Positions 1 through 64,000 of a DNA stretch of 64,000 nucleotides are shown piece after piece. The position numbers and the translations under genes were made by a program. The stretch spans positions 31,619-95,618 of the forward strand of contig DAOOTD010000001.1 in the NCBI GenBank assembly GCA_035390125.1, in the 5' to 3' direction. The notes beneath the pieces were generated by a model. The model saw nothing but the letters and a program-made list of their open reading frames with translations, was not told the origin of the DNA and searched no databases. This DNA is from Candidatus Moraniibacteriota bacterium. Its GTDB lineage: Bacteria > Patescibacteriota > Minisyncoccia > Moranbacterales > GWC2-37-73. Position 1 is the stretch's first letter; every line of letters starts with the position of its first letter.

Positions 1-1
1 G

Positions 2-394
2 AATAAGCTTAGGCAGGAAATTGCACAAGCAATTAAAGAAGCCAAGGAGCAGGGTGATTTAAGTGAGAATGCTGAATACGCAGAAGCAAAATCCCAGCAA
101 AATGAAAATGAGTCAAGAATTGCAGAATTGGAAATGATTATAAAGAATTCACAGGTTGTAGAAAAAGATGATACCCAAAAAGGGGCACAGATAGGTTCTG
201 TTGTAAAAGTTAATTTCAATAAAAATGAAATGGATTTTTATATTGTTGGTTCTAACGAAGCTGACCCTGCAAATTTCAAGATTTCCAATGAATCGCCCCT
301 GGGGAAAGCCTTTATGGGTCATGATGCTGGTGATACCGTAAAAGTATCAACTCCCAAAGGAGTTATTGAATACAAGATTGTTAGTGTGAAATAA
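2..394 (+). CDS. greA: Transcription elongation factor GreA (5'-partial, runs in from upstream of the window)
   Basis: Frame from nt 2 reads ...LSENAEYAEAKSQQNENESRIAELE... (GreA N-terminal coiled coil). It continues into a C-terminal FKBP-like domain (GSVVKVNF...GKAFMGHDAGDTVKV). A terminator hairpin follows. Confidence 0.85.
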   Translation, partial: NKLRQEIAQAIKEAKEQGDLSENAEYAEAKSQQNENESRIAELEMIIKNSQVVEKDDTQKGAQIGSVVKVNFNKNEMDFYIVGSNEADPANFKISNESPLGKAFMGHDAGDTVKVSTPKGVIEYKIVSVK

Positions 395-410
395 TTTTTT
401 CTATACAAGA

Positions 411-440
411 AAGAGCCCCATTGAATGGGGCTCTTTTATT
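411..440 (+). terminator. Rho-independent terminator (agagcccca-ttgaa-tggggctct + T-run)
   Basis: GC-rich inverted repeat immediately after the greA stop, followed by TTTTATT. Confidence 0.7.
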
Positions 441-513
441 GATAATATAAAAATTGCCACGAAATCTTTTTTGGGCTATTATTTAAGCATATTTTAATTA
501 TTCAAAACTATTT

Positions 514-1962
514 ATGAGAGACGATATTTTACAAACAAAAATTGATAAATTACAACAAGTTAAAAGTTTTGGAATGGACCCATATCCAGAGAAATCCAAA
601 CGTGATTTTACAAATAAAGAAGCAACAGAACAATTTGATGAATTGGCTGATAAAGAAATTACTTTAGTGGGAAGAGTTAGGTCATTTCGACCTATGGGTG
701 GCAGTGCATTTGCACATATTGAAGACGAAAGCGGTAAAATGCAAGTTTTTCTTAATAAGGCAAATATGCCAGAAGAGCTTTTCCACCTTTTTATAAAAAG
801 TGTTGATCTTGGAGATTTTATTGAGGTTTCAGGAAAACTTTTTAAAACAAAAACCGAAGAAAAATCTTTGAAAGTCGCTGATTGGAAAATATTGTCAAAA
901 AATATCCGTCCGATTCCAACTGAACATTTTGGGATTAAGGATGAAGAAGAACTTTTGCGCAGACGTTATCTTGATTTTATGACAAATGAAAATACCAGGA
1001 AGCTTTTCAGAAAGAAGGATATTTTTTGGCAAGCAATCAGAAATTTTTTAGTCAAGGATGGTTTTTTGGAAGTGCATAATCCAGTTTTTGAGCGTATTCC
1101 AGGAGGGGCTGAAGCGCAGCCTTTCATTACCCATCATAATGCTCTTGATTACGATTTCTATATGCGCATTTCGCTTGAGCTTACGCTTAAGCGTCTTTTA
1201 GTCGGTGGTTATGAAAAAGTTTTTGAAATTGGGCGGGTATTCCGCAATGAAGGAATTGACAGGGAGCACTTGCAGGAATATGACAGTATGGAATTTTATG
1301 CGGCTTATTGGGATCTAAAAAAGGGTATGAAATTTTCAGAAAAAATGTTCAAAAAAATTATTGAAAAAGTCACGGGTGGAGCAATTACAGAGTATGAAAA
1401 TGAAAAAATTGATTGGAGCAAGAAATTTACAGTTGTTGATTATTTTGATACCTTCAAGAAAGAGACTGGAATTGATCTGAATAAAAATATTACAGTTGAT
1501 GAACTCAAAAAGAAAGCTGATGAACTTGGAATAAAATATGAAAAAGAATACGGCAAGGGGAGAATGATTGATACAATTTATAAAAAGACAGTCAGGCAAA
1601 AATTAATCCAACCATGTTTTTTAGTCGGTCATCCGCTGGAAGTTTCCCCATTAGCCAAGACTGACCCCAAAAAACCGAAAAAAGTTTTACGTTTTCAAAT
1701 TATTGCTGGCAAGGCCGAGCTTTGTAATGCTTTTGCGGAGCTTAATGATCCAATAGAGCAAAGAAGGCGTTTTGAAGAACAAATGAAACTAAGGGAAGCG
1801 GGTGATGCTGAGGCGCAGATGATAGATGAGGATTTTGTAGAAGCTTTGGAATATGGAATGCCTCCGGCTTTCGGTTTTGGTATAAGTGAAAGACTTTTTG
1901 CATTTATTATGAATAAGTCGGTTCGTGAATGTGTAACTTTTCCCCCAGTTAAGGAAAAATAA
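514..1962 (+). CDS. lysS: Lysyl-tRNA synthetase, class II
   Basis: 482 aa. N-terminal OB anticodon-binding region (GRVRSFRPMGGSAFAHIEDESGKMQVF). Class II motifs (FEIGRVFRNEGID; C-terminal GMPPAFGFGISERL). Confidence 0.9.
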   Translation: MRDDILQTKIDKLQQVKSFGMDPYPEKSKRDFTNKEATEQFDELADKEITLVGRVRSFRPMGGSAFAHIEDESGKMQVFLNKANMPEELFHLFIKSVDLGDFIEVSGKLFKTKTEEKSLKVADWKILSKNIRPIPTEHFGIKDEEELLRRRYLDFMTNENTRKLFRKKDIFWQAIRNFLVKDGFLEVHNPVFERIPGGAEAQPFITHHNALDYDFYMRISLELTLKRLLVGGYEKVFEIGRVFRNEGIDREHLQEYDSMEFYAAYWDLKKGMKFSEKMFKKIIEKVTGGAITEYENEKIDWSKKFTVVDYFDTFKKETGIDLNKNITVDELKKKADELGIKYEKEYGKGRMIDTIYKKTVRQKLIQPCFLVGHPLEVSPLAKTDPKKPKKVLRFQIIAGKAELCNAFAELNDPIEQRRRFEEQMKLREAGDAEAQMIDEDFVEALEYGMPPAFGFGISERLFAFIMNKSVRECVTFPPVKEK

Positions 1963-1964
1963 AT

Positions 1965-2669
1965 ATGTTAAAGAAGCGGATTTTATCTATTCGTGGATAT
2001 ATAAGCGTGAAAACGATAATTATTGTTCTGATTTTAATTGCGACTTTGTATGTTTTTCAGAATAAATATGAGGAAATAAATAATCTGTCCATTATTAAAA
2101 ATAGCAGGGAAAATGGAGCATTATTTTATCTGGAAGGATTATGGAAGAATATGAAAAAAATTCAAAGAATAAGCGAAGGAAGGTCGCAAAGAGCCATGGA
2201 ATTATTTGAAGAAGTAAAATTAATCAAAGAAAAGTCAGGACTTTTTTCTCTAAAAATACCGAAGAGCTGGAATGTTATCAATGAAGAAGGTCCGGATAAA
2301 AAACAAATTTCCAAGATAGTTATTGAAAATTCGCGTTTTTTACAGCACAACGAAGATAACCAAATTTATTATGATGATGGAGCGCAATTAGTCATTCAAG
2401 TTGTTAGGGGTGAAAACAAAAACACAAATTTATCTGACAGTCCCAATGATCAGATGGTTGTCAAGACAGGAAATATAAATGTAGGGAGTTATAAATCGAA
2501 ATATAATATTATTAAAGATAATAATGTAAAAAAAGGAGAAATAATTAATGCGCATGTCATGCACAATGGAAATATATATAATTTTCAGCTGGTTGATAAT
2601 CCAAGTACATTTTCCAATGGAGAATTTTCTTTTCAAGAAATATTGCAATCATTTCAATTTTTAAAATAA
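1965..2669 (+). CDS. Hypothetical membrane-anchored protein (N-terminal TM helix)
   Basis: 234-aa ORF starting 3 nt after the lysS stop. Hydrophobic N-terminal segment. No recognisable motif. Confidence 0.45.
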   Translation: MLKKRILSIRGYISVKTIIIVLILIATLYVFQNKYEEINNLSIIKNSRENGALFYLEGLWKNMKKIQRISEGRSQRAMELFEEVKLIKEKSGLFSLKIPKSWNVINEEGPDKKQISKIVIENSRFLQHNEDNQIYYDDGAQLVIQVVRGENKNTNLSDSPNDQMVVKTGNINVGSYKSKYNIIKDNNVKKGEIINAHVMHNGNIYNFQLVDNPSTFSNGEFSFQEILQSFQFLK

Positions 2670-2765
2670 CAGCAAATAAGAATAAATAGGTTTTGGAAAT
2701 AAATCCAACAAAATCATGCCAAGATAGGGTGAAAGATATGATTATTTCAGGTTGTACTATATATG

Positions 2766-2906
2766 CAGTCCGTAGCTTAATTGGGAAAGCATCTATCAGG
2801 GTATATATGGGGAGTATTTGACTGGTTATATTGATATAGTTTTGTGATCAGCCAGTATTTCTCATATAGATAGAATGGCATGTTGGTTCGAATCCAACCG
2901 GACGGT
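2766..2906 (+). tRNA. tRNA-like gene with a ~65-nt insertion interrupting the anticodon arm (intron-containing tRNA or degenerate tRNA; identity undetermined)
   Basis: 5' acceptor cagtccg. U8. D-arm gctt/aattggga/aagc with A14, G18G19, A21. 5' anticodon-stem candidate tctat (2792-2796), with complement ataga only at ~2866-2874. Perfect T-arm gttgg-TTCGAAT-ccaac (2882-2898). 3' acceptor cggacgg plus discriminator t. One A·G mismatch in the acceptor stem. No contiguous 5-7-5 anticodon arm is present. Confidence 0.4.
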
Positions 2907-2912
2907 CAAAAA

Positions 2913-2938
2913 GAACGCACTGGGGTGTGTTTTTTTTA
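2913..2938 (+). terminator. Rho-independent terminator (aacgcac-tggg-gtgtgtt + T8)
   Basis: 7-bp stem with one G·U, followed by TTTTTTTT, directly after the tRNA-like gene. Confidence 0.6.
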
Positions 2939-3029
2939 GTTTTAAATAAGCTAAAATAAAAGATTTTTTCTTGCAAATAAAGCTGTTTAATAGTAAAATT
3001 AAACATATATTTACTTATTTTTTATCAAT

Positions 3030-4322
3030 ATGCTAGACATAAAATTTATCAGGGAACATGCTGAAGAAGTTAAGAAAAATTGCAAAAACCGCAGTGTAAA
3101 ATGCGATATAGATGAGCTTTTGGAATTAGATAAAATTCGTCTCAGCCAATTGCAATATGTTGAAGAACTTCAGGCTGAAAAAAATAAATTAAATGAATTG
3201 TTGCCTAAAACCTCAGGAGAAGAAAAAGCAGCTTTGCTTGAACAGGGGAAAGCCGTGAAAGAAAAACTGGCAACGGAAGAGCCGAAGCTTGAAAAAATGA
3301 AAAATGAATTTCAGGAAATTCTGATGACTATTCCTAACATGACTCATCCGGAAGTTAAAGTCAGTGATAATGAAGACGACAATCCTGTTTTGGAAGTTGT
3401 GGAAGAACCTGCAAAATTAGATTTTAAACCATTGGATCATGTACAAATTGCAGAAAATCTGGATCTCATTGATTTCGAAAGGGCGACTAAAGTAAGCGGT
3501 GCGAAATTTTATTATCTGAAAAATGAATTGGTTTTTTTGGAACAGGCGCTTATAAATTATGCTTTGGAAGTTGCAACTAAACATGGGTTTACTCCTTTTT
3601 CTACTCCTGATCTGGCCAAGAAAGATGTTTTGGAAGGGCTGGGCTTTAATCCGCGTGGTCAGGAAACACAAATATACAATATTGAAAATTCTGACATAAG
3701 CCTTATCGGCACAGCCGAAATAACTATGGGAGGCTACCACATGAACGAAATAATCGATGAAAAAAATCTGCCTAAAAAATATATCGCGCTTTCTCATTGC
3801 TATCGCACAGAAGCTGGAGCTTATTCTAAATTTTCCAAAGGCATCTTCAGAGTCCATCAGTTCACAAAAGTGGAAATGTTCCAATATGTGATGCCGGAAA
3901 AAAGCGAAGAAGCTCATAGGGAAATCTTAGAAATTGAAAAAGAAATTTTCAAGGGCTTGGGTGTTCCTTTCAGGGTCATTGATCATTGCACGGCTGATTT
4001 GGGCGGTCCATCTATAAGAACCTTTGATTTGGAAGCCTGGATGCCTGGCAAACCCAATAAAGAGGGAACAATGGGAGACTGGGCGGAAGTAACATCAACT
4101 TCCAATTGTACCGACTATCAATCCAGAGGGCTGAACATAAAATACAAAAAAGATGACGGTAAAAAAGAATATCTGCATATGCTCAATGGTACGGCTGTGG
4201 CTACGACGCGGGCGCTAATCGCTGTTTTGGAAAATTACCAACAGGCAGATGGCTCTGTGGTTGTTCCAGAAGTTCTGCGCAAATACATGCCGGCGAACAT
4301 GGAAAGTATAAAGAAAAAATAA
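3030..4322 (+). CDS. serS: Seryl-tRNA synthetase
   Basis: 430 aa. N-terminal coiled-coil arm. Class II core motifs (YRTEAGAYSKFSKGIFRVHQF; GTAVATTRALIAVLE). Confidence 0.9.
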   Translation: MLDIKFIREHAEEVKKNCKNRSVKCDIDELLELDKIRLSQLQYVEELQAEKNKLNELLPKTSGEEKAALLEQGKAVKEKLATEEPKLEKMKNEFQEILMTIPNMTHPEVKVSDNEDDNPVLEVVEEPAKLDFKPLDHVQIAENLDLIDFERATKVSGAKFYYLKNELVFLEQALINYALEVATKHGFTPFSTPDLAKKDVLEGLGFNPRGQETQIYNIENSDISLIGTAEITMGGYHMNEIIDEKNLPKKYIALSHCYRTEAGAYSKFSKGIFRVHQFTKVEMFQYVMPEKSEEAHREILEIEKEIFKGLGVPFRVIDHCTADLGGPSIRTFDLEAWMPGKPNKEGTMGDWAEVTSTSNCTDYQSRGLNIKYKKDDGKKEYLHMLNGTAVATTRALIAVLENYQQADGSVVVPEVLRKYMPANMESIKKK

Positions 4323-4354
4323 TTTGTCGATATATTTTGTTATAAATACAAAAT

Positions 4355-4750
4355 ATGAAAAATTTGGAACCAGAAAACAATTTGGCCCATGAGGAAAGTT
4401 GGGAAAAAATTGCCTCTGTTCTCCTAAAAGGCGATAAGAAAGCATTATCGCTTAATTCAGAAAAAGATGAAGAATATAACCAGGCAGTATTTTCGTCTTG
4501 GGAAAATGTTGTTGTGTTGCATGTGATGGCGCCAAAAAAGACTAAATTTCATATTGCCTTTGCAACCAGGAAAAAAATAAAATATCTGCCGCAAGAGCTG
4601 GAAACTGATTTGAAATTTGCAGTGCGAATTGGGCCGAAAGATTTCAAAGTTTTTATCATTCCGGACGATATCAGGAAAAAAGTCATGTTGGAAGTTGTGG
4701 AATATACCAAAGTTGATAATGAAAAATATAAAGACTTGATTTTGTTATGA
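4355..4750 (+). CDS. Hypothetical protein
   Basis: 131-aa ORF. Its stop overlaps the start of the next gene (ATGA), suggesting an operon. No motif recognised. Confidence 0.4.
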   Translation: MKNLEPENNLAHEESWEKIASVLLKGDKKALSLNSEKDEEYNQAVFSSWENVVVLHVMAPKKTKFHIAFATRKKIKYLPQELETDLKFAVRIGPKDFKVFIIPDDIRKKVMLEVVEYTKVDNEKYKDLILL

Positions 4751-5937
4751 TTAAAAAACTAAAATTTCCAAATGGTTTTTTATGGGGAGTGGCGACTTCA
4801 GCCTATCAGGTTGAAGGTGGTTGTACGAATAATGATTGGTATGAATGGGAGAAAAAAGGAAAAACAAAAGGCATGGCAGGGAAAGCCTGCGATAGCTGGA
4901 ATAGATTTGCAGAGGATCATAGTTTAGCGCAAGAACTTGGATGCAATGCTTTCAGATTGTCTTTAGAATGGTCAAAGATTGAACCGGAAGAGGGAAAATT
5001 TTCTCAGGAAGCCATTGAACACTATAGGCAAGTTTTGCAAGATATTAAATCCAAAGGCATGATGCGATCCGTTACTCTTTGGCACTGGGCTTTGCCTCTT
5101 TGGCTTTCAAAAAAAGGAGGATGGCATAAAAAAGAAACAATTGATTATTTTGTAAAATATTGCGAAAAAGTTATAAAAGAGCTTGGTGAAGAAATAGACA
5201 TATTTTTGACTATAAATGAACCGAGACTTCCTTTAAACAGGGGATATTTTGTAGGAGATTTTCCCCCAGGAAAGAGAAATCCTATCCTATTTTTATTAGC
5301 TAGAAAAAATATGGTCGCTGCCCATAAACTTTGTTACGAAGTCGTAAAAAAAGAAAAGCCAAATCTTAAAGTTGGCATAACGCAATTTTGTAATGATTTT
5401 AATTATTATGGTTTAAAACCAGCGAGTTTTATTACGGAAAAAGTGGAAGATTTTTATAATTGGTATTTTTATGAGCAGATCAGGGGGTATTATGATTTTG
5501 TAGGAATCAATTATTATTTTGCAATTGAAATAAAATTATTTCCGCCCTCTATACGTATGCAAACCACAGACAAGCAAATAACTGAAATGGGATGGGGAGT
5601 TTTTCCTGAAGGATTATATGAAATTGTCATGGATGCCTGGAGACGATATAAAAAGCCTATATATATTTTTGAAAACGGAATTGCAAATGCAGGGGATGAT
5701 CATCGCAGCGCCTATATTAAAAGTCATCTTCAAAAACTTCACGAAGCCATTTCAGAAGGCGCGGATGTGCGAGGCTATTTTCACTGGTCGCTAATTGACA
5801 ATTTTGAATGGAATGAGGCGTATAATATGAAGTTCGGTTTGATTGAGGTTAACTTTGAAACACAAGAAAGAAAACCGCGAAAAAGTTTCTATGAATATGC
5901 GAAAATATGCAAAAGCAATGAGGTGGAAATAGAGTAA
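4747..5937 (+). CDS. Glycoside hydrolase family 1 (beta-glucosidase-like)
   Basis: N-terminal FLWGVATSAYQVEGG...NDW. LTINEP (acid/base Glu). IFENG (nucleophile Glu). HWSLIDNFEW. Confidence 0.85.
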   Translation: MIKKLKFPNGFLWGVATSAYQVEGGCTNNDWYEWEKKGKTKGMAGKACDSWNRFAEDHSLAQELGCNAFRLSLEWSKIEPEEGKFSQEAIEHYRQVLQDIKSKGMMRSVTLWHWALPLWLSKKGGWHKKETIDYFVKYCEKVIKELGEEIDIFLTINEPRLPLNRGYFVGDFPPGKRNPILFLLARKNMVAAHKLCYEVVKKEKPNLKVGITQFCNDFNYYGLKPASFITEKVEDFYNWYFYEQIRGYYDFVGINYYFAIEIKLFPPSIRMQTTDKQITEMGWGVFPEGLYEIVMDAWRRYKKPIYIFENGIANAGDDHRSAYIKSHLQKLHEAISEGADVRGYFHWSLIDNFEWNEAYNMKFGLIEVNFETQERKPRKSFYEYAKICKSNEVEIE

Positions 5938-5991
5938 AAACTGGCTTATTTTAGGCAAAAAATTGTTATGAAAAAGCATAAATAATAACCC

Positions 5992-6020
5992 TTGACAATA
6001 TTTAAGTGAGTTGTTACAAT
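5992..6020 (+). promoter_or_regulatory. Near-consensus sigma70-type promoter TTGACA-17-TACAAT, candidate rRNA promoter
   Basis: TTGACA at 5992-5997, 17-nt spacer, TACAAT at 6015-6020. It lies in a ~700-nt ORF-free leader upstream of the 16S gene. Confidence 0.55.
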
Positions 6021-6674
6021 GGACAAGCAATAAAAAAAGCAGGTGTTTAATTAATTTATTAAAAAAACATCGCCGCAAAACAGTAAAAATATTTTAAAAA
6101 TTCGGGTGGAAAAAATACATCCCGATGCATATCAACAAGATGTGCGTGAGGATGTGTTTTTTGTTCATTTTAAATTTTTTTCAAGGCTGATAAATCAGGC
6201 GCGTCCCAGTGAATCGAAGGAAAACCCCCTTTCGTTTCAATTGATTACGTTTTTAAGTTAGGGGAGTCTGACAAGTTTTTGTTTTTTAAAAACTTGCCCC
6301 GCTCAGCTTTGATTAAGATAATTTGGTGGTCGGGCATATTCGAGATTTCTGTTTATTTGAAGCTTCCTTTCAAAAAAAATAAGGGTAATCGGTTTTAATC
6401 TCGAAACCGCTCCCTCCCGGCCTCCAAATTTTATAACCCCAAATCATTATAGAGAAATAATTTTATTTCTCTATAAAAATTTGCAGTTATGGATAGTATT
6501 TTGAAAACTTAATGAGAGATTAATCGCAATTTATTGCGGTTAGTCCTTTAAAACCTGTCGCTTACGCGCGGCAGGTCTGGTTGTTTATCTGAGCTATAAG
6601 TTTTCGCATCTTTTCTTTAGATAAAGATGCAAACCGTTTAAAATTTTTTCCACTTCGGTGGAAGGTTTTATTCT

Positions 6675-8152
<1,478 letters not shown>

Positions 8153-8165
<13 letters not shown>

Positions 8166-8184
8166 TAGGGAGATTTTGATGGTA
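8153..8184. repeat. Junction/att-like core copy A (atcacctcctttctagggag + attttgatggta) at the 16S 3' terminus
   Basis: Its left 20 nt are identical to copy C at 42424-42443. Its right 21 nt match copy B at 12445-12465 (ttctagggagattttg[a/t]ggta). Confidence 0.6.
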
Positions 8185-8390
8185 ATCGAGAATACTACAC
8201 GTGAAGACTGTTGGTGTCATCATCAACGGTTGTGGAGTATGGTTATCATCCGCTGGTCGACTCTAATTTATTAGAGAACAGCAATGCCTAGCAGAGCTAA
8301 CAGAATCTGTAGATGTGTTTGTACACACATCGGTAAACTCTTATAGGACTAATCGCAATAGGTTGTGATACATATACTTTTTGCAAGCAA

Positions 8391-8415
8391 GAACACCTTA
8401 AATGGTGTTTTTTGC
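8391..8415 (+). terminator. Rho-independent terminator of the rRNA trailer (aacacc-ttaaat-ggtgtt + T6)
   Basis: Hairpin plus T-run. Homologous to the terminator at 42563-42588. Confidence 0.65.
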
Positions 8416-8498
8416 GTTGGTCAGTCTACTCCGCTCTTGACATTTCTGCTGGTTATTCTATACTTTCAGTAGGAGTTGGAAAAACTGAACAAATTATT

Positions 8499-9149
8499 AT
8501 GGAACTACTTTCATCAAAAGAAAGCGTTGTGCTTTCTGTAATCAAAAAATTCAAAGCCAGAAATGGCTACATGCCTACATTTCAGGAAATGCTGGATGAA
8601 TGCAACAAGATTGGTCTTGCGATAAAAAGCAAGGGCTCGATTTTCACATATTTGAAATCGCTTGAGGAAAAAGGATATCTGACAAAATCTTCCGAAAAGA
8701 GAGGGTTAGATTTCATTGATCGAATGAATGAATTTTTCGTGGATGTTCCCGTGCTTGGCTCAGCATCAGCTGGCGCGCCTACTATTTTTGCCGAGGAATA
8801 TGTGCAGGGGCATCTAAAAGTCTCGAAAAAGATAGTTGGCAATAAAAATGTCTTTGCTATTCAGGTTCATGGTACGAGTATGAATTTATCACAGATAGAC
8901 AGTAAAAAAATAGATGATGGTGATTTTATCATTGTAGACTCAGAGTATAAAGATTATAAGAATGGGGACAAGTTATTGGTTGTGATTGATGGGCTGGCTA
9001 CGGTTAAGAAATTCAAAAAAATTAATGATGAAATGATGGCATTGCTTCCGGAATCGACCAACAACGAGCATCGGCCGATTTATTTAACGCCTGATGATAC
9101 CTTCATCATAAATGGAAAAGTTATCGATGTATTCAAAAGTGGAAATTAA
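8499..9149 (+). CDS. LexA/CI-like S24-peptidase family repressor
   Basis: N-terminal winged-helix-like segment. C-terminal S24 signature (VHGTSMNLSQ... with Ser; downstream LATVKKF with Lys). The listed ORF starts at 8412 but overlaps the terminator, so start 8499 (MELLSS) is preferred. Confidence 0.7.
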   Translation: MELLSSKESVVLSVIKKFKARNGYMPTFQEMLDECNKIGLAIKSKGSIFTYLKSLEEKGYLTKSSEKRGLDFIDRMNEFFVDVPVLGSASAGAPTIFAEEYVQGHLKVSKKIVGNKNVFAIQVHGTSMNLSQIDSKKIDDGDFIIVDSEYKDYKNGDKLLVVIDGLATVKKFKKINDEMMALLPESTNNEHRPIYLTPDDTFIINGKVIDVFKSGN

Positions 9150-9205
9150 CGGAGGCTTAGTCGGGCTTTCCGTTTTTTTAATAATCAATATTAATACGCA
9201 AACAA

Positions 9206-9412
9206 ATGGCGAAGTACAATCAAAACAGCGGGAAGGCTTGGACATCGAAAGATGTTTCTCAGTTAAGATCGCTGGCAAAGCAAAACACCCCTACAAGGGT
9301 AATCGGACTAAAGCTTGGCAGAACGCCTGACGCTGTGGCATCTAGAGCCAGTCAGGAGAATGTCAGTTTGAGACCAACAAATCAGTCTCCGTATAATCGG
9401 AGCAAGAAATAA
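9206..9412 (+). CDS. Small HTH DNA-binding protein (Cro/Xis-like candidate)
   Basis: 68 aa. Helix-turn-helix-like segment TPTRVIGLKLGRTPDAVASRAS. No clear SD. Followed by hairpin gcgactgaga...tctcggtcgc. Confidence 0.3.
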   Translation: MAKYNQNSGKAWTSKDVSQLRSLAKQNTPTRVIGLKLGRTPDAVASRASQENVSLRPTNQSPYNRSKK

Positions 9413-9487
9413 AAAAGGAGCGACTGAGATTGCCTGTGAAGTGGTCTCGGTCGCCCTTCCTAATTAACTTAATTTTAGCACAAAATT

Positions 9488-9748
9488 ATGGAAAACGAAA
9501 AGAAGGATAAAAAGGTGACTATAATCGTGAACACACGTCCACACGAATGGGATAAAAAAGAAGAAATTTCGTTCGAGGAGGTGGTTACGCTTGCTTTCGG
9601 AAGTTTCTCGGAAGACGCTGCAATCGCGTATACGGTTATTTACTCTCGAGGTAAAGATGAGAATAAGGAAGGCTCCTTGGTAAAGGGAGAGAGCGTAAAG
9701 GTTAAGGATGAGATGATATTCAATGCTACGCAAACAAATAAGTCTTAG
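9488..9748 (+). CDS. Multiubiquitin-family (beta-grasp, ubiquitin-like) protein
   Basis: 86 aa. KVTIIVNTRPHEW...ISFEEVVTLAFG...VKDEMIFNATQT matches my recollection of the prokaryotic 'Multiubiquitin' domain pattern (single copy, no C-terminal GG). It overlaps the downstream E1 gene by 26 nt. Confidence 0.45.
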   Translation: MENEKKDKKVTIIVNTRPHEWDKKEEISFEEVVTLAFGSFSEDAAIAYTVIYSRGKDENKEGSLVKGESVKVKDEMIFNATQTNKS

Positions 9749-10904
9749 CCCAGACTTAAAAAAACTTCAGGACGAGGGCTACGAAATTGAAGTCAAGAGT
9801 GGTTATTTGCTGGTACATCATGTGCCGTATGTGAATTCCCAAAAGGAGATTGCTTACGGCACGCTGGTGTCCAAGTTAGAGCTGGCTTCAGATAAAACGG
9901 TCAACCCTGTGGGCGACCATGTTATGAGGTTTATTGGCGAGCATCCATGTAACCATGACGGAACTGTTATTACCGCTATACAACACGCAAGTAACAACGA
10001 ACCTATTGTTGATGGGTTGACTACAAATCATAGCTTTTCCAGTAAACCTCCATCCGGACAGTATCCTGATTATTATCAAAAAATAATCACCTACGAAAGA
10101 ATTTTGTCATCACAGGCGAAGCATATTGACACTTCGGTAACCGCAATAACTTTCAAAACTATTGAGCCAGACGATGAAGAATCCGTACATCACTACATCG
10201 ATACAAATTCTACACGTGCCGACATTGGTTTAATATCAGCGAAACTCAAAGACGTAAGGGTGGCGATTGTCGGTTTGGGCGGAACTGGTTCTTACGTCTT
10301 GGATTTTATTTCGAAGACTGAAGTAAGAGAAATCCATTTATTTGATGCCGACGATTTTCTTCAGCATAACGCATTTAGGTCTCCGGGTGCTGCTTCCAAG
10401 GAAAAGCTGGATGAAAGACTCAAAAAGGTTGATTATTTTCATGGGGTGTATTCCAAAATGCACAAGAAAATTTTTTCTAGAGAATACCACCTGACAGATT
10501 CTAATTTAGAAGAAATATCGGGAATGGATTTCGTATTCATTTGCATTGACGAAGGAAAAATTAAAAAGCAAATAGCTGAGAGATTGATAGAGAAAAAAAT
10601 ACCATTTGTGGATACAGGGATTGGAATTCAATCAATCGACGGCGCTTTAATTGGCTGTATCCGCACTACCATGGCTACTCCTGAAAAAAATGATCACCTT
10701 GGACGAAGGATTGATTTCTCTGACGGAGGACATGATGCTTACACACAAAATATCCAAATCGCCGAACTTAACGCGCTTAACGCTTCGTTGGCTGTAATTA
10801 AGATGAAAAAGCATTTCGGATTTTACTATGACCAAGAAAAGGAATATAATTCAAGTTATGAAATTAGCATTAATAAAATAATCAACGATGAGACTAACTC
10901 CTAA
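9723..10904 (+). CDS. E1-like ThiF/MoeB-family adenylyltransferase with a ~160-aa N-terminal extension (possible E2-like domain)
   Basis: RVAIVGLGGTGSYVLDFI (Rossmann GxGxxG). DADDFLQHNAFRSPG. DFVFICIDEGKIKKQIAE...VDTGIG. These are typical of the ThiF/E1 fold. The N-terminal 160 aa are unassigned and contain GEHPCNHDG. Confidence 0.75.
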   Translation: MLRKQISLSPDLKKLQDEGYEIEVKSGYLLVHHVPYVNSQKEIAYGTLVSKLELASDKTVNPVGDHVMRFIGEHPCNHDGTVITAIQHASNNEPIVDGLTTNHSFSSKPPSGQYPDYYQKIITYERILSSQAKHIDTSVTAITFKTIEPDDEESVHHYIDTNSTRADIGLISAKLKDVRVAIVGLGGTGSYVLDFISKTEVREIHLFDADDFLQHNAFRSPGAASKEKLDERLKKVDYFHGVYSKMHKKIFSREYHLTDSNLEEISGMDFVFICIDEGKIKKQIAERLIEKKIPFVDTGIGIQSIDGALIGCIRTTMATPEKNDHLGRRIDFSDGGHDAYTQNIQIAELNALNASLAVIKMKKHFGFYYDQEKEYNSSYEISINKIINDETNS

Positions 10905-11241
10905 GTTTGTAAAAAACATCCCAGAAAACATCGAGGATGGCGTTATTTATATATCCATGGAATATGCTACGGCAATTCATAGGTGTTATTGTGGTTGTGG
11001 AAGTGAGGTAGTGACGCCGTTTTCTCCGACAGACTGGAAATTAACTTTTGATGGTAAAACTGTTTCGTTGCACCCGTCGATAGGTAACTGGAGTTTTCCG
11101 TGCCAATCTCATTATTGGATAATTAATAATGAGATAAGGCAAGCTGATAAATGGACAAAAAAACAGATTGAGAGTTGCAGAGAAATGGATAATCAAAGTA
11201 AGAAAAAATATCACAAAAAGAAGAGGTGGATTTGGTGGTAA
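10888..11241 (+). CDS. Small Cys/His-rich protein with an E2-like HP[S/N]I-x6-C signature, translationally coupled to the E1 gene
   Basis: 117 aa. CYCGCGSEV near the N-terminus. LHPSIGNWSFPCQSHYW has the Cys 10 residues after the His, spaced as in the UBC HPN...C motif. It overlaps the E1 stop by 17 nt. Confidence 0.45.
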   Translation: MRLTPKFVKNIPENIEDGVIYISMEYATAIHRCYCGCGSEVVTPFSPTDWKLTFDGKTVSLHPSIGNWSFPCQSHYWIINNEIRQADKWTKKQIESCREMDNQSKKKYHKKKRWIWW

Positions 11242-11263
11242 AATTATCCTTGTCATTCACAAA

Positions 11264-11290
11264 GTAAGGCTATAAATGGCCTTATTTTTG
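11264..11290 (+). terminator. Rho-independent terminator after the Ubl/E1 module (aaggc-tataaat-ggcctt + atttttg)
   Basis: Hairpin followed by T-run. Confidence 0.55.
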
Positions 11291-11316
11291 TTTTCAGAAC
11301 AGTGGATAACTTTTCC

Positions 11317-11344
11317 TTGACTTCGTGTGCCACGAAGCTAATGT
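11317..11344 (+). promoter_or_regulatory. Promoter-like TTGACT-16-TAATGT with an embedded perfect palindrome cttcgtg-tgc-cacgaag (operator candidate)
   Basis: -35/-10 hexamers at 11317-11322 and 11339-11344. The 7-3-7 inverted repeat 11321-11337 occupies the spacer. It is upstream of the small ORF and int1. Confidence 0.4.
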
Positions 11345-11366
11345 GTCATTGCCTTAATAAAAATAT

Positions 11367-11567
11367 ATGACAAAAGCTAAATTTATCGCATTCGAAAAAG
11401 TCAGACGCAGTAGGCTAACAAATATGTATGACATCAATGCTGTCCGGCTGATCGCTATCAAATACGGTCAGATGCTTACCAATAAAGATTGCTTCGACTG
11501 CATGCTCAACTACGACAAATACCGCCGAAAATATTTAGAAGATAAATCAATATGGAAAAAACAATAA
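11367..11567 (+). CDS. Small hypothetical protein upstream of, and overlapping, int1 (excisionase/regulator candidate)
   Basis: 66-aa basic ORF overlapping the int1 start. No motif recognised. Confidence 0.3.
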   Translation: MTKAKFIAFEKVRRSRLTNMYDINAVRLIAIKYGQMLTNKDCFDCMLNYDKYRRKYLEDKSIWKKQ

Positions 11568-12436
11568 AAAATACCACTGAAGAATTTCTGAGCTGGTTGC
11601 AGGTTGAAAGACGATTCGCACAGAGTTCAATAATTTCATACAGGTCACGACTGAAATGCATTGTGCGAGATATTGGGGATATTGAAATAGGAAATATTAC
11701 CGCTGAACACATTTTCAGATTAAAATCCATCCTTTATGAACGAGAAAATTCTGAGGTGTTCACTGGCGTGGTAATGGCATCCATCAAGGGATTATTGCTC
11801 TACTCCAGAGACCTGCTGAAAATTCCTCTTCAGATTGATCCCAGCACGATAACCATCCCAAAACGCAAAAAGAAAGAAGTGGTTTATCTGACAGTCGATG
11901 AAATCAACCGATTTAGAAACAGTATCAATATTAACACGATCTGTGGTCTTCGCTTCAGGACGCTGCTTGAGGTGCTTCTGGGGACGGCCTGTCGCATCTC
12001 AGAGTGTTTAAATCTCAACAGAGACTCTATTTCACTGATTGAAAAAGAAGCGCGAATAATTGGCAAAGGTGGAAAGCAACGAGTTCTGTATTTTAATGAC
12101 GAATCGCTTTACTGGATAGACAAATATCTGAAGAGCCGGAACGATAAGTTTCCGGCTCTTTTTATAACCACCGGCGAAAAACCGCGAAGACTGGCGAATC
12201 AAGATTTAAGTCGATATTTCAAAAGGCAACGGCTTCTGGCTGGTATTTCTAAAAAGGTCACCCCACACATTTGCCGGCACACGGCCGCAACAACAATGGC
12301 GATGAATAACTGCTCAGCTATCTTTATCAAGGAAATCCTCGGCCATAGTCGGCTTCAAACTTCGATTGATTACTATATTTCACTGGCTGACAAGCAAAAG
12401 GTGAAACAAGCGCACCAGACATTTCTGGTGTATTAA
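11552..12436 (+). CDS. Tyrosine recombinase / phage-type integrase (int1)
   Basis: N-terminal SAM-like core-binding domain (FLSWLQVERRFAQSSIISYRSRL). Catalytic R...HxxR...Y (CRHTAATTMAM...GHSRLQTSIDYY). Its stop lies 8 nt before core copy B. Confidence 0.85.
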   Translation: MEKTIKNTTEEFLSWLQVERRFAQSSIISYRSRLKCIVRDIGDIEIGNITAEHIFRLKSILYERENSEVFTGVVMASIKGLLLYSRDLLKIPLQIDPSTITIPKRKKKEVVYLTVDEINRFRNSININTICGLRFRTLLEVLLGTACRISECLNLNRDSISLIEKEARIIGKGGKQRVLYFNDESLYWIDKYLKSRNDKFPALFITTGEKPRRLANQDLSRYFKRQRLLAGISKKVTPHICRHTAATTMAMNNCSAIFIKEILGHSRLQTSIDYYISLADKQKVKQAHQTFLVY

Positions 12437-12444
12437 GCCTGTGA

Positions 12445-12465
12445 TTCTAGGGAGATTTTGTGGTA
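12445..12465. repeat. Junction/att-like core copy B (ttctagggagattttgtggta)
   Basis: 20/21 nt identical to 8163-8183. It lies immediately downstream of the int1 stop. Confidence 0.55.
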
Positions 12466-12477
12466 GAATTGGATTAT

Positions 12478-13428
12478 ATGAAAGTAAATATACTCCAAAA
12501 ATACTACGATAGCTTCATAGCCCAAAAAGATAACCAATCCTTTTTAATTGGGTTGGCCGATTATATCAGATTCATTTTAGCTGATGAAAAATCTAAGGAA
12601 ATTATTTCAGAAATACAAAAATCCAAGGAGGCACTTTTGGCCGAAAAAGATAGTCTGGAGAAAACAGTTGACAGTGAAACAAGGATTGCCAAAAAAGAAT
12701 ACCTTGACATGACGGGATCATCAGAGACGGTTGATGATATTTCTCTCGCGGATAAAGTGCTCTATTCTCAGTCTCATCCGAAGTTGGCCGAGCTGGATAA
12801 AAAAATAAAAGAGGAAACGGAAACTTCAATTTGGGGAGCTTGGGATAAAATAAGTTCGGTTTATTCCGGATATTCAAATTCAACATTGAGCGACAATCTG
12901 GATATAGCGCGCTACGTGCCTTACGCGAATAGAATTCATAATTATCTCTTGGGAAAACTGGATGATAAAGCAGAATCAACTGGCAGTTATTCGGTTATGG
13001 ATTTTAAGAAAAGCAATAATGATTCAATTTTGGAAAAGGATGGACTGAAAGACATCAGTTCCATCATAATCGTCACAAGAAACCCGGGACTTAGGGACGA
13101 GTCATTGTGGTTGGTTTTTAATAACGACTTTCGCAATAAAGTTAAATTTTTAGCCAAGAAAAAACAAGCAGGCGATAATTATATCAAGAAGCTACATGAG
13201 ATTGTCGATAAAAGTAAATATGGCGCGAAGGTTCTACATGATCATCAGATAGCAACCACAATAAACTCAAAGATATTTAAAAGAGTGGGAGTCGCGGGGG
13301 TGTATAGGCAAAAGACAATTGTGGAAAAAGATGGAGATAATTTTGGGATAAATCAGGAAATTGATATTAATATTGTGCCAAAAGGAATGCTTAAGGAAGA
13401 GCAGGCTAAGTTTTTTCCAAAGGGATGA
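12478..13428 (+). CDS. Hypothetical protein
   Basis: Listed ORF 12460-13428 (GTG in the core copy); an ATG at 12478 is more likely the start. No motif recognised. Confidence 0.45.
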   Translation: MKVNILQKYYDSFIAQKDNQSFLIGLADYIRFILADEKSKEIISEIQKSKEALLAEKDSLEKTVDSETRIAKKEYLDMTGSSETVDDISLADKVLYSQSHPKLAELDKKIKEETETSIWGAWDKISSVYSGYSNSTLSDNLDIARYVPYANRIHNYLLGKLDDKAESTGSYSVMDFKKSNNDSILEKDGLKDISSIIIVTRNPGLRDESLWLVFNNDFRNKVKFLAKKKQAGDNYIKKLHEIVDKSKYGAKVLHDHQIATTINSKIFKRVGVAGVYRQKTIVEKDGDNFGINQEIDINIVPKGMLKEEQAKFFPKG

Positions 13429-13575
13429 TTTCCGAGTAGTTTCTGTCTGAAAATAATATTTACGAGAAAAGAATCGCTTATCAGAGCGGTTTTTTTGCGT
13501 TTGATTTACGAGCAAAGGTTATTTATTTGGTGCATGAAGTTGAGATAATAAGAGCATAAGATATAAAACCAATAA

Positions 13576-14541
13576 ATGATTTCCATATTTTCCGACAACT
13601 TAAACCTTTCTGACAGTTTTGACCGCTTCTTTGAGGATATTGAGGCGAATTGTTCGCTGTCCAAAAGTTCAATCGAAAAATACAAGGAAATCCGTCCCCG
13701 GATAATTAAATTCTTTGGCAATATAAGCATAAAGAAGATTGATGCTCGGATGATTACTAAATATAAGCAGTATTTGAATCAATCAAGTCAGAAGAAAGAC
13801 AACCTCAGTCCCAGTTATAAAAATCAGCACCTGACATTACTCCGTTTGCTTCTGAAATTTGTGAAGGAAAAAGAAGGCGCAAAGGTGATGGATTATGCTC
13901 AGATTTCCAAGTTCCGAGTTCCAATTAAGGAGGTTGAGACATTGAATGAGTCGGAGTTGTCCACGGTGCTTGACTACCCAAATGAGAAAACAATTACTGG
14001 GTGTCGACTGAAGGCATATTTTGAAGTTTCATTTTCAACCGGCTGTCGCGTGAAAGAAGTTTTGGGCTTGAAGATATCGGATATTAATTTCAAAGACAGG
14101 ATTGCTCACATTCGGACGAAAAATAACAAACCTCACACCATTTTGTTTTCCGATTCCTCAATTGAAGCGATTAACAAATATTTGGCTATGAGGAAAGATA
14201 ATCATCCAAATTTATTCGTGACTGCAACTCCCAATCCCAAACCATGGCAAACCAACGATGTTGAAAGGAGTCTTCGAATGATCGGACGAAAACTGAAGCT
14301 TAGTAAGAATCTCAGACCACATATTTTACGCAAATCAGCCGCGACGCACATGTATAAAAACAACGTTTCGCTCGGAGTCGTGCAAAATTTTTTAAACCAT
14401 TCCTCCGCCAGAACCACGCTGACTTACTATTTAGGCAATTCGAATTTTGAAGAGCTAAGAAGGAATCACGACAGAGTTATGAATAATCTGGATTTTAGAG
14501 ATAAGACAGATTCATCTGGAGAGGGGGTGAGAACTACATGA
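13576..14541 (+). CDS. Tyrosine recombinase / integrase (int2), related to int1
   Basis: HILRKSAATHMYKNNVSLGVVQNFLNHSSARTTLTYY (HxxR...Y). The catalytic region is similar to that of int1. Confidence 0.85.
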   Translation: MISIFSDNLNLSDSFDRFFEDIEANCSLSKSSIEKYKEIRPRIIKFFGNISIKKIDARMITKYKQYLNQSSQKKDNLSPSYKNQHLTLLRLLLKFVKEKEGAKVMDYAQISKFRVPIKEVETLNESELSTVLDYPNEKTITGCRLKAYFEVSFSTGCRVKEVLGLKISDINFKDRIAHIRTKNNKPHTILFSDSSIEAINKYLAMRKDNHPNLFVTATPNPKPWQTNDVERSLRMIGRKLKLSKNLRPHILRKSAATHMYKNNVSLGVVQNFLNHSSARTTLTYYLGNSNFEELRRNHDRVMNNLDFRDKTDSSGEGVRTT

Positions 14542-14957
14542 AGTTGCAGAAAAAGGAAACTATGGGGATGCCTTTCGCCAAGAAAGGAACAGATGTCAAA
14601 GAAGGAGACATAATCACCATAGGTAGTGAAGGGAAGATTGTGGAAACTCAATTCGGCTCACAGAACATTTTTGAAATCAAAACTGCTAATGGCGTGGAAT
14701 TGGTTTTGGGTATCAACCAGACCAGCATCAATGCCTTGGTGGATGCTTTCGGAGAAGAAACTGCGAACTGGGTAGGCAAGAAGGTAAAAGTTCATTCATT
14801 TAAGCAAAATGTGGCTGGTAAATTTATACAGGTTTACTATGTCGCACCAGAAGGCTATGAAATGGGTGAAAACGGATTTGAGAAATCCGGATCAGTAGGA
14901 GTGGTTAACGCTCATATGAGTGAAGAATGCGCGGTTGTGGAAGACAACGCTTTCTAA
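14538..14957 (+). CDS. Hypothetical protein
   Basis: 139-aa ORF overlapping the int2 stop. No motif. Confidence 0.4.
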   Translation: MKLQKKETMGMPFAKKGTDVKEGDIITIGSEGKIVETQFGSQNIFEIKTANGVELVLGINQTSINALVDAFGEETANWVGKKVKVHSFKQNVAGKFIQVYYVAPEGYEMGENGFEKSGSVGVVNAHMSEECAVVEDNAF

Positions 14958-15036
14958 GGTTAGTTTGTGTGCTGGGCAGAATTTTTCTGCTTAGCCATAA
15001 GTTAATTTTAACAGATAAAAAATTTTAAGAAAGGGA

Positions 15037-15064
15037 TTGACAAGGCTATGAGAACTGATAAAAT
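15037..15064 (+). promoter_or_regulatory. Strong sigma70-type promoter TTGACA-16-TAAAAT
   Basis: Hexamers at 15037-15042 and 15059-15064. Confidence 0.5.
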
Positions 15065-15069
15065 ACAAT

Positions 15070-15220
15070 TAGAAAATAAAATATTTGGACTTACTTCGTC
15101 TGGAGTTTCGCTGTATTCAGATGGTCGAAGTAGGAAGTCTTTCTCAATATTAGGTCTGAGAAAAAGTCCGCAAACAATTATCACTTTTAGTGGTAGGCGT
15201 TTGCGGGCTTTTTGTTTATT
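15070..15220 (+). ncRNA. Candidate small RNA or regulatory leader (~150 nt) between the promoter and a terminator, upstream of the primase gene
   Basis: Long interrupted hairpin gacttacttcg...cgaagtaggaagtc (15089-15140). Terminator-like stem ccgcaaac/gtttgcgg (15168-15206) followed by gctttttgtttatt. The only ORF here (15048-15233) is low-complexity and begins inside the -10 element. Confidence 0.3.
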
Positions 15221-15312
15221 AAATTTTAACTAACTTGTTCGGTGGCTCCTGCTGGCCTTGGATGCGAACTATTCCGTCCATCCGAGGTCAACTGGAGTCA
15301 CGACGGAATTAT

Positions 15313-17856
15313 ATGAACTACGGTAATATCTCGCCGCGAGAGTATCTGCGAGAAAAAAACATTGAATTCAGGGAAGTAAACGGTGAACTGGTAATGAAGT
15401 GCATTTTTGGAGATTGCGATAGCGACAGTACGGAAAACGAAGCGCATCTTTGGATGAATGCCGAGACTGGGCAATACCAATGCAAGAAATGCCAGGCAGA
15501 GGGAAACCTCCTAACGCTTGCTAAACATCTTGGCGATAGGATAGTTGATGTTGTTAAGCAGCCGAAAATTCAAAAACTTAAAAAGGTGTTTGATCCAAGC
15601 CTAGTGGATTTTTGCCATGACAGACTGCCGGATGAGATTAGAAAATATTTGAATAACCGCGGTTTGAATAACGAACTGATTAACGAATATAAACTGGGTT
15701 GGTGGGTTTCTCGAAATGGAAACAGAATAAGTATTCCGGTTAAAAACGAATCAGGCGAATACATATATTTGAAACTGAGGAAAGACCCGAGTGATTCGAG
15801 TAAGGGAAATAAGTATATTTTCTATCCCAATGCCAGTTCCAGCTTATTTGGCATAGAACTACTGCGAAAAGAAAAAGGTAGGGTATTTATTTGCGAAGGT
15901 GAGTTGGATTGCATCCTGCTTCAGTCGAAAGGATTGATAGCAGTAACTTCCACGGCCGGTGCGGGAACTTTCAAAAAGGAATGGATAAAGGAATTTGAGC
16001 ATCTTAAGGAAGCATATATAGTTTTTGACAACGATGACGAGGGGAGAGCCGGATCGGAAATGGTGGCTAAAAAACTATCGGCCATTGACGGACTGGAGGT
16101 TAAAATAATTCGTCTTCCTGAAGCAGTGGGTGAAAAAGGAGATATTACCGATTATTTTGTAAAGCTGAACGGCACGAAAAAAGAGTTAACCAGATTGGCT
16201 GAACCGTTTGAAATGGAAACCGAAGAAGCTGAGGATGACGACACGGATGAAAGAAAAAACCAAAGCGACCTTATTGTTGAATTAGTGAAGGAAAACAAGA
16301 GGATTGTTCTTTTCCATGATGACGCTAGAAGTCCGTATATCAGTCTGCCGGTTTCCGGACATAACGAGATATTAAATCTGAAGGATCAGAATTTCAAATA
16401 TTGGCTGGGAAAGAAGTTTTGGGATAAATACAAAAAGGCTCCCAATTCCGATTCCATTAACAATGCCCTTAATATTATTAAAGGTGAGGCAATATTTAAC
16501 GGATCGGAATATAAGCTGGAATGTCGGGTGGCGATTAGAGACGATGCTATTTGGTATGATCTTTCCAATAAAAAATGGCAGGCAGTAAAGATTACCAAAG
16601 ACGGATGGGAAATTGTGGATAATTCTCCGATAATGTTTCGCCGATATTCCCACCAGAAAGCGCATCCCTTGCCAGTAAGGGGAGTGGCCATTGAATTATT
16701 ATTGCCATTCATAAACATTAGGGATAATGGACAACAGCTTTTGCTTCTGGTTTATATAATCAGCTGTTTCATTCCCGGCTTTCCACATCCGGTTATCAAT
16801 ATTTATGGTGCCCAAGGTTCAGCTAAGAGCACCCTATTCAAATTGATTAAAAAGTTAGTCGATCCATCGCTTATCGAGGTATCTAGTTTTCCCCAAGGCG
16901 AAGACAGTTTTGTTTTAAAGCTGTCTCATCATTGGTGTATTCTCTTCGATAATGTTTCCTTTTTGTCCGATCAGACTTCAGATTTGCTTTGCAAGGCAGT
17001 GACAGGCGCGGCCTTTTCCAAAAGAGAACTTTACAGCGATGACAACGATGTCATACATACTTTCCGGAGGTGCTTGGGAATAAATGGAATAAATTTGGTT
17101 ACATCCAAGCCGGATTTATTGGAAAGGAGTTTGTTGTTTGAACTGGACAGAATTCCGCCAGAAGACCGAAAATTGGAGCAGGATATTATTGATAATTTTG
17201 AGCAAATGTTGCCGGAACTATTAGGAAGCATTTTTGACATAGTCTCTGAAACAATGAAAGTTAAACCAGGGATGAGTGCTCAAAATTTGACCAGGATGGC
17301 TGATTTTGCCCATTGGGGTTCGGCTATTGCCAGAGCTTTAGGGCACAAGGAGACAGAATTTCTGGAAGCTTACCGCAATAATATAGCCAACCAGAATAAC
17401 GAAGTGCTTTTGGAGAATTTCGAAGCTATAACCATCCTCACTTTTATGGAATACAGGGATGAATGGGAAGGAACCGCGTCGGAACTACTGGAAGAATTGA
17501 AAATTATAGCTGGAAAGCTGCAAATTGACATCAAAGAAAAAGGATTTCCTAAAAGTGCCAATAATCTTAGTAAAAGAATCAACCGTCTGAAAACTAACTT
17601 GGAAGAAGCTGGGATAAAAGTTTACCGCAAGGAAGAAAACAGGCAAAGGATAATACGCTTCCAACGAGTTGGCAAATCAGTCGTTTCTATCGATGCATCG
17701 TTGCAAGATGGCGTTTTAAATAACGATAGCAACGGTAAAAACGATGAAAACGCAAGCTTGTCGGAGCAAAAAAGCTTGCTTGAAAAGGAAGGAGGTGTAG
17801 TTGAAGCGGAAAAATACAGCGATGAATATGACATTGCTGAGGAAATAGATTTTTAG
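15313..17856 (+). CDS. Bifunctional DNA primase (CHC2 zinc finger + Toprim) / P-loop helicase-like (D5/P4-alpha-like) protein
   Basis: CHC2 Zn finger (CIFGDCDSDSTENEAHLW...YQCKKC). Toprim (VFICEGELDCILL...IVFDNDDEGRAGS). C-terminal Walker A (IYGAQGSAKST). Start taken at MNYGN, 15313, inside the listed ORF. Confidence 0.8.
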   Translation: MNYGNISPREYLREKNIEFREVNGELVMKCIFGDCDSDSTENEAHLWMNAETGQYQCKKCQAEGNLLTLAKHLGDRIVDVVKQPKIQKLKKVFDPSLVDFCHDRLPDEIRKYLNNRGLNNELINEYKLGWWVSRNGNRISIPVKNESGEYIYLKLRKDPSDSSKGNKYIFYPNASSSLFGIELLRKEKGRVFICEGELDCILLQSKGLIAVTSTAGAGTFKKEWIKEFEHLKEAYIVFDNDDEGRAGSEMVAKKLSAIDGLEVKIIRLPEAVGEKGDITDYFVKLNGTKKELTRLAEPFEMETEEAEDDDTDERKNQSDLIVELVKENKRIVLFHDDARSPYISLPVSGHNEILNLKDQNFKYWLGKKFWDKYKKAPNSDSINNALNIIKGEAIFNGSEYKLECRVAIRDDAIWYDLSNKKWQAVKITKDGWEIVDNSPIMFRRYSHQKAHPLPVRGVAIELLLPFINIRDNGQQLLLLVYIISCFIPGFPHPVINIYGAQGSAKSTLFKLIKKLVDPSLIEVSSFPQGEDSFVLKLSHHWCILFDNVSFLSDQTSDLLCKAVTGAAFSKRELYSDDNDVIHTFRRCLGINGINLVTSKPDLLERSLLFELDRIPPEDRKLEQDIIDNFEQMLPELLGSIFDIVSETMKVKPGMSAQNLTRMADFAHWGSAIARALGHKETEFLEAYRNNIANQNNEVLLENFEAITILTFMEYRDEWEGTASELLEELKIIAGKLQIDIKEKGFPKSANNLSKRINRLKTNLEEAGIKVYRKEENRQRIIRFQRVGKSVVSIDASLQDGVLNNDSNGKNDENASLSEQKSLLEKEGGVVEAEKYSDEYDIAEEIDF

Positions 17857-17944
17857 GTAGGAGTTAAACAATGTCTTGCAATGTCCAGCAGCTGGACAAA
17901 AAAGGCTTTAATAAGGGGAAAAGTAATCAATAATCATCAAAAAT

Positions 17945-18175
17945 ATGACCAACACTAAAAAGAAAATTGAAGAGCTGAATCAGGTTCTTTCCGATCACTC
18001 CGATATGAGGGGAAGTCGGCAAGTGTTCTATCTGTTTCCGCAATTCTATCAGGAAAAGTTATATAAGCTGGAAGTCCTGCTTTCTGAAAAATATGGCATC
18101 GCGGGAAAGTCCAAAATTATAGCTCTGGCAGTAAGCTATCTAATCAAGGAAATAGAAAAAGATGAAAAAGTATAA
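17945..18175 (+). CDS. Small hypothetical protein
   Basis: 76 aa. Overlaps the start of the downstream MTase gene. Confidence 0.3.
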   Translation: MTNTKKKIEELNQVLSDHSDMRGSRQVFYLFPQFYQEKLYKLEVLLSEKYGIAGKSKIIALAVSYLIKEIEKDEKV

Positions 18176-19226
18176 GTTTCAGTCGGCAAACTTTCCCTAT
18201 CTGGGAAGCAAAATTAGGCAAAGTTCCACCTTGGCGAGTTTTGTAAAGCCAGAAAAGCACAAAGTGCTAATCAGTCCGTTTGCCGGCGGTTGTTCTTTTG
18301 AGCTATTCGCTAAACATAGGCTGGGATTGAAAATAATCTCTAATGATTGGTCTCTGGTTTCATATGTTGCCCAGAAAGCATTATTGGAAAATAACACCGC
18401 GAAAATATCGCTGAATGATATTTATTATCTCTTCAGAGAAAATACAAACGATGGTTTCGTCAGAAAAAATTACAACAAGTTTTTTACTGATGAAATTTGT
18501 GAATTTCTAGACAGAGCTACGGAGAATATTCGACAGCTTCCGGACAGCTACCGAAAATATCTACTTTCCCACTTAATAATCTATTATATTCTCCATACCC
18601 TGCCTTACGGCAAATTCGGATGCACCGCGGATATCAGGAATGTTAAGGCTGTGGGGATGGAATTGGCGGTGGCAGAAGCGGTGAAGACATCAGATTCGAG
18701 AGCCAATAAACTGCTGAAAAGTGTCCAACATCCGCTGATCATTCTCAAGAAATTGGTGAGGGGAATAAATGCCGGGGTGAAAAATAATAACAAGGTCAAT
18801 GTGGCATACAACGAAGATGTGCTTGAATTCCTGCCCAAGACAAGGGAATTTGAAAATGAGGCTGTAATGATGGCGGACGCGCCATATTTCGAATCGACGA
18901 GTTATTCAATGTATGATGCTTTTTCAGAAATTCTGCTGGGCAAGAAAATCCCTAAAAGCAATAGTGCGTTCAACAGCAAAGAGGTAGAAGAGTGGTTTGA
19001 TAAATTCTTTGAAGCCTGCCAGCACATTGATCTATGGCTCTTGACCTATGGAGCCAAGGTGGACGAGCCGGGCGCGCTTCATTCGGATAAGTTTCTGGAG
19101 ATGGTCAAAAAACACCGACCAAATGCGAAACTGCTGATGCTGGAAAATTTCAGCTGGAGCATTAACAATTTATCAGGCAAGAGTCCCAGGGAATGCGAAG
19201 AATTTATCGTAATCGCAAAAAAGTAA
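18162..19226 (+). CDS. DNA N6-adenine methyltransferase, Dam-like (D12 class), apparently orphan
   Basis: Motif I VLISPFAGGCSFE. Motif IV-like MMADAPYFES (DPPY-type). Confidence 0.65.
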   Translation: MKKYKFQSANFPYLGSKIRQSSTLASFVKPEKHKVLISPFAGGCSFELFAKHRLGLKIISNDWSLVSYVAQKALLENNTAKISLNDIYYLFRENTNDGFVRKNYNKFFTDEICEFLDRATENIRQLPDSYRKYLLSHLIIYYILHTLPYGKFGCTADIRNVKAVGMELAVAEAVKTSDSRANKLLKSVQHPLIILKKLVRGINAGVKNNNKVNVAYNEDVLEFLPKTREFENEAVMMADAPYFESTSYSMYDAFSEILLGKKIPKSNSAFNSKEVEEWFDKFFEACQHIDLWLLTYGAKVDEPGALHSDKFLEMVKKHRPNAKLLMLENFSWSINNLSGKSPRECEEFIVIAKK

Positions 19227-19246
19227 TCAATTAACCAAATGCCAAA

Positions 19247-19885
19247 ATGACAAACCAAAAAATCTATTCAGAAGTAAAACTAGTTCCCATTGGGGAAATT
19301 AAGCCCAGCCCTTTTGAAAATGCCAATGAGTTTTCCGAAGAACTTTACGAGGCACTGAAAACAGATATTGACGAATATGGATTAGTCGGACAAGCCTTGG
19401 TGGTAAATTCCAAGGACAATACGCTGATTGACGGACACCACCGGCTCAAGGTGATGCAGGAGCTTGGATACACGGAAGTGCCAGTGGTATTTTACGAACC
19501 CAAGGATGGGATTGAACACAAAATTCTTTCCATCGCTTGGAACAGGAAACGCGGCACATTCAACGAACAGATACTACACAACACTATCAAAAGCATCCAC
19601 GATTCAGGAGTATATGGTCTGGAAGAATTGGCTGTGAGATTGGGCTTCAACTATTCAGAAATTCAAGAAAAATTGGAAGCGATAAAAATTGACGAGAATT
19701 TGATTAAAAAACTGGAAAGTGATGCCAAAGAACAAGAGGAAGCATTGCCAGTCTTAATGACATTTTCACTGAGTAAAAAGGACGCTGAACTGGTGGAAGA
19801 AGCATTGGAATGGGCTAAACAAAAGACCAGAGGAGAAGCGTTAGCGAAGGCGTGTGCGATGTATCTTGGCTTCGCCAAGGAATAG
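19247..19885 (+). CDS. ParB-like nuclease domain protein
   Basis: VPIGEIKPSPFE...LIDGHHRLKVMQELGYTEVPVV (ParB/Srx fold with DGHHR). Confidence 0.75.
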   Translation: MTNQKIYSEVKLVPIGEIKPSPFENANEFSEELYEALKTDIDEYGLVGQALVVNSKDNTLIDGHHRLKVMQELGYTEVPVVFYEPKDGIEHKILSIAWNRKRGTFNEQILHNTIKSIHDSGVYGLEELAVRLGFNYSEIQEKLEAIKIDENLIKKLESDAKEQEEALPVLMTFSLSKKDAELVEEALEWAKQKTRGEALAKACAMYLGFAKE

Positions 19886-19921
19886 GCAGGAGAAATATAA
19901 AGGGAAAAACAGTAAAAATTT

Positions 19922-20461
19922 ATGGCTGAAAGTAAAAAACCAGTATTGATGGGACCGAAAACAGAAGAGGGGATAAAAAAGGTTACCCAGAATCTCAAAA
20001 GAGAATCGGTCTTAAAGTCGGGCGGATTCGCCTTTTTGAAGTCCGGTTTAGCCCCAAACTGCCAAAGCTGTATCTTTAGCCACGAGTGCGAGCATTACGC
20101 GCCTGAAGCCAAATTTTGCCGAGCAGTGCTGGAATTTGAGAGCCAATTGGAGGACCAAATTATGGCTTTGCCCCAGATTCAGGAAATAGACCGCATTTTG
20201 GTCAAAAGGCTCGTGAGAAACTATGGCTTCCTATATATCACGGATAAGTGGTTAGCCAAAGCCTCTCCGTTCCTATTGGAAAACAAGCAGTTTGATTTTC
20301 AGCCAATCCTGAAAACCAGGACAGTTTATGAGCGCCTCATAATCCACTTCTGCAGTGCTTTAGGATTAACTCCGGAAGCTAGAAGCAGAATCGGACTGAA
20401 TGTGGCACAGACATATAGTTTGGCTAAAGAATTAAGCGAACTGGAATATGACGAAGATTAA
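19922..20461 (+). CDS. Putative terminase small subunit (assigned by position only)
   Basis: 179-aa ORF immediately upstream of, and overlapping, the large terminase gene. No diagnostic motif. Confidence 0.3.
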   Translation: MAESKKPVLMGPKTEEGIKKVTQNLKRESVLKSGGFAFLKSGLAPNCQSCIFSHECEHYAPEAKFCRAVLEFESQLEDQIMALPQIQEIDRILVKRLVRNYGFLYITDKWLAKASPFLLENKQFDFQPILKTRTVYERLIIHFCSALGLTPEARSRIGLNVAQTYSLAKELSELEYDED

Positions 20462-21986
20462 ACCCATCACCAGAGAAAAACTGATTGAATACAAAAAAGA
20501 CATTGTTGTCTTTCTTCAGGAACAATACATCCTAGAAGATGGTAAGCCGATTAAACTGGAGGAATTTCAAAAGAAAATCCTCAGAGATATTTTCCAGACC
20601 AAAAATACAAATGGTTTCAGGAAATACAACCTGGTTTTGATTGGCGTGCCAAAAAAGAATGGAAAATCCACGATGGCATCGGCAGTGGCTTTGTATTCCT
20701 TGTTTACTGAAATGAACGGCGAAGTTTACGGAGCGGCAGGCGACAAGGATCAGGCCAAAATTATTTTCCAGATGACCAAGCGAGCCATTGAAAGAAATCC
20801 CATTTTGCTTGATTCAGTGAGAATCTACAAAGATGAAATTGTGGTTCCCAGCACAAACAGTGTCTATCGCGTTCTCTCCGCTGACGCCCCAACTGCCCAT
20901 GGTTTGAATCCCTCCTGCGTGATTTTCGATGAACTTTGGAATCAACCCAATCGTGACCTGTATGACGCGCTAACGCAAAGTCCAGTCCGAAAAGAACCGC
21001 TGACTTTTGTGGTAACTTACGCCGGAACAGACCAGACCAGTTTGCTCTATGACATCTATCAGACAGGAATGCAAAAGCGAGACTCCAAAATGTATTTTTT
21101 CTGGAGTGAAAATAATTTGGCGAGCTGGGTGAATGAGGAATATCTGGAACAGCAACGGATGCGTCTGCCAGCTGGAGTGTATCAACGACTCCATGAGAAC
21201 AAGTGGGTGCAGGGTGAAAATGCGTTCATTCAAAAATCGGAAGTGGAAGCCTGTAAAGATTATGCTTTGAAGCCCCAGCTTAACGGCAGGGAAAATATAA
21301 AGTATTATCTGGCAGTGGATTTGGGATTAATCCGCGACAGAACAGTTTTGACGATTTGCCACAAAGATAAAAATGATAACCTTATTTATCTCGACTTCAT
21401 CAAAACTTATCAAGGCACCAAAAAGAACCCGGTGCTCATCAGCGACATTGAGTCGGATATCCTTTGGGCGAATCAAAATTTCAACATCAGAAAAGCCATT
21501 TTGGATATCTGGCAGATGAAAAACAGCGCCCAGAAATTAAAAAGGATGGGAGTGAGAATAGAAGAATTTACATTCACATCAAGCACTATTCAGAAATTAT
21601 CCCAGAACCTCTTCTACTTGTTTCATAATTCTCTCATCAGAATTTTCCCTTGCAAATTGCTGGAAGATGAACTACTGAGTCTGAACGCCGAAGAAAAATC
21701 GTATGGTTGGAGATTGGATCATAAGTCGGGAGGATTTTCTGACCATGTCATAAGTCTTGGGATGAGCAGTATGTTCGCCATCCAAGATGAACGGGCGAGT
21801 GCTGGAGTGCTCATTTCCGAAAGTCCAACTTTTGAAGAGTTCGAAGCCCAGCTCAAAAAAGAGGAACAGTTACGAGGCAAGGTCATTGAAGCAGGAGTAA
21901 AGAAGCCAGAACATATTAAACCTAAACAATCCTTTCCCACACTCAAAGAGTTGGAAGAGTTTCGGGCAAGGAAATACATTCTATGA
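20448..21986 (+). CDS. Phage terminase large subunit (Terminase_1-like)
   Basis: Walker A-like LIGVPKKNGKSTMAS. DELW. The C-terminal nuclease-like region contains acidic residues (AVDLGLIRDRT). Confidence 0.75.
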   Translation: MTKIKPITREKLIEYKKDIVVFLQEQYILEDGKPIKLEEFQKKILRDIFQTKNTNGFRKYNLVLIGVPKKNGKSTMASAVALYSLFTEMNGEVYGAAGDKDQAKIIFQMTKRAIERNPILLDSVRIYKDEIVVPSTNSVYRVLSADAPTAHGLNPSCVIFDELWNQPNRDLYDALTQSPVRKEPLTFVVTYAGTDQTSLLYDIYQTGMQKRDSKMYFFWSENNLASWVNEEYLEQQRMRLPAGVYQRLHENKWVQGENAFIQKSEVEACKDYALKPQLNGRENIKYYLAVDLGLIRDRTVLTICHKDKNDNLIYLDFIKTYQGTKKNPVLISDIESDILWANQNFNIRKAILDIWQMKNSAQKLKRMGVRIEEFTFTSSTIQKLSQNLFYLFHNSLIRIFPCKLLEDELLSLNAEEKSYGWRLDHKSGGFSDHVISLGMSSMFAIQDERASAGVLISESPTFEEFEAQLKKEEQLRGKVIEAGVKKPEHIKPKQSFPTLKELEEFRARKYIL

Positions 21987-22128
21987 AGACCAAAACCCAG
22001 TCGCTGTTATCGTCCCTGTTTATATCGGCATTATTCGCAACATTCATTTGGACAATGTATGAGCGCTATTGCCAAACAGTCAGATAATAGCTGTTGTCAG
22101 TCCCTTTTAATTTGTAATTTTAACCAAA

Positions 22129-22623
22129 ATGATAATCATTCAATTTTTACGAGAAGTGAGCGCGGGAAGATTCTTCCATAATTTGAAAGATGTGAAGAAA
22201 ATTCATCCAGTTTTTAAGCGGTATATTTCAGAAGTTGGTGAGGATAAGTATCTTATTAAAGACGATGAGAAAATAGTGGCAGAGTGTCGTTTTGATATTT
22301 CTGATTTGGAAATGCTTTGCGAAGCGCGATTCTATAATCTAAAAGGCGACCAAGAGTCGCTAAAAAAACTGATTGTTTTTACTCTTCCCAGATATATTGA
22401 TGAACGAGCTTTCATTGCCGACAGCAACGGTCTGGGATATTACTTCGATGCCACCAATCATTTCCTGATTGACGGTGATAAGTATTATTTAATCGGCAAT
22501 GATGATGAAAAGCTAATTCCCATTGAGCATTACCGCCTGCCGATAGAAGTGAAAAGGGAAGATTGGCAGGAAAAGCTGAAGAATCTCTTGGAAAAAGCCA
22601 AAAGCCAAGGAGTGGATAAGTAG
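22129..22623 (+). CDS. Hypothetical protein
   Basis: 164-aa ORF. No motif. Confidence 0.4.
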   Translation: MIIIQFLREVSAGRFFHNLKDVKKIHPVFKRYISEVGEDKYLIKDDEKIVAECRFDISDLEMLCEARFYNLKGDQESLKKLIVFTLPRYIDERAFIADSNGLGYYFDATNHFLIDGDKYYLIGNDDEKLIPIEHYRLPIEVKREDWQEKLKNLLEKAKSQGVDK

Positions 22624-22681
22624 GCCTTGATAGTATTCCCCAAAGAGCTATGGTGTGTCCATAAGTTAAGAGTAAAACAAA

Positions 22682-23533
22682 ATGGATCATATCAAAGACT
22701 ATTTGGATTACCTGAAACTGGAGCGGTGCTTAAGCGAGCACACGGTCAGGGTCTACAAAAACAATCTGCATGAGTTTCGTGATTATTTAGGAAAGAGCGG
22801 TTCAATTAGGGCGACAAAGAGGAAAGACATCCGAGCCTTCCTCTTTTCGTTAGCCAATCAGCCGATTACCAAAAGATTGAAACAAACGACCCTGCGAAAT
22901 TTCTTCAGATTCTTGGAAGACGAAAATATCATCAGAGATAATCCGATGAAAAATCTGCCGATGCCCAAAGTAATCAGCCGTGAGCCAAGTTATCTTTCAG
23001 AATTAGAAGTCAGGAAATTGATTGGCGCGGTGGAAAAGGATGAGTCCAAGTTTCAACCAAGAAACGAGGTGGCAGTTAGGATTTTAGCCGAGACAGGCTT
23101 TCGACTCAGTGAATTGACCAATATAAGCCTCAACGACATCAATTTGGAAAACAAAACCATCCGTATTAGGCGGAAAGGCAATGTGGAACAGGTTGTGCCG
23201 ATTAACAAAAGACTAGCCAAATTATTGAAAGTATTTATGAAGGGCAAAAAACCAAATGAACCGCTGATCAAAAGCAGTCTGGGGAAAAGAATGACTGCGA
23301 GGAGGGTTTCTTTGATGCTTCAGAAGTATTTGGAAAAAGCCGGAGTAGCAAGAAAAGGAATATCAGTCCATAGCCTTCGTCACAGCTATTGTGTGAGGCT
23401 TTTGGAAAAAGGGGCGAGTCTCCGGGCGACTCAGATTTTGCTCGGACATAAATCTATTGCTACGACGGAAAGATATATGCATCTCACTAAAAATCAGCTG
23501 GCGAAGGAAGTGAAGCTGTCCCAGATAGATTGA
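22682..23533 (+). CDS. Tyrosine recombinase, XerC/XerD-like (int3)
   Basis: N-terminal DYLDYLKLERCLSEHTVRVYKNNL. C-terminal HSLRHSYCVRLLEKGASLRATQILLGHKSIATTERYMHL. Confidence 0.85.
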   Translation: MDHIKDYLDYLKLERCLSEHTVRVYKNNLHEFRDYLGKSGSIRATKRKDIRAFLFSLANQPITKRLKQTTLRNFFRFLEDENIIRDNPMKNLPMPKVISREPSYLSELEVRKLIGAVEKDESKFQPRNEVAVRILAETGFRLSELTNISLNDINLENKTIRIRRKGNVEQVVPINKRLAKLLKVFMKGKKPNEPLIKSSLGKRMTARRVSLMLQKYLEKAGVARKGISVHSLRHSYCVRLLEKGASLRATQILLGHKSIATTERYMHLTKNQLAKEVKLSQID

Positions 23534-23688
23534 CCGGAGTTCTTTGAAAACTAAAAAAAGAAAACCGATAAGTTAATGGATGGAGAGACAGGATGGACGG
23601 GTTGATTTTCGCCGATATAAATGTAATAATAAAATCAACAATTAAATGCCTAACCCTTGTGAGTAAAATCGCAAGGTATGGTATGAAA

Positions 23689-23735
23689 ACCGACTAAAGT
23701 GTATTAAGCTCTCCATCCAGAGCACTTTAGTCGGT
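23689..23735. repeat. Perfect 13-bp inverted repeat accgactaaagtg / cactttagtcggt with a 21-nt spacer
   Basis: Seen directly. A direct copy of aaaaccgactaaa recurs at ~23834. Confidence 0.5.
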
Positions 23736-23850
23736 CATGTCTCGAAAGGGATATGGGTGTCCGCAAGGACATCGCTGGTGGGGAGCTTTGTGTTTTTCTG
23801 CCAGCGAAAACTGGCAGTTTTTTAATTCATTAAAAAAACCGACTAAAAAA

Positions 23851-24795
23851 ATGGAAACACAAAACAAGAAGTGCCAATTTTGCGGAGAAGAAATTCTTGC
23901 AGAAGCTAAAAAATGCAAACACTGCGGAGAATGGCTGGAGACAGGACACGAGCCAGTTAAAAATTCCAAGAGTAAAGTAGTCGCCTTTTTATTGGCTTGG
24001 CTTTTGGGAGGACTGGGAGCGCACAAGTTTTATCTGGGAAAAACAGGACAAGGTTTTCTGTATTTGATATTTTGTTGGACGCTGATTCCATCGTTTGTCG
24101 CTTTCTTTGAAGGCATCGGATACATCGCCAGCAGTGATGAAAAATTTGCGAGCAAATATATCAATGGTTCAAATAATAATGAAAACAAGAAAGAAAGTTC
24201 TTTCAAGAAAATACTGCTGGCAGTGATAATCGCGGTGGGTGCTTTCTCAATACTGCTGGTTGTGATCGGCAATTCAATGGACGAGGTTGAAAAGAAAAAG
24301 AACGAGGCTGTTGTCCAGCCAGCGGAAACTCCAAAGCAGGAAACAGCACCGATTGAAACTGCCCAGGAAAAAATCGTGAGCTATCGGGAATTGAAGAGCT
24401 ATGAAAAATCTGGCAAGACCTGGAAAAGCATAGTCATCCCTCCCAAAACTTCTCAGGCAGATTTGATCGCATTGGCTAAAGATCTGCACAAAAAAGATGC
24501 CAAGAGCTATTTTCACATTTTTGACGATGATGCCAAATTTCAGGAATATATGGATTGGGATATAAATTATGGGAAGGTGAGGGATAAAGACGGAAAAGTA
24601 AAAACGATAGATCAATGTTCAGATATGAATTATTGCCAATCGCTTGTCCAACAACAAAAATATGCCTATCCCTTTCCAGAGGCATGGAGTGACAAACACG
24701 AGATTGCCATGATCAACGAGATGCTCGACATCAGCAGTGGAATGATGAAGTGGAAGCTGTCCAGTCCGCTGGGAATTGAAATAGTGGGGTTATAG
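23851..24795 (+). CDS. TM2 domain-containing membrane protein with N-terminal zinc ribbon
   Basis: [21 protein letters not shown] (CxxC...CxxC). TM2 signature [30 protein letters not shown]. Start chosen at METQNKK within the listed ORF 23737-24795. Confidence 0.65.
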
Positions 24796-24801
24796 GCTAA
24801 G

Positions 24802-24830
24802 AAAACCGGGGCGAAATGCCTCGGTTTTGT
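24802..24830 (+). terminator. Rho-independent terminator (aaaaccggggc-gaaat-gcctcggtttt)
   Basis: Interrupted GC hairpin followed by a T-run. Confidence 0.55.
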
Positions 24831-24964
24831 TATGCGGTGGCATCATTTACCCAACTTCAGATAAAAGTCGCACAAATCGCAGAATTTGGCGAAATTTAGG
24901 CTCTAAAACCCTTTACCAGAGGTCTGTTTTCTGCTAAAATTGAAGAATAAATGAGGTAAAAACG

Positions 24965-26284
24965 ATGAAGCAGAAAACCGCTCTGGACATTTTGAAATTG
25001 GGACACAATGTGTTCCTGACAGGCCCCGCCGGAAGCGGGAAAACTTTTTTATTGAACCAATATATCGATTATCTCAAAAGCAAAAATATCGGAGTGGCGG
25101 TGACAGCCTCCACTGGAATTGCCGCGACTCACATGAACGGGCAAACCATCCACAGCTGGTCAGGAATGGGCATCAAGGATGATCTGACTCAAGGGGATTT
25201 GCATAAACTCAAAGGCAAATTCTATTATCGCAAACGCTTTGCCAAAACTGGCGTCCTTATCATAGACGAAATATCCATGCTTCATGCTCATCAGTTGGAT
25301 ATGGTCAACAAAGTTTGCAAACTTTTCAAAGACCCATTCTTGCCATTTGGCGGATTGCAGGTAATTTTATGCGGAGATTTTTTTCAGCTTCCGCCAGTTG
25401 CCAAAGAAAACCAAAAATCCAAGTTTGTAATTGAGTCTTTGGCTTGGCAGGAAATGAATCCGCAAATCTGTTATCTGGAAGAACAATACCGCCAAGAGGA
25501 TGAAAAGATGACTAAAATTCTTAATGCCATCAGAAACCAGCAGGTGGATGATAAGATTTTGGGTTTAGTTTTGACGAGAGAAAATAAGCCGATCAGAAGC
25601 GATATTTATCCGACTAGGCTTTTTACTCACAACGCCAATGTGGATGCTATCAATAATTTAGAGCTGGACAGAATCAAAGAAAAACCTTTAGCCTACAAGA
25701 TGCACTCGGACGGCAATGAAAAATTGGTGAACATCATCAAAAAAGGATGCCTTGCTCCGGAACGGCTAGTGCTGAAAATTGGAGCGATGGTGATGTTTGT
25801 CAAAAACAATTTTGATCGCGGTTATGTTAACGGCACCTTAGGAAAAATCATTGGCTTTGACGAAAACAAATTGCCGATAGTGGAAACTTTTTCAGGAAAG
25901 GAAATTGTAGCGACTCCAGAAAAATGGGCGATTGAAGAAGATGATATAGTGATCGCATCTATCACTCAAATTCCACTTCGTTTGGCTTGGGCAATTACGG
26001 TTCACAAAAGTCAGGGAATGACACTGGACGCGGTGGAAATGGATTTGAGCAAATCATTCGAATACGGAATGGGATATGTGGCGTTGTCGCGCCTGCGAAC
26101 TTTGGATGGTATAAAGCTTTTGGGAATCAATGAAACCGCGCTAGAAGTTAATCCTGAAATTTGCGAACTGGACAAAACACTTCAGGAGTTATCTGAAGCC
26201 AGTGTGGTGGAAGTATCAAGCTTAAGCTGGTTTAATAAGAGGACGAAGCAGAAGGAGTTTGTGAAGAAGGTTTCAAAGATTTAG
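24965..26284 (+). CDS. Pif1/RecD-family ATP-dependent DNA helicase
   Basis: Walker A VFLTGPAGSGKTF. LIIDEISML. QLPPV. ITVHKSQGMTLD. Confidence 0.8.
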   Translation: MKQKTALDILKLGHNVFLTGPAGSGKTFLLNQYIDYLKSKNIGVAVTASTGIAATHMNGQTIHSWSGMGIKDDLTQGDLHKLKGKFYYRKRFAKTGVLIIDEISMLHAHQLDMVNKVCKLFKDPFLPFGGLQVILCGDFFQLPPVAKENQKSKFVIESLAWQEMNPQICYLEEQYRQEDEKMTKILNAIRNQQVDDKILGLVLTRENKPIRSDIYPTRLFTHNANVDAINNLELDRIKEKPLAYKMHSDGNEKLVNIIKKGCLAPERLVLKIGAMVMFVKNNFDRGYVNGTLGKIIGFDENKLPIVETFSGKEIVATPEKWAIEEDDIVIASITQIPLRLAWAITVHKSQGMTLDAVEMDLSKSFEYGMGYVALSRLRTLDGIKLLGINETALEVNPEICELDKTLQELSEASVVEVSSLSWFNKRTKQKEFVKKVSKI

Positions 26285-26386
26285 AGTCGGTGGCTTTTTC
26301 AAGCATTTGGGCTTAAGACAGTATTATTGACTAGTTTCCTTAATATGGTATACTGTAAATAATCATCTAAACCAACTTAAGAATAT

Positions 26387-27334
26387 ATGCAATATTTAGA
26401 CAAAAAAATCCAAAAAAGAATTGATGACAAATTGAAGTTGCTGAATTCTTTTCGTCCACTGCCATCCTCTGCAGTTAAAAAACTCAGGGAACAATTTGAA
26501 GTGGAAATGACCTATAATTCCAATGCGATTGAGGGTAACAGTTTGACTCTCAAAGAAACCTATCTGGTCATCAATGAGGGCATAACCATCAAAGGCAAGC
26601 CACTAAAGGATCATCTTGAGGCTAAAAGCCACAAGGAGGCTTTGGACTATTTGTATTCACTGGTGGAAAGCGGAAAGAACAATACCGTGTCGGAAAGGTT
26701 TATTAGATCGCTGAATCAAATCGTGATGCAAGATATTGATAAAGAATGGGCGGGAAAATACCGAAACAGCGGGGTGATTATTGGTGGAGCGGATCACAAA
26801 CCGCCGGAAGCTTTAGAGATTCCGAGACTGATGCAAAATCTTATCAGTTGGGTCGGGGATAACAGTAAGAAAAAAATGCACCCAGTGGAATTAGCCAGTA
26901 TTTTGCACCACAAGTTGGTCTATATCCATCCCTTTTTTGACGGCAACGGCCGGACTTCACGCTTGACGATGAATATTGTTCTGATGCAGTCAGGATTTCC
27001 CCTGGTAATTGTCTTAAAGAATGATCGCAAAAGATATTATCGGTCGCTGTCTCTGGCAGATAAGGGCGACTATGTTCCGTTTGTGAACTTCATTGCTCGG
27101 GCGGTGGAGAGAACATTGGATATTTATCTGAAAATACTAATGCCAAGCAAGAAAGGCAAAGAGGAATTTATCCCGTTGGCAGAATTAGCCAAGGATACAA
27201 AATTTACGGAAAAATATCTGAATCAACTGGCTCGCAGTGGAAAACTGGAGGCGCACAAGGAAGGACGCAATTGGCTTACCTCCAAAGATGCACTGAAAAG
27301 ATATTTGGACAGCAGGGAAAGAAAGAGGAAATAA
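26387..27334 (+). CDS. Fic/DOC family protein (AMPylase-type) with C-terminal HTH-like region
   Basis: Canonical Fic motif HPFFDGNGRTSRL. Confidence 0.85.
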   Translation: MQYLDKKIQKRIDDKLKLLNSFRPLPSSAVKKLREQFEVEMTYNSNAIEGNSLTLKETYLVINEGITIKGKPLKDHLEAKSHKEALDYLYSLVESGKNNTVSERFIRSLNQIVMQDIDKEWAGKYRNSGVIIGGADHKPPEALEIPRLMQNLISWVGDNSKKKMHPVELASILHHKLVYIHPFFDGNGRTSRLTMNIVLMQSGFPLVIVLKNDRKRYYRSLSLADKGDYVPFVNFIARAVERTLDIYLKILMPSKKGKEEFIPLAELAKDTKFTEKYLNQLARSGKLEAHKEGRNWLTSKDALKRYLDSRERKRK

Positions 27335-27346
27335 TCTTCGAATTCA

Positions 27347-28270
27347 ATGGCAATCTATGAATCGCAAATTAATACCTGGGCAAATCAAGGAGCGACAGTA
27401 AGTGCTGCCGCTACTTATACTTCGGTAAAAGCAGCTCTTGAACACGAAAAATCTCCCATAAAGGAACTTATTGCAAATAAAAAAGTAATTGTTTATCTTC
27501 AGGGTTCATACAGAAACGGAACTAATATCCGTGGCGACAGCGACGTGGATATTATCGTTGAATTGAAAAAAACTTTCGGACACGATTTATCCAGTCTTTC
27601 CAAAGAAGAGGCGATCCATCATGAATTATCCCATAGCCCGGCTACTTATACTTGGAAAGATTTTCGTTTGGACGTAATCAAAGCGCTGGAAAGTTATTAC
27701 GGAAAACTTCTTGTTGATTCTAGCGGTAATAAATCAATAAAATTGTTGCCGACATCCGGCAGAATTAAAGCCGATATTGTTCCAGTTATTCACTTTAGAA
27801 AATATTGGTCATTCAGTGGGTCGAATGATTATCTGGCGGAAGAAGGCATAAAATTTTATCACCTGAAATCTGGACATGCTATCGTGAATTATCCAAAACA
27901 TCATTATGATAATGGCGTTGAGAAAAATGATAAAAACAGAACAGCTGGATTATTCAAGCCATCTGTCAGGGTTTTCAAAAATGCACGAGAATATCTCATT
28001 GACAAGAGATTAATCACTGGCGACATTGCTCCGTCCTATTTTTTGCAGAGCCTTATTTATAATGTTCCGGACAGTTGTTTTTGCAACAGCAATCACGATA
28101 CCTACTTCAATGTTCTCAAACATCTTTATGAAAATTCTCTGGATGAATTTATTTGTCAGAATGAACAGACGCTGCTTTTCGGAGATACACAGGAGCAATG
28201 GAAAAAAGATGATGCGGAAAAGTTTATTGCTAATCTTGTTTATCTTTGGGATAACTGGGAAACGATATGA
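27347..28270 (+). CDS. cGAS/DncV-like nucleotidyltransferase (SMODS-domain CD-NTase) of a CBASS-type system
   Basis: GSYRNGTNIRGDSDVDIIV (GS...G...[DE]hDh Pol-beta NTase motif in the SMODS-characteristic form). Third acidic motif IKADIVPVIHF. Confidence 0.6.
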   Translation: MAIYESQINTWANQGATVSAAATYTSVKAALEHEKSPIKELIANKKVIVYLQGSYRNGTNIRGDSDVDIIVELKKTFGHDLSSLSKEEAIHHELSHSPATYTWKDFRLDVIKALESYYGKLLVDSSGNKSIKLLPTSGRIKADIVPVIHFRKYWSFSGSNDYLAEEGIKFYHLKSGHAIVNYPKHHYDNGVEKNDKNRTAGLFKPSVRVFKNAREYLIDKRLITGDIAPSYFLQSLIYNVPDSCFCNSNHDTYFNVLKHLYENSLDEFICQNEQTLLFGDTQEQWKKDDAEKFIANLVYLWDNWETI

Positions 28271-28857
28271 TGCACCCCTATTCAACGAATACCAATGAAA
28301 GAAAAATAATCCCTTTCTATCTTGCTTGTATAGCTATTGTTTTAACCTGGGGAATGAGCGCAATTCTTGCAAAACTGCAAATTTCTTTTCCTTGGTGGGC
28401 AAGCGCGCCATCAGTTATGGGAATATACGGTCTACTATATAGCGTATTTGACAAATTTATTTGGCGAAAACCCTTTTTGAAAAAATTGGGGATAATTAAA
28501 ACCCCGGATATTTCAGGAAAATGGAGGGGGAAGCTACAATCATCTTTCAATTCTCAAGATTTCGTAAATACTGATGTTAAAATATCTCAAACCTGGACAG
28601 AAATTGAAATTTTACTAAAGACCGATAATTCTTGTTCAAATAGTACGGTTGCTTCAATAATGGTAGGGGTTTCAAATAATGCCTCGCTTCATTATCAGTA
28701 TCAGAATAATCCCAAATCAAGTTCTGTTGATAGCATGCAAATCCATTATGGAACAACTTATTTATCCTGTTCTGGTGATAAATTAGAGGGCGAGTATTAT
28801 TCTGGGCGTGGTCGTCAGAATATTGGAAGCATAGAACTGCACAAGGTTATTGAATAA
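28267..28857 (+). CDS. Two-TM membrane effector (Cap15/S-2TM-beta-like) translationally coupled to the CD-NTase
   Basis: ATGA overlap with the upstream stop. Two N-terminal TM helices (IIPFYLACIAIVLTWGMSAILA; SAPSVMGIYGLLYSVF) followed by a ~110-aa beta-rich C-terminal domain. Confidence 0.5.
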   Translation: MMHPYSTNTNERKIIPFYLACIAIVLTWGMSAILAKLQISFPWWASAPSVMGIYGLLYSVFDKFIWRKPFLKKLGIIKTPDISGKWRGKLQSSFNSQDFVNTDVKISQTWTEIEILLKTDNSCSNSTVASIMVGVSNNASLHYQYQNNPKSSSVDSMQIHYGTTYLSCSGDKLEGEYYSGRGRQNIGSIELHKVIE

Positions 28858-28865
28858 GAAAAACT

Positions 28866-29591
28866 ATGCAACCAGCCTACAATTTAGACAAAATCAAATT
28901 CGCCACAGATCCGCCTACTTTTGAAAAGGCGGTGGCTTTGTATGAAAGCGGTAAAGTGACGGAATTTAAGGAGGGCATTGGTGCGTATTCTGCCATAGTC
29001 GCAGGAACGAAACCTTATCGAGTATCTGTTGAAGCTCGGCGATTTGGATTGGCTACTTGCACTTGTTATCTTGGGCAGAATGACACGCTTTGCAAACATA
29101 TGGTGGCCGTATCAATTTATGCGGTTATGCGAGGCAAGAAAATAAAGCCGGAAGACGCGAAGGTATTCAGTAGTTCGGTATGCAGTGGAAAACTTGGAAA
29201 ATTAAGTGAGGAAGAATTAAAGAAAATTAAACAAGAAATTACTTCAGCTCTAAAATATATCAAGGCATATAGCGGCCCATCACGAACATGGTTTGCTTAT
29301 CAGGCTTCGCTTTCAGAAGGATGCAATCGTTTGGCTAAAATTGTTTCCGAATTGCCAGCTGGCGAACAAACCGCAGAATTATTGGTCAGCCTCCTTTTGC
29401 GTCTGGATAAAAAACTGTGCACTGGAGGTGTGGATGATTCGGACGGTACTGTTGGCGGATTTATAGAAGAAGTTGTGGTTGTGCTTCAGGAATATGCGAA
29501 GCTTGATCCGGAATGCAAGAAGGCTCTCGTTGTTCTGGAAAAAACAGAGACTTGTTTCGGGTGGGAAGAACCGCTTTTGAAATTGAAATAG
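28866..29591 (+). CDS. SWIM zinc-finger domain protein
   Basis: CTCYLGQNDTLCKHMVAV (CxC-x9-CxH). Confidence 0.55.
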   Translation: MQPAYNLDKIKFATDPPTFEKAVALYESGKVTEFKEGIGAYSAIVAGTKPYRVSVEARRFGLATCTCYLGQNDTLCKHMVAVSIYAVMRGKKIKPEDAKVFSSSVCSGKLGKLSEEELKKIKQEITSALKYIKAYSGPSRTWFAYQASLSEGCNRLAKIVSELPAGEQTAELLVSLLLRLDKKLCTGGVDDSDGTVGGFIEEVVVVLQEYAKLDPECKKALVVLEKTETCFGWEEPLLKLK

Positions 29592-29771
29592 TCTCAATAA
29601 GATAAAAAACGCGTCATTTTGAACCGGCTTTGTAGAAAAGGGAATTACTTCCCCAGCAAGCAAAAAAGTCAGTTTTTTTATGGATAAATAAGCCTGTTTT
29701 AAGCTATATTTGACGATTTAGTGGACAGGTCGATTTGACAAATAATTGATATTACGGCATACTGAAAATAG

Positions 29772-29787
29772 CTTACCTATCGGTAAG
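29772..29787. promoter_or_regulatory. Palindromic operator candidate cttacc-tatc-ggtaag upstream of the TetR gene
   Basis: Perfect 6-4-6 inverted repeat 25 nt before the tetR start, downstream of a TTGACA-17-CATACT promoter-like element (29735-29763). Confidence 0.4.
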
Positions 29788-29811
29788 TAAATAAGAAGTA
29801 ACCAAGAAAGC

Positions 29812-30399
29812 ATGAAAACAATCGCAAAACAACCAGAAGACGTTATTCAAGACACCAAGAAATATATTGTTGACACAGCCCGCCAGTTTTTTTCCGAATA
29901 TAGTTATTTGGGTGTTTCTATGAGCGATATCGCCAAAAAACTGGATATAACCAAAGCTGCGCTTTACTATCATTTCACTGGTAAAGCCGAAATTTATGAA
30001 AAAGTACTGGATGAAGTTTTTGATGATTTGAGTTTGGCTATTACCGAAGCGATGAACGAAACCACGATTGATAAAAAATTACACAAACTGATTAAGAATT
30101 ACTTAGAGTTTGGATTTAGAGAAAAAAATCTTATCAAATCTATAGTGTTAAAATTATCGCCGGCCGATAGACAGATAACAAAACACATTACTCAATTAAG
30201 AGAACGGGTTGCTGATCTGATTCAACCAATAATTGAAGAAGCTTTCGCAAGTAAGAAACTAACCGGTAAAGTTGATAGCCAACTTCTAACTTCCATGCTT
30301 ACCGGCATGATGGACGGATTGCTTTTGGAATATTCGTTTCTTAATAAAAAAATAAATTCGGCAAAAATATCAGATCAAATTATTGCCGCTTTATTTTAA
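29812..30399 (+). CDS. TetR/AcrR family transcriptional regulator
   Basis: N-terminal HTH (GVSMSDIAKKLDITKAALYYHFTGKAEIYEKV). Confidence 0.8.
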   Translation: MKTIAKQPEDVIQDTKKYIVDTARQFFSEYSYLGVSMSDIAKKLDITKAALYYHFTGKAEIYEKVLDEVFDDLSLAITEAMNETTIDKKLHKLIKNYLEFGFREKNLIKSIVLKLSPADRQITKHITQLRERVADLIQPIIEEAFASKKLTGKVDSQLLTSMLTGMMDGLLLEYSFLNKKINSAKISDQIIAALF

Positions 30400-30456
30400 A
30401 GGTCGAGGACCAGTCCGCCTCAAGGACTTAATAAATGAGTTAATAAAAATAAAAAT

Positions 30457-30600
30457 ATGCCAACAAATTTTCTAGCAAACATTGATTGGTCAAGTCCCAT
30501 GACAATTGGAATCGGAATTGGAGTCGTCGCGGTTATTGCTATTGCCGGATATCTAGTGTGGGCTTGGCAAGAAAAAAAGCCGCCATTTGATAATATGTAA
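30457..30600 (+). CDS. Small single-TM protein (47 aa); unlisted ORF, speculative
   Basis: MPTNFLANIDWSSPMTIGIGIGVVAVIAIAGYLVWAWQEKKPPFDNM. It competes with a listed antisense ORF (30420-30605). No SD. Confidence 0.2.
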   Translation: MPTNFLANIDWSSPMTIGIGIGVVAVIAIAGYLVWAWQEKKPPFDNM

Positions 30601-30685
30601 AGCATTTTGGGCGCTTCATTTTCGTAGCTATCTAAACTAATAAATGGAGCGTCTTTTAATGATTTTAATAATTTGAAAGCAATTT

Positions 30686-31789
30686 ATGTATAAAGAATAT
30701 GAACCTATAAAGTTCCCAGAAGACGAATCGGCTCATGACGCCATTGTTGAATGGTGGTATTTTAACGGCCATCTTAAAGACAAATATGGCAACGAATATT
30801 CATATATGGATTGCCTGTTCAAAGTGGATGTCAAAAAAGTAAAAATACCTTTTTTAAGTAAGATTCCGCTTAAAACATCCTACTTCTCACATTCACTCGT
30901 TTCAGACATAAATAATAAAAGTTTTCAGCATAGGATATCTCCCTTTTCTGTTGTTTCTGATGACAGTTTTTCCAAATCCCTGCTTCATATAAATTACATC
31001 AATCCGGAAATTAAGAACGGTTATACTAACTGCGCTATTGAAAAAACAGACGAATCAAAATACCGCTTAAAAAATGAAGATATGGATTTGATATTAACTT
31101 CAATTAAAAAGCCCTTGCTGGAAGGCGGGAAGGGTTTTCTTGATCTTCATTCTAAAGCAACCTATTATTATTCCTTAACCAACCTGAAAACAGAAGGCAG
31201 AATAAAAATTAAAGATAAATGGGTGAATATTACCGGCAAGTCATGGGTGGATCATCAGTGGGCGGATGCCAGTTATTCCAAAGACAGGTGGGATTGGTTC
31301 TCGGTGCAATTGGACAATAATACGGAAATGGTTTGCTTTATGTATGATGACGGCCAGAAAAAAACTTATTTGGCCAGTATCTCTTATCCGGATAATACGC
31401 AAGAGCATTATGACAATATTAAAATTATTCCCCTGAAAGGACATTGGACAAGCCCTAAAAGCAAGGCTATTTATCCGATGTTATGGGAAATCAAAATACC
31501 GGCAAAAAATATACATCTGCTTCTGTCGGCAAAAATTGAAAATCAGGAAATGCTGTTCGGTTCAATCAATTATTGGGAGGGACCGCTTACGGTCAGCGGA
31601 TTATTCGAAGATAAAAAAGTAAACGGTGTTGGTTTTATGGAACTAGTCGGTTATCCATCGCAATATAACAATGCAAAATATATCAGAGATGAAATAGGAA
31701 AAACAGCGAGCCGGGTTATTTCGTCTATGAAGAATAAGGCTTCGGCTTTGGTAGGCAACGTAAAAAATAATCCCGCAGAATCAGATTAA
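30686..31789 (+). CDS. AttH/CrtC-like lipocalin-fold protein (predicted hydrolase/hydratase family)
   Basis: N-terminal FPEDESAHDAIVEWWYFNGHL matches the AttH/CrtC signature (FP.DH.AH...EWWY). Confidence 0.7.
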   Translation: MYKEYEPIKFPEDESAHDAIVEWWYFNGHLKDKYGNEYSYMDCLFKVDVKKVKIPFLSKIPLKTSYFSHSLVSDINNKSFQHRISPFSVVSDDSFSKSLLHINYINPEIKNGYTNCAIEKTDESKYRLKNEDMDLILTSIKKPLLEGGKGFLDLHSKATYYYSLTNLKTEGRIKIKDKWVNITGKSWVDHQWADASYSKDRWDWFSVQLDNNTEMVCFMYDDGQKKTYLASISYPDNTQEHYDNIKIIPLKGHWTSPKSKAIYPMLWEIKIPAKNIHLLLSAKIENQEMLFGSINYWEGPLTVSGLFEDKKVNGVGFMELVGYPSQYNNAKYIRDEIGKTASRVISSMKNKASALVGNVKNNPAESD

Positions 31790-31793
31790 AATT

Positions 31794-32639
31794 ATGGCAA
31801 AACTAAAACGACCTAAAATCGGTTTGGCGTTGGGAAGCGGCGGTCCCAGGGGGCTGGCGCATATCGGCGTAATCAAAGTTCTGAAAGAAAATAATATTCC
31901 GATCGATTTTATCGCCGGTTCAAGTATCGGCGCTATGGTCGGCGGATTTTATGCCGCTACCAAAGATATAGGACAAGTGGAAAAGATAGCGTTGGGAACT
32001 AACTGGAAAATGATTTTAGCATTGATAGATCCTTCTTTTCGCCAGGGATTGCTGGGAGGTAAAAAGGTAAACAATTTTATCGAAGATCATATCGACAAAA
32101 TGGATTTTAAGGATTTAAAAGTTCCCCTTTCGGTAGTAGCGACAAATTTTAAGAACGGCGACGCGGTTGTTATAAACAAAGGCGACGTTGCCTCGGCAAT
32201 CAGAGCCAGTATTTCTTTGCCATTGGTTTTTAGGCCCGTGGAAAGGGAAGGAAAATTATTGGTCGACGGAGGATTATCTTTGCCCGTTCCAGTCGAAGTG
32301 GTGAGAAAAATGGGAGCGGATTTGGTAATAGCGGTTAATTTGGATGCCGATTACTTTGCCGACAACAACAGCGAAAACAATAAATTCGGTTTTTATAAAA
32401 TGGCTGAAAATTCAATCAATCTCCTGCGGCATCACCTGGCCTATCGAAATGTCGAAAATGCCGACATTGTTATCAGTCCGCAGGTTGGAAATGCGCATTG
32501 GGGAAAATTTCTGGACGGAAAAGATATAATTTCAGCTGGAGAAAAAGCGACAAAAATAAAATTATCACAATTGAAAGAATCGATACATCGGGAAAACAAG
32601 GACGTTCTGAGTAAGTTTTTAGATTTTCTTAAATTATAA
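31794..32639 (+). CDS. Patatin-like phospholipase (RssA-like)
   Basis: Oxyanion-hole GSGGPRG. Nucleophile elbow GSSIG. DGG motif (VDGGLS). Confidence 0.85.
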   Translation: MAKLKRPKIGLALGSGGPRGLAHIGVIKVLKENNIPIDFIAGSSIGAMVGGFYAATKDIGQVEKIALGTNWKMILALIDPSFRQGLLGGKKVNNFIEDHIDKMDFKDLKVPLSVVATNFKNGDAVVINKGDVASAIRASISLPLVFRPVEREGKLLVDGGLSLPVPVEVVRKMGADLVIAVNLDADYFADNNSENNKFGFYKMAENSINLLRHHLAYRNVENADIVISPQVGNAHWGKFLDGKDIISAGEKATKIKLSQLKESIHRENKDVLSKFLDFLKL

Positions 32640-32644
32640 TCAAA

Positions 32645-33877
32645 ATGCTTAGAAATTTTTTCATCGCCTGCTGGTTCAGCTTTAAACAGCTAACACGCAG
32701 CAACAAGAAAAGTGTCGTGATGACCATAGTGGTGGTAAGTTTACTTTTCATCAATATTCTTTTTATCGCGTCCATGATGTCCGGACTTATAAAAACTATA
32801 AACAATCAGGTTATAGATTATCAATACGGAAACATTGTAATCGAACCGACCAAGGAAAGTGAAAGTGACAACTATATTAAACAAGCGAATCAAACATTAA
32901 ATGACATCAGAAGCATACCAGGTGTTATTGGGGCGGTAGAGCACTATAAAGAAGGCGTCAAAATCACATATGATCAGAAGAAAGAAGGAACTAACGTTAA
33001 AGACTTCAGCGGATACTTATATTCCGTAATCCCTTCAGAGGAATCAAATGTTCTTAAAATAAATTCAAAAATTGTTTCCGGAAGATATCTGGAAGATGGA
33101 GATCGAGGCAAGATACTTCTCGGACGGGAAATCAGCGGAGGCTTCGAAGCTACTCTTGAAAGAGCATCTTTGGGAGGGGTCCGAGTTGGAGATGAAGTTT
33201 ATGTTTATTATCCCAATGGAATAAGCCGAAAATATACGGTAGCTGGAATTTTTGCTACCAAGAGTTTCCTGGCTGATGCGCAGGCTTATGTAACAAAAGA
33301 TGAAATGGAAGATGTTTTGGGACAGCATGACCTGGCCGACGAGATAATTGTAAAAACTGCAACTATGGGAGATGAGAATAAGTATATTTCAAAAATAGAA
33401 AATGTATTGGAGCAAAAACTGAAACTTTATATCTGGAGCGATTTTTTGGGCGCCCTGTCAACCGTTACAAACAGCTTTGATTTTGTAAAATTAATTTTTT
33501 ACGCTATCGGACTGGCTGTTTCCGGCGCCAGCATTTTCATAATCATCTATATCGACTTGCTTAATCAGAAAAAACAAATCGGAATCTTGAAAGCGATCGG
33601 AATGGAAAGCAAAACTATTGTTATTTCCTATGTATTGCAAGCATTTTTTTATGGACTTATGGGGGTGATTTTGGGAAGATTCCTGCTTGAATACGCAATC
33701 TCTCCATATTTTCTCAAGCACCCGCTGGAGCTTCCTATCGGATATATCAGCCTTAATATTGAAAGCCTTGATCTTATGCGCACGGAAATAAGCATGGTAG
33801 TCGTATCGCTTATTGCCGGATTCATCCCATCCGTTCAAATTGCCAGAAAAAATATTTTAGATTCAATATTCAAATAA
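32645..33877 (+). CDS. ABC transporter permease, FtsX/MacB-like
   Basis: N-terminal TM. Large periplasmic domain. C-terminal 3-TM FtsX-like region (GILKAIGMESKTIV). Confidence 0.75.
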   Translation: MLRNFFIACWFSFKQLTRSNKKSVVMTIVVVSLLFINILFIASMMSGLIKTINNQVIDYQYGNIVIEPTKESESDNYIKQANQTLNDIRSIPGVIGAVEHYKEGVKITYDQKKEGTNVKDFSGYLYSVIPSEESNVLKINSKIVSGRYLEDGDRGKILLGREISGGFEATLERASLGGVRVGDEVYVYYPNGISRKYTVAGIFATKSFLADAQAYVTKDEMEDVLGQHDLADEIIVKTATMGDENKYISKIENVLEQKLKLYIWSDFLGALSTVTNSFDFVKLIFYAIGLAVSGASIFIIIYIDLLNQKKQIGILKAIGMESKTIVISYVLQAFFYGLMGVILGRFLLEYAISPYFLKHPLELPIGYISLNIESLDLMRTEISMVVVSLIAGFIPSVQIARKNILDSIFK

Positions 33878-33881
33878 AACA

Positions 33882-34553
33882 ATGGAGAAAGATATTATAA
33901 CCGTAAAAAATTTGCACAAAACTTATTCAGGGGAAGTTCCGCTGCATGTTCTTAAGGGCGTGAGTTTTTCTGTAAAGGAAGGGGAATTTGTGGCGATTAT
34001 GGGCAGAAGCGGCAGTGGAAAATCCACCTTGCTTCATCAACTTAGCCTTTTGGATAACGCGGACGAAGGAGAAATAATTGTTGAAGGGCAAGAACTGACT
34101 GCCCTTTCAGACAGCGAAAAAACAAAATTTCGTCTTCAACACTTCGGTTATGTTTTTCAGGAATACGCTCTCCTGTCGGGATTCAGTGCCGAAGAAGCCG
34201 TCAGTTTGCCCCTTATTTTGCAAGGTTGCTCCATACGGGAAAGCAAAAAACGTGCCAGAGAAATACTTGAGATGGTTCAACTTGGTGATCGGATAAAACA
34301 TTTTCCGTCCGAAATGTCAGGAGGCGAACAACAAAGAGTGGCGGTTGCCAGGGCCTTGGTCAATAATCCGAAAATTCTTTTTGCCGACGAACCTTGTGCC
34401 AACTTGGATTCGGAAACGTCAACCGTAATATTGGAACTTTTTAGAAAACTCAACAAAGAACTTAATCAAACCGTGATTTTGGTAACTCATGAACCGGAAG
34501 ACGAGGAATATGTTGATAGGGTAATCCATATGAAAGACGGGATTTTACAATAA
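33882..34553 (+). CDS. ABC transporter ATP-binding protein (MacB/LolD-like)
   Basis: Walker A GRSGSGKST. Signature LSGGEQQRVAVARAL. Walker B ILFADEP. Confidence 0.9.
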   Translation: MEKDIITVKNLHKTYSGEVPLHVLKGVSFSVKEGEFVAIMGRSGSGKSTLLHQLSLLDNADEGEIIVEGQELTALSDSEKTKFRLQHFGYVFQEYALLSGFSAEEAVSLPLILQGCSIRESKKRAREILEMVQLGDRIKHFPSEMSGGEQQRVAVARALVNNPKILFADEPCANLDSETSTVILELFRKLNKELNQTVILVTHEPEDEEYVDRVIHMKDGILQ

Positions 34554-34582
34554 ATAATTTTTAAATTTATAAATTAAAAAAT

Positions 34583-35581
34583 ATGCCAAAAGTTAAGAAA
34601 GCAATTTATTGGATCATTGTTGTCGCTATTGTGATAACGATAGGATCCATAATTTGGGGAAATAAGAACAAGAAAGCGGATTATACACTTACTCCGGTTA
34701 GCAAGGGGACGCTAACCCGGACCATTTCAGCCAACGGAGAATATTTATCTAAAGACGAAGCTAATGTCAGTTTTCGAATATCCGGACCGCTCATCAACGT
34801 TAAAGTGGATGTTGGGGACAAAGTGAAACAGGGACAATTTTTAGCCAGTGTTGATACGGGCACTTTAACGGAAAAATTGGAACAAGCAAAAAAAGCGGTT
34901 ACGATCCAGAAAAAGACTTTGGCTTATCAAAAAGATAAGGATGATTTATATACCAAGGACCAACGCAGTGCTCAAAAGGCGGCGATCCAGCAAGCAGAGG
35001 CCGCCGTTGATGAAATTTCCAAACAATTCCAATATGCCAACATTAATGCACCGATAGGCGGAACAGTAGCTGAAAAAAATGCAAACATTGGAGAAATAGT
35101 TCAGGCCGGAAGCCCAGTGATTAAGATTGTTCGGGAAGACGAAATGAGAATTGAAGCTAGGGTTCCAGAAGTGGATATTGCCGGAGTCAGAGTCGGTCAG
35201 AAAATAAGTGTCAAATTTGATGCTTATCCGGAAAATCAAATATTTGAAGCGGAGGTAACGGAAATAGATCCAACTCCAGTTACCGTTCAGAACGTTGTTT
35301 ACTACGTGGTCAAAATGCAGGTTGAAAATCCCGATGCAGGACTGCGATATGGTATGAACTGCACAATTTATGATAAGGTAGCCCAAAAAGATAATGTACT
35401 TATGATTCCCAAAGGAGTAATAGAAAAAGAAGGAGATAAAAAATTCGTTACCGTTCTGACTGATATCAAGAAACAAACAGTTGAAAAAAGAGAAATACAA
35501 ACCGGACTGGAAGGAGATAATGGAATAGTGGAGATTGTTTCCGGTCTGAAAGAAGGCGAGCAGATAGCGACGGAGAAATAA
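34583..35581 (+). CDS. HlyD/MacA-family periplasmic adaptor subunit
   Basis: N-terminal TM. Coiled-coil/lipoyl-like organisation, following the ABC pair. Confidence 0.7.
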   Translation: MPKVKKAIYWIIVVAIVITIGSIIWGNKNKKADYTLTPVSKGTLTRTISANGEYLSKDEANVSFRISGPLINVKVDVGDKVKQGQFLASVDTGTLTEKLEQAKKAVTIQKKTLAYQKDKDDLYTKDQRSAQKAAIQQAEAAVDEISKQFQYANINAPIGGTVAEKNANIGEIVQAGSPVIKIVREDEMRIEARVPEVDIAGVRVGQKISVKFDAYPENQIFEAEVTEIDPTPVTVQNVVYYVVKMQVENPDAGLRYGMNCTIYDKVAQKDNVLMIPKGVIEKEGDKKFVTVLTDIKKQTVEKREIQTGLEGDNGIVEIVSGLKEGEQIATEK

Positions 35582-35665
35582 TAAAAAATTATCGCAGCTA
35601 AAATAGTTTCTTAAGCGTATTAAAAGCATGACTCAAAAAGTATTTTCTGTGATTAAATTTACTTT

Positions 35666-36916
35666 ATGCGTATTCTTCTAATCTCAGATCACGCCGATCC
35701 ATTGGCGGAAATCGGGTCCAAAGAAGCCGGAGGGCAAAATATCTATGTTTTCTACCTAGCAAAATTTTTGTGCCGACTTGGAATTTTAGTTGATGTGTAT
35801 ACTCGTTGGGACAGAAAAAACAAAAAAGAAATTGTTAAATTCAACAATCATTTAAGGGTTATAAGGGTTAAAGCGGGTCCGAAAAGGTATATACCTAGAG
35901 ATAATTTTTTAGGTGTTGTGGATGAATTTACGGAAAATATATTGAAAAGAGTAAAAAAGGAAAAAATAAATTATGATATAATTCATACAAACTACTGGTT
36001 TTCGGGGCTTATTGGTTTAAAAGTTGCTAAAAAAATCAAGAAACCGCTTGTTCATATTTATCATTCTATCGGTCAAGTGAGATTTGAGAGTTTGAAAAAA
36101 TACAAATTTCAGGAAACCAACAATGCTTTTTTTGAACAAAGAACGATTTTTGAAAAAGAAATAGCCCAAAAAGCGGACAAGATAATTACGACCAGTCCGG
36201 TGGAAAAAGAAATTATCAAAAATCTTTTTAGAATCAGCGGTGAAAAAATACAAACCATAACTATCGGGGTGGATACGAAAATATTTAGGCCGATAAAAAC
36301 CGAAAGAGCCAGAAAACTGGCAAAAGTCGAAACTAACGGAAAAATCATTCTTTATGTCGGCAGAATCGAATGGAGAAAAGGAATCGGAACACTGCTTTAC
36401 GCCTTCAAAGAAGTTATTAAAAAATATCCCAATGCAAGATTATTTGTTATCGGCGGGGGCAAAAGCAAATCGGCAAGAAAGCTGGAAGAGGCTGAATGTG
36501 AGCGACTAAAAAAAATCTCTCAAGAATTAGGAATAGAAAAGAGAGTAAAATTCCTTGGTCCAAAAAAGCAAAAAGAACTATATAAATATTATTCAGCTGC
36601 CGATGTATGTGTTGTTTCCTCATATTATGAACCGTTTGGAATAGTTCCTCTGGAATCAATGGCTTGCGGAACCCCTGTAATCGCTTCGCGCACTGGAGGG
36701 TTGCGATATACCGTAAAAGACAAAATAACAGGATGCCTGTTTGAACCCAAAAATTATTCTGATTTAGCCGAAAAAATAAACATCGTTTTGAAAAACGGAA
36801 AAGATTTTTATACGGGAAACTGTTTAAAAAGAATCAACGATGATTTTCAATGGGAAGAAATAGCTGATCAATATGACAATTTTTTTAATCAATTAATAAA
36901 CAAAACAAAAAAATGA
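35666..36916 (+). CDS. Glycosyltransferase family 4
   Basis: N-terminal MRILLISDHADPLAEIGSKEAGGQN. C-terminal EPFGIVPLESMACGTPVIASRTGG. Confidence 0.8.
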   Translation: MRILLISDHADPLAEIGSKEAGGQNIYVFYLAKFLCRLGILVDVYTRWDRKNKKEIVKFNNHLRVIRVKAGPKRYIPRDNFLGVVDEFTENILKRVKKEKINYDIIHTNYWFSGLIGLKVAKKIKKPLVHIYHSIGQVRFESLKKYKFQETNNAFFEQRTIFEKEIAQKADKIITTSPVEKEIIKNLFRISGEKIQTITIGVDTKIFRPIKTERARKLAKVETNGKIILYVGRIEWRKGIGTLLYAFKEVIKKYPNARLFVIGGGKSKSARKLEEAECERLKKISQELGIEKRVKFLGPKKQKELYKYYSAADVCVVSSYYEPFGIVPLESMACGTPVIASRTGGLRYTVKDKITGCLFEPKNYSDLAEKINIVLKNGKDFYTGNCLKRINDDFQWEEIADQYDNFFNQLINKTKK

Positions 36917-37953
36917 AAATTGCAATAGTAGCTCCATTTGAGGAAAAAGTTCCCCCACATAAATATGGCGGAACGGAACTTGTTGTTTATAACTTGACTC
37001 AGCAGTTAGTAAAGATGGGTCATGATGTTACGCTCATAGCAACTGGAGATTCCCAAACAAGCGCCAAGCTGGAAGTCATTTTCAAAAGATCGCTCAGAAG
37101 TATTCCTGATCTTACGGACATGAAGTTACGGGAAGCTTATAAATTTATTGGGATAGGAAAAGTGGTAACATATTTAAATGAAAATGATTTTAATGTTGTT
37201 CATAATCATATTGGCTGGAGATTGCTTCCTTTTGAAAAAATTATCGCTTGTCCGGTAGTCACAACTCTTCACGGACCTCTCGATGTTCCTTATCAGCAGA
37301 GAGTTTATGGCGAGTTTAGCGAGTCAAATTACATAAGCATCAGCATGAATCAACGAAAACCGATGCCAGAACTTAATTTTGTGGCAAACGCTTATAATGG
37401 TCTGGATATGGAAAAATTTAGACAAAATTACCAGCCAAAAGATTATTTCGCATTTCTTGGCAGAATGTCTCCGGAGAAGGGACCGGTTCAAGCCATAGCG
37501 GTGGCAAAAAAAGCGGGGGTGAAATTGATTATGGCAGCCAAAGTTGATCTGGTTGATGAGGAATATTTCAAGAAAGAAGTAGAACCATTAATTGATGACG
37601 ATCAGATTAAATTTATCGGAGAAGTTGATCATGAAGAAAAAGTGGAGCTTCTTGGAAATGCTAAGGCTTTAATCGCTCCGATTCAGTGGGAAGAACCTTT
37701 TGGTTTGTTTTTTACCGAAGCAATGGCTTGTGGGGCGCCTGTGTTTGCAATGAGACGCGGATCCGTTCCGGAAATCGTAATAGATAAAAAAACAGGATTT
37801 ATCTGTGACAGTGTGGATGAGATGGCGGAGAAAATAAAAAGAGTTGATGAAATTGACAGAAAGGATTGCTTCGAACATGTTAAGAAAAATTTTTCTTCGG
37901 AAAAAATGACGAAAGATTACATTAAGGCTTACGAAAAGGTAATGAAAAAATAA
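36913..37953 (+). CDS. Glycosyltransferase family 4
   Basis: EPFGLFFTEAMACGAPVFAMRRGSVPEIV (GT-B, GT4 E-x7-E region). Confidence 0.8.
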   Translation: MKIAIVAPFEEKVPPHKYGGTELVVYNLTQQLVKMGHDVTLIATGDSQTSAKLEVIFKRSLRSIPDLTDMKLREAYKFIGIGKVVTYLNENDFNVVHNHIGWRLLPFEKIIACPVVTTLHGPLDVPYQQRVYGEFSESNYISISMNQRKPMPELNFVANAYNGLDMEKFRQNYQPKDYFAFLGRMSPEKGPVQAIAVAKKAGVKLIMAAKVDLVDEEYFKKEVEPLIDDDQIKFIGEVDHEEKVELLGNAKALIAPIQWEEPFGLFFTEAMACGAPVFAMRRGSVPEIVIDKKTGFICDSVDEMAEKIKRVDEIDRKDCFEHVKKNFSSEKMTKDYIKAYEKVMKK

Positions 37954-37974
37954 CGCCTATAAGCAAGCTACTTT

Positions 37975-39168
37975 ATGTTTAACTTCAAAAAAAGATATTC
38001 AGGCATAAGCCGAAATGTGGTTATTCTTGGAGTTGTCAGTTTGCTGACGGATCTTTCTGGGCAGATGGTTTTTCCATTGCTCCCTCTTTATATTACCTCA
38101 GTTTTGGGTGGCGGAGCGGTAGCTGTTGGCCTGGTTGAAGGAGCGGCCGAAGCGGCCGCCTCGCTTTTAAAAGTCGTTTCCGGCTATTGGTCGGATAAAA
38201 TAAAAAGCAGGAAACCGTTTGTTTTTTTTGGCTATACCCTTTCGGCTATAATGAAGCCGGTCCTGGCTTTTTCCGGCAGTTGGTTTTCCGTGCTACTCAT
38301 CCGAATATTAGACCGAGTAGGAAAAGGTTTGCGTGACGCGCCACGCGACGCTATTATTGCCGAATCTAATAATCAGGCAACATTAGGCAAGGCTTACGGA
38401 TTCAACCGGGCGTTGGATGGGCTGGGTTCAGTTGGCGGATCAGTATTGGCATTTTTGCTGCTTCCGGTTTTTGGTTTTGTAAACTTATTTAAGCTAGCCA
38501 TTATTCCCGGTTTAGTTTCGGTGGGGGTGATTTCTTTGGTAAAAGAACCGGAAAGAATTAAAAAAGTTGAGAAAAAAATTTCCTTGAAAGTAGGATTTGG
38601 CGAATTGACGCGCGAGTTAAAAATATTTATTCTGGTTGCGACAATTTTTACACTGGGAAATTACAGCTATGCTTTTTTGATGCTTCGGGCGAAGGCGGAC
38701 GGACTGGGAGATGAAAAAACTATCATGCTTTACGCTCTTTTTTATTTAGTCTACACCCTTTTGTCTATGAAAGCCGGATCATTGTCCGACAAATTTGGCA
38801 GAAAACCGATAATTTTGGCCGGATACGGAATGTTTACTCTCTTATCTATCGGGCTTTATTTATTTGGCGGTGTTACATTTACAATAATTTCGTTCATACT
38901 TTTCGGAATATTTTTTTCCTTGATTGATGGCACTCAGCGGGCATTCGTTTCTGATTTGTCACCGGCTCGTCTCAAGGGAACGGCTCTGGGAACTTTCCAT
39001 ACGTTTACCGGTTTAGCGGCTCTCCCTGCCGGATATATTGCCGGAGAACTTTGGACAAAAATAAGTCCGGAAGCGACGTTTTTGTTTGGAGCTATAATCG
39101 GGAGTGTTTCCATTTTGATTTTTTACTGTTCACTGAGCAATTGTAAAATTAATTATAATAAAGCATAA
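37975..39168 (+). CDS. MFS transporter
   Basis: 12-TM-like hydropathy. MFS motif-A-like region (GYWSDKIKSRKP). Confidence 0.75.
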   Translation: MFNFKKRYSGISRNVVILGVVSLLTDLSGQMVFPLLPLYITSVLGGGAVAVGLVEGAAEAAASLLKVVSGYWSDKIKSRKPFVFFGYTLSAIMKPVLAFSGSWFSVLLIRILDRVGKGLRDAPRDAIIAESNNQATLGKAYGFNRALDGLGSVGGSVLAFLLLPVFGFVNLFKLAIIPGLVSVGVISLVKEPERIKKVEKKISLKVGFGELTRELKIFILVATIFTLGNYSYAFLMLRAKADGLGDEKTIMLYALFYLVYTLLSMKAGSLSDKFGRKPIILAGYGMFTLLSIGLYLFGGVTFTIISFILFGIFFSLIDGTQRAFVSDLSPARLKGTALGTFHTFTGLAALPAGYIAGELWTKISPEATFLFGAIIGSVSILIFYCSLSNCKINYNKA

Positions 39169-39191
39169 AACTAATTTTCTATTAAACAAAA

Positions 39192-41645
39192 ATGAAATAT
39201 AAAAATCTTACATCGGAAGAAGTTGAAAGAAATCAAATCAAGTTTGGAAAAAATGTTTTGCCGGAAGAAAAAACCGTTCCGGCAATCAGGCTTTTTCTGG
39301 CGCAGTTTGCCAACCCTTTAGTTTATATTCTTTGTTTTGCCGCTCTAATATCTCTCTTTCTTCATAAATATTTTGATATAGCACTCATTCTCTCTGTTGT
39401 TGTTGTTAATGCTATTATGGGATTTTTTCAAGAGAATAAGACGCAAAAAACTTTGGCGGCTCTCAAAAAATTGGTAAAACCGAACGCTAAAGTTTTGCGC
39501 GACAATCAAAGACAGGATATTGAAGCGTCAGAATTGGTTCCGGGGGATGTTGTTTTTCTCGCTGTCGGAGATAAGATTCCGGCTGATGGAAAAATTTTAG
39601 AATCAATCTCTTTTCTGATTAATGAAGCTATCTTAACCGGTGAAAGTGAGGCGGTGGAAAAAAAAGAAGGGGAAGAAGCTTATATGGGAACGATTGTTTC
39701 TTCCGGCCGGGCGGTAATGCAAGTGACGAATATTGGCATCGCGACAAAAATCGGAGAAATTGCCGAAACCCTGAAAGATACGCAGCAGCCGATAACCACT
39801 CTCCAAATCCGTTTGAAAAAATTGACCCAAAATTTAATTTACATTTCAATTTTCTTGGCGGTCTTGGTATTTATTTTTGGTTTTGCAACCGGCCGGGATT
39901 TTTGGCAGATGGCCGAACTTTCCGCCATTCTTTTGGTGGCGATTATTCCCGAAGCCTTGCTTATTGTTATTACTTTGGTATTGGTGCTGGCAATGCGTGA
40001 CAGCCTGAAAAGAAAAGCGCTTATCAGGAAAATTTTAGCGGTGGAAACTTTGGGATCGGTTACGACAATTTGCACGGATAAAACCGGCACGCTCACAGAA
40101 GGAAAAATGAAGATTGTTGAAACTGATTTTTCCGACCAAGAGAATAGTTTTTTGGCAATGTGTCTTTGCAATGACAGGAGTGATACTGTGGAAATTGCGC
40201 TTTGGGATTATCTGGATGGGTTAAAAGATTTTGACCAGCAAGAAAATTTTGATAAATATAACAGAGTTTTTGAAATTCCTTTCGGCAGTGAGCATAAATT
40301 TATGCTTACAGCCAATCATCTTTCAGATGGCAGCGGCAATCATTTTATAGCCATCAAAGGAGCGCCGGAAGTTATTTTGAAAATGTCTAATTTGAGCGAG
40401 GAAGATAAGAAAATAATAACATCCAAAATTCACAGATGGGCAGAAAAAGGACTAAAGGTGCTGGCATTGGCTCACAAAAAAATATCGCAGGAGGAGATAG
40501 AGGAAATAAAAAACAAAAAAATATCCGGATTTGAGTGGAGTGGAATAGTTGGTCTTTGGGATCCGCCGCGAAAAGAAGTGAAAGAAACGCTGGCGATCGC
40601 CAGGGAATCGGGGCTAAAGATAAAGGTGGTGACTGGTGATTACCACCGCACGGCAGTAAAAATTATGGAATCCTTGGGAATGAAGGTTTCGTCCGGCGAG
40701 ATTTTAAAAGGAAGCGAATTGGAAGAATTAAGCGATGAAGAATTAAAAAATAAAATTACCAACATTTTGTTATTTGCCAGGGTAACTCCGGAGCAAAAAC
40801 TGAGGATAGTTACCGCTCTTCAGGAACTGGGAGAAATTGTGGCTATGACCGGAGATGGCGTAAATGATGCGCCAGCGCTCAAAAAATCCAACATTGGAAT
40901 AGTAGTGGGAGATGCTTCGGAGGTAGCTAAGGAAACCGCCGATCTTATACTTCTGGACAATAATTTCAAAACGATTATTTCCGCAATTGAAGCCGGAAGG
41001 TTGGTCTTTGAAAATATCAAAAAGATAATCTTGTTCATCCTTTCCAATTCTTTTGCGGAAGTAGTGGTTATTATGGGTGCTTTGATTTTAGACTGGCCGT
41101 TTCCTCTTACAATCGTTCAAATCCTGTGGCTCCATCTTCTGTGCGACGGGCCGGAGGATTTTATTCTGGGTTTCGAACCAAAAGAAAAAGAAACAATGCT
41201 TGATGGACCCAAAAGAATGGACGAACCGATTTTTGGAAAGCTCAGTATTTTTTTGACTGTAGCAATATCTCTTCTCTCCGGCCTTATCTCTCTCGGCTTT
41301 TTCTGGTACTTCGGTTTATATCAAGGGAATGTAGCTCTTGGTCAGACAATGGCTTTTATGTCGCTGGCTTTCAGCTCTGTTGTTTATATTTTTTCCTGCC
41401 GGACGCTTCGCAAACCGTTTTGGAAATATGAAAATTTTTGGTCCAATAAATGGCTTTTTGCGGTTGTGATTTTTAGTTTATTTTTAGCTACTATTATCAC
41501 GTATTTTCCTCCGACCCAAAAACTTCTAAATCTGATTCCCTTGAATTTATTCCAATGGAGTTTGCTGGTGGCAAAAGCAGTATTGCTGGTTTTGGTTATT
41601 GAAATAGGAAAGTTAACGATGAAGCCAAAAAATAAAAAGAGTTGA
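39192..41645 (+). CDS. P-type cation-transporting ATPase (type II, Ca2+/Mg2+-like)
   Basis: Phosphorylation site ICTDKTGTLT. TGES. Hinge MTGDGVNDAPAL. Confidence 0.9.
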   Translation: MKYKNLTSEEVERNQIKFGKNVLPEEKTVPAIRLFLAQFANPLVYILCFAALISLFLHKYFDIALILSVVVVNAIMGFFQENKTQKTLAALKKLVKPNAKVLRDNQRQDIEASELVPGDVVFLAVGDKIPADGKILESISFLINEAILTGESEAVEKKEGEEAYMGTIVSSGRAVMQVTNIGIATKIGEIAETLKDTQQPITTLQIRLKKLTQNLIYISIFLAVLVFIFGFATGRDFWQMAELSAILLVAIIPEALLIVITLVLVLAMRDSLKRKALIRKILAVETLGSVTTICTDKTGTLTEGKMKIVETDFSDQENSFLAMCLCNDRSDTVEIALWDYLDGLKDFDQQENFDKYNRVFEIPFGSEHKFMLTANHLSDGSGNHFIAIKGAPEVILKMSNLSEEDKKIITSKIHRWAEKGLKVLALAHKKISQEEIEEIKNKKISGFEWSGIVGLWDPPRKEVKETLAIARESGLKIKVVTGDYHRTAVKIMESLGMKVSSGEILKGSELEELSDEELKNKITNILLFARVTPEQKLRIVTALQELGEIVAMTGDGVNDAPALKKSNIGIVVGDASEVAKETADLILLDNNFKTIISAIEAGRLVFENIKKIILFILSNSFAEVVVIMGALILDWPFPLTIVQILWLHLLCDGPEDFILGFEPKEKETMLDGPKRMDEPIFGKLSIFLTVAISLLSGLISLGFFWYFGLYQGNVALGQTMAFMSLAFSSVVYIFSCRTLRKPFWKYENFWSNKWLFAVVIFSLFLATIITYFPPTQKLLNLIPLNLFQWSLLVAKAVLLVLVIEIGKLTMKPKNKKS

Positions 41646-41752
41646 TGGAATTGACAGAAAAAATTATTTTAAACATGTTAGGAAATTTTTCTTCGGAAAA
41701 AATGACGAGAAATTATGTCAATGCTTTTGAGGAAGTTATAATTGAACAATAA
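41626..41752 (+). pseudogene. Duplicated ~125-nt fragment of the 3' end of the GT4 gene (homologous to 37832-37953)
   Basis: Aligns colinearly at ~80% identity, including ...agagttgatg[a/g]aattgacagaaa...tttttcttcggaaaaaatgacga.... The P-type ATPase stop codon lies inside the duplicated segment. Confidence 0.6.
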
Positions 41753-41778
41753 ACTTTGACAAGTAAAAAAATATAGAT

Positions 41779-42390
41779 ATGGAATCGAAAATAAAGAAAA
41801 TTCTTGAAAGAATAGATTTGCTAAATGAAGCGTTAAGAAAAGAATATTCGCAGCTTGGGAAAAAATACGGATTTCTGATAAAACAGCGGAAGGTTATATT
41901 TTTAGAAAAAATCAGGGAAAGAAACAAAAAACTTCGCATACCTGCTTGGAAATACGCTATTCCAAAAAGTATCCGTCACTTTCTTTCCATGCCCTTTATT
42001 TATATGATGATTTTCCCTGTAGTGATCCTGGACATATTCATCACTGTTTATCATTGGGCCGCTTTTCCTCTGTATGGTATTCCGAAAGTCAAAAGAAGGG
42101 AATATATAGTTTACGACAGAAAGTTTCTTGATTATCTTAATGTTATCCAAAAAGTGAATTGTCTGTATTGCAGTTATGCAAACGGTTTCTTTGCTTATTC
42201 TTTGGAGATTGCGGCCCGGACAGAAAGATATTGGTGTCCGATTAAAGCTGCCCATAAACCGAAAGTTTATCATAATTGGTACAAGGATTTTGCCGATTAC
42301 GGAAATCCCGAGGAGTGGAATCATAAATTCAACGACCAAAAAGCCTTTGAAGAATTGAAAAAAATATCTTCGGAAAAACAAAACAAATAA
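41779..42390 (+). CDS. Hypothetical membrane-associated protein
   Basis: 203-aa ORF with a central hydrophobic segment. Preferred over the F-rich antisense ORF 41902-42411. Confidence 0.45.
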   Translation: MESKIKKILERIDLLNEALRKEYSQLGKKYGFLIKQRKVIFLEKIRERNKKLRIPAWKYAIPKSIRHFLSMPFIYMMIFPVVILDIFITVYHWAAFPLYGIPKVKRREYIVYDRKFLDYLNVIQKVNCLYCSYANGFFAYSLEIAARTERYWCPIKAAHKPKVYHNWYKDFADYGNPEEWNHKFNDQKAFEELKKISSEKQNK

Positions 42391-42423
42391 AAACAATTTA
42401 AGCATTTCCAAAATTTGCCGACA

Positions 42424-42443
42424 ATCACCTCCTTTCTAGGGAG
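42424..42443. repeat. Junction/att-like core copy C (atcacctcctttctagggag), a displaced copy of the 16S 3' terminus
   Basis: 20/20 identical to 8153-8172. Followed by a trailer whose 3' part and terminator are homologous to 8340-8415. Confidence 0.6.
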
Positions 42444-42562
42444 TTAAGGTGAAGCTCTGAATTTATTCAGGGTATAATCTATTGGTCTTTCATTGACTTC
42501 GGTCAATGTTCAAATTCGGATAACACAACTTGAGGACTAGCCACAATAGCTTGTGACTTTAA

Positions 42563-42588
42563 AAAACACCCTGGAGGGTGTTTTTTGC
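42563..42588 (+). terminator. Rho-independent terminator (aacaccc-tgga-gggtgtt + T6), homologous to 8391-8415
   Basis: Hairpin plus T-run. Both copies share aacacc...ggtgttttttgcgt. Confidence 0.6.
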
Positions 42589-42652
42589 GTCCTTGTTATT
42601 TTATTTCCTCATGTTAAAATTTATTAAAAGTACTTTTATAAAGGAGGGTTAA

Positions 42653-42859
42653 ATGAAAATTATTGTTTATGGACAATTTGTAAGAGCCGCACTTATCGGT
42701 TTGATGCAAAAAATTAAAGCTTTATGGTGCCCATTGCCCAAAAGAAACTTTGTCCAAGGAAGCACTAGGGGAGAACTTTGGCGACCTGCCAATCTTGAAG
42801 AAGTATCGCTTCGCGCAAGTCAGTCAGCGGCAGAGTTCTGCAAAATGTTTCAGTCATAA
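42653..42859 (+). CDS. Small hypothetical protein (68 aa) with consensus SD
   Basis: aaaggaggg 8 nt upstream of the ATG. A terminator-like hairpin aaagggt...acccttttt follows at ~42880-42912. Confidence 0.4.
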   Translation: MKIIVYGQFVRAALIGLMQKIKALWCPLPKRNFVQGSTRGELWRPANLEEVSLRASQSAAEFCKMFQS

Positions 42860-42961
42860 TTTTATCTCAAGAGAAAAAAATAAAGGGTTCGGCAATTGCT
42901 GTACCCTTTTTTATTTGGTCTTGTCTTCTTATCTAACAGGGGTAGAATAGAGGAAAGAAAT

Positions 42962-43789
42962 ATGAATAATAAAAAAAACGGGGCAATTGGCATATTCGAT
43001 TCCGGTCTTGGAGGGCTAAATGTCATGAAAGGACTCATCAAAGAATTGCCGGAATACAATTACATATATTTAGGGGATACAGCGCGGGTGCCTTATGGAA
43101 ACCGATCGGAAAATATTATCTATGAATTTACTAAACAAGCAGTAGATTTTCTTTTTAACAGCGGATGCGAAATCATAATTTTTGCTTGTAACACAGTATC
43201 CAGTGATGCTCTTAGAAAAATACAGCAAGAATATTTGCCAAAAAAATATCCACGGAAACAAGTTTTAGGCGTGATTATTCCAACGGTTGAATATGCTATT
43301 TTAAAAACTAAAAACAAAAGGATTGGAGTAATTGCGACTAAAGGCACAGTAATGTCTGATGCTTTTAAGAGGGAATTTTTGAAAGTTGATAGTAAGGTGA
43401 AGGTTTTTCAGAATCCTTGTCCACTGTTGGTACCGATTGTGGAAGCTGGCGAACAAAATTCAAAAACAGTTGATATTATTTTGCAAAAGTATCTAAAGCC
43501 ATTACTTATCAAAAAAATAGACATATTGATTTTGGGCTGCACTCATTACGGAGTTTTTAAAAACAAAATTAAAAAAATAATTGGGGGAAAAATAAAAATA
43601 ATTTCTGAGCCAAAAATTGTTGCAAAAAAATTAAAAGAATATTTGCAAAGGCATCCTGAATTAAATAGAAAATTGGCAAAAAATTCAAAATATGTTTTTT
43701 GTTCCACAGATCTAACAGATAGATTTGAAAAATTAGGCAGTAAAATTTTTAGCAGGAAAATTAAAGTAAAAAAGGTAAAAATATGCTAA
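42962..43789 (+). CDS. murI: Glutamate racemase
   Basis: GIFDSGLGGL. CNT (FACNTVS). GCTHY. Start chosen at MNNKKNG within the listed ORF 42896-43789. Confidence 0.85.
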   Translation: MNNKKNGAIGIFDSGLGGLNVMKGLIKELPEYNYIYLGDTARVPYGNRSENIIYEFTKQAVDFLFNSGCEIIIFACNTVSSDALRKIQQEYLPKKYPRKQVLGVIIPTVEYAILKTKNKRIGVIATKGTVMSDAFKREFLKVDSKVKVFQNPCPLLVPIVEAGEQNSKTVDIILQKYLKPLLIKKIDILILGCTHYGVFKNKIKKIIGGKIKIISEPKIVAKKLKEYLQRHPELNRKLAKNSKYVFCSTDLTDRFEKLGSKIFSRKIKVKKVKIC

Positions 43790-43856
43790 AGGAAATCAGC
43801 GATTAGTGGAAGAAAATAAATAGAGCTTAACCCTGTTTTTGTGTTATTATTTATCT

Positions 43857-44963
43857 ATGAATAAAGAAATTAAAATTGAAGATTTAGGCTGGGATGAATT
43901 TTTTGAATCTAATCGAAAAAAATTTGAGTTGGATAATTTTCAGGTTGCGCGCGTGATTGCTGAACATAGGGGAGCATACAAAATTAAAAATGCCAGTGGA
44001 GAATATCTGGCTAAAATAACAGGGAAGCAGATGTTTAAAGCAAAATCGCGGGAAGATTTTCCGGCCGTCGGAGATTGGGTGGCCATTACTGAGGCTGATA
44101 AAGAACAGGCGACAATCCAAAAAGTATTGCCGAGAAGAACCGTGATGAAAAGAAAATATGGCGACAAGAATAAAATTGGTGAAAAAAATGAAACTCAAAT
44201 CATCGCGGCTAACATTGACGTGGCGTTTGTCATTGAGTCAATTGACCGAGACTTCAATCTGAATCGCATTGAAAGATATTTTGCTATTGCAAGCGATGGC
44301 GGCATAAAGTCGGTTGTTATTTTGAATAAAACAGATTTAATTTCGAGGGAAGAATTGGAAATAAAAATCAGTGAAATAAAAAATCGGCTGGTGGATGCTA
44401 ATGTTATTGCCACTAGCACTTTGACCAATGAAGGATTGGCAGAATTAAAAAAATATATAGCCCCAGGAAAAACTTATTGTTTTCTCGGTTCGTCAGGCGT
44501 CGGAAAATCTTCCCTAATTAATAAATTGATCGGAGAGGATATTATAAAAACCGAAAACATTGGAGTGCGTTCGGGCAGAGGCAAACACGTAACTACCGGA
44601 CGAGAAATGTATTTTTTGACCAATGGTGGAATTGTGATTGACAATCCCGGAGTTCGGGAAGTGGGAATGACGGACACGGGCGCCGGTGTGAATGATTTGT
44701 TTGATGAAATAAATGCATTGTCAAAAAATTGCAAATTTGTTGATTGCACGCATACACAAGAACCTGGTTGCGCAGTTTTAGTGGAACTTCAGGCGGGTAA
44801 GTTGGATGAAAGCAAATATGCCAATTATATCAGTCTCAAAAGAGAGGCTGAGCATTATGAAATGTCAGAAATAGAGAAAAAAGAAAAAAATCGAAGTTTT
44901 GGAAAATTTTTAAAAAATGCAAAAAAAGAATTGAAAAAATCAGGACTTAAATATTTTGACTAA
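43857..44963 (+). CDS. rsgA: Ribosome small-subunit-dependent GTPase A (RsgA/YjeQ)
   Basis: Circularly permuted GTPase (NKTDL before GSSGVGKSSLIN). C-terminal zinc finger CKFVDCTHTQEPGC. Confidence 0.8.
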   Translation: MNKEIKIEDLGWDEFFESNRKKFELDNFQVARVIAEHRGAYKIKNASGEYLAKITGKQMFKAKSREDFPAVGDWVAITEADKEQATIQKVLPRRTVMKRKYGDKNKIGEKNETQIIAANIDVAFVIESIDRDFNLNRIERYFAIASDGGIKSVVILNKTDLISREELEIKISEIKNRLVDANVIATSTLTNEGLAELKKYIAPGKTYCFLGSSGVGKSSLINKLIGEDIIKTENIGVRSGRGKHVTTGREMYFLTNGGIVIDNPGVREVGMTDTGAGVNDLFDEINALSKNCKFVDCTHTQEPGCAVLVELQAGKLDESKYANYISLKREAEHYEMSEIEKKEKNRSFGKFLKNAKKELKKSGLKYFD

Positions 44964-45036
44964 GCCCGATTTTAATAGATTGCAATTCATAATTCACAGC
45001 TAAGCTTTCTGTATTTTAAATATACGCAGTCCCTTT

Positions 45037-47526
45037 CTATGAAAGCATGATGACGGGATTATTTGTTATTTCATTTTCTGAATCATTTTCCTGAAATGTA
45101 ATAGATTCTGCTCTGGCTACAAAAACAAGATCATTCCAGAAAGGCAACAAGAGATACTTTTCTTCTTTGGTTCCTTTAAGAATAATGGGTGGAAGTTGAG
45201 CGTTAGCGGATAATTTAATGGAAGTTTTATATTTTCGAACCGCACTAATGGCTTTAAGCATCAACTCCATTCCAATAGATTCGTCTTTATTGAGAAGATT
45301 TGTTTCTCCAGTTGGCCAATCAGTAAGGTGAATGCTATTTATACCTTCATGATGGGCAAAGAATCCGGAATCTATGTCACTTGTAAATTTACCCTCAGGA
45401 GATAACTCCGCATGAAACATTTCTTCCGTAATATGGGGAAGAAGCGGAGAAATCATTTTTAATGCAATAAGATATACATGATAAAGCGCGTATTGAGCCG
45501 ATAGTCTTTTTGTTTGAGAAGAATCTTCAGTAGTCCATAATCTGCCTTTAACAATTTCAAGATAATTATCGCATAAATCATTCCAGAACCATTCTTCAAA
45601 AGTTTGTCTAGCGTGGCTGTATTCATAGCGTTCAAATTCTTTAGCCATAGTTGCTGCAGTAGCATGAGCACGATTTATTATCCATCTGTCAATTGCCTCC
45701 AATTCTGAAATTTTTTCTCCTTTATAATCGCGAAGATTATCCAAAATTAATTTTCCTGCGTTGTAAATCTTGGTTATAAGTTTTTTTCCCTTTTTTACCT
45801 CTAATTCATCATAAAAAGCATCTCGTCCAAGGGTAGCTCCATACATAGTATAACGAATTGCGTCAGCAGAATGTTCAGCGATTAGTTCTTCAGGCTTGTG
45901 TTTTCCTCCGCCAGTTTTTTTACTTATTTTTTCGCCCTTTCTAAGCAATAGGTGGCCAGAAATCATAAGTTCACGCCAGGGAATGTTTTGATGGCGGTAG
46001 AAAGCCATAAGAACAGAATACATTACCCAAGTACGTATTATGTCGTGACCCTGAGGCCTCATTGACATAGGATACATTTTTCCAGTTAATTTTCCGTTTC
46101 CAGGGAAGTAGTTGTTTATATCAGGGGTAAGTGCTGAAGTAAACCAAGTATCAAGGACGTTCTTTTCAGGAATCATTTTTCCTTTGCCGCAATAATCACA
46201 AGTATGAATTTCAGTATCTATTTTTGGATTAACTGGTAAAGATTCTGTTTCGGGAATGAAAACATGGCCACAGGAGTCACATACATAAGCAGGAATAGGA
46301 ACGCCGAAAAACCTTTCTCGAGATATACACCAGTCCCATTTAAGTCCAGACACCCACTCTTCGTAGCGTTTTCGCATATATTCAGGGTGCCAGATTATTT
46401 TGCGTCCAGCGTCCAACAGATCTTCTTTTTTATCAAGAACTTTTACAAACCATTGTTTGGTCGGTATGAGTTCGATTGGAACACCGCAACGTTCATGAAC
46501 TCCCACATCATGTTTTATGGGCTGTTCCTTGCGGATTGCATTAAGTTCTCGAAGCTTAGAGATAATAATTTTTCTTGTCTCTCCTATTGTTTTTCCTGCT
46601 ATTTCTGGAAAGTCTTCCAAATATGATATTTTTCCTTCCGGAGTAAAAATAATTTTTTCTGGAAGATTATGCTTACGTTTCCAAAAAACATCAGTCTCAT
46701 CTCCATATGTGCAGCACATAACTGCGCCTGTTCCTTTTTCTACTGATACTTTATCATCAGCAATAATGGTTACTTTTTTTCCAAGTGGGGAAATTGCAAA
46801 CTTTCCAATCTGGGGTAAATATCTTTCATCTTCTGGGTGGACAAAAACAGCTACGATAGCAGGCAGAAGCTCGGGGCGGGTAGTTGAAATTATAAGCTCT
46901 TCTCCATTTTCACAAGTAAACACAATATCATAAAACATAGCATCAATTTCTTTATCTTCAACTTCAGCCTGTGCTACAGATGTATGGCAATTATGGCAAT
47001 AAAGTGCAACAGCCTCCTTTTGGTATATTGCATCCTTTTCGTATAATTCCTTGAATACCGTTTGTGCCAGCTTTTGAGATTCAGTTGATATTGAAGAGTA
47101 TGACAAATCCCAATCAATGCTAAGCCCAAGAGATTTCCAAAGATTAGTATATTTTTTCTTATATACTTCAGTAACTTCCAAACAAATTTTTACGAATTCT
47201 GCAAGAGGCATAGTGCTTCCCTGAATATTGTGTTCTTTTTCGACAAGCCTTTCAGTAGGAAGACCATTATTGTCATATCCCATTGGATAGCGGACATTAA
47301 AGCCTGCTAAACGGCGAAATCGTGCAATAACCTCTGCCTGAGTATATGAGAATACATGGCCCAAATGAAGTGATCCTGATATGGTAGGAGGAGGGGTGTC
47401 AATAGTAAAAAGTGGTTTTATTGAATCAGGATCAAATCTGTTTATTTTCTCATTTTCCCAAAAATTTTGCCAATAAGACTCTCTATTCTGAGGTATGTAT
47501 GATTCTTTTTCTCCTTTATTTTTCAT
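45037..47526 (-). CDS. Class Ia aminoacyl-tRNA synthetase, most likely valyl-tRNA synthetase
   Basis: PPPTISGSLHLGH (ValRS-like PPPxxxGxLHxGH). WCISRER..GVPIP. KISKK (KMSKS-like). At 829 aa it is short for IleRS, so the ValRS vs IleRS call stays tentative. Confidence 0.7.
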   Translation of the reverse strand: MKNKGEKESYIPQNRESYWQNFWENEKINRFDPDSIKPLFTIDTPPPTISGSLHLGHVFSYTQAEVIARFRRLAGFNVRYPMGYDNNGLPTERLVEKEHNIQGSTMPLAEFVKICLEVTEVYKKKYTNLWKSLGLSIDWDLSYSSISTESQKLAQTVFKELYEKDAIYQKEAVALYCHNCHTSVAQAEVEDKEIDAMFYDIVFTCENGEELIISTTRPELLPAIVAVFVHPEDERYLPQIGKFAISPLGKKVTIIADDKVSVEKGTGAVMCCTYGDETDVFWKRKHNLPEKIIFTPEGKISYLEDFPEIAGKTIGETRKIIISKLRELNAIRKEQPIKHDVGVHERCGVPIELIPTKQWFVKVLDKKEDLLDAGRKIIWHPEYMRKRYEEWVSGLKWDWCISRERFFGVPIPAYVCDSCGHVFIPETESLPVNPKIDTEIHTCDYCGKGKMIPEKNVLDTWFTSALTPDINNYFPGNGKLTGKMYPMSMRPQGHDIIRTWVMYSVLMAFYRHQNIPWRELMISGHLLLRKGEKISKKTGGGKHKPEELIAEHSADAIRYTMYGATLGRDAFYDELEVKKGKKLITKIYNAGKLILDNLRDYKGEKISELEAIDRWIINRAHATAATMAKEFERYEYSHARQTFEEWFWNDLCDNYLEIVKGRLWTTEDSSQTKRLSAQYALYHVYLIALKMISPLLPHITEEMFHAELSPEGKFTSDIDSGFFAHHEGINSIHLTDWPTGETNLLNKDESIGMELMLKAISAVRKYKTSIKLSANAQLPPIILKGTKEEKYLLLPFWNDLVFVARAESITFQENDSENEITNNPVIMLS

Positions 47527-47737
47527 GGTTTTTCCCTGATTTATTTGAATTAAGCTTTTTTACTTTAACATGATTTTCTTCAATAGTAAAGATTTATTGC
47601 CAAAAAAATAATATAAAATTAAAAAGGCGGTAAAATAAATTTATGAAATATAATATGAATAAATTTTATTTTTTGCACTGGATAAATCTATTATTGTTTA
47701 TGGCAAAAATTTCATTATTAAATTATAATATAAACAT

Positions 47738-48307
47738 ATGAAATACACAGAAAAAATTCAAAAGGCAATAAAGTTTGCTACTAAAACGCATGATGTTTAC
47801 CAAAAACAAAAAAGGAAAGGCAAAGATATTTCCTATATCACTCATCCACTAACCGTAGGAATAATTTTGGCGATAATCGGAAAAAATGAGGATATAATAT
47901 CAGCTGGAATTTTGCACGATACAATAGAGGACTCAATAGAAGAAAAAAAAGTTGACTATAAAATGCTGGAGCAAAGGTTTGGGAAAAAAGTCGCTCGTGA
48001 TGTTTTAAGTGTAACAGAAACAGAAAAAAGATTGTCCTGGGCGAAAAGAAAGGAAAAAGCCTTGAAGCATATAGAGCAATTTTCCCATTCATCGGTTTTA
48101 ATAAAATCAGCTGATATTTTAGCTAACGGGCGTGAATTGATAGATGACTATCATAGAGAGGGCGAGGCTGTTTTTGACAGGTTTAATGCAGGAAGGAATG
48201 ATGTTCTTGCAAATTATCAGAAGGTTATCGCAGCATTGCTTAAACGCTGGAAGGACAATCCCTTATCAAAGGATCTGAAAAAGTTAGCTGAAAATTTGCC
48301 CAAATAA
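47738..48307 (+). CDS. HD-domain phosphohydrolase, RelA/SpoT-type (p)ppGpp hydrolase-like (small alarmone hydrolase candidate)
   Basis: HPLTVGIILA...AGILHDTIEDS (H...HD...D). Confidence 0.7.
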   Translation: MKYTEKIQKAIKFATKTHDVYQKQKRKGKDISYITHPLTVGIILAIIGKNEDIISAGILHDTIEDSIEEKKVDYKMLEQRFGKKVARDVLSVTETEKRLSWAKRKEKALKHIEQFSHSSVLIKSADILANGRELIDDYHREGEAVFDRFNAGRNDVLANYQKVIAALLKRWKDNPLSKDLKKLAENLPK

Positions 48308-48351
48308 ACTAGCAATATGATTTTTTTCCAGTTTATGATATAATTTTACAA

Positions 48352-49455
48352 GTGATGAAAAAAATAAAGAATACTAAAAAAATATTAAAATATAACCTGT
48401 TGGTAGCTGGCATTTTTGTTTTTGCTTACCTGATTTTCGGATTTATAGGTAGTCAAAAAATGTCTTTTTCGGAGATTAAAAATGAAGGACGTATAGCTGG
48501 AACAATGATTTCAGTTTTCGTAAGTCCTTTTGTAAAAGTAACCACATTTGACGGAAAAAATATTGAAGATTTCAGTGGCACCCCTTCGACAAAACAAAAG
48601 AGACCAATATTTACTGGAACATCAAGTATTTCAAATGCTATTATAGAATTAGAAATACAAGAAAAGAACAAAACAATCTATGCAACAACCATAGCCGATG
48701 GCAGTGGTAATTGGGAATGGCTTCCATCAGAAGATCTATCAGAAGGAACCAATACTTTATACATAGAGACTAGCGATCCTGCAGAACCTGCTTTTGTAGC
48801 TACATTTTCATTCTTATTTGAAATTCAGAAAAAAAGTAATGGAGAAGATGAGGATGACGATGAAGATAAAGATGAAACAGCAATTTTACCACCTTCTTCT
48901 TATACAATAAATGAGCCTCAAAAAGGAAATGCCGCACTAGCCGAAAGGCCTGTGGATTTTAGTTTGCTAATCAACAAAGGCAAAGAAGTCTTTAGAGGCG
49001 ACAATCTGGAAATAGAAGTTACCTTCCTAAATGTTAAAGATGATTTTGGCGAAGTTACTATTTCGTTCGTCCTTATTTCACCTGATAATAAAGTTATAAA
49101 AGAATACCCTTATGTAATTTATCTCAAAAACAACGAAAAGGTAACAAGAAAAATATATCTTCCAAATGACTTGAAGCTCGGAAAATATAAACTCCAGGCC
49201 AATTTGACTGTCAAAGACAATATTATCAGTCAGGAAAGATCTTTTTTCTTGAAAGATAGGCCTATAATGGAAATAGGAACGGGGAATATTATTACTTACG
49301 ATGATATAATAAATAATTTAGGATGGATCGGGCTGTACTTTTTAGTATTTTTGTCGATTATCATTTTTTTAATCAGGAGAGAATATATTATATATAAGAG
49401 ATCAAGAAATCACGTCACAGAAGAAGTTCTCTACAAAAAAGGATTTATTAGTTAA
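48352..49455 (+). CDS. Hypothetical secreted/membrane protein with an acidic DE-rich stretch and C-terminal TM
   Basis: N-terminal TM. EDEDDDEDKDE. C-terminal hydrophobic helix. Confidence 0.45.
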   Translation: MMKKIKNTKKILKYNLLVAGIFVFAYLIFGFIGSQKMSFSEIKNEGRIAGTMISVFVSPFVKVTTFDGKNIEDFSGTPSTKQKRPIFTGTSSISNAIIELEIQEKNKTIYATTIADGSGNWEWLPSEDLSEGTNTLYIETSDPAEPAFVATFSFLFEIQKKSNGEDEDDDEDKDETAILPPSSYTINEPQKGNAALAERPVDFSLLINKGKEVFRGDNLEIEVTFLNVKDDFGEVTISFVLISPDNKVIKEYPYVIYLKNNEKVTRKIYLPNDLKLGKYKLQANLTVKDNIISQERSFFLKDRPIMEIGTGNIITYDDIINNLGWIGLYFLVFLSIIIFLIRREYIIYKRSRNHVTEEVLYKKGFIS

Positions 49456-49472
49456 AAATTAAAATAAAAAAT

Positions 49473-49778
49473 ATGCAATACGCAGAATTCGTTCTTAAAA
49501 TTTTATCCTTGGGCATGCTGGTTTTTTCAATAATTTTTACTTTAGGAATTATTTGGAGAGCGGAAATGAAACTGGACACGGTATACAAAATATTTTTTGT
49601 GGCTCTTGTGTTTTTATTTATATCGCAGGGAATGGAGCTATTTGTAAAAAATGAAATATTTTCCTTTGTGGGTCAGATATTTAATTCTCTTTTTTTCTTA
49701 GTTATGCTTGCTAGCATATGGATGACTAGAGATTTATTTAAAAAAATTGATGAAGAAAAAAAGAAGTCCAGTAATTAA
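49473..49778 (+). CDS. Small membrane protein
   Basis: 101 aa with three hydrophobic segments. Confidence 0.4.
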   Translation: MQYAEFVLKILSLGMLVFSIIFTLGIIWRAEMKLDTVYKIFFVALVFLFISQGMELFVKNEIFSFVGQIFNSLFFLVMLASIWMTRDLFKKIDEEKKKSSN

Positions 49779-49823
49779 CAACATGAAACTATAATAAAAT
49801 ATTAACAAATAACAAAAATAAAC

Positions 49824-50759
49824 ATGAGCATATTTTCAATAATATTAATAGTCGGAGGGCTATGCTTGTTTGAAATAATATGCAGTATCGATAATGCTGT
49901 AATTAATGCTGAAGTCTTGTCCACAATGAGCAAAAAGGCGCGAAAGTGGTTTTTATTGTGGGGGCTACTATTCGCAGTTGTAGTTGTGCGCGGTCTTCTG
50001 CCGTGGGCAATAGTTTGGGCAACTAATCCATCATTAGGCATGTTCGGTTCTCTGACTGCTACCTTTAGCAATGATCCTAGAGTTCTTGAGGCTATCGAAA
50101 CGTCTGCGCCGATACTTTTATCTGGTGGCGGAACATTTTTAGTTTTTTTATTTTTTCACTGGCTTTTTATAGAACCGAAGAATTATGGACTTAAAGGAGA
50201 AAGATTTTTTCATTCAAAAGGAGTTTGGTTTTATGCAGTCGTTTCAATTTTACTTGCCATTCTTGTCTGGCTAGCCCTAAAGGTCAATCCTATGATGGCT
50301 TTTGGAGTTGTTATGGGTTCAACTGCATTTTTTATCACGCATGGATTTAAACAAAATGCCGAACAACAGGAGAAAGAGTTATTGGGGAATAGTGGCAAGC
50401 AAGGATTGTCGGATATAAGCAAGATTTTATATTTGGAGGTGATTGATACCACTTTTTCTATTGATGGAGTATTAGGAGCCTTTGCTTTTACCCTTTCAGT
50501 TCCGCTTATTGTTTTAGGAAACGGTCTGGGTGCTTTAGTGCTAAGACAAATTACGGTTGGAAATATAGATAGAATTAAAAAATATGTTTATCTTAAAAAT
50601 GGAGCTATGTATTCCGTTTTGTGCTTAGGGATTATTATGCTTTTAGATAGTTTCGGTTTCCATATTCCAAGCTGGCTTGCCCCTGCACTTACTTTTATTG
50701 TAGTGGGCTATTTTTTCTTAAAATCAAAAGCGGAATTGGATAAAAATATAAGTAAATAA
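49824..50759 (+). CDS. TerC/DUF475-family integral membrane protein
   Basis: FEIICSIDNAVINA (TerC-family S/DN motif). Multi-TM. Confidence 0.7.
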   Translation: MSIFSIILIVGGLCLFEIICSIDNAVINAEVLSTMSKKARKWFLLWGLLFAVVVVRGLLPWAIVWATNPSLGMFGSLTATFSNDPRVLEAIETSAPILLSGGGTFLVFLFFHWLFIEPKNYGLKGERFFHSKGVWFYAVVSILLAILVWLALKVNPMMAFGVVMGSTAFFITHGFKQNAEQQEKELLGNSGKQGLSDISKILYLEVIDTTFSIDGVLGAFAFTLSVPLIVLGNGLGALVLRQITVGNIDRIKKYVYLKNGAMYSVLCLGIIMLLDSFGFHIPSWLAPALTFIVVGYFFLKSKAELDKNISK

Positions 50760-50782
50760 TAATTAAATAATTAATAAAAAAT

Positions 50783-51181
50783 ATGAAAGGATTTTGCGCC
50801 AACATTGAAAAAGACACTTTGGAAAACGAAAATTTTCGCAAAGTGCTTTATACTGGCAAACACAGCCAGCTGGTTCTTATGAACCTTAAGCCAAAAGAGG
50901 AAATCGGCATGGAAGTCCATGAAGAAAATGACCAATTTTTCCGATTTGAAAAAGGAGAAGGGAAATGCATCATTGATGGCAATGAATATGACTTGAAAGA
51001 TGGTGTCGCGATTGTTGTGCCTGCCGGTGCACAGCACAATATTATAAATACCTCTGAGGTTGAAGAATTGAAGCTTTACACAATTTATTCTCCTGCCCAT
51101 CACAAAGATGGTATCCTCAGGTCAACCAAGGAAGAAGCTGAAGCTAATGAGGCTGAATTTGACGGTCAGACAAGCGAGTAG
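50783..51181 (+). CDS. Cupin-domain protein
   Basis: Two-His/Glu cupin motifs (GMEVHEENDQFFR...PAGAQHNI). Confidence 0.65.
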   Translation: MKGFCANIEKDTLENENFRKVLYTGKHSQLVLMNLKPKEEIGMEVHEENDQFFRFEKGEGKCIIDGNEYDLKDGVAIVVPAGAQHNIINTSEVEELKLYTIYSPAHHKDGILRSTKEEAEANEAEFDGQTSE

Positions 51182-51212
51182 TTTTTCTGTGATATTTTTG
51201 ACAATCTTAAAT

Positions 51213-51242
51213 AAAAATAGCCTCAAGAGGCTATTTTTATTA
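51213..51242. terminator. Bidirectional terminator hairpin (aaaatagcctc...gaggctatttt) between convergent genes
   Basis: Inverted repeat flanked by A-run and T-run. Confidence 0.55.
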
Positions 51243-51260
51243 TTTTTTAATGAAGATTTT

Positions 51261-51734
51261 TTATTCTTTATTTTCTTTTGGACGGATAAATTTTATATAT
51301 CCGAGAATAAGGGCGATAATCAATCCTATGGTCACGATTATAAATCTGAATTTGGAATTTTCACTCATTAGACCCCTGATTATGCTGTAAGCGGTGGTGA
51401 AAACTCCTCCCAAAAGAATCCCGTCAGCAATCATTTTGATTTTGGCAAAAAATGTCAAGCTGACAATCATAATCAAAATGGCAAAAACTAATGAAGCTAT
51501 AGAAACATTGCGATTATAAGCCTTTGATTTTTCGTTGAAACTCTTCATATCCTGATCGAATTTCTCCTGTTCTGCTTTTAAATCAGCATATTCTCCGCAA
51601 TCAGTTTTTTGCAGATTTAACTCAGATGGATAATCAGGGGCCTGCGGTCCTTCATAAAAAGCGTCAATGCCTAAGCCTACGAATAGGGCGACAAGCAAGC
51701 CTAAAAAAAATGTATAAAATAATTTTAATATCAT
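51261..51734 (-). CDS. Hypothetical membrane protein
   Basis: 157 aa with three TM-like segments. Confidence 0.45.
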   Translation of the reverse strand: MILKLFYTFFLGLLVALFVGLGIDAFYEGPQAPDYPSELNLQKTDCGEYADLKAEQEKFDQDMKSFNEKSKAYNRNVSIASLVFAILIMIVSLTFFAKIKMIADGILLGGVFTTAYSIIRGLMSENSKFRFIIVTIGLIIALILGYIKFIRPKENKE

Positions 51735-51813
51735 ATAAATTTTCTATTTATTAATGCTTATATTACAATTATATCATAGATATATTCTTAAGGTAAGCAT
51801 TGTATTATATAGT

Positions 51814-51953
51814 GAAACCACCTCTGGGGAGACAAGCAAAAGCTTAAAATGCCCAAGCTGGTAATTTTTCGAAGAGGGGGAAATTATCAGCGAAAGCGAT
51901 GGTCGCTAGATAAAGCAGACACAAAATAATTGTTTCAGAGATGAGGTGGTTTT
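51814..51953 (+). ncRNA. Candidate structured RNA of unknown class, closed by a 10-bp helix (aaaccacctc ... gaggtggttt)
   Basis: ORF-free 400-nt gap. Perfect 10-bp long-range complementarity enclosing ~115 nt with internal hairpins (agcga-aagcgatgg-tcgct). Preceded by a TATA-rich -10-like sequence and followed by TTTTT. Strand uncertain. Confidence 0.3.
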
Positions 51954-52130
51954 TAGAAGGAAAAAAATAAAGGATTTGTAAGTTTATATAAATCTTGAAA
52001 AAAGGTTTTTTTATTGTCTAAAGTAGTTAAATATAGTAAAATTATAATGTTGTTAATAAAAAAATACGAAAATTATAAAGCCCTGTTTTTTTATAGTATA
52101 ATCTAATAAGTAAATATTAAAACATAAAAT

Positions 52131-53099
52131 ATGAACAAATTTTTAAAAATCGGAGGAATTTTGCTGGGTATATTGATAGTTCTTTTTGTAGCCGCCATTG
52201 TTTTAAGGGCTTCAAAAAGCATTCTTTCTGGATCCAGTTCTTTCTCAAATGAAACAAGCAGGAGCTCGGCGTTAGGTCTTCCTAGTGCAAAATTAGGTTT
52301 TTCCAATCAATCGCCAGCAGCAAGTATGAAAAATAGCAGTTCGCCATCTTCTTACTCCATTCCATCCGAATCTTCTTATGATGCTGTAGAATCCGGAGAT
52401 TTTTTGCAGGCAGATAAAAAGATTATAAAAAATGGCGACCTTGAATTAAAAGTCAAAAGTGCTGAAGAAACTGCAGAAAAAATTTCAGAAATTGCCAAAG
52501 ACAATGGCGGAGAAATATTCTCTTCTAATTTTTATCAAAGTGCGAAGAGCATAAAGAGCGGAACGATAACAATCAAGGTGCCGGTAGCTAATTTTGAAAA
52601 AACTTTTTCTGAGATTAAAAAAGTATCCTCTTTGGTTATACGCGAGTCGATTTCAGGCCAAGATGTTACGGAACAATATGTCGATCTTAAGGCACAGCTT
52701 ACGAACCGCCAGGCTGAAGAACAGTCTTATATAAAGATTCTTGGTCAGGCTCAAAAAATAGACGATGTTTTGGCTGTCACGCAACAGTTATCCAGAGTCA
52801 GAGGAACCATAGAGCAGATTCAGGGTAAAATCAAATATCTTGACTCGCAGACTGATATGTCCACAATCTCGGCTAATCTTACCGAGGATGAAAATATAAC
52901 AATTGCTGATTCATGGAGGCCATGGCAGGTTGTCAAAGAATCTTTCAATTCCCTGATAAAAGTAATGCAGGGTCTGGTTGATTTTGTCATTAGGTTGATT
53001 ATAGTTGTTGTTCCATTCCTGCTTGTCTGGGTACTGATTATCTGGGGGATCTACAGGGTAGGCAAGAAAATTTATTTAAAAATAAAAAACAGAAATTAA
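52131..53099 (+). CDS. Membrane-anchored protein, possibly DUF4349-like
   Basis: N- and C-terminal TM helices. Coiled-coil central region. The family call rests on weak recollection only. Confidence 0.4.
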   Translation: MNKFLKIGGILLGILIVLFVAAIVLRASKSILSGSSSFSNETSRSSALGLPSAKLGFSNQSPAASMKNSSSPSSYSIPSESSYDAVESGDFLQADKKIIKNGDLELKVKSAEETAEKISEIAKDNGGEIFSSNFYQSAKSIKSGTITIKVPVANFEKTFSEIKKVSSLVIRESISGQDVTEQYVDLKAQLTNRQAEEQSYIKILGQAQKIDDVLAVTQQLSRVRGTIEQIQGKIKYLDSQTDMSTISANLTEDENITIADSWRPWQVVKESFNSLIKVMQGLVDFVIRLIIVVVPFLLVWVLIIWGIYRVGKKIYLKIKNRN

Positions 53100-53126
53100 A
53101 AGAAAAAAGCACAATATCCAAAATAA

Positions 53127-53861
53127 ATGCTAAATATTACTTCCAAAATAATACTTTTTATTGGGCTTATTCTGATGCCATCAAGTTTGGCATGGGCCGA
53201 TGCATGGTGGGGTCATGGCTCCAAATCATTTGATTGGATATTAAAAAATGGAGGAACAATAATAAGGTGGCAGATAGAAGATATTTCCAAAGAAGCGGAT
53301 AACTGGAAAGCTGTTATGTTTGACAGTAAGGGAAAATATGTGGAAGTCGAATATGGCCAAAAGGGAGTTTTTGATGATGCTAAAAATGGAGTTTATACCA
53401 TAAAAGCTTATAAAGGCATAAAAGATCATGAAACTCACAAGGGAGGAAAGCTTTTTGCTTCAATTACGGTTACAGCGCATCCAGGAGAAACAATTAATAT
53501 TAAATTTAATTATAAGAATGAAACTGCCAGAATGACTACAAATTATGTCAGGCGTGTCGCAAAAAAAACTCCACCTCCAAAGCCGGCTGTTGCAAGTAAA
53601 ATCGAAAATGTTCCAGATTCTTGCATAGATTCTAATAATATAAATAAAATTGCTCCAATTTTTAAATTATGCCCAATGATTGATAATCAAGCCGCTTCGG
53701 TTTTTAAGCTAGATCCGATGATTGACGATCAAGCTGCTTCAACCTTAGTTTATTCAGAAAATTCAAGCGTTGAAGATACAGATATAGAAGAAACTATAAA
53801 TAAATCTAACGCAGAAATCTTAGTTGAAAATTTTTTAAAAATATTTTCAAATATTTTTTAG
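53127..53861 (+). CDS. Hypothetical secreted protein
   Basis: Signal-peptide-like N-terminus. Internal tandem CPMIDNQAAS/DPMIDDQAAS repeat. Confidence 0.45.
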   Translation: MLNITSKIILFIGLILMPSSLAWADAWWGHGSKSFDWILKNGGTIIRWQIEDISKEADNWKAVMFDSKGKYVEVEYGQKGVFDDAKNGVYTIKAYKGIKDHETHKGGKLFASITVTAHPGETINIKFNYKNETARMTTNYVRRVAKKTPPPKPAVASKIENVPDSCIDSNNINKIAPIFKLCPMIDNQAASVFKLDPMIDDQAASTLVYSENSSVEDTDIEETINKSNAEILVENFLKIFSNIF

Positions 53862-53879
53862 GGATAAAATATAAAAGCT

Positions 53880-54821
53880 ATGAAATTGATATCAATAATT
53901 GTTCCGGCATATAATGAAGAAAAAAATATCCCGCTTATATATGCAAGATTGAAAGATATATTCATAAATCTGAAAAATAATTATGTTTTTGAGATTATTT
54001 TTATCAATGACGGAAGTACCGATAAGACCATGCAAGAAATCGAAAAATTAGCTGATTCTGACGCTCAGGTAAAATATATAGATTTTTCCAGGAATTTTGG
54101 CAAGGAAATAGCAACAACAGCCGCTCTTAATAATTGCCAAGGAGATGCTGGCATAATGGTTGATGCCGATTTGCAACATCCAGTCGAGATGATACCTGAA
54201 TTTATAAATAAATGGGAGAGCGGGTTTGAGGTTGTTGTTGGAGTCAGAAAAACAAACAAGAACGCCGGATTCTTAAAAAGATTCGGGTCTAAGATTTTTT
54301 ATATTATTATAAATAAGATATCTGAAGTTGAGATAACTCCAAACGCAACAGATTTCAGACTAATCGATAAAGAAGTGATAAGACAGTTTAACCGTTTTAC
54401 CGAAAGCAAAAGAATGACCAGAGCCCTGATTGACTGGCTTGGTTTTAAAAGGGGATATATTTATTTTGACGCAAACAAAAGAATAAACGGAGATGCCAGC
54501 TATAGTTTCTGGAAACTTTTTAAATTAGCATTAAACAGTTTTGTATCGCTCAGTTTATTGCCGCTAAAATTGGCAGGATTTTTGGGTATGGCAATCACCC
54601 TAATTTCGGGAGTAGCGGGACTTTATATTATGCTTGGAAAATATTTTTTTCACACGCCTTTTGCATCAACATTTTCTGACTCAGAAAACCTTGCAATTCT
54701 CATTCTCTTTCTGGTGGGTATAATACTGATATCTATAGGTCTCCTGGCTTTTTATATAGCCAATATACATAGTGAGGTTATAAAAAGGCCTATGTATATA
54801 ACTAGAAGCAAAAAAATTTAG
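53880..54821 (+). CDS. GT2 polyprenol-phosphate glycosyltransferase (DPM1/ArnC-like)
   Basis: ISIIVPAYNEE...FINDGSTDKT...DAD. Two C-terminal TM helices. Confidence 0.85.
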   Translation: MKLISIIVPAYNEEKNIPLIYARLKDIFINLKNNYVFEIIFINDGSTDKTMQEIEKLADSDAQVKYIDFSRNFGKEIATTAALNNCQGDAGIMVDADLQHPVEMIPEFINKWESGFEVVVGVRKTNKNAGFLKRFGSKIFYIIINKISEVEITPNATDFRLIDKEVIRQFNRFTESKRMTRALIDWLGFKRGYIYFDANKRINGDASYSFWKLFKLALNSFVSLSLLPLKLAGFLGMAITLISGVAGLYIMLGKYFFHTPFASTFSDSENLAILILFLVGIILISIGLLAFYIANIHSEVIKRPMYITRSKKI

Positions 54822-54933
54822 CAATATTTGAAATATTATTTTACTTTATTATAAATAAATGGTATAATATAAATAAGATTTTATATGGTTCGCCTTTCAA
54901 CCTTTATATTCAAAATTAAAAAATAATATAAAA

Positions 54934-55422
54934 ATGTATAAAAAAAATATAAGTGAATTAGTTATAATAATTATTTTGTTAGCTTTAATGGTAATAGGCG
55001 GTTTTTATTGGATTTACAGCAAAAAGAATGTTCCGAATAATTATCAAGTGCCAGTAGTTTCAGAAAAACAAATATCCGCCACGCAAAGTGATGAAAACGA
55101 AAATTTTTGTGAGTCTCACTATTATGAAGGCGAAGGCATGATTCGTGGATGGAAGAACCCATCTGACCAAAATGAAGAAGAAAGCATTGTTATACGCGTA
55201 AAAGATGAGGATATTGAAAAGTTGCCTATAAGAAATGCTAAAAAATCTGAAAACTTTGCAGTGAGACTTATAGATCCCACTCCGCAGGTTAAAAACAATC
55301 TGAATCTTTCCTCCGAAAAAAATCCCGTAGTTATCGCAGTAAAAGGATATGCTGAAATATGCCAACAGGAAATTCCACAGGTAAGCCTCGCAGAAGCAAA
55401 GATTGCCTTTAAAAGAAATTAG
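54934..55422 (+). CDS. Hypothetical membrane-anchored protein
   Basis: 162 aa with N-terminal TM. Confidence 0.4.
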   Translation: MYKKNISELVIIIILLALMVIGGFYWIYSKKNVPNNYQVPVVSEKQISATQSDENENFCESHYYEGEGMIRGWKNPSDQNEEESIVIRVKDEDIEKLPIRNAKKSENFAVRLIDPTPQVKNNLNLSSEKNPVVIAVKGYAEICQQEIPQVSLAEAKIAFKRN

Positions 55423-55574
55423 TTTATCTAGTTTAAATATGAAATTAGGTATGATAAAAAGGATTGATAAGATTCTTTTTATTTTTTTCTCAATAGGGGT
55501 TGCCCACAGGCATTATTTCCTGTATAATTAGACAGTAATTGAGTTTTTTAAATTAAGGCTTAAATTTTAAATAT

Positions 55575-56513
55575 ATGGAAGAAAAACCCTATATTTCAGT
55601 TGTTGTTCCTCTTTACAATGAAGAAGGAAATGTGCGTGAGCTTCATAAGCGTATTGTTGAAGCTTGCGAATCACTTAGCAAACCTTATGAAATTATTTTT
55701 ATTGATGATGGATCAACAGACAAAACGTTCATTGATTGTGAGGGGCTAAAACCGCTAAAATTAATCCGCTTTAGGAAAAATTATGGCCAAACTGCCGGTT
55801 TTGATGCTGGGATAAAAAATGCAAGGGGAGAAATAATAATCACGATGGATGGCGATCTGCAGAATGATCCTAAAGATATAAAAATATTGCTTGAAAAAAT
55901 GAGCGAGGGTTATGACGTTGTTTCGGGATGGCGATGGCAAAGAAAAGATGATTTCATGAAAAAGCTTTCTTCCCGTATGGCAAATATTTTGCGCAAGGTT
56001 TTGGTTGAAGATAATATTCATGATAGCGGTTGTAGCCTAAAAGCTTACAAACGGGAATGTTTTTCAGAGGTTGATCTTTTCGGTGAAATGCACCGTTTTA
56101 TGCCGGCCATACTGCAATTTGACGGATATAAAGTAGGAGAAGTAAAGGTTAATCATTTTCCCAGAATTCACGGGAAAACAAAATATAACTGGAGAAGGGG
56201 GATAAAAGGCATTGTAGATATGGTTTCTATTTGGTTTTGGAGAAAATATTCCAATCGCCCGGTACATTTATTCGGAGGCGGAGGAATGTTTTGCATATTT
56301 GCCGGCTTTGCAATTTTAGCCTGGATGTTAATAGAAAAAATGTTTCTCGGCGCTTCTCTATCGGAAAAAATATGGCCTCTTGTTGGAGTATTCCTGATTA
56401 TGATTGGTATTCAACTATTTATTTTCGGACTTTTGGCTGACATTTTACTTAAAGTATATTACAAAAGTAGAAAATCCATGAATTATTCAATAAAAGAGAT
56501 AATTAATAATTAA
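55575..56513 (+). CDS. GT2 polyprenol-phosphate glycosyltransferase (DPM1/ArnC-like), paralog
   Basis: ISVVVPLYNEE...FIDDGSTDKT...DGDLQND. C-terminal TMs. Confidence 0.85.
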   Translation: MEEKPYISVVVPLYNEEGNVRELHKRIVEACESLSKPYEIIFIDDGSTDKTFIDCEGLKPLKLIRFRKNYGQTAGFDAGIKNARGEIIITMDGDLQNDPKDIKILLEKMSEGYDVVSGWRWQRKDDFMKKLSSRMANILRKVLVEDNIHDSGCSLKAYKRECFSEVDLFGEMHRFMPAILQFDGYKVGEVKVNHFPRIHGKTKYNWRRGIKGIVDMVSIWFWRKYSNRPVHLFGGGGMFCIFAGFAILAWMLIEKMFLGASLSEKIWPLVGVFLIMIGIQLFIFGLLADILLKVYYKSRKSMNYSIKEIINN

Positions 56514-56526
56514 AATTAAATTTTTT

Positions 56527-57834
56527 ATGAAAATTACAGTTATTGGAAGTGGTTATGTCGGCCTTGTTTCTGGAACTTGCTTTGCATCTTTTGGCCACGA
56601 AGTATTTTGTGTTGATAAAGATGAACAAAAAATTGAAAACTTAAAAAAAGGCATAATTCCGATTTATGAACCAGGTTTAGATGACATGGTTTTGGAGAAT
56701 GTTGAATCTGGAAGATTAAAATTCAGTACAAAGCTCGAAGAATGTGCAGGTGATGCTGATGCAATTTTTATTGCAGTTGGAACTCCAACATCCAGGAGGG
56801 GAGATGGCTATGCAGATCTTACTTACGTTTATGCTGTAGCTAAAGAATTAGCGCCTTTACTTAAAGATTATACTGTAATCGTAGATAAGAGTACCGTACC
56901 GGTTGGTACGGCCAAGGAAGTAAAAAGAATAATCAGAGAAAATAATCCAAAAGCTGATTTTGATGTAGCTTCTAACCCTGAGTTTCTTCGTGAAGGTGCG
57001 GCTATCAGTGATTTCATGAAGCCAGATAGAGTAGTAGTAGGAGTTGAAAGTGAAAAAGCGCAAGAAATTATGAGAGAAATTTATAAGCCTTTATACTTGA
57101 TTGAAACTCCGATTGTTTTCACTAACCTGCAAACAGCCGAGCTTATCAAGTATGCCGCCAATGGATTTTTAGCGACTAAAATAAGTTTTATTAATGAAAT
57201 TGCCAACCTATGCGAAACTATTGGGGCCAATGTTATTGATCTGGCTAAAGGCATAGGGTTGGACAACCGTATCGGAAAAAAATTCTTGCATGCTGGCCCG
57301 GGATATGGCGGTTCATGTTTTCCTAAGGATACTTTAGCACTTTGCAGAATTGCACAGGAACACGGAAGCCCGATACGCATCATTGAAACTGTTATTGAAG
57401 TTAATGCTGCACAGAAAGCCAGAATGGTTGGGAAAATAAGAAAGGCTTTGGGTGGAAGCGAAGCGGGCAAAAAAATTGCTGTTTTAGGTTTAACCTTCAA
57501 ACCAGAAACAGATGATATGCGCGACGCTCCAGCACTTATGATATTGCCAGCACTTAAAGAAAAAGGTGCAGAAATTGTAGCTACTGATCCACATGGAATG
57601 GAAGAAGCCAAAAAAAATATGCCAGAAATAAACTATGTTTCTGATCCATATAAAGCAGTTGAAGATGCTGATTGCCTTGTTCTTATGACTGAATGGAATG
57701 AATATCGTTCATTAGATTTTGAAAAAATAAAACAGCTCATGAAAGGAAGTATCTTTGTAGACCTTAGAAACGTATATGAGCCTGAGCATATAAAGAAATT
57801 GGGGTTCGAATATTATGGCGTCGGACGCAATTAA
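56527..57834 (+). CDS. ugd: UDP-glucose 6-dehydrogenase-family nucleotide-sugar dehydrogenase
   Basis: MKITVIGSGYVGLVSG (NAD Rossmann). Catalytic GGSCFPKD. Confidence 0.88.
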   Translation: MKITVIGSGYVGLVSGTCFASFGHEVFCVDKDEQKIENLKKGIIPIYEPGLDDMVLENVESGRLKFSTKLEECAGDADAIFIAVGTPTSRRGDGYADLTYVYAVAKELAPLLKDYTVIVDKSTVPVGTAKEVKRIIRENNPKADFDVASNPEFLREGAAISDFMKPDRVVVGVESEKAQEIMREIYKPLYLIETPIVFTNLQTAELIKYAANGFLATKISFINEIANLCETIGANVIDLAKGIGLDNRIGKKFLHAGPGYGGSCFPKDTLALCRIAQEHGSPIRIIETVIEVNAAQKARMVGKIRKALGGSEAGKKIAVLGLTFKPETDDMRDAPALMILPALKEKGAEIVATDPHGMEEAKKNMPEINYVSDPYKAVEDADCLVLMTEWNEYRSLDFEKIKQLMKGSIFVDLRNVYEPEHIKKLGFEYYGVGRN

Positions 57835-57858
57835 GAATAAAATTAATCTTATTTAGAA

Positions 57859-59040
57859 ATGAGAATCCTATTTTTCAACTATGAATATCCTCCTTTAGGT
57901 GGGGGTGCAGGGAATGCTTCATTTTATTTGCTAAAGGAATACGCTAAAAATTCGGAAATTAAAGTTGATTTTATCACTTCTTCAATCAACGAAAAACACC
58001 AGATTTTGAAATTAAGTGAAAATATTACTGTTCATAAGCTTCCAATAGGTAAAAATGCTGAAAATATTCACTATCAATCAAAAAAGGAGCTTTTAAAGTA
58101 TGCCTGGGTTTCCTATAAATTCGCAAAAAAGCTGGTAAGGGAGAATAAGTATGATCTTACTCATTCATTTTTTACTGTTCCATGCGGCATAGCATCTTTT
58201 ATTTTAAAGAATAAATTCAAAATTCCTTATATAATTTCACTGCGCGGATCTGATGTTCCGGGATATAGTGAAAGATTCACTATTTTATACAAATTCATCA
58301 CTCCGATCATAAAAAAAATATGGAAAAGTGCCTGCTTTGTTATTGCAAATAGCTGTGGACTGCGGGAGCTTGCACTTAAATCAAAAACAGAAAAAGAAAT
58401 AGGAATTATTTATAACGGCATAGACACAGGTGATTTTTTTCCGGATGCAAATAAAAAAGACGAAAATAAATTCACTATAGTGTGTATCTCCCGTATTACC
58501 AGAAGAAAAGGAATCAAATTTTTGATTCAGGCGGTTGGAAATCTTCTAAAAAAATACAAGAACATAAAGTTATTTATTGTAGGGGATGGGGATGAATGCG
58601 ATTCTCTCAAAAATTTAGTACAAACAATAGGAATTGGATCGGAAGTTACTTTCACTGGGCCTATTTTGCATGAAAATATTTTAGAATATTACCAAAAATC
58701 GAATATTTTTGTATTACCATCGCTTAATGAAGGAATGAGCAATACTATGCTAGAAGCCTTGTCTTGCGGTTTGCCAATAATTGCAACCGATACAGGTGGA
58801 ACTAAGGAATTAGTGCAAAATGAAAAAAATGGTTTTATCGTCAAAATGAAAGATCCAGATGACTTAGCTGAAAAAATTGAAAAAATTATGATCAATAAAA
58901 ATTTGGAAATTCAAATGGGCAATGAAAGCAGAAAATTATCTGAGAAGTTTGATTGGTCGGTTGTTGCTGGAGAATATATTGATTTATACCGTAATGCGAT
59001 TGAATTGAAAAATATTAAAAGTAAAAATAATAATAGTTAA
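57859..59040 (+). CDS. Glycosyltransferase family 4
   Basis: EGMSNTMLEALSCGLPIIATDTGG (GT4 C-terminal motif). Confidence 0.8.
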   Translation: MRILFFNYEYPPLGGGAGNASFYLLKEYAKNSEIKVDFITSSINEKHQILKLSENITVHKLPIGKNAENIHYQSKKELLKYAWVSYKFAKKLVRENKYDLTHSFFTVPCGIASFILKNKFKIPYIISLRGSDVPGYSERFTILYKFITPIIKKIWKSACFVIANSCGLRELALKSKTEKEIGIIYNGIDTGDFFPDANKKDENKFTIVCISRITRRKGIKFLIQAVGNLLKKYKNIKLFIVGDGDECDSLKNLVQTIGIGSEVTFTGPILHENILEYYQKSNIFVLPSLNEGMSNTMLEALSCGLPIIATDTGGTKELVQNEKNGFIVKMKDPDDLAEKIEKIMINKNLEIQMGNESRKLSEKFDWSVVAGEYIDLYRNAIELKNIKSKNNNS

Positions 59041-59065
59041 GAAATAAAAAAGATATTTTTTAAAA

Positions 59066-59998
59066 ATGATAAGTAATAAAAAAATTCTAATAAATTTTCT
59101 GAAAATTCTTATCAGCCTTGTCTTTATAATCTGGATAATCTTGAAAATAGACTGGCAAGAGTCCCTTTCTTATCTCAAAGACATATCAGCTTTGTATATA
59201 ATTTTTTATCTGGTAGTTGTTTTTTTCGGGCTGATAATTTCTTCAATCAAGTGGAAGTGCCTAGCTGAAAGCAAAGGTTTTAAGGAAAAATTATCTACTT
59301 TTTTAAAGCTTTATATAACTGGTGCTTTTATAAATAATTTTGTGCCCTCAACTATAGGAGGAGACATCTTTCGATCCTATCAAATAGGCAAGAAAGACAA
59401 AAGATATCCTGAAGCTACTGCAACTGTTGTTGACGATAGATTGACTGGACTATTGGCACTTTTTTTAATGACTCCCTTTTTTTCGCTTATTAATCTCAGG
59501 GTTATTTCTGAAATACCAACCTTGGTGCTTATAAACATTTTTTTTATTTTTGTCTTGGTGCTGATTCCTTTTCTACCTAAGCTATTAAAATATTTTTTTA
59601 CTGGAAAAGAGATAAAATTTATTCCACAAAAAATGCTTGTTTATATCAAGGAGATCGGAAGCTTTGGTAAAGACAGAAAACTTTTTGCAAAAACAATGAT
59701 ATACTCTGTAATTTTTAATGTTATCGGCGTTGGTTTGGCAAATATTATTTTATTTTGGAGCATAGGAGTTCAGATGAATCCTCTTGATTATTTTTCTGTT
59801 GTTTTCATAATCAGCATTCTTTCATCGATTCCTGCAGGTGTCGGGCTAAAAGAATGGGCCTATATTTTCTTTTTTGGGATGATGGGTATAAATATTTCTG
59901 CTGCAGTCATTGTTGCACTCCTAAATCGTTTTTTTCAAGGTCTTATAAATATAATAGCGCTACCGATTTATTTAAAAAATAAAGAAATTAAAAAATAA
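59066..59998 (+). CDS. Flippase-like membrane protein (UPF0104 / LPG-synthase TM-region family)
   Basis: Multi-TM. GGDIFRSYQIGKK motif typical of the family that is often paired with GT2 enzymes. Confidence 0.6.
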   Translation: MISNKKILINFLKILISLVFIIWIILKIDWQESLSYLKDISALYIIFYLVVVFFGLIISSIKWKCLAESKGFKEKLSTFLKLYITGAFINNFVPSTIGGDIFRSYQIGKKDKRYPEATATVVDDRLTGLLALFLMTPFFSLINLRVISEIPTLVLINIFFIFVLVLIPFLPKLLKYFFTGKEIKFIPQKMLVYIKEIGSFGKDRKLFAKTMIYSVIFNVIGVGLANIILFWSIGVQMNPLDYFSVVFIISILSSIPAGVGLKEWAYIFFFGMMGINISAAVIVALLNRFFQGLINIIALPIYLKNKEIKK

Positions 59999-60109
59999 AC
60001 ATACTTTATAAATATTTTTAAAAACCACTCATAATTAATATGAGTGTTTTTATTTTATTAGCTGCTCCTGAAATCATTTTGAAAGTAAGTGATTTTTTGG
60101 ATTGCTTTT

Positions 60110-60577
60110 TTATGGCTCTTTTGAAGCCGATCCGGAAGAAAAGACGAATTTCTTGCGCATAAAGAAATTCCAATTCAGAACCAAAACAATCGCTATAATT
60201 TTGGCTATCATCACATAAACATCCAGCAGGTCGACAAAGAACCAGATAATAATTTCAGTCCAAAGAAGGCCGCCAATACCGATAATAGCAAAGAGAGGGA
60301 ATTCCTTCTTGATGTTGCCTGAACTTTTAAAAACTAAAAGAATATTCATAGTATAATTTGTTGCAGTTCCGGTGACATAGGCTATTGGTGCTGCGATCAA
60401 ATAATGCACATCAATAAAATGGGTCAAAGAATAAAGCATGACAAGATCAACAAGAGTGGAAGTTCCGCCGCAAATTAAATAACGGAAAAACTGAAGCAAG
60501 CCCTTGTTTATTTTTCTCCTGAGTATTTTTTCAGCGATAGTGTTGACAATTTTATCAATGAAATCAGCTATTAACAT
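60110..60577 (-). CDS. GtrA-family membrane protein
   Basis: FFRYLICGGTSTLVDLVMLY...YVTGTATNYTMN (GtrA-like 4-TM). Confidence 0.7.
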   Translation of the reverse strand: MLIADFIDKIVNTIAEKILRRKINKGLLQFFRYLICGGTSTLVDLVMLYSLTHFIDVHYLIAAPIAYVTGTATNYTMNILLVFKSSGNIKKEFPLFAIIGIGGLLWTEIIIWFFVDLLDVYVMIAKIIAIVLVLNWNFFMRKKFVFSSGSASKEP

Positions 60578-60584
60578 AAATCTT

Positions 60585-62462
60585 TTATAGTATATTATTA
60601 TTTTTTATGACTTTAACAAAATTATTCGGATTGTTGCTAATGATTGTTTCAAATTCAACATTTTTCTTTTGATACATTTCCTCGAAATTTACATAAGATG
60701 CGACATTTTCTGTAGTTTCTATGCCGTTAATAACTTTAGGTTCTTTTGATAACTTAACTGTGCGCGACCTTCTATCTGTAGAAATAATAAAATAATCAAG
60801 TTTATTGTCTAAGAAAGTTTCTATTTTAAAATCAACAAAACATTTGCCGACAAATCTTTCGCAAACAGCTCCCTTGTCTGACCAAATTACCATATTGCCG
60901 GCATTTGGAAGCTGATTGAGATATTGAGTAGCCTCATAACTTCCTTCACCCATGCCTTTTAGGTTGACAATGAAATTTTTTGGCAAAATTTCCGATGCAT
61001 AGGCTAAAAAGTTTGGTTTTATGAAAAATAAGCTTCCTTCAAGAATAGCAAAGATTGCTATAATTGCAAAAAAAGAAGTAACATATTTTTCAATCTTTTT
61101 TATTTCTAAAAATTCCGAAACACCAATGGCAGCCAAAACGAAAACCAGCGGATAAACCATAATCTGGTAGCGTACGGTAGCAATGACTTCATTTACAGCT
61201 GCACCCATATAGAAAATCAGGATGAAAATGAGTATATAAAATTTAGTTATGGATTTTCGATCAAGCTCGTTTTTTTTGCGCAGAGAAAAAAAGACCGAGA
61301 AAATTAAAAAGAAAAGAACAAGAGGCGAAATGCTGAAAATCAAGCTATATGTGTCGGCTAATATTGCCCCAATGTATTTTTGCGCTAAATTGCCAGTGCC
61401 TATTCCTTTTGGCGAAGCGATGATTTCTTGAATGTTGAAAAAATTAAATTTGGCATAGACATGGAGAAAAACAATGGCTATCAGTATGAGGAAAATTCCA
61501 GCAATTGTTTTTATCAAAATTTTGCGATGTTTTGCCAGAAAGCCAAAAATTATTTTAGAAAATTTTGCTTTGAATATAATTAGATCTAAAGCTAGAATGG
61601 CTATGATTCCGACATAAATTGGCCAAGTAGAAGAGAATACAGGATGACCGACAGTATATTTGAACAGTATATAGATTTTTTCCCAAGTGGCTGGAAAAAA
61701 TAGGAAAGCCGAAACTATTGCAACTCCAAAAAGAATAAGATAATTGACGGAAGATTTTTTCAGATATTCATCAATCTCTGTTTTTTGATAGGTGTATAGA
61801 AAATATTCCATAAGGAATATTGAGAAAAAGTATACAAAAAGAATATTGGCGACAAATTTGTTTATGACAGAAAGTCCGAGAAGAAAACCGGAAAGGATGA
61901 GGAATTTTTTTTGTCCGTCTTTTAGAAAATTGAAAAAACTTAAAATTGAAAGTCCTGCCAAAATCCAGAGCATCGCATCTGAATTTATTATCAGTGAGAT
62001 GCCGAGCAAAATCGGTGAAAGTCCGATGAAAATTACTGAAAATATGGCAATTTTTTGCCCAAGTAATTTTTTGATGAGGAAATAAAATATAGGTAGCATG
62101 GACAAAGTGAAAAGAAAAACAGGCAAACGTAGATGGAAGTAGAGATTTTCTATTCTTTGAATATCTCCCAGAGTCTTCTTTTCATAGCGTATTTTTTGAA
62201 GTTTTTTTATGCTATTGAAATCTTCATTGTCAAAAGGAAGACCTATTCCAGAAATTGCCGCAATAACTATTCCAGGTTTATCACAAAGATGCGTTTTCTC
62301 CCATTTCATATTTTTTATTGCATTCCAGAACTTAGGAACTCTGTCATATGACCAATAGGGTTCATCTACTCCGGAAAACTTTTCCAATCGCGGAAAACCG
62401 AAATAAAGTGAAGATATGAATATGGAAAAAAATACCAAAAAAACAATGATTTTTTGCTTCAT
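60585..62462 (-). CDS. ArnT/PMT-like (GT83/GT39-type) polyprenol-phosphate-sugar-dependent membrane glycosyltransferase
   Basis: 625 aa. ~12 TM. N-terminal loop with DEPYWSY-type motif. Confidence 0.65.
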   Translation of the reverse strand: MKQKIIVFLVFFSIFISSLYFGFPRLEKFSGVDEPYWSYDRVPKFWNAIKNMKWEKTHLCDKPGIVIAAISGIGLPFDNEDFNSIKKLQKIRYEKKTLGDIQRIENLYFHLRLPVFLFTLSMLPIFYFLIKKLLGQKIAIFSVIFIGLSPILLGISLIINSDAMLWILAGLSILSFFNFLKDGQKKFLILSGFLLGLSVINKFVANILFVYFFSIFLMEYFLYTYQKTEIDEYLKKSSVNYLILFGVAIVSAFLFFPATWEKIYILFKYTVGHPVFSSTWPIYVGIIAILALDLIIFKAKFSKIIFGFLAKHRKILIKTIAGIFLILIAIVFLHVYAKFNFFNIQEIIASPKGIGTGNLAQKYIGAILADTYSLIFSISPLVLFFLIFSVFFSLRKKNELDRKSITKFYILIFILIFYMGAAVNEVIATVRYQIMVYPLVFVLAAIGVSEFLEIKKIEKYVTSFFAIIAIFAILEGSLFFIKPNFLAYASEILPKNFIVNLKGMGEGSYEATQYLNQLPNAGNMVIWSDKGAVCERFVGKCFVDFKIETFLDNKLDYFIISTDRRSRTVKLSKEPKVINGIETTENVASYVNFEEMYQKKNVEFETIISNNPNNFVKVIKNNNIL

Positions 62463-62547
62463 TTTACAATGCTTGAAAAATTATCTTATGCTTTAATTGT
62501 AAGCCAAAAAAGGGCTATTGTAAATGAATTAGAATATAATATCCCAG

Positions 62548-64000
62548 TTACTTTTTCAAAGAATCTGTCTCGACTATTTTCACGAAATTTGAATTATTGC
62601 GACCAAGTATAATTTTTTGTAAGTAGTTCTCAGTCTTATAAGCTTTTTCAATATCGATAACATCATCAATACTCCCAAAACTTTTGGAACTTTTTGATTC
62701 TCTTCCTGAAGAAACGACAACATAATCGAATTTAAAGTTCTTTAGTTTTTTCTTGTTATATCCAATTGCGCATTTTCCCAAAAATTCAGCGCAAACGGAG
62801 CCTTTGTCTGACCAGATTATAAGATTTTGCGCATCAGGCAGTGAATTCAGATATTCTGCTGCTTCATAACTGCCGTCACCCATATCCTTGTAGTTCAAAA
62901 GGTATTTTTCCGGCAGGAGCGGGGAAGCATAGGCCAAATAGAAAGGACGGGCAGAAAAAAGTGCAAGAAAAGAAACCGCTAAAACAAAAACAATAGCTAA
63001 TGTGTTTGGAATGTATTTCTCTACTTTTTTGCAGGATATGAATTTTGATATACCTATGGCGCTTATTATCATAGCTAGCGGATAGGTGACAATTTGGTAG
63101 CGTACGGTGGCTGTAACTTCATTTACTGAAGAAGCCAAATAGTAGAGAAAAATAAAAATTAAAAAATAAAAAATAATCTGCAACTCAAGATCGATAGAGG
63201 TTTTTCCCCTGACACTTAAAAATAACGCAAAAATAAAAGCAAGAAAGGCAAAAGGACACATTCCAAAAATCAGGCTGTAAGTGTCGGACAGAATTGCTCC
63301 AGCATATGATTCTAGAATGTTATCTGCACCTATTCCCTTGGGTGAAGAAAGGAAGGAAACAAAATCAATAAATTTCATTCCTGAATATGTATTTATGAGA
63401 ACAAGCAGGGTGAATAGAATAAAAAATGAGGAAAATATCTGCACGATAATTGTTTTGTGTTTTGAAATAAAACCTAAAATCAATCCCATAACCTTACTTT
63501 TAAGAAGAATGATGTCCAATGCAACAAGAGTAAAAATTGATGCAAAAACAGGCCAGGTTGTTTCAAATGCTTTACTCAGAAAAGTGCCTTCTAGAAGTAT
63601 TTCCAAATTTGTCCATGAGGCGGGAAAAAGAATGAAGAAAGTTAGCATCGAAAATGCAACTAAAGTTAAATAATTAACAAAAGATTTTTTAAGATACTCA
63701 GAAAGAACTGGTTTTTTCTCGATGAAGATGTATTCTAGAAAAGGAAGTGCAAAAAAGAAAATATACAGAATATTGGCAACATATTTTGTGAGAAGGGAAA
63801 GTCCCATGAAAAAGCCGCTTAAGACAAGATATTTTTTATTTTCCTCTTTTTTAAAGACAAAATAACTGAGAATTGAAAGGGGTAGAAATATCCAGAGCAG
63901 TGAATCAGGGTTTATAATCAATGAAATGCCAAAAATAATCGGAGAAAAACTTATAAAAATAAAACTCAAAAGCGCAATGATGTCTCCAAAAAGTTTTTTA
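62548..64000 (-). CDS. ArnT/PMT-like membrane glycosyltransferase, tandem paralog (N-terminus lies beyond the window end)
   Basis: Colinear similarity with the upstream paralog (VNEVTATVRYQIVTYPL... vs VNEVIATVRYQIMVYPL...). The reading frame stays open from 63969 to 64000. Confidence 0.65.
   Translation of the reverse strand, partial: KKLFGDIIALLSFIFISFSPIIFGISLIINPDSLLWIFLPLSILSYFVFKKEENKKYLVLSGFFMGLSLLTKYVANILYIFFFALPFLEYIFIEKKPVLSEYLKKSFVNYLTLVAFSMLTFFILFPASWTNLEILLEGTFLSKAFETTWPVFASIFTLVALDIILLKSKVMGLILGFISKHKTIIVQIFSSFFILFTLLVLINTYSGMKFIDFVSFLSSPKGIGADNILESYAGAILSDTYSLIFGMCPFAFLAFIFALFLSVRGKTSIDLELQIIFYFLIFIFLYYLASSVNEVTATVRYQIVTYPLAMIISAIGISKFISCKKVEKYIPNTLAIVFVLAVSFLALFSARPFYLAYASPLLPEKYLLNYKDMGDGSYEAAEYLNSLPDAQNLIIWSDKGSVCAEFLGKCAIGYNKKKLKNFKFDYVVVSSGRESKSSKSFGSIDDVIDIEKAYKTENYLQKIILGRNNSNFVKIVETDSLKK

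Follow-up and report, generated by a model that had tools for sequence, protein, structure and literature searches.

Two overlapping genes in a Candidatus Moraniibacteriota MAG (Parcubacteria group, CPR) very probably make up an anti-phage operon of CBASS type I (I-B), encoding a CdnE cyclase and the transmembrane effector Cap15. They lie in a 64,000-nucleotide stretch of contig DAOOTD010000001.1 (assembly GCA_035390125.1), hereafter the window, where the CBASS cassette and an independent Fic unit together occupy a variable interval between an integrase/terminase-bearing element and the gene for a SWIM zinc-finger protein (Table 1). This reading is based on the family membership of the two proteins, their intact catalytic and specificity residues, the conserved pairing of their genes, the limits of the cassette and an empty site. 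The three ORFs, the ATGA overlap and the motifs GDSDVDIIV, KADIVPV and HPFFDGNGR described in an initial annotation of this DNA are all present, and its guess of a CPR-like host agrees with the origin of the contig. CdnE plus Cap15 is the commonest transmembrane-effector CBASS type and already well characterised, and as a CBASS the locus adds little that is new.

Table 1. Features of the window discussed in the text (positions are those of the window)
Feature	Position	Strand	Evidence or remark
Multi_ubiq ORF	9488-9748		6e-14
DUF6791-ThiF	9723-10904		
DUF6527	10888-11241		
Conserved mobile-element frame (D12 methylase, ParB, TerS-like, TerL, 164-aa ORF, tyrosine integrase)	18162-23533	+	Pfam, PHROGs
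TerS-like	19922-20461	+	
TerL	20448-21986	+	
Tyrosine integrase	22682-23533	+	
PIF1-family helicase, left flank of the insertion	24965-26284	+	Pfam PIF1, 4.9e-38
Segment with Fic unit and CBASS pair, 2,586 bp	26269-28854	+	missing at the L182/L183 empty site
Autonomous Fic unit (promoter-like site and Fic gene), about 1.0 kb (1,015 bp)	26322-27335	+	limits of DNA homology
Promoter-like site upstream of Fic	26327-26354	+	best promoter-like match in the region
Fic gene	26387-27334	+	ORF present as described
Second promoter-like site, inside the Fic 3' end, 12 bp upstream of the cyclase start	27306-27335	+	consensus scan, weak evidence
Putative horizontally shared two-gene CBASS cassette	27346-28838	+	DNA homology to L087
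Predicted cyclase, CD-NTase clade E (CdnE), RmCdnE-like, 307 aa	27347-28270	+	PADLOC, PDB, active-site residues
[quoted passage not shown]
SWIM zinc-finger protein, 241 aa, starting 8 bp past the Cap15 gene	28866-29591	+	Pfam SWIM, 4.6e-6

The cyclase resembles RmCdnE

The cyclase matched the PADLOC Cyclase model PDLC00788 with 355.5 bits (6.2e-107), and its best solved relative is the CdnE of Rhodothermus marinus (RmCdnE, PDB 6E0K/6E0L), a 3'3'-cUMP-AMP synthase with which it aligned over its full length (6E0K; 1.4e-66, 44% identity). At E < 0.01 the PDB gave five matches, every one of them a CdnE enzyme (Rm, Lp, Em, Ef, Cl), by which the protein is assigned to clade E; that it groups only with CdnE agrees with the earlier view of it as a signalling enzyme, as opposed to a non-signalling Pol-beta nucleotidyltransferase. 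In addition, a precomputed match to PF26305 (CD_NTase_C) lies in the cyclase. The initial annotation had named SMODS (PF18144) and Cap15 as the families to be expected; the Cap15 domains were found above their Pfam cut-offs (see below), but SMODS scored 18.6 bits, under its cut-off of 26.5, so that the family assignment of the cyclase rests on the PADLOC models, PF26305 and the solved CdnE structures. The NCBIfam equivalog model NF053871, 'DS2_2 anti-phage nucleotidyltransferase', aligned over the full length with 303.2 bits against a cut-off of 350, which makes the cyclase a close relative of this family and not an equivalog member; a source publication for 'DS2_2' was not found.

The predicted active site comprises G53-S54, D66 and D68 within GDSDVDIIV, and D143 within KADIVPV. 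S54, D66, D68 and D143 are invariant in 84 of 84 relatives, and the catalytic triad is common to RmCdnE. Residues that determine nucleotide choice in RmCdnE also have counterparts: N181 in lid-1 aligned with N166 (kept in 83/84 relatives), C270 with C252 (81/84) and E283-x-W285 with E265-x-W267 (W285 kept in 83/84). In RmCdnE, N166 is the lid-1 residue that selects uracil, and C252 and E265 keep the donor pocket accessible to adenine. At this pocket, di-pyrimidine synthases carry a Glu-Arg salt bridge and an (R/Q)xW motif. These features exclude purine donors in the cyclic di-UMP synthases LpCdnE, ClCdnE and EfCdnE (PDB 7X4F, 7X4A and 7X4C), which resemble the enzyme of the window in being clade E, type I and Cap15-partnered and in carrying the lid-1 Asn, whereas the window cyclase has E283-Q-W285 and C270. 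Because the RmCdnE specificity residues are kept, the product is most likely a uracil-containing 3'3' cyclic dinucleotide, namely cUMP-AMP, a prediction that rests on about four residues and the 44% identity to RmCdnE. Pairing with Cap15 does not fix the nucleotide, since Ssc-CdnE03 pairs with Cap15 yet makes cGAMP.

RmCdnE belongs to a neighbouring sequence cluster, outside the CPR-rich cluster of the window cyclase. Compared with RmCdnE, the window cyclase has 6 additional residues behind the first helix and lacks R10, K21 and K22. The N-terminal helix of the window cyclase contains no Lys or Arg before residue 28. In the Staphylococcus schleiferi type I-B CBASS, likewise a clade-E cyclase followed by Cap15, Ssc-CdnE03 is activated by phage terminase-region RNA via K9, K13, K20 and R83 (Banh et al. 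2023, PMC10686824). As RNA binding by Ssc-CdnE03 needs K9 and K13, and the window cyclase has no such residues, its trigger may differ; unlike the cGAMP-making Ssc-CdnE03, it has the uracil-selecting residues.

The effector belongs to the Cap15 family

Both parts of the second protein matched Cap15 models, Pfam Cap15_TM at residues 14-67 (50.7 bits, cut-off 28.2, 2.9e-13) and Cap15_CD_rec with 109.9 bits (cut-off 31.2, 1.3e-31). The PADLOC 2TM effector model gave 244.6 bits (1.7e-73), and PDB 7N34, a Cap15 structure, aligned with residues 66-192 (1.1e-11). In the hydropathy profile, a strong segment at residues 13-41 is followed by a less hydrophobic second helix (about 42-65). Cap15 of Yersinia aleksiciae (PDB 7N34/7N35; Duncan-Lowey et al. 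2021) has the same two-TM N-terminus and an alignable receptor beta-barrel, but similarity outside the conserved core is low. From these matches, the C-terminal part is assigned as a beta-barrel cyclic-dinucleotide receptor domain. The model scores of cyclase and effector lie far beyond chance. The 4-bp ATGA start/stop overlap of the two genes reads ...GATATGATGCAC...

Pfam and PADLOC models detected no Cap2/Cap3 or HORMA/TRIP13 genes adjoining the pair, as had been stated before; the surrounding genes encode Fic, SWIM, PIF1 and TetR proteins, with zero ancillary-gene matches. The locus is therefore classed as a type I CBASS, and the minimal arrangement originally proposed, a CD-NTase with an overlapping Cap15/S-2TM-beta effector, is borne out by the PADLOC, Pfam and PDB matches.

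A Cap15-like effector might also operate with inverse polarity. The Panoptes system (OptS/OptE) likewise consists of two genes in an operon, one of them for a Cap15-like S-2TM-beta effector; OptE is a Cap15 homologue of opposite logic, with signalling that is inhibitory, and polarity is thought to be set by subtle changes (PMC12657218). In the window, a constitutive nucleotide would then keep the effector inactive, and its depletion by phage sponges would lead to killing, a scheme in keeping with a cyclase that lacks the positive N-terminal residues used by CdnE03 for RNA activation. We nevertheless consider this scheme highly improbable: Panoptes synthases are mCpol (Cas10-palm) proteins and not CD-NTases (PMC12657218), whereas the synthase of the window is unambiguously a CdnE, and Pfam and PADLOC models found no mCpol-like gene among the CBASS neighbours. 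Moreover, the effector matches the CBASS Cap15 models of Pfam and PADLOC strongly, and all characterised CD-NTase-Cap15 pairs signal positively (PMC10686824, PMC10419184).

Cyclase and Cap15 form an apparently exchanged cassette

Of 80 related loci, 75 have a Cap15 homologue next to the cyclase, as do all three closest relatives (L087-L089); as the initial annotation would have it, homologues of the effector do stand beside CD-NTases elsewhere. The closest relative, L087, shares 68% nucleotide identity, with 71% amino acid identity for the cyclase and 59% for Cap15, and both of its flanks are unrelated. DNA homology to L087 begins exactly at the cyclase ATG and is confined to the cassette interval of Table 1, which indicates that the transferable unit is the cyclase-Cap15 pair. 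We therefore suggest that the two genes constitute a 1.5-kb horizontally exchanged cassette, of a subclade circulating mainly among CPR bacteria. As 18 of the 23 members of the cyclase subclade are from CPR, CBASS in CPR is not rare; its occurrence there had been considered notable, but most cyclase relatives are of CPR origin, and dense defence arsenals have already been reported in a survey of about 3,000 CPR MAGs (PMC12259885).

The reduced state of CPR genomes and the two curated HMM cut-offs that were narrowly missed (SMODS and NF053871) would also fit a decayed or non-defensive remnant, in which neither the Pol-beta nucleotidyltransferase nor the membrane protein signals any longer. This explanation appears extremely unlikely, given that both ORFs are full length, that all catalytic and ligand-specificity residues are intact and that the 4-bp overlap with its translational coupling has been kept, in L087 as well. 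In addition, 20 contigs carry identical copies of the proteins; for the cyclase these contigs come from several samples, which argues for its maintenance in the population.

The neighbouring Fic gene behaves as an independent unit

The protein encoded directly upstream of the cyclase matched Pfam Fic (3.5e-23) and, at its C-terminus, HTH_17 (1.1e-4). It carries the active site HPFFDGNGR at residue 181 and the inhibitory motif SNAIEG at residue 45, both in common with FICD/HYPE-type class II AMPylases, and aligned with FICD in the PDB (6.6e-48); we classify it on these grounds as a class II, FICD-like AMPylase. It also matched the PADLOC defence models PDC-S04 and SoFic, the latter partially (125.6 bits, 7.3e-37); the Fic protein of locus L190, by contrast, scores 377.8 bits. 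It differs from SoFic in its C-terminal HTH_17 and in failing the NCBIfam SoFic equivalog (36.1 bits against a cut-off of 550).

Several features of the locus could be taken to mean that the CBASS is a non-standard three-gene variant in which Fic has a functional part, such as that of a regulator or co-effector. Fic and cyclase genes are co-oriented, with 12 bp from Fic stop to cyclase start, the Fic protein matches the above defence models, and both Fic and CBASS are jointly missing at the empty site described below. From the Fic stop (27334) to the end of the SWIM gene, a scan found no terminator-like site on the + strand, the sole + strand match in the block (26989-27006) lying inside the Fic gene; as the strongest promoter-like site is found upstream of Fic, transcription from there may extend into the CBASS genes. 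The second, weaker candidate at the Fic 3' end (TGGACA-18-AATAAT) has 10 of 12 consensus matches.

The genomic distribution argues against such a role. Fic, SWIM and PIF1 genes adjoin the cyclase in none of the 80 related loci, and Fic and SWIM are also absent beside the CBASS of the three closest relatives (0/83 loci together); homology to L087 leaves Fic outside. Homologues of the Fic protein fall into >100 clusters at 75-97% identity. The Fic unit, promoter included, recurs in other contexts at 65-97% protein identity, its DNA homology ending exactly at the limits given in Table 1. Its neighbours there, 50 distinct ones downstream and 46 upstream, include no CBASS. Defence-family matches are somewhat more varied among the downstream neighbours than among the upstream ones and concern a minority only, from which we claim no enrichment. 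Tiny intergenic gaps such as that between Fic and cyclase are the norm in this genome. We therefore regard a three-gene system as improbable, and any functional link to Fic implied by the initial annotation is not upheld; Fic is best described, from its distribution, as an independent conserved unit beside the CBASS and no component of it.

CBASS and Fic lie in a variable interval next to a SWIM gene

In L182/L183, from a related genome, homology to the window runs through the PIF1 gene (24883-26268) and again from SWIM (28855-29593), with 18 bp between. The PIF1 helicase, 89% identical there, directly precedes SWIM, and the entire segment with the Fic unit and the CBASS pair is missing. The L182/L183 junction alignment revealed no target-site duplication, and no direct repeats that would make convincing att sites were found to bracket the CBASS block.

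The SWIM protein is 68-89% identical across many CPR lineages. A PDB profile search for its function gave no match, and its AlphaFold model (mean pLDDT 66.5, confident only in the C-terminal helical half) had no significant match in Foldseek (best E 0.29). We compared seven SWIM contexts (69-100% identity) from Moranbacteria, one unassigned contig and Nomurabacteria. In five of them, defence-family genes lie directly upstream of SWIM on the same strand: CBASS and Fic in the window, DpnII R-M and PD-Lambda-5 in L184, type I R-M with an Old/Gabija-like ATPase and PDC-S53 in L188, type I R-M with a Shedu-like SduA and NYN in L189, and SoFic with type III R-M and PDC-M04A in L190. In L186, AbiEii closely follows SWIM on its downstream side, and L182/L183 represent the empty site. 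The SWIM gene is thus the right-hand anchor of a variable defence-cargo interval and no CBASS component. With a likelihood that we put somewhat short of an even chance, the conserved 240-250-aa SWIM protein marks a hotspot where defence cargo recurs in CPR genomes of the Parcubacteria group.

The mobile-element frame that lies upstream in the window is also present in L182, L184 and L186, where it precedes SWIM by 1.4-5.3 kb. In the four closest genomes, the ParB-TerS-TerL-integrase frame bounds the other side of the interval, and it is devoid of capsid genes, which suggests a satellite-like integrative element that may shuttle defence cargo among CPR bacteria. Single-protein IMG/VR scans, which reach close relatives only, returned distant matches for the cyclase profile (37-39%) and TerL (27-28%) and none for SWIM; together with the Fic search, they lend no support to the element being a catalogued virus.

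Other candidate CBASS genes in the window

The E1-like gene 17 kb from the CBASS, described earlier as unrelated to it, is indeed part of a separate type II Bub operon. Such operons combine BubA, which is a Ubl, with the E2-E1 fusion protein BubBD and with BubE, a protease of the DUF6527 family (bioRxiv 10.1101/2024.11.21.623953), and Multi_ubiq, DUF6791-ThiF and DUF6527 ORFs are found in the window, DUF6791 presumably being the E2 domain. The E1 was rejected as a Cap2 of a type II CBASS, the Cap2 model matches being weak (<=32 bits) and limited to the ThiF domain. A patatin gene (31794-32639) was likewise rejected as a CapV effector (21 bits, generic domain only).

Proposed mode of action

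CdnE-Cap15 operons protect against phages through membrane disruption, and abortive infection by this route has been shown experimentally for Ssc-CdnE03 and Cap15 (PMC10686824); Cap15, the commonest transmembrane effector, senses uracil-containing cyclic dinucleotides (PMC10419184). By analogy, phage infection would activate the cyclase of the window, which would condense two NTPs to a 3'3' cyclic dinucleotide that contains uracil, most likely cUMP-AMP. The nucleotide would bind the C-terminal beta-barrel of Cap15, which would then oligomerise in the membrane via its two TM helices and disrupt it, so that the infected cell would die before phage progeny are released. In this scheme, product identity, trigger and protective phenotype are points that we only infer.

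Implications for defence in CPR bacteria

The value of the locus is contextual, in that its CdnE-Cap15 pair represents a distinct subclade found mainly in ultra-small, episymbiotic CPR bacteria. It also provides a clean, base-resolved case of modular defence cargo in CPR, represented by the CBASS cassette (1.5 kb), the Fic unit (1.0 kb) and the empty site. To our knowledge, the mobile elements and phages of CPR bacteria are barely known. The SWIM-anchored hotspot is possibly general, and elements with terminase and integrase genes may move defence genes in these organisms.

The cyclase and effector form a type I-B CBASS pair

Three co-directional ORFs, for a Fic protein, a nucleotidyltransferase and a membrane protein, had been described in the initial annotation, with the cyclase stop and the membrane-protein start sharing ATGA. 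All were found as placed there, together with the motifs read in them: G53-S54, D66/D68 in GDSDVDIIV and D143 in KADIVPV in the cyclase, and HPFFDGNGR in Fic. PADLOC CBASS models matched the cyclase from end to end (PDLC00788, 355.5 bits, 6.2e-107) and, among the 2TM effector models, the membrane protein (PDLC00703, 244.6 bits, 1.7e-73). The proposed HMM search for SMODS and Cap15 held for the effector only: Cap15_TM (50.7 bits, gathering cut-off 28.2) and Cap15_CD_rec (109.9 bits, cut-off 31.2) both passed, bearing out the predicted layout of two TM helices and a β domain, while Pfam SMODS narrowly missed its cut-off on the cyclase (18.6 versus 26.5 bits). The NCBIfam equivalog NF053871 'anti-phage nucleotidyltransferase' was a similarly narrow miss (303 versus 350), and PF26305 CD_NTase_C is present in the precomputed annotation of the cyclase. 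Solved structures matching the cyclase were clade-E CD-NTases only, headed by RmCdnE (6E0K, 1.4e-66) and followed by LpCdnE, EmCdnE, EfCdnE and ClCdnE, so that it does not group with non-signalling nucleotidyltransferases; the effector matched Cap15 (7N34, 1.1e-11).

Because none of the CBASS neighbour genes shows likeness to Cap2/Cap3, HORMA or TRIP13, the system is type I, as had been proposed. Its I-B layout, CdnE plus Cap15, is shared with an experimentally characterised Staphylococcus system (PMC10686824) and is, according to reviews, the commonest transmembrane-effector arrangement (PMC10419184).

Features of the window discussed in the text
Feature	Position	Strand	Remarks
16S rRNA gene	6673-8164		complete
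Multi_ubiq ORF	9488-9748		86 aa; before the DUF6791-ThiF gene; 6e-14
DUF6791-ThiF protein ("E1")	9723-10904		DUF6527 gene follows
Tyrosine integrase	13576-14541
Toprim primase	15235-17856		large
D12 methylase, ParB	within 13576-23533
TerS-like ORF	19922-20461		Terminase_4 24.2 bits, just below cut-off
TerL	20448-21986		phrog_9 9e-64
Second integrase of the set	22682-23533
LOOT RNA	23647-23773		Rfam RF03000, 87.8 bits, gathering score 46.4
PIF1 helicase	24965-26284
Fic	26387-27334	+	315 aa
Cyclase	27347-28270	+	307 aa
Cap15	28267-28857	+	196 aa
SWIM	28866-29591

Predicted product and activation

If the pathway of known CdnE-Cap15 systems applies, infection would activate the cyclase to make a cyclic dinucleotide, which the Cap15 β-barrel would bind; nucleotide-bound Cap15 would then oligomerise and disrupt the membrane, and the infected cell would die ahead of phage release. 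At lid-1, N181 corresponds to RmCdnE N166, the residue that forms a hydrogen bond with the acceptor uracil; in RmCdnE, the N166S exchange makes cAA the product instead of cUA. The donor pocket (C270, E283-Q-W285) likewise resembles that of RmCdnE (C252, E265-x-W267), whereas it lacks the features that hold di-pyrimidine synthases to pyrimidine donors, namely a Glu-Arg salt bridge and an (R/Q)xW motif. The nucleotide-pocket residues are conserved across 84 relatives. Since the acceptor and donor pockets resemble those of RmCdnE, 3'3'-cUMP-AMP is the predicted product, a call that we rate at about even chances.

In Ssc-CdnE03, a surface formed by K9, K13 and K20 binds activating phage RNA (PMC10686824). 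This surface has no counterpart in the window cyclase, because its first basic residue is K28; the first helix (27347-27430, residues 1-28) holds no Lys or Arg before that position, unlike the first-helix region of RmCdnE with R10, K21 and K22. Judged from sequence, such a helix may point to another activation surface or another trigger.

CBASS is not rare in CPR

A host in Candidatus Moraniibacteriota, a lineage within the Parcubacteria group of Patescibacteria, agrees with the isolated 16S gene of the window and with the packing of its genes on one strand. The identical cyclase protein occurs on 20 contigs, including one of GCA_049287085.1 (Candidatus Moraniibacteriota). When cyclase relatives were grouped by average-linkage clustering, the window cyclase fell into a cluster of 23 members (18 labelled CPR, 2 non-CPR, 3 without label), with RmCdnE in a neighbouring one; the CPR labels comprise Saccharibacteria, Paceibacterota, Nomura-, Kaiser-, Parcu- and Moraniibacteriota. 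Moreover, a survey of 3,004 CPR MAGs has already reported a high density of defence systems and names SoFic as one of the most abundant families (PMC12259885). The expectation that CBASS in a CPR organism would be notable is not supported: CBASS is not rare there.

The two-gene cassette is the evolutionary unit and Fic a bystander

A profile built from 26 cyclase relatives retrieved 465 confirmed relatives across 185,579 species genomes, and the neighbourhoods of the best 80 of these loci were compared. Of these 80 loci, 75 have a Cap15 homologue directly adjoining the cyclase; it follows the cyclase in 71 and precedes it in 4, all of them cyanobacterial. Effector-like homologues therefore do stand beside CD-NTases elsewhere. 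Homologues of Fic, SWIM, PIF1, TM2 or TetR adjoin the cyclase in none of the 80, the sole Fic match lying 6.6 kb away at 23% identity. Fic is also missing from the loci of both closest cyclase relatives, L087 (71% identity) and L088 (60%), the latter from a complete genome of Moraniibacteriota. DNA homology between the window and L087 spans 27346-28838, from the cyclase ATG to near the Cap15 end, with both flanks unrelated. The two-gene cassette is therefore the evolutionary unit.

In both loci (L087 6025-8197; L088 4087-11500) the cyclase is directly preceded by a LexA/S24-type repressor gene, and in L087 the two overlap. A cluster of ParB-methylase, small ORF and Terminase_6C lies alongside CBASS in each, so that terminase-bearing elements recur next to this CBASS subclade. 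Genes near the L088 cassette include AbiJ/Abi_C, a UvrD helicase and a serine recombinase.

Fic belongs to the class II, FICD-like AMPylases: its inhibitory motif SNAIEG is N-terminal, HPFFDGNGR is the active site, and an HTH_17 domain is found at the C-terminus. PADLOC SoFic and PDC-S04 models match it only partially, and the NCBIfam SoFic equivalog fails (36 versus 550 bits). While cyclase identity drops to 71%, 60% and then at most 58%, Fic has closer relatives: more than 100 distinct proteins at 75-97% identity, nearly all of 314 aa, in Moranbacteria and other Patescibacteria. When the window was aligned with Fic loci from three different contexts, DNA homology began at 26322-26327 and ended, at the stop codon, at 27333-27335 each time; within it lies the region's best promoter-like site (26327-26354, TTGACT-16-TATACT with upstream TG). 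Across 83 Fic loci, the distinct neighbours numbered 50 downstream and 46 upstream, with no CBASS, SWIM or PIF1 gene among them. The sharp homology limits and varied neighbours mark Fic as an autonomous unit of ~1,015 bp (26322-27335), and its conservation without synteny suggests single-gene mobility or strong selection. The unit with its promoter occurs in at least 50 different genomic contexts (65-97% protein identity, Moranbacteria/Patescibacteria), some adjoining AbiE, STAND NTPase, ShosA or PD-Lambda-2.

Fic lies 12 bp from the cassette. As no + strand terminator-like site was found between the Fic stop and the SWIM end (the only + strand match in the block, 26989-27006, is within Fic), read-through from the Fic promoter into CBASS is possible; it would be a local accident, not a conserved partnership. 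Fic is a bystander to CBASS, in line with its initial description as no standard accessory.

The distant E1 belongs to a Bub operon

The E1 gene had been called unrelated to CBASS, and its gene set agrees: Multi_ubiq, DUF6791-ThiF and DUF6527 together match the gene content of a type II Bub operon (BubA, BubBD, BubE; bioRxiv 10.1101/2024.11.21.623953). An assignment as Cap2 was ruled out, since Cap2-model matches are weak and restricted to the ThiF domain. The operon lies within a 4.3-kb segment (8163-12460) flanked on both sides by the direct repeat TTCTAGGGAGATTTTG, 16 nt long and exact; if one indel is allowed, the match grows to ~21/22 nt. The repeat sits at the 3' end of the 16S rRNA gene on one side and just past a tyrosine integrase on the other, and the segment resembles a small integrative element that entered at the end of the 16S gene. 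The 64-kb window holds no 23S, 5S or tRNA genes; its 16S gene is unlinked, as rRNA genes often are in CPR genomes.

CBASS may occupy a recurrent defence-cargo position

Capsid, portal and tail genes are absent from the phage-derived gene set at 13576-23533, which may be a satellite-like or cryptic element. Three integrases lie within 12 kb, and the TerL-to-integrase part is kept in related Moranbacteria. The LOOT RNA, directly past the second integrase and overlapping the annotated start of the TM2-domain ORF, could serve as a target for integration or be an RNA carried by the element; its region is 75-80% conserved in L182/L183. Downstream of TetR, 30686-35581 encodes a CrtC/AttH-like lipocalin protein, a patatin-like phospholipase, an FtsX/ABC transporter and a membrane-fusion protein, a cluster that may be linked to lipid scavenging; the phospholipase (31794-32639) was ruled out as CapV (21 bits).

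SWIM starts 8 bp after Cap15; the SWIM-domain protein gave no PDB or Foldseek match and is 68-89% identical across Moran-, Pacei-, Nomura-, Azam- and Sungbacteria. In L182/L183, an empty site, SWIM (88% identical to the window) directly follows PIF1 (89%). The homology blocks, 24883-26268 and 28855-29593, are spaced by 18 bp there versus 2,586 bp in the window, and the Fic unit and CBASS cassette together account exactly for the extra segment. The four closest genomes share a frame of D12 methylase, ParB, TerS-like, TerL, 164-aa ORF and tyrosine integrase 1.4-5.3 kb upstream of SWIM, and the cargo between differs in each. This terminase frame was not found within 9 kb of three more distant SWIM orthologues (L188, L189, L190), where defence genes again lie directly upstream of SWIM.

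Cargo at SWIM loci
Locus	Interval	Cargo
Window	integrase-SWIM	LOOT RNA, TM2, PIF1, Fic, CBASS
L182	integrase-SWIM	TM2-like, small ORFs, PIF1
L184	integrase-SWIM	DUF4352, N6_N4 methylase, DpnII-type REase (304 bits), PD-Lambda-5_A (268 bits), D12 methylase
L186	integrase-SWIM	small ORFs; AbiEii (331 bits) just downstream of SWIM
L188	directly upstream of SWIM	type I R-M, Old/AriA/GajA-like ATPase, PDC-S53 (1254 bits)
L189	directly upstream of SWIM	type I R-M with SduA, plus NYN
L190	directly upstream of SWIM	SoFic (378 bits), N6_N4 methylase, PDC-M04A, REase_III

Same-strand defence systems stand directly upstream of SWIM in five of seven contexts examined, the other two being AbiEii just downstream and the empty site; what follows SWIM downstream is different each time. 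The systems comprise CBASS, DpnII R-M, PD-Lambda-5, type I/III R-M, Old/Gabija-like, Shedu-like, SoFic and PDC-S53. Given the differing cargo and the defence genes upstream of SWIM, CBASS appears to occupy a recurrent defence-cargo position, a lead that rests on seven contexts and is not a statistic.

The CBASS finding is real and was correctly interpreted, and its kind is already well known. The more interesting lead is its context: a modular cassette, an empty site, a cargo position anchored by SWIM, and a terminase/integrase frame.
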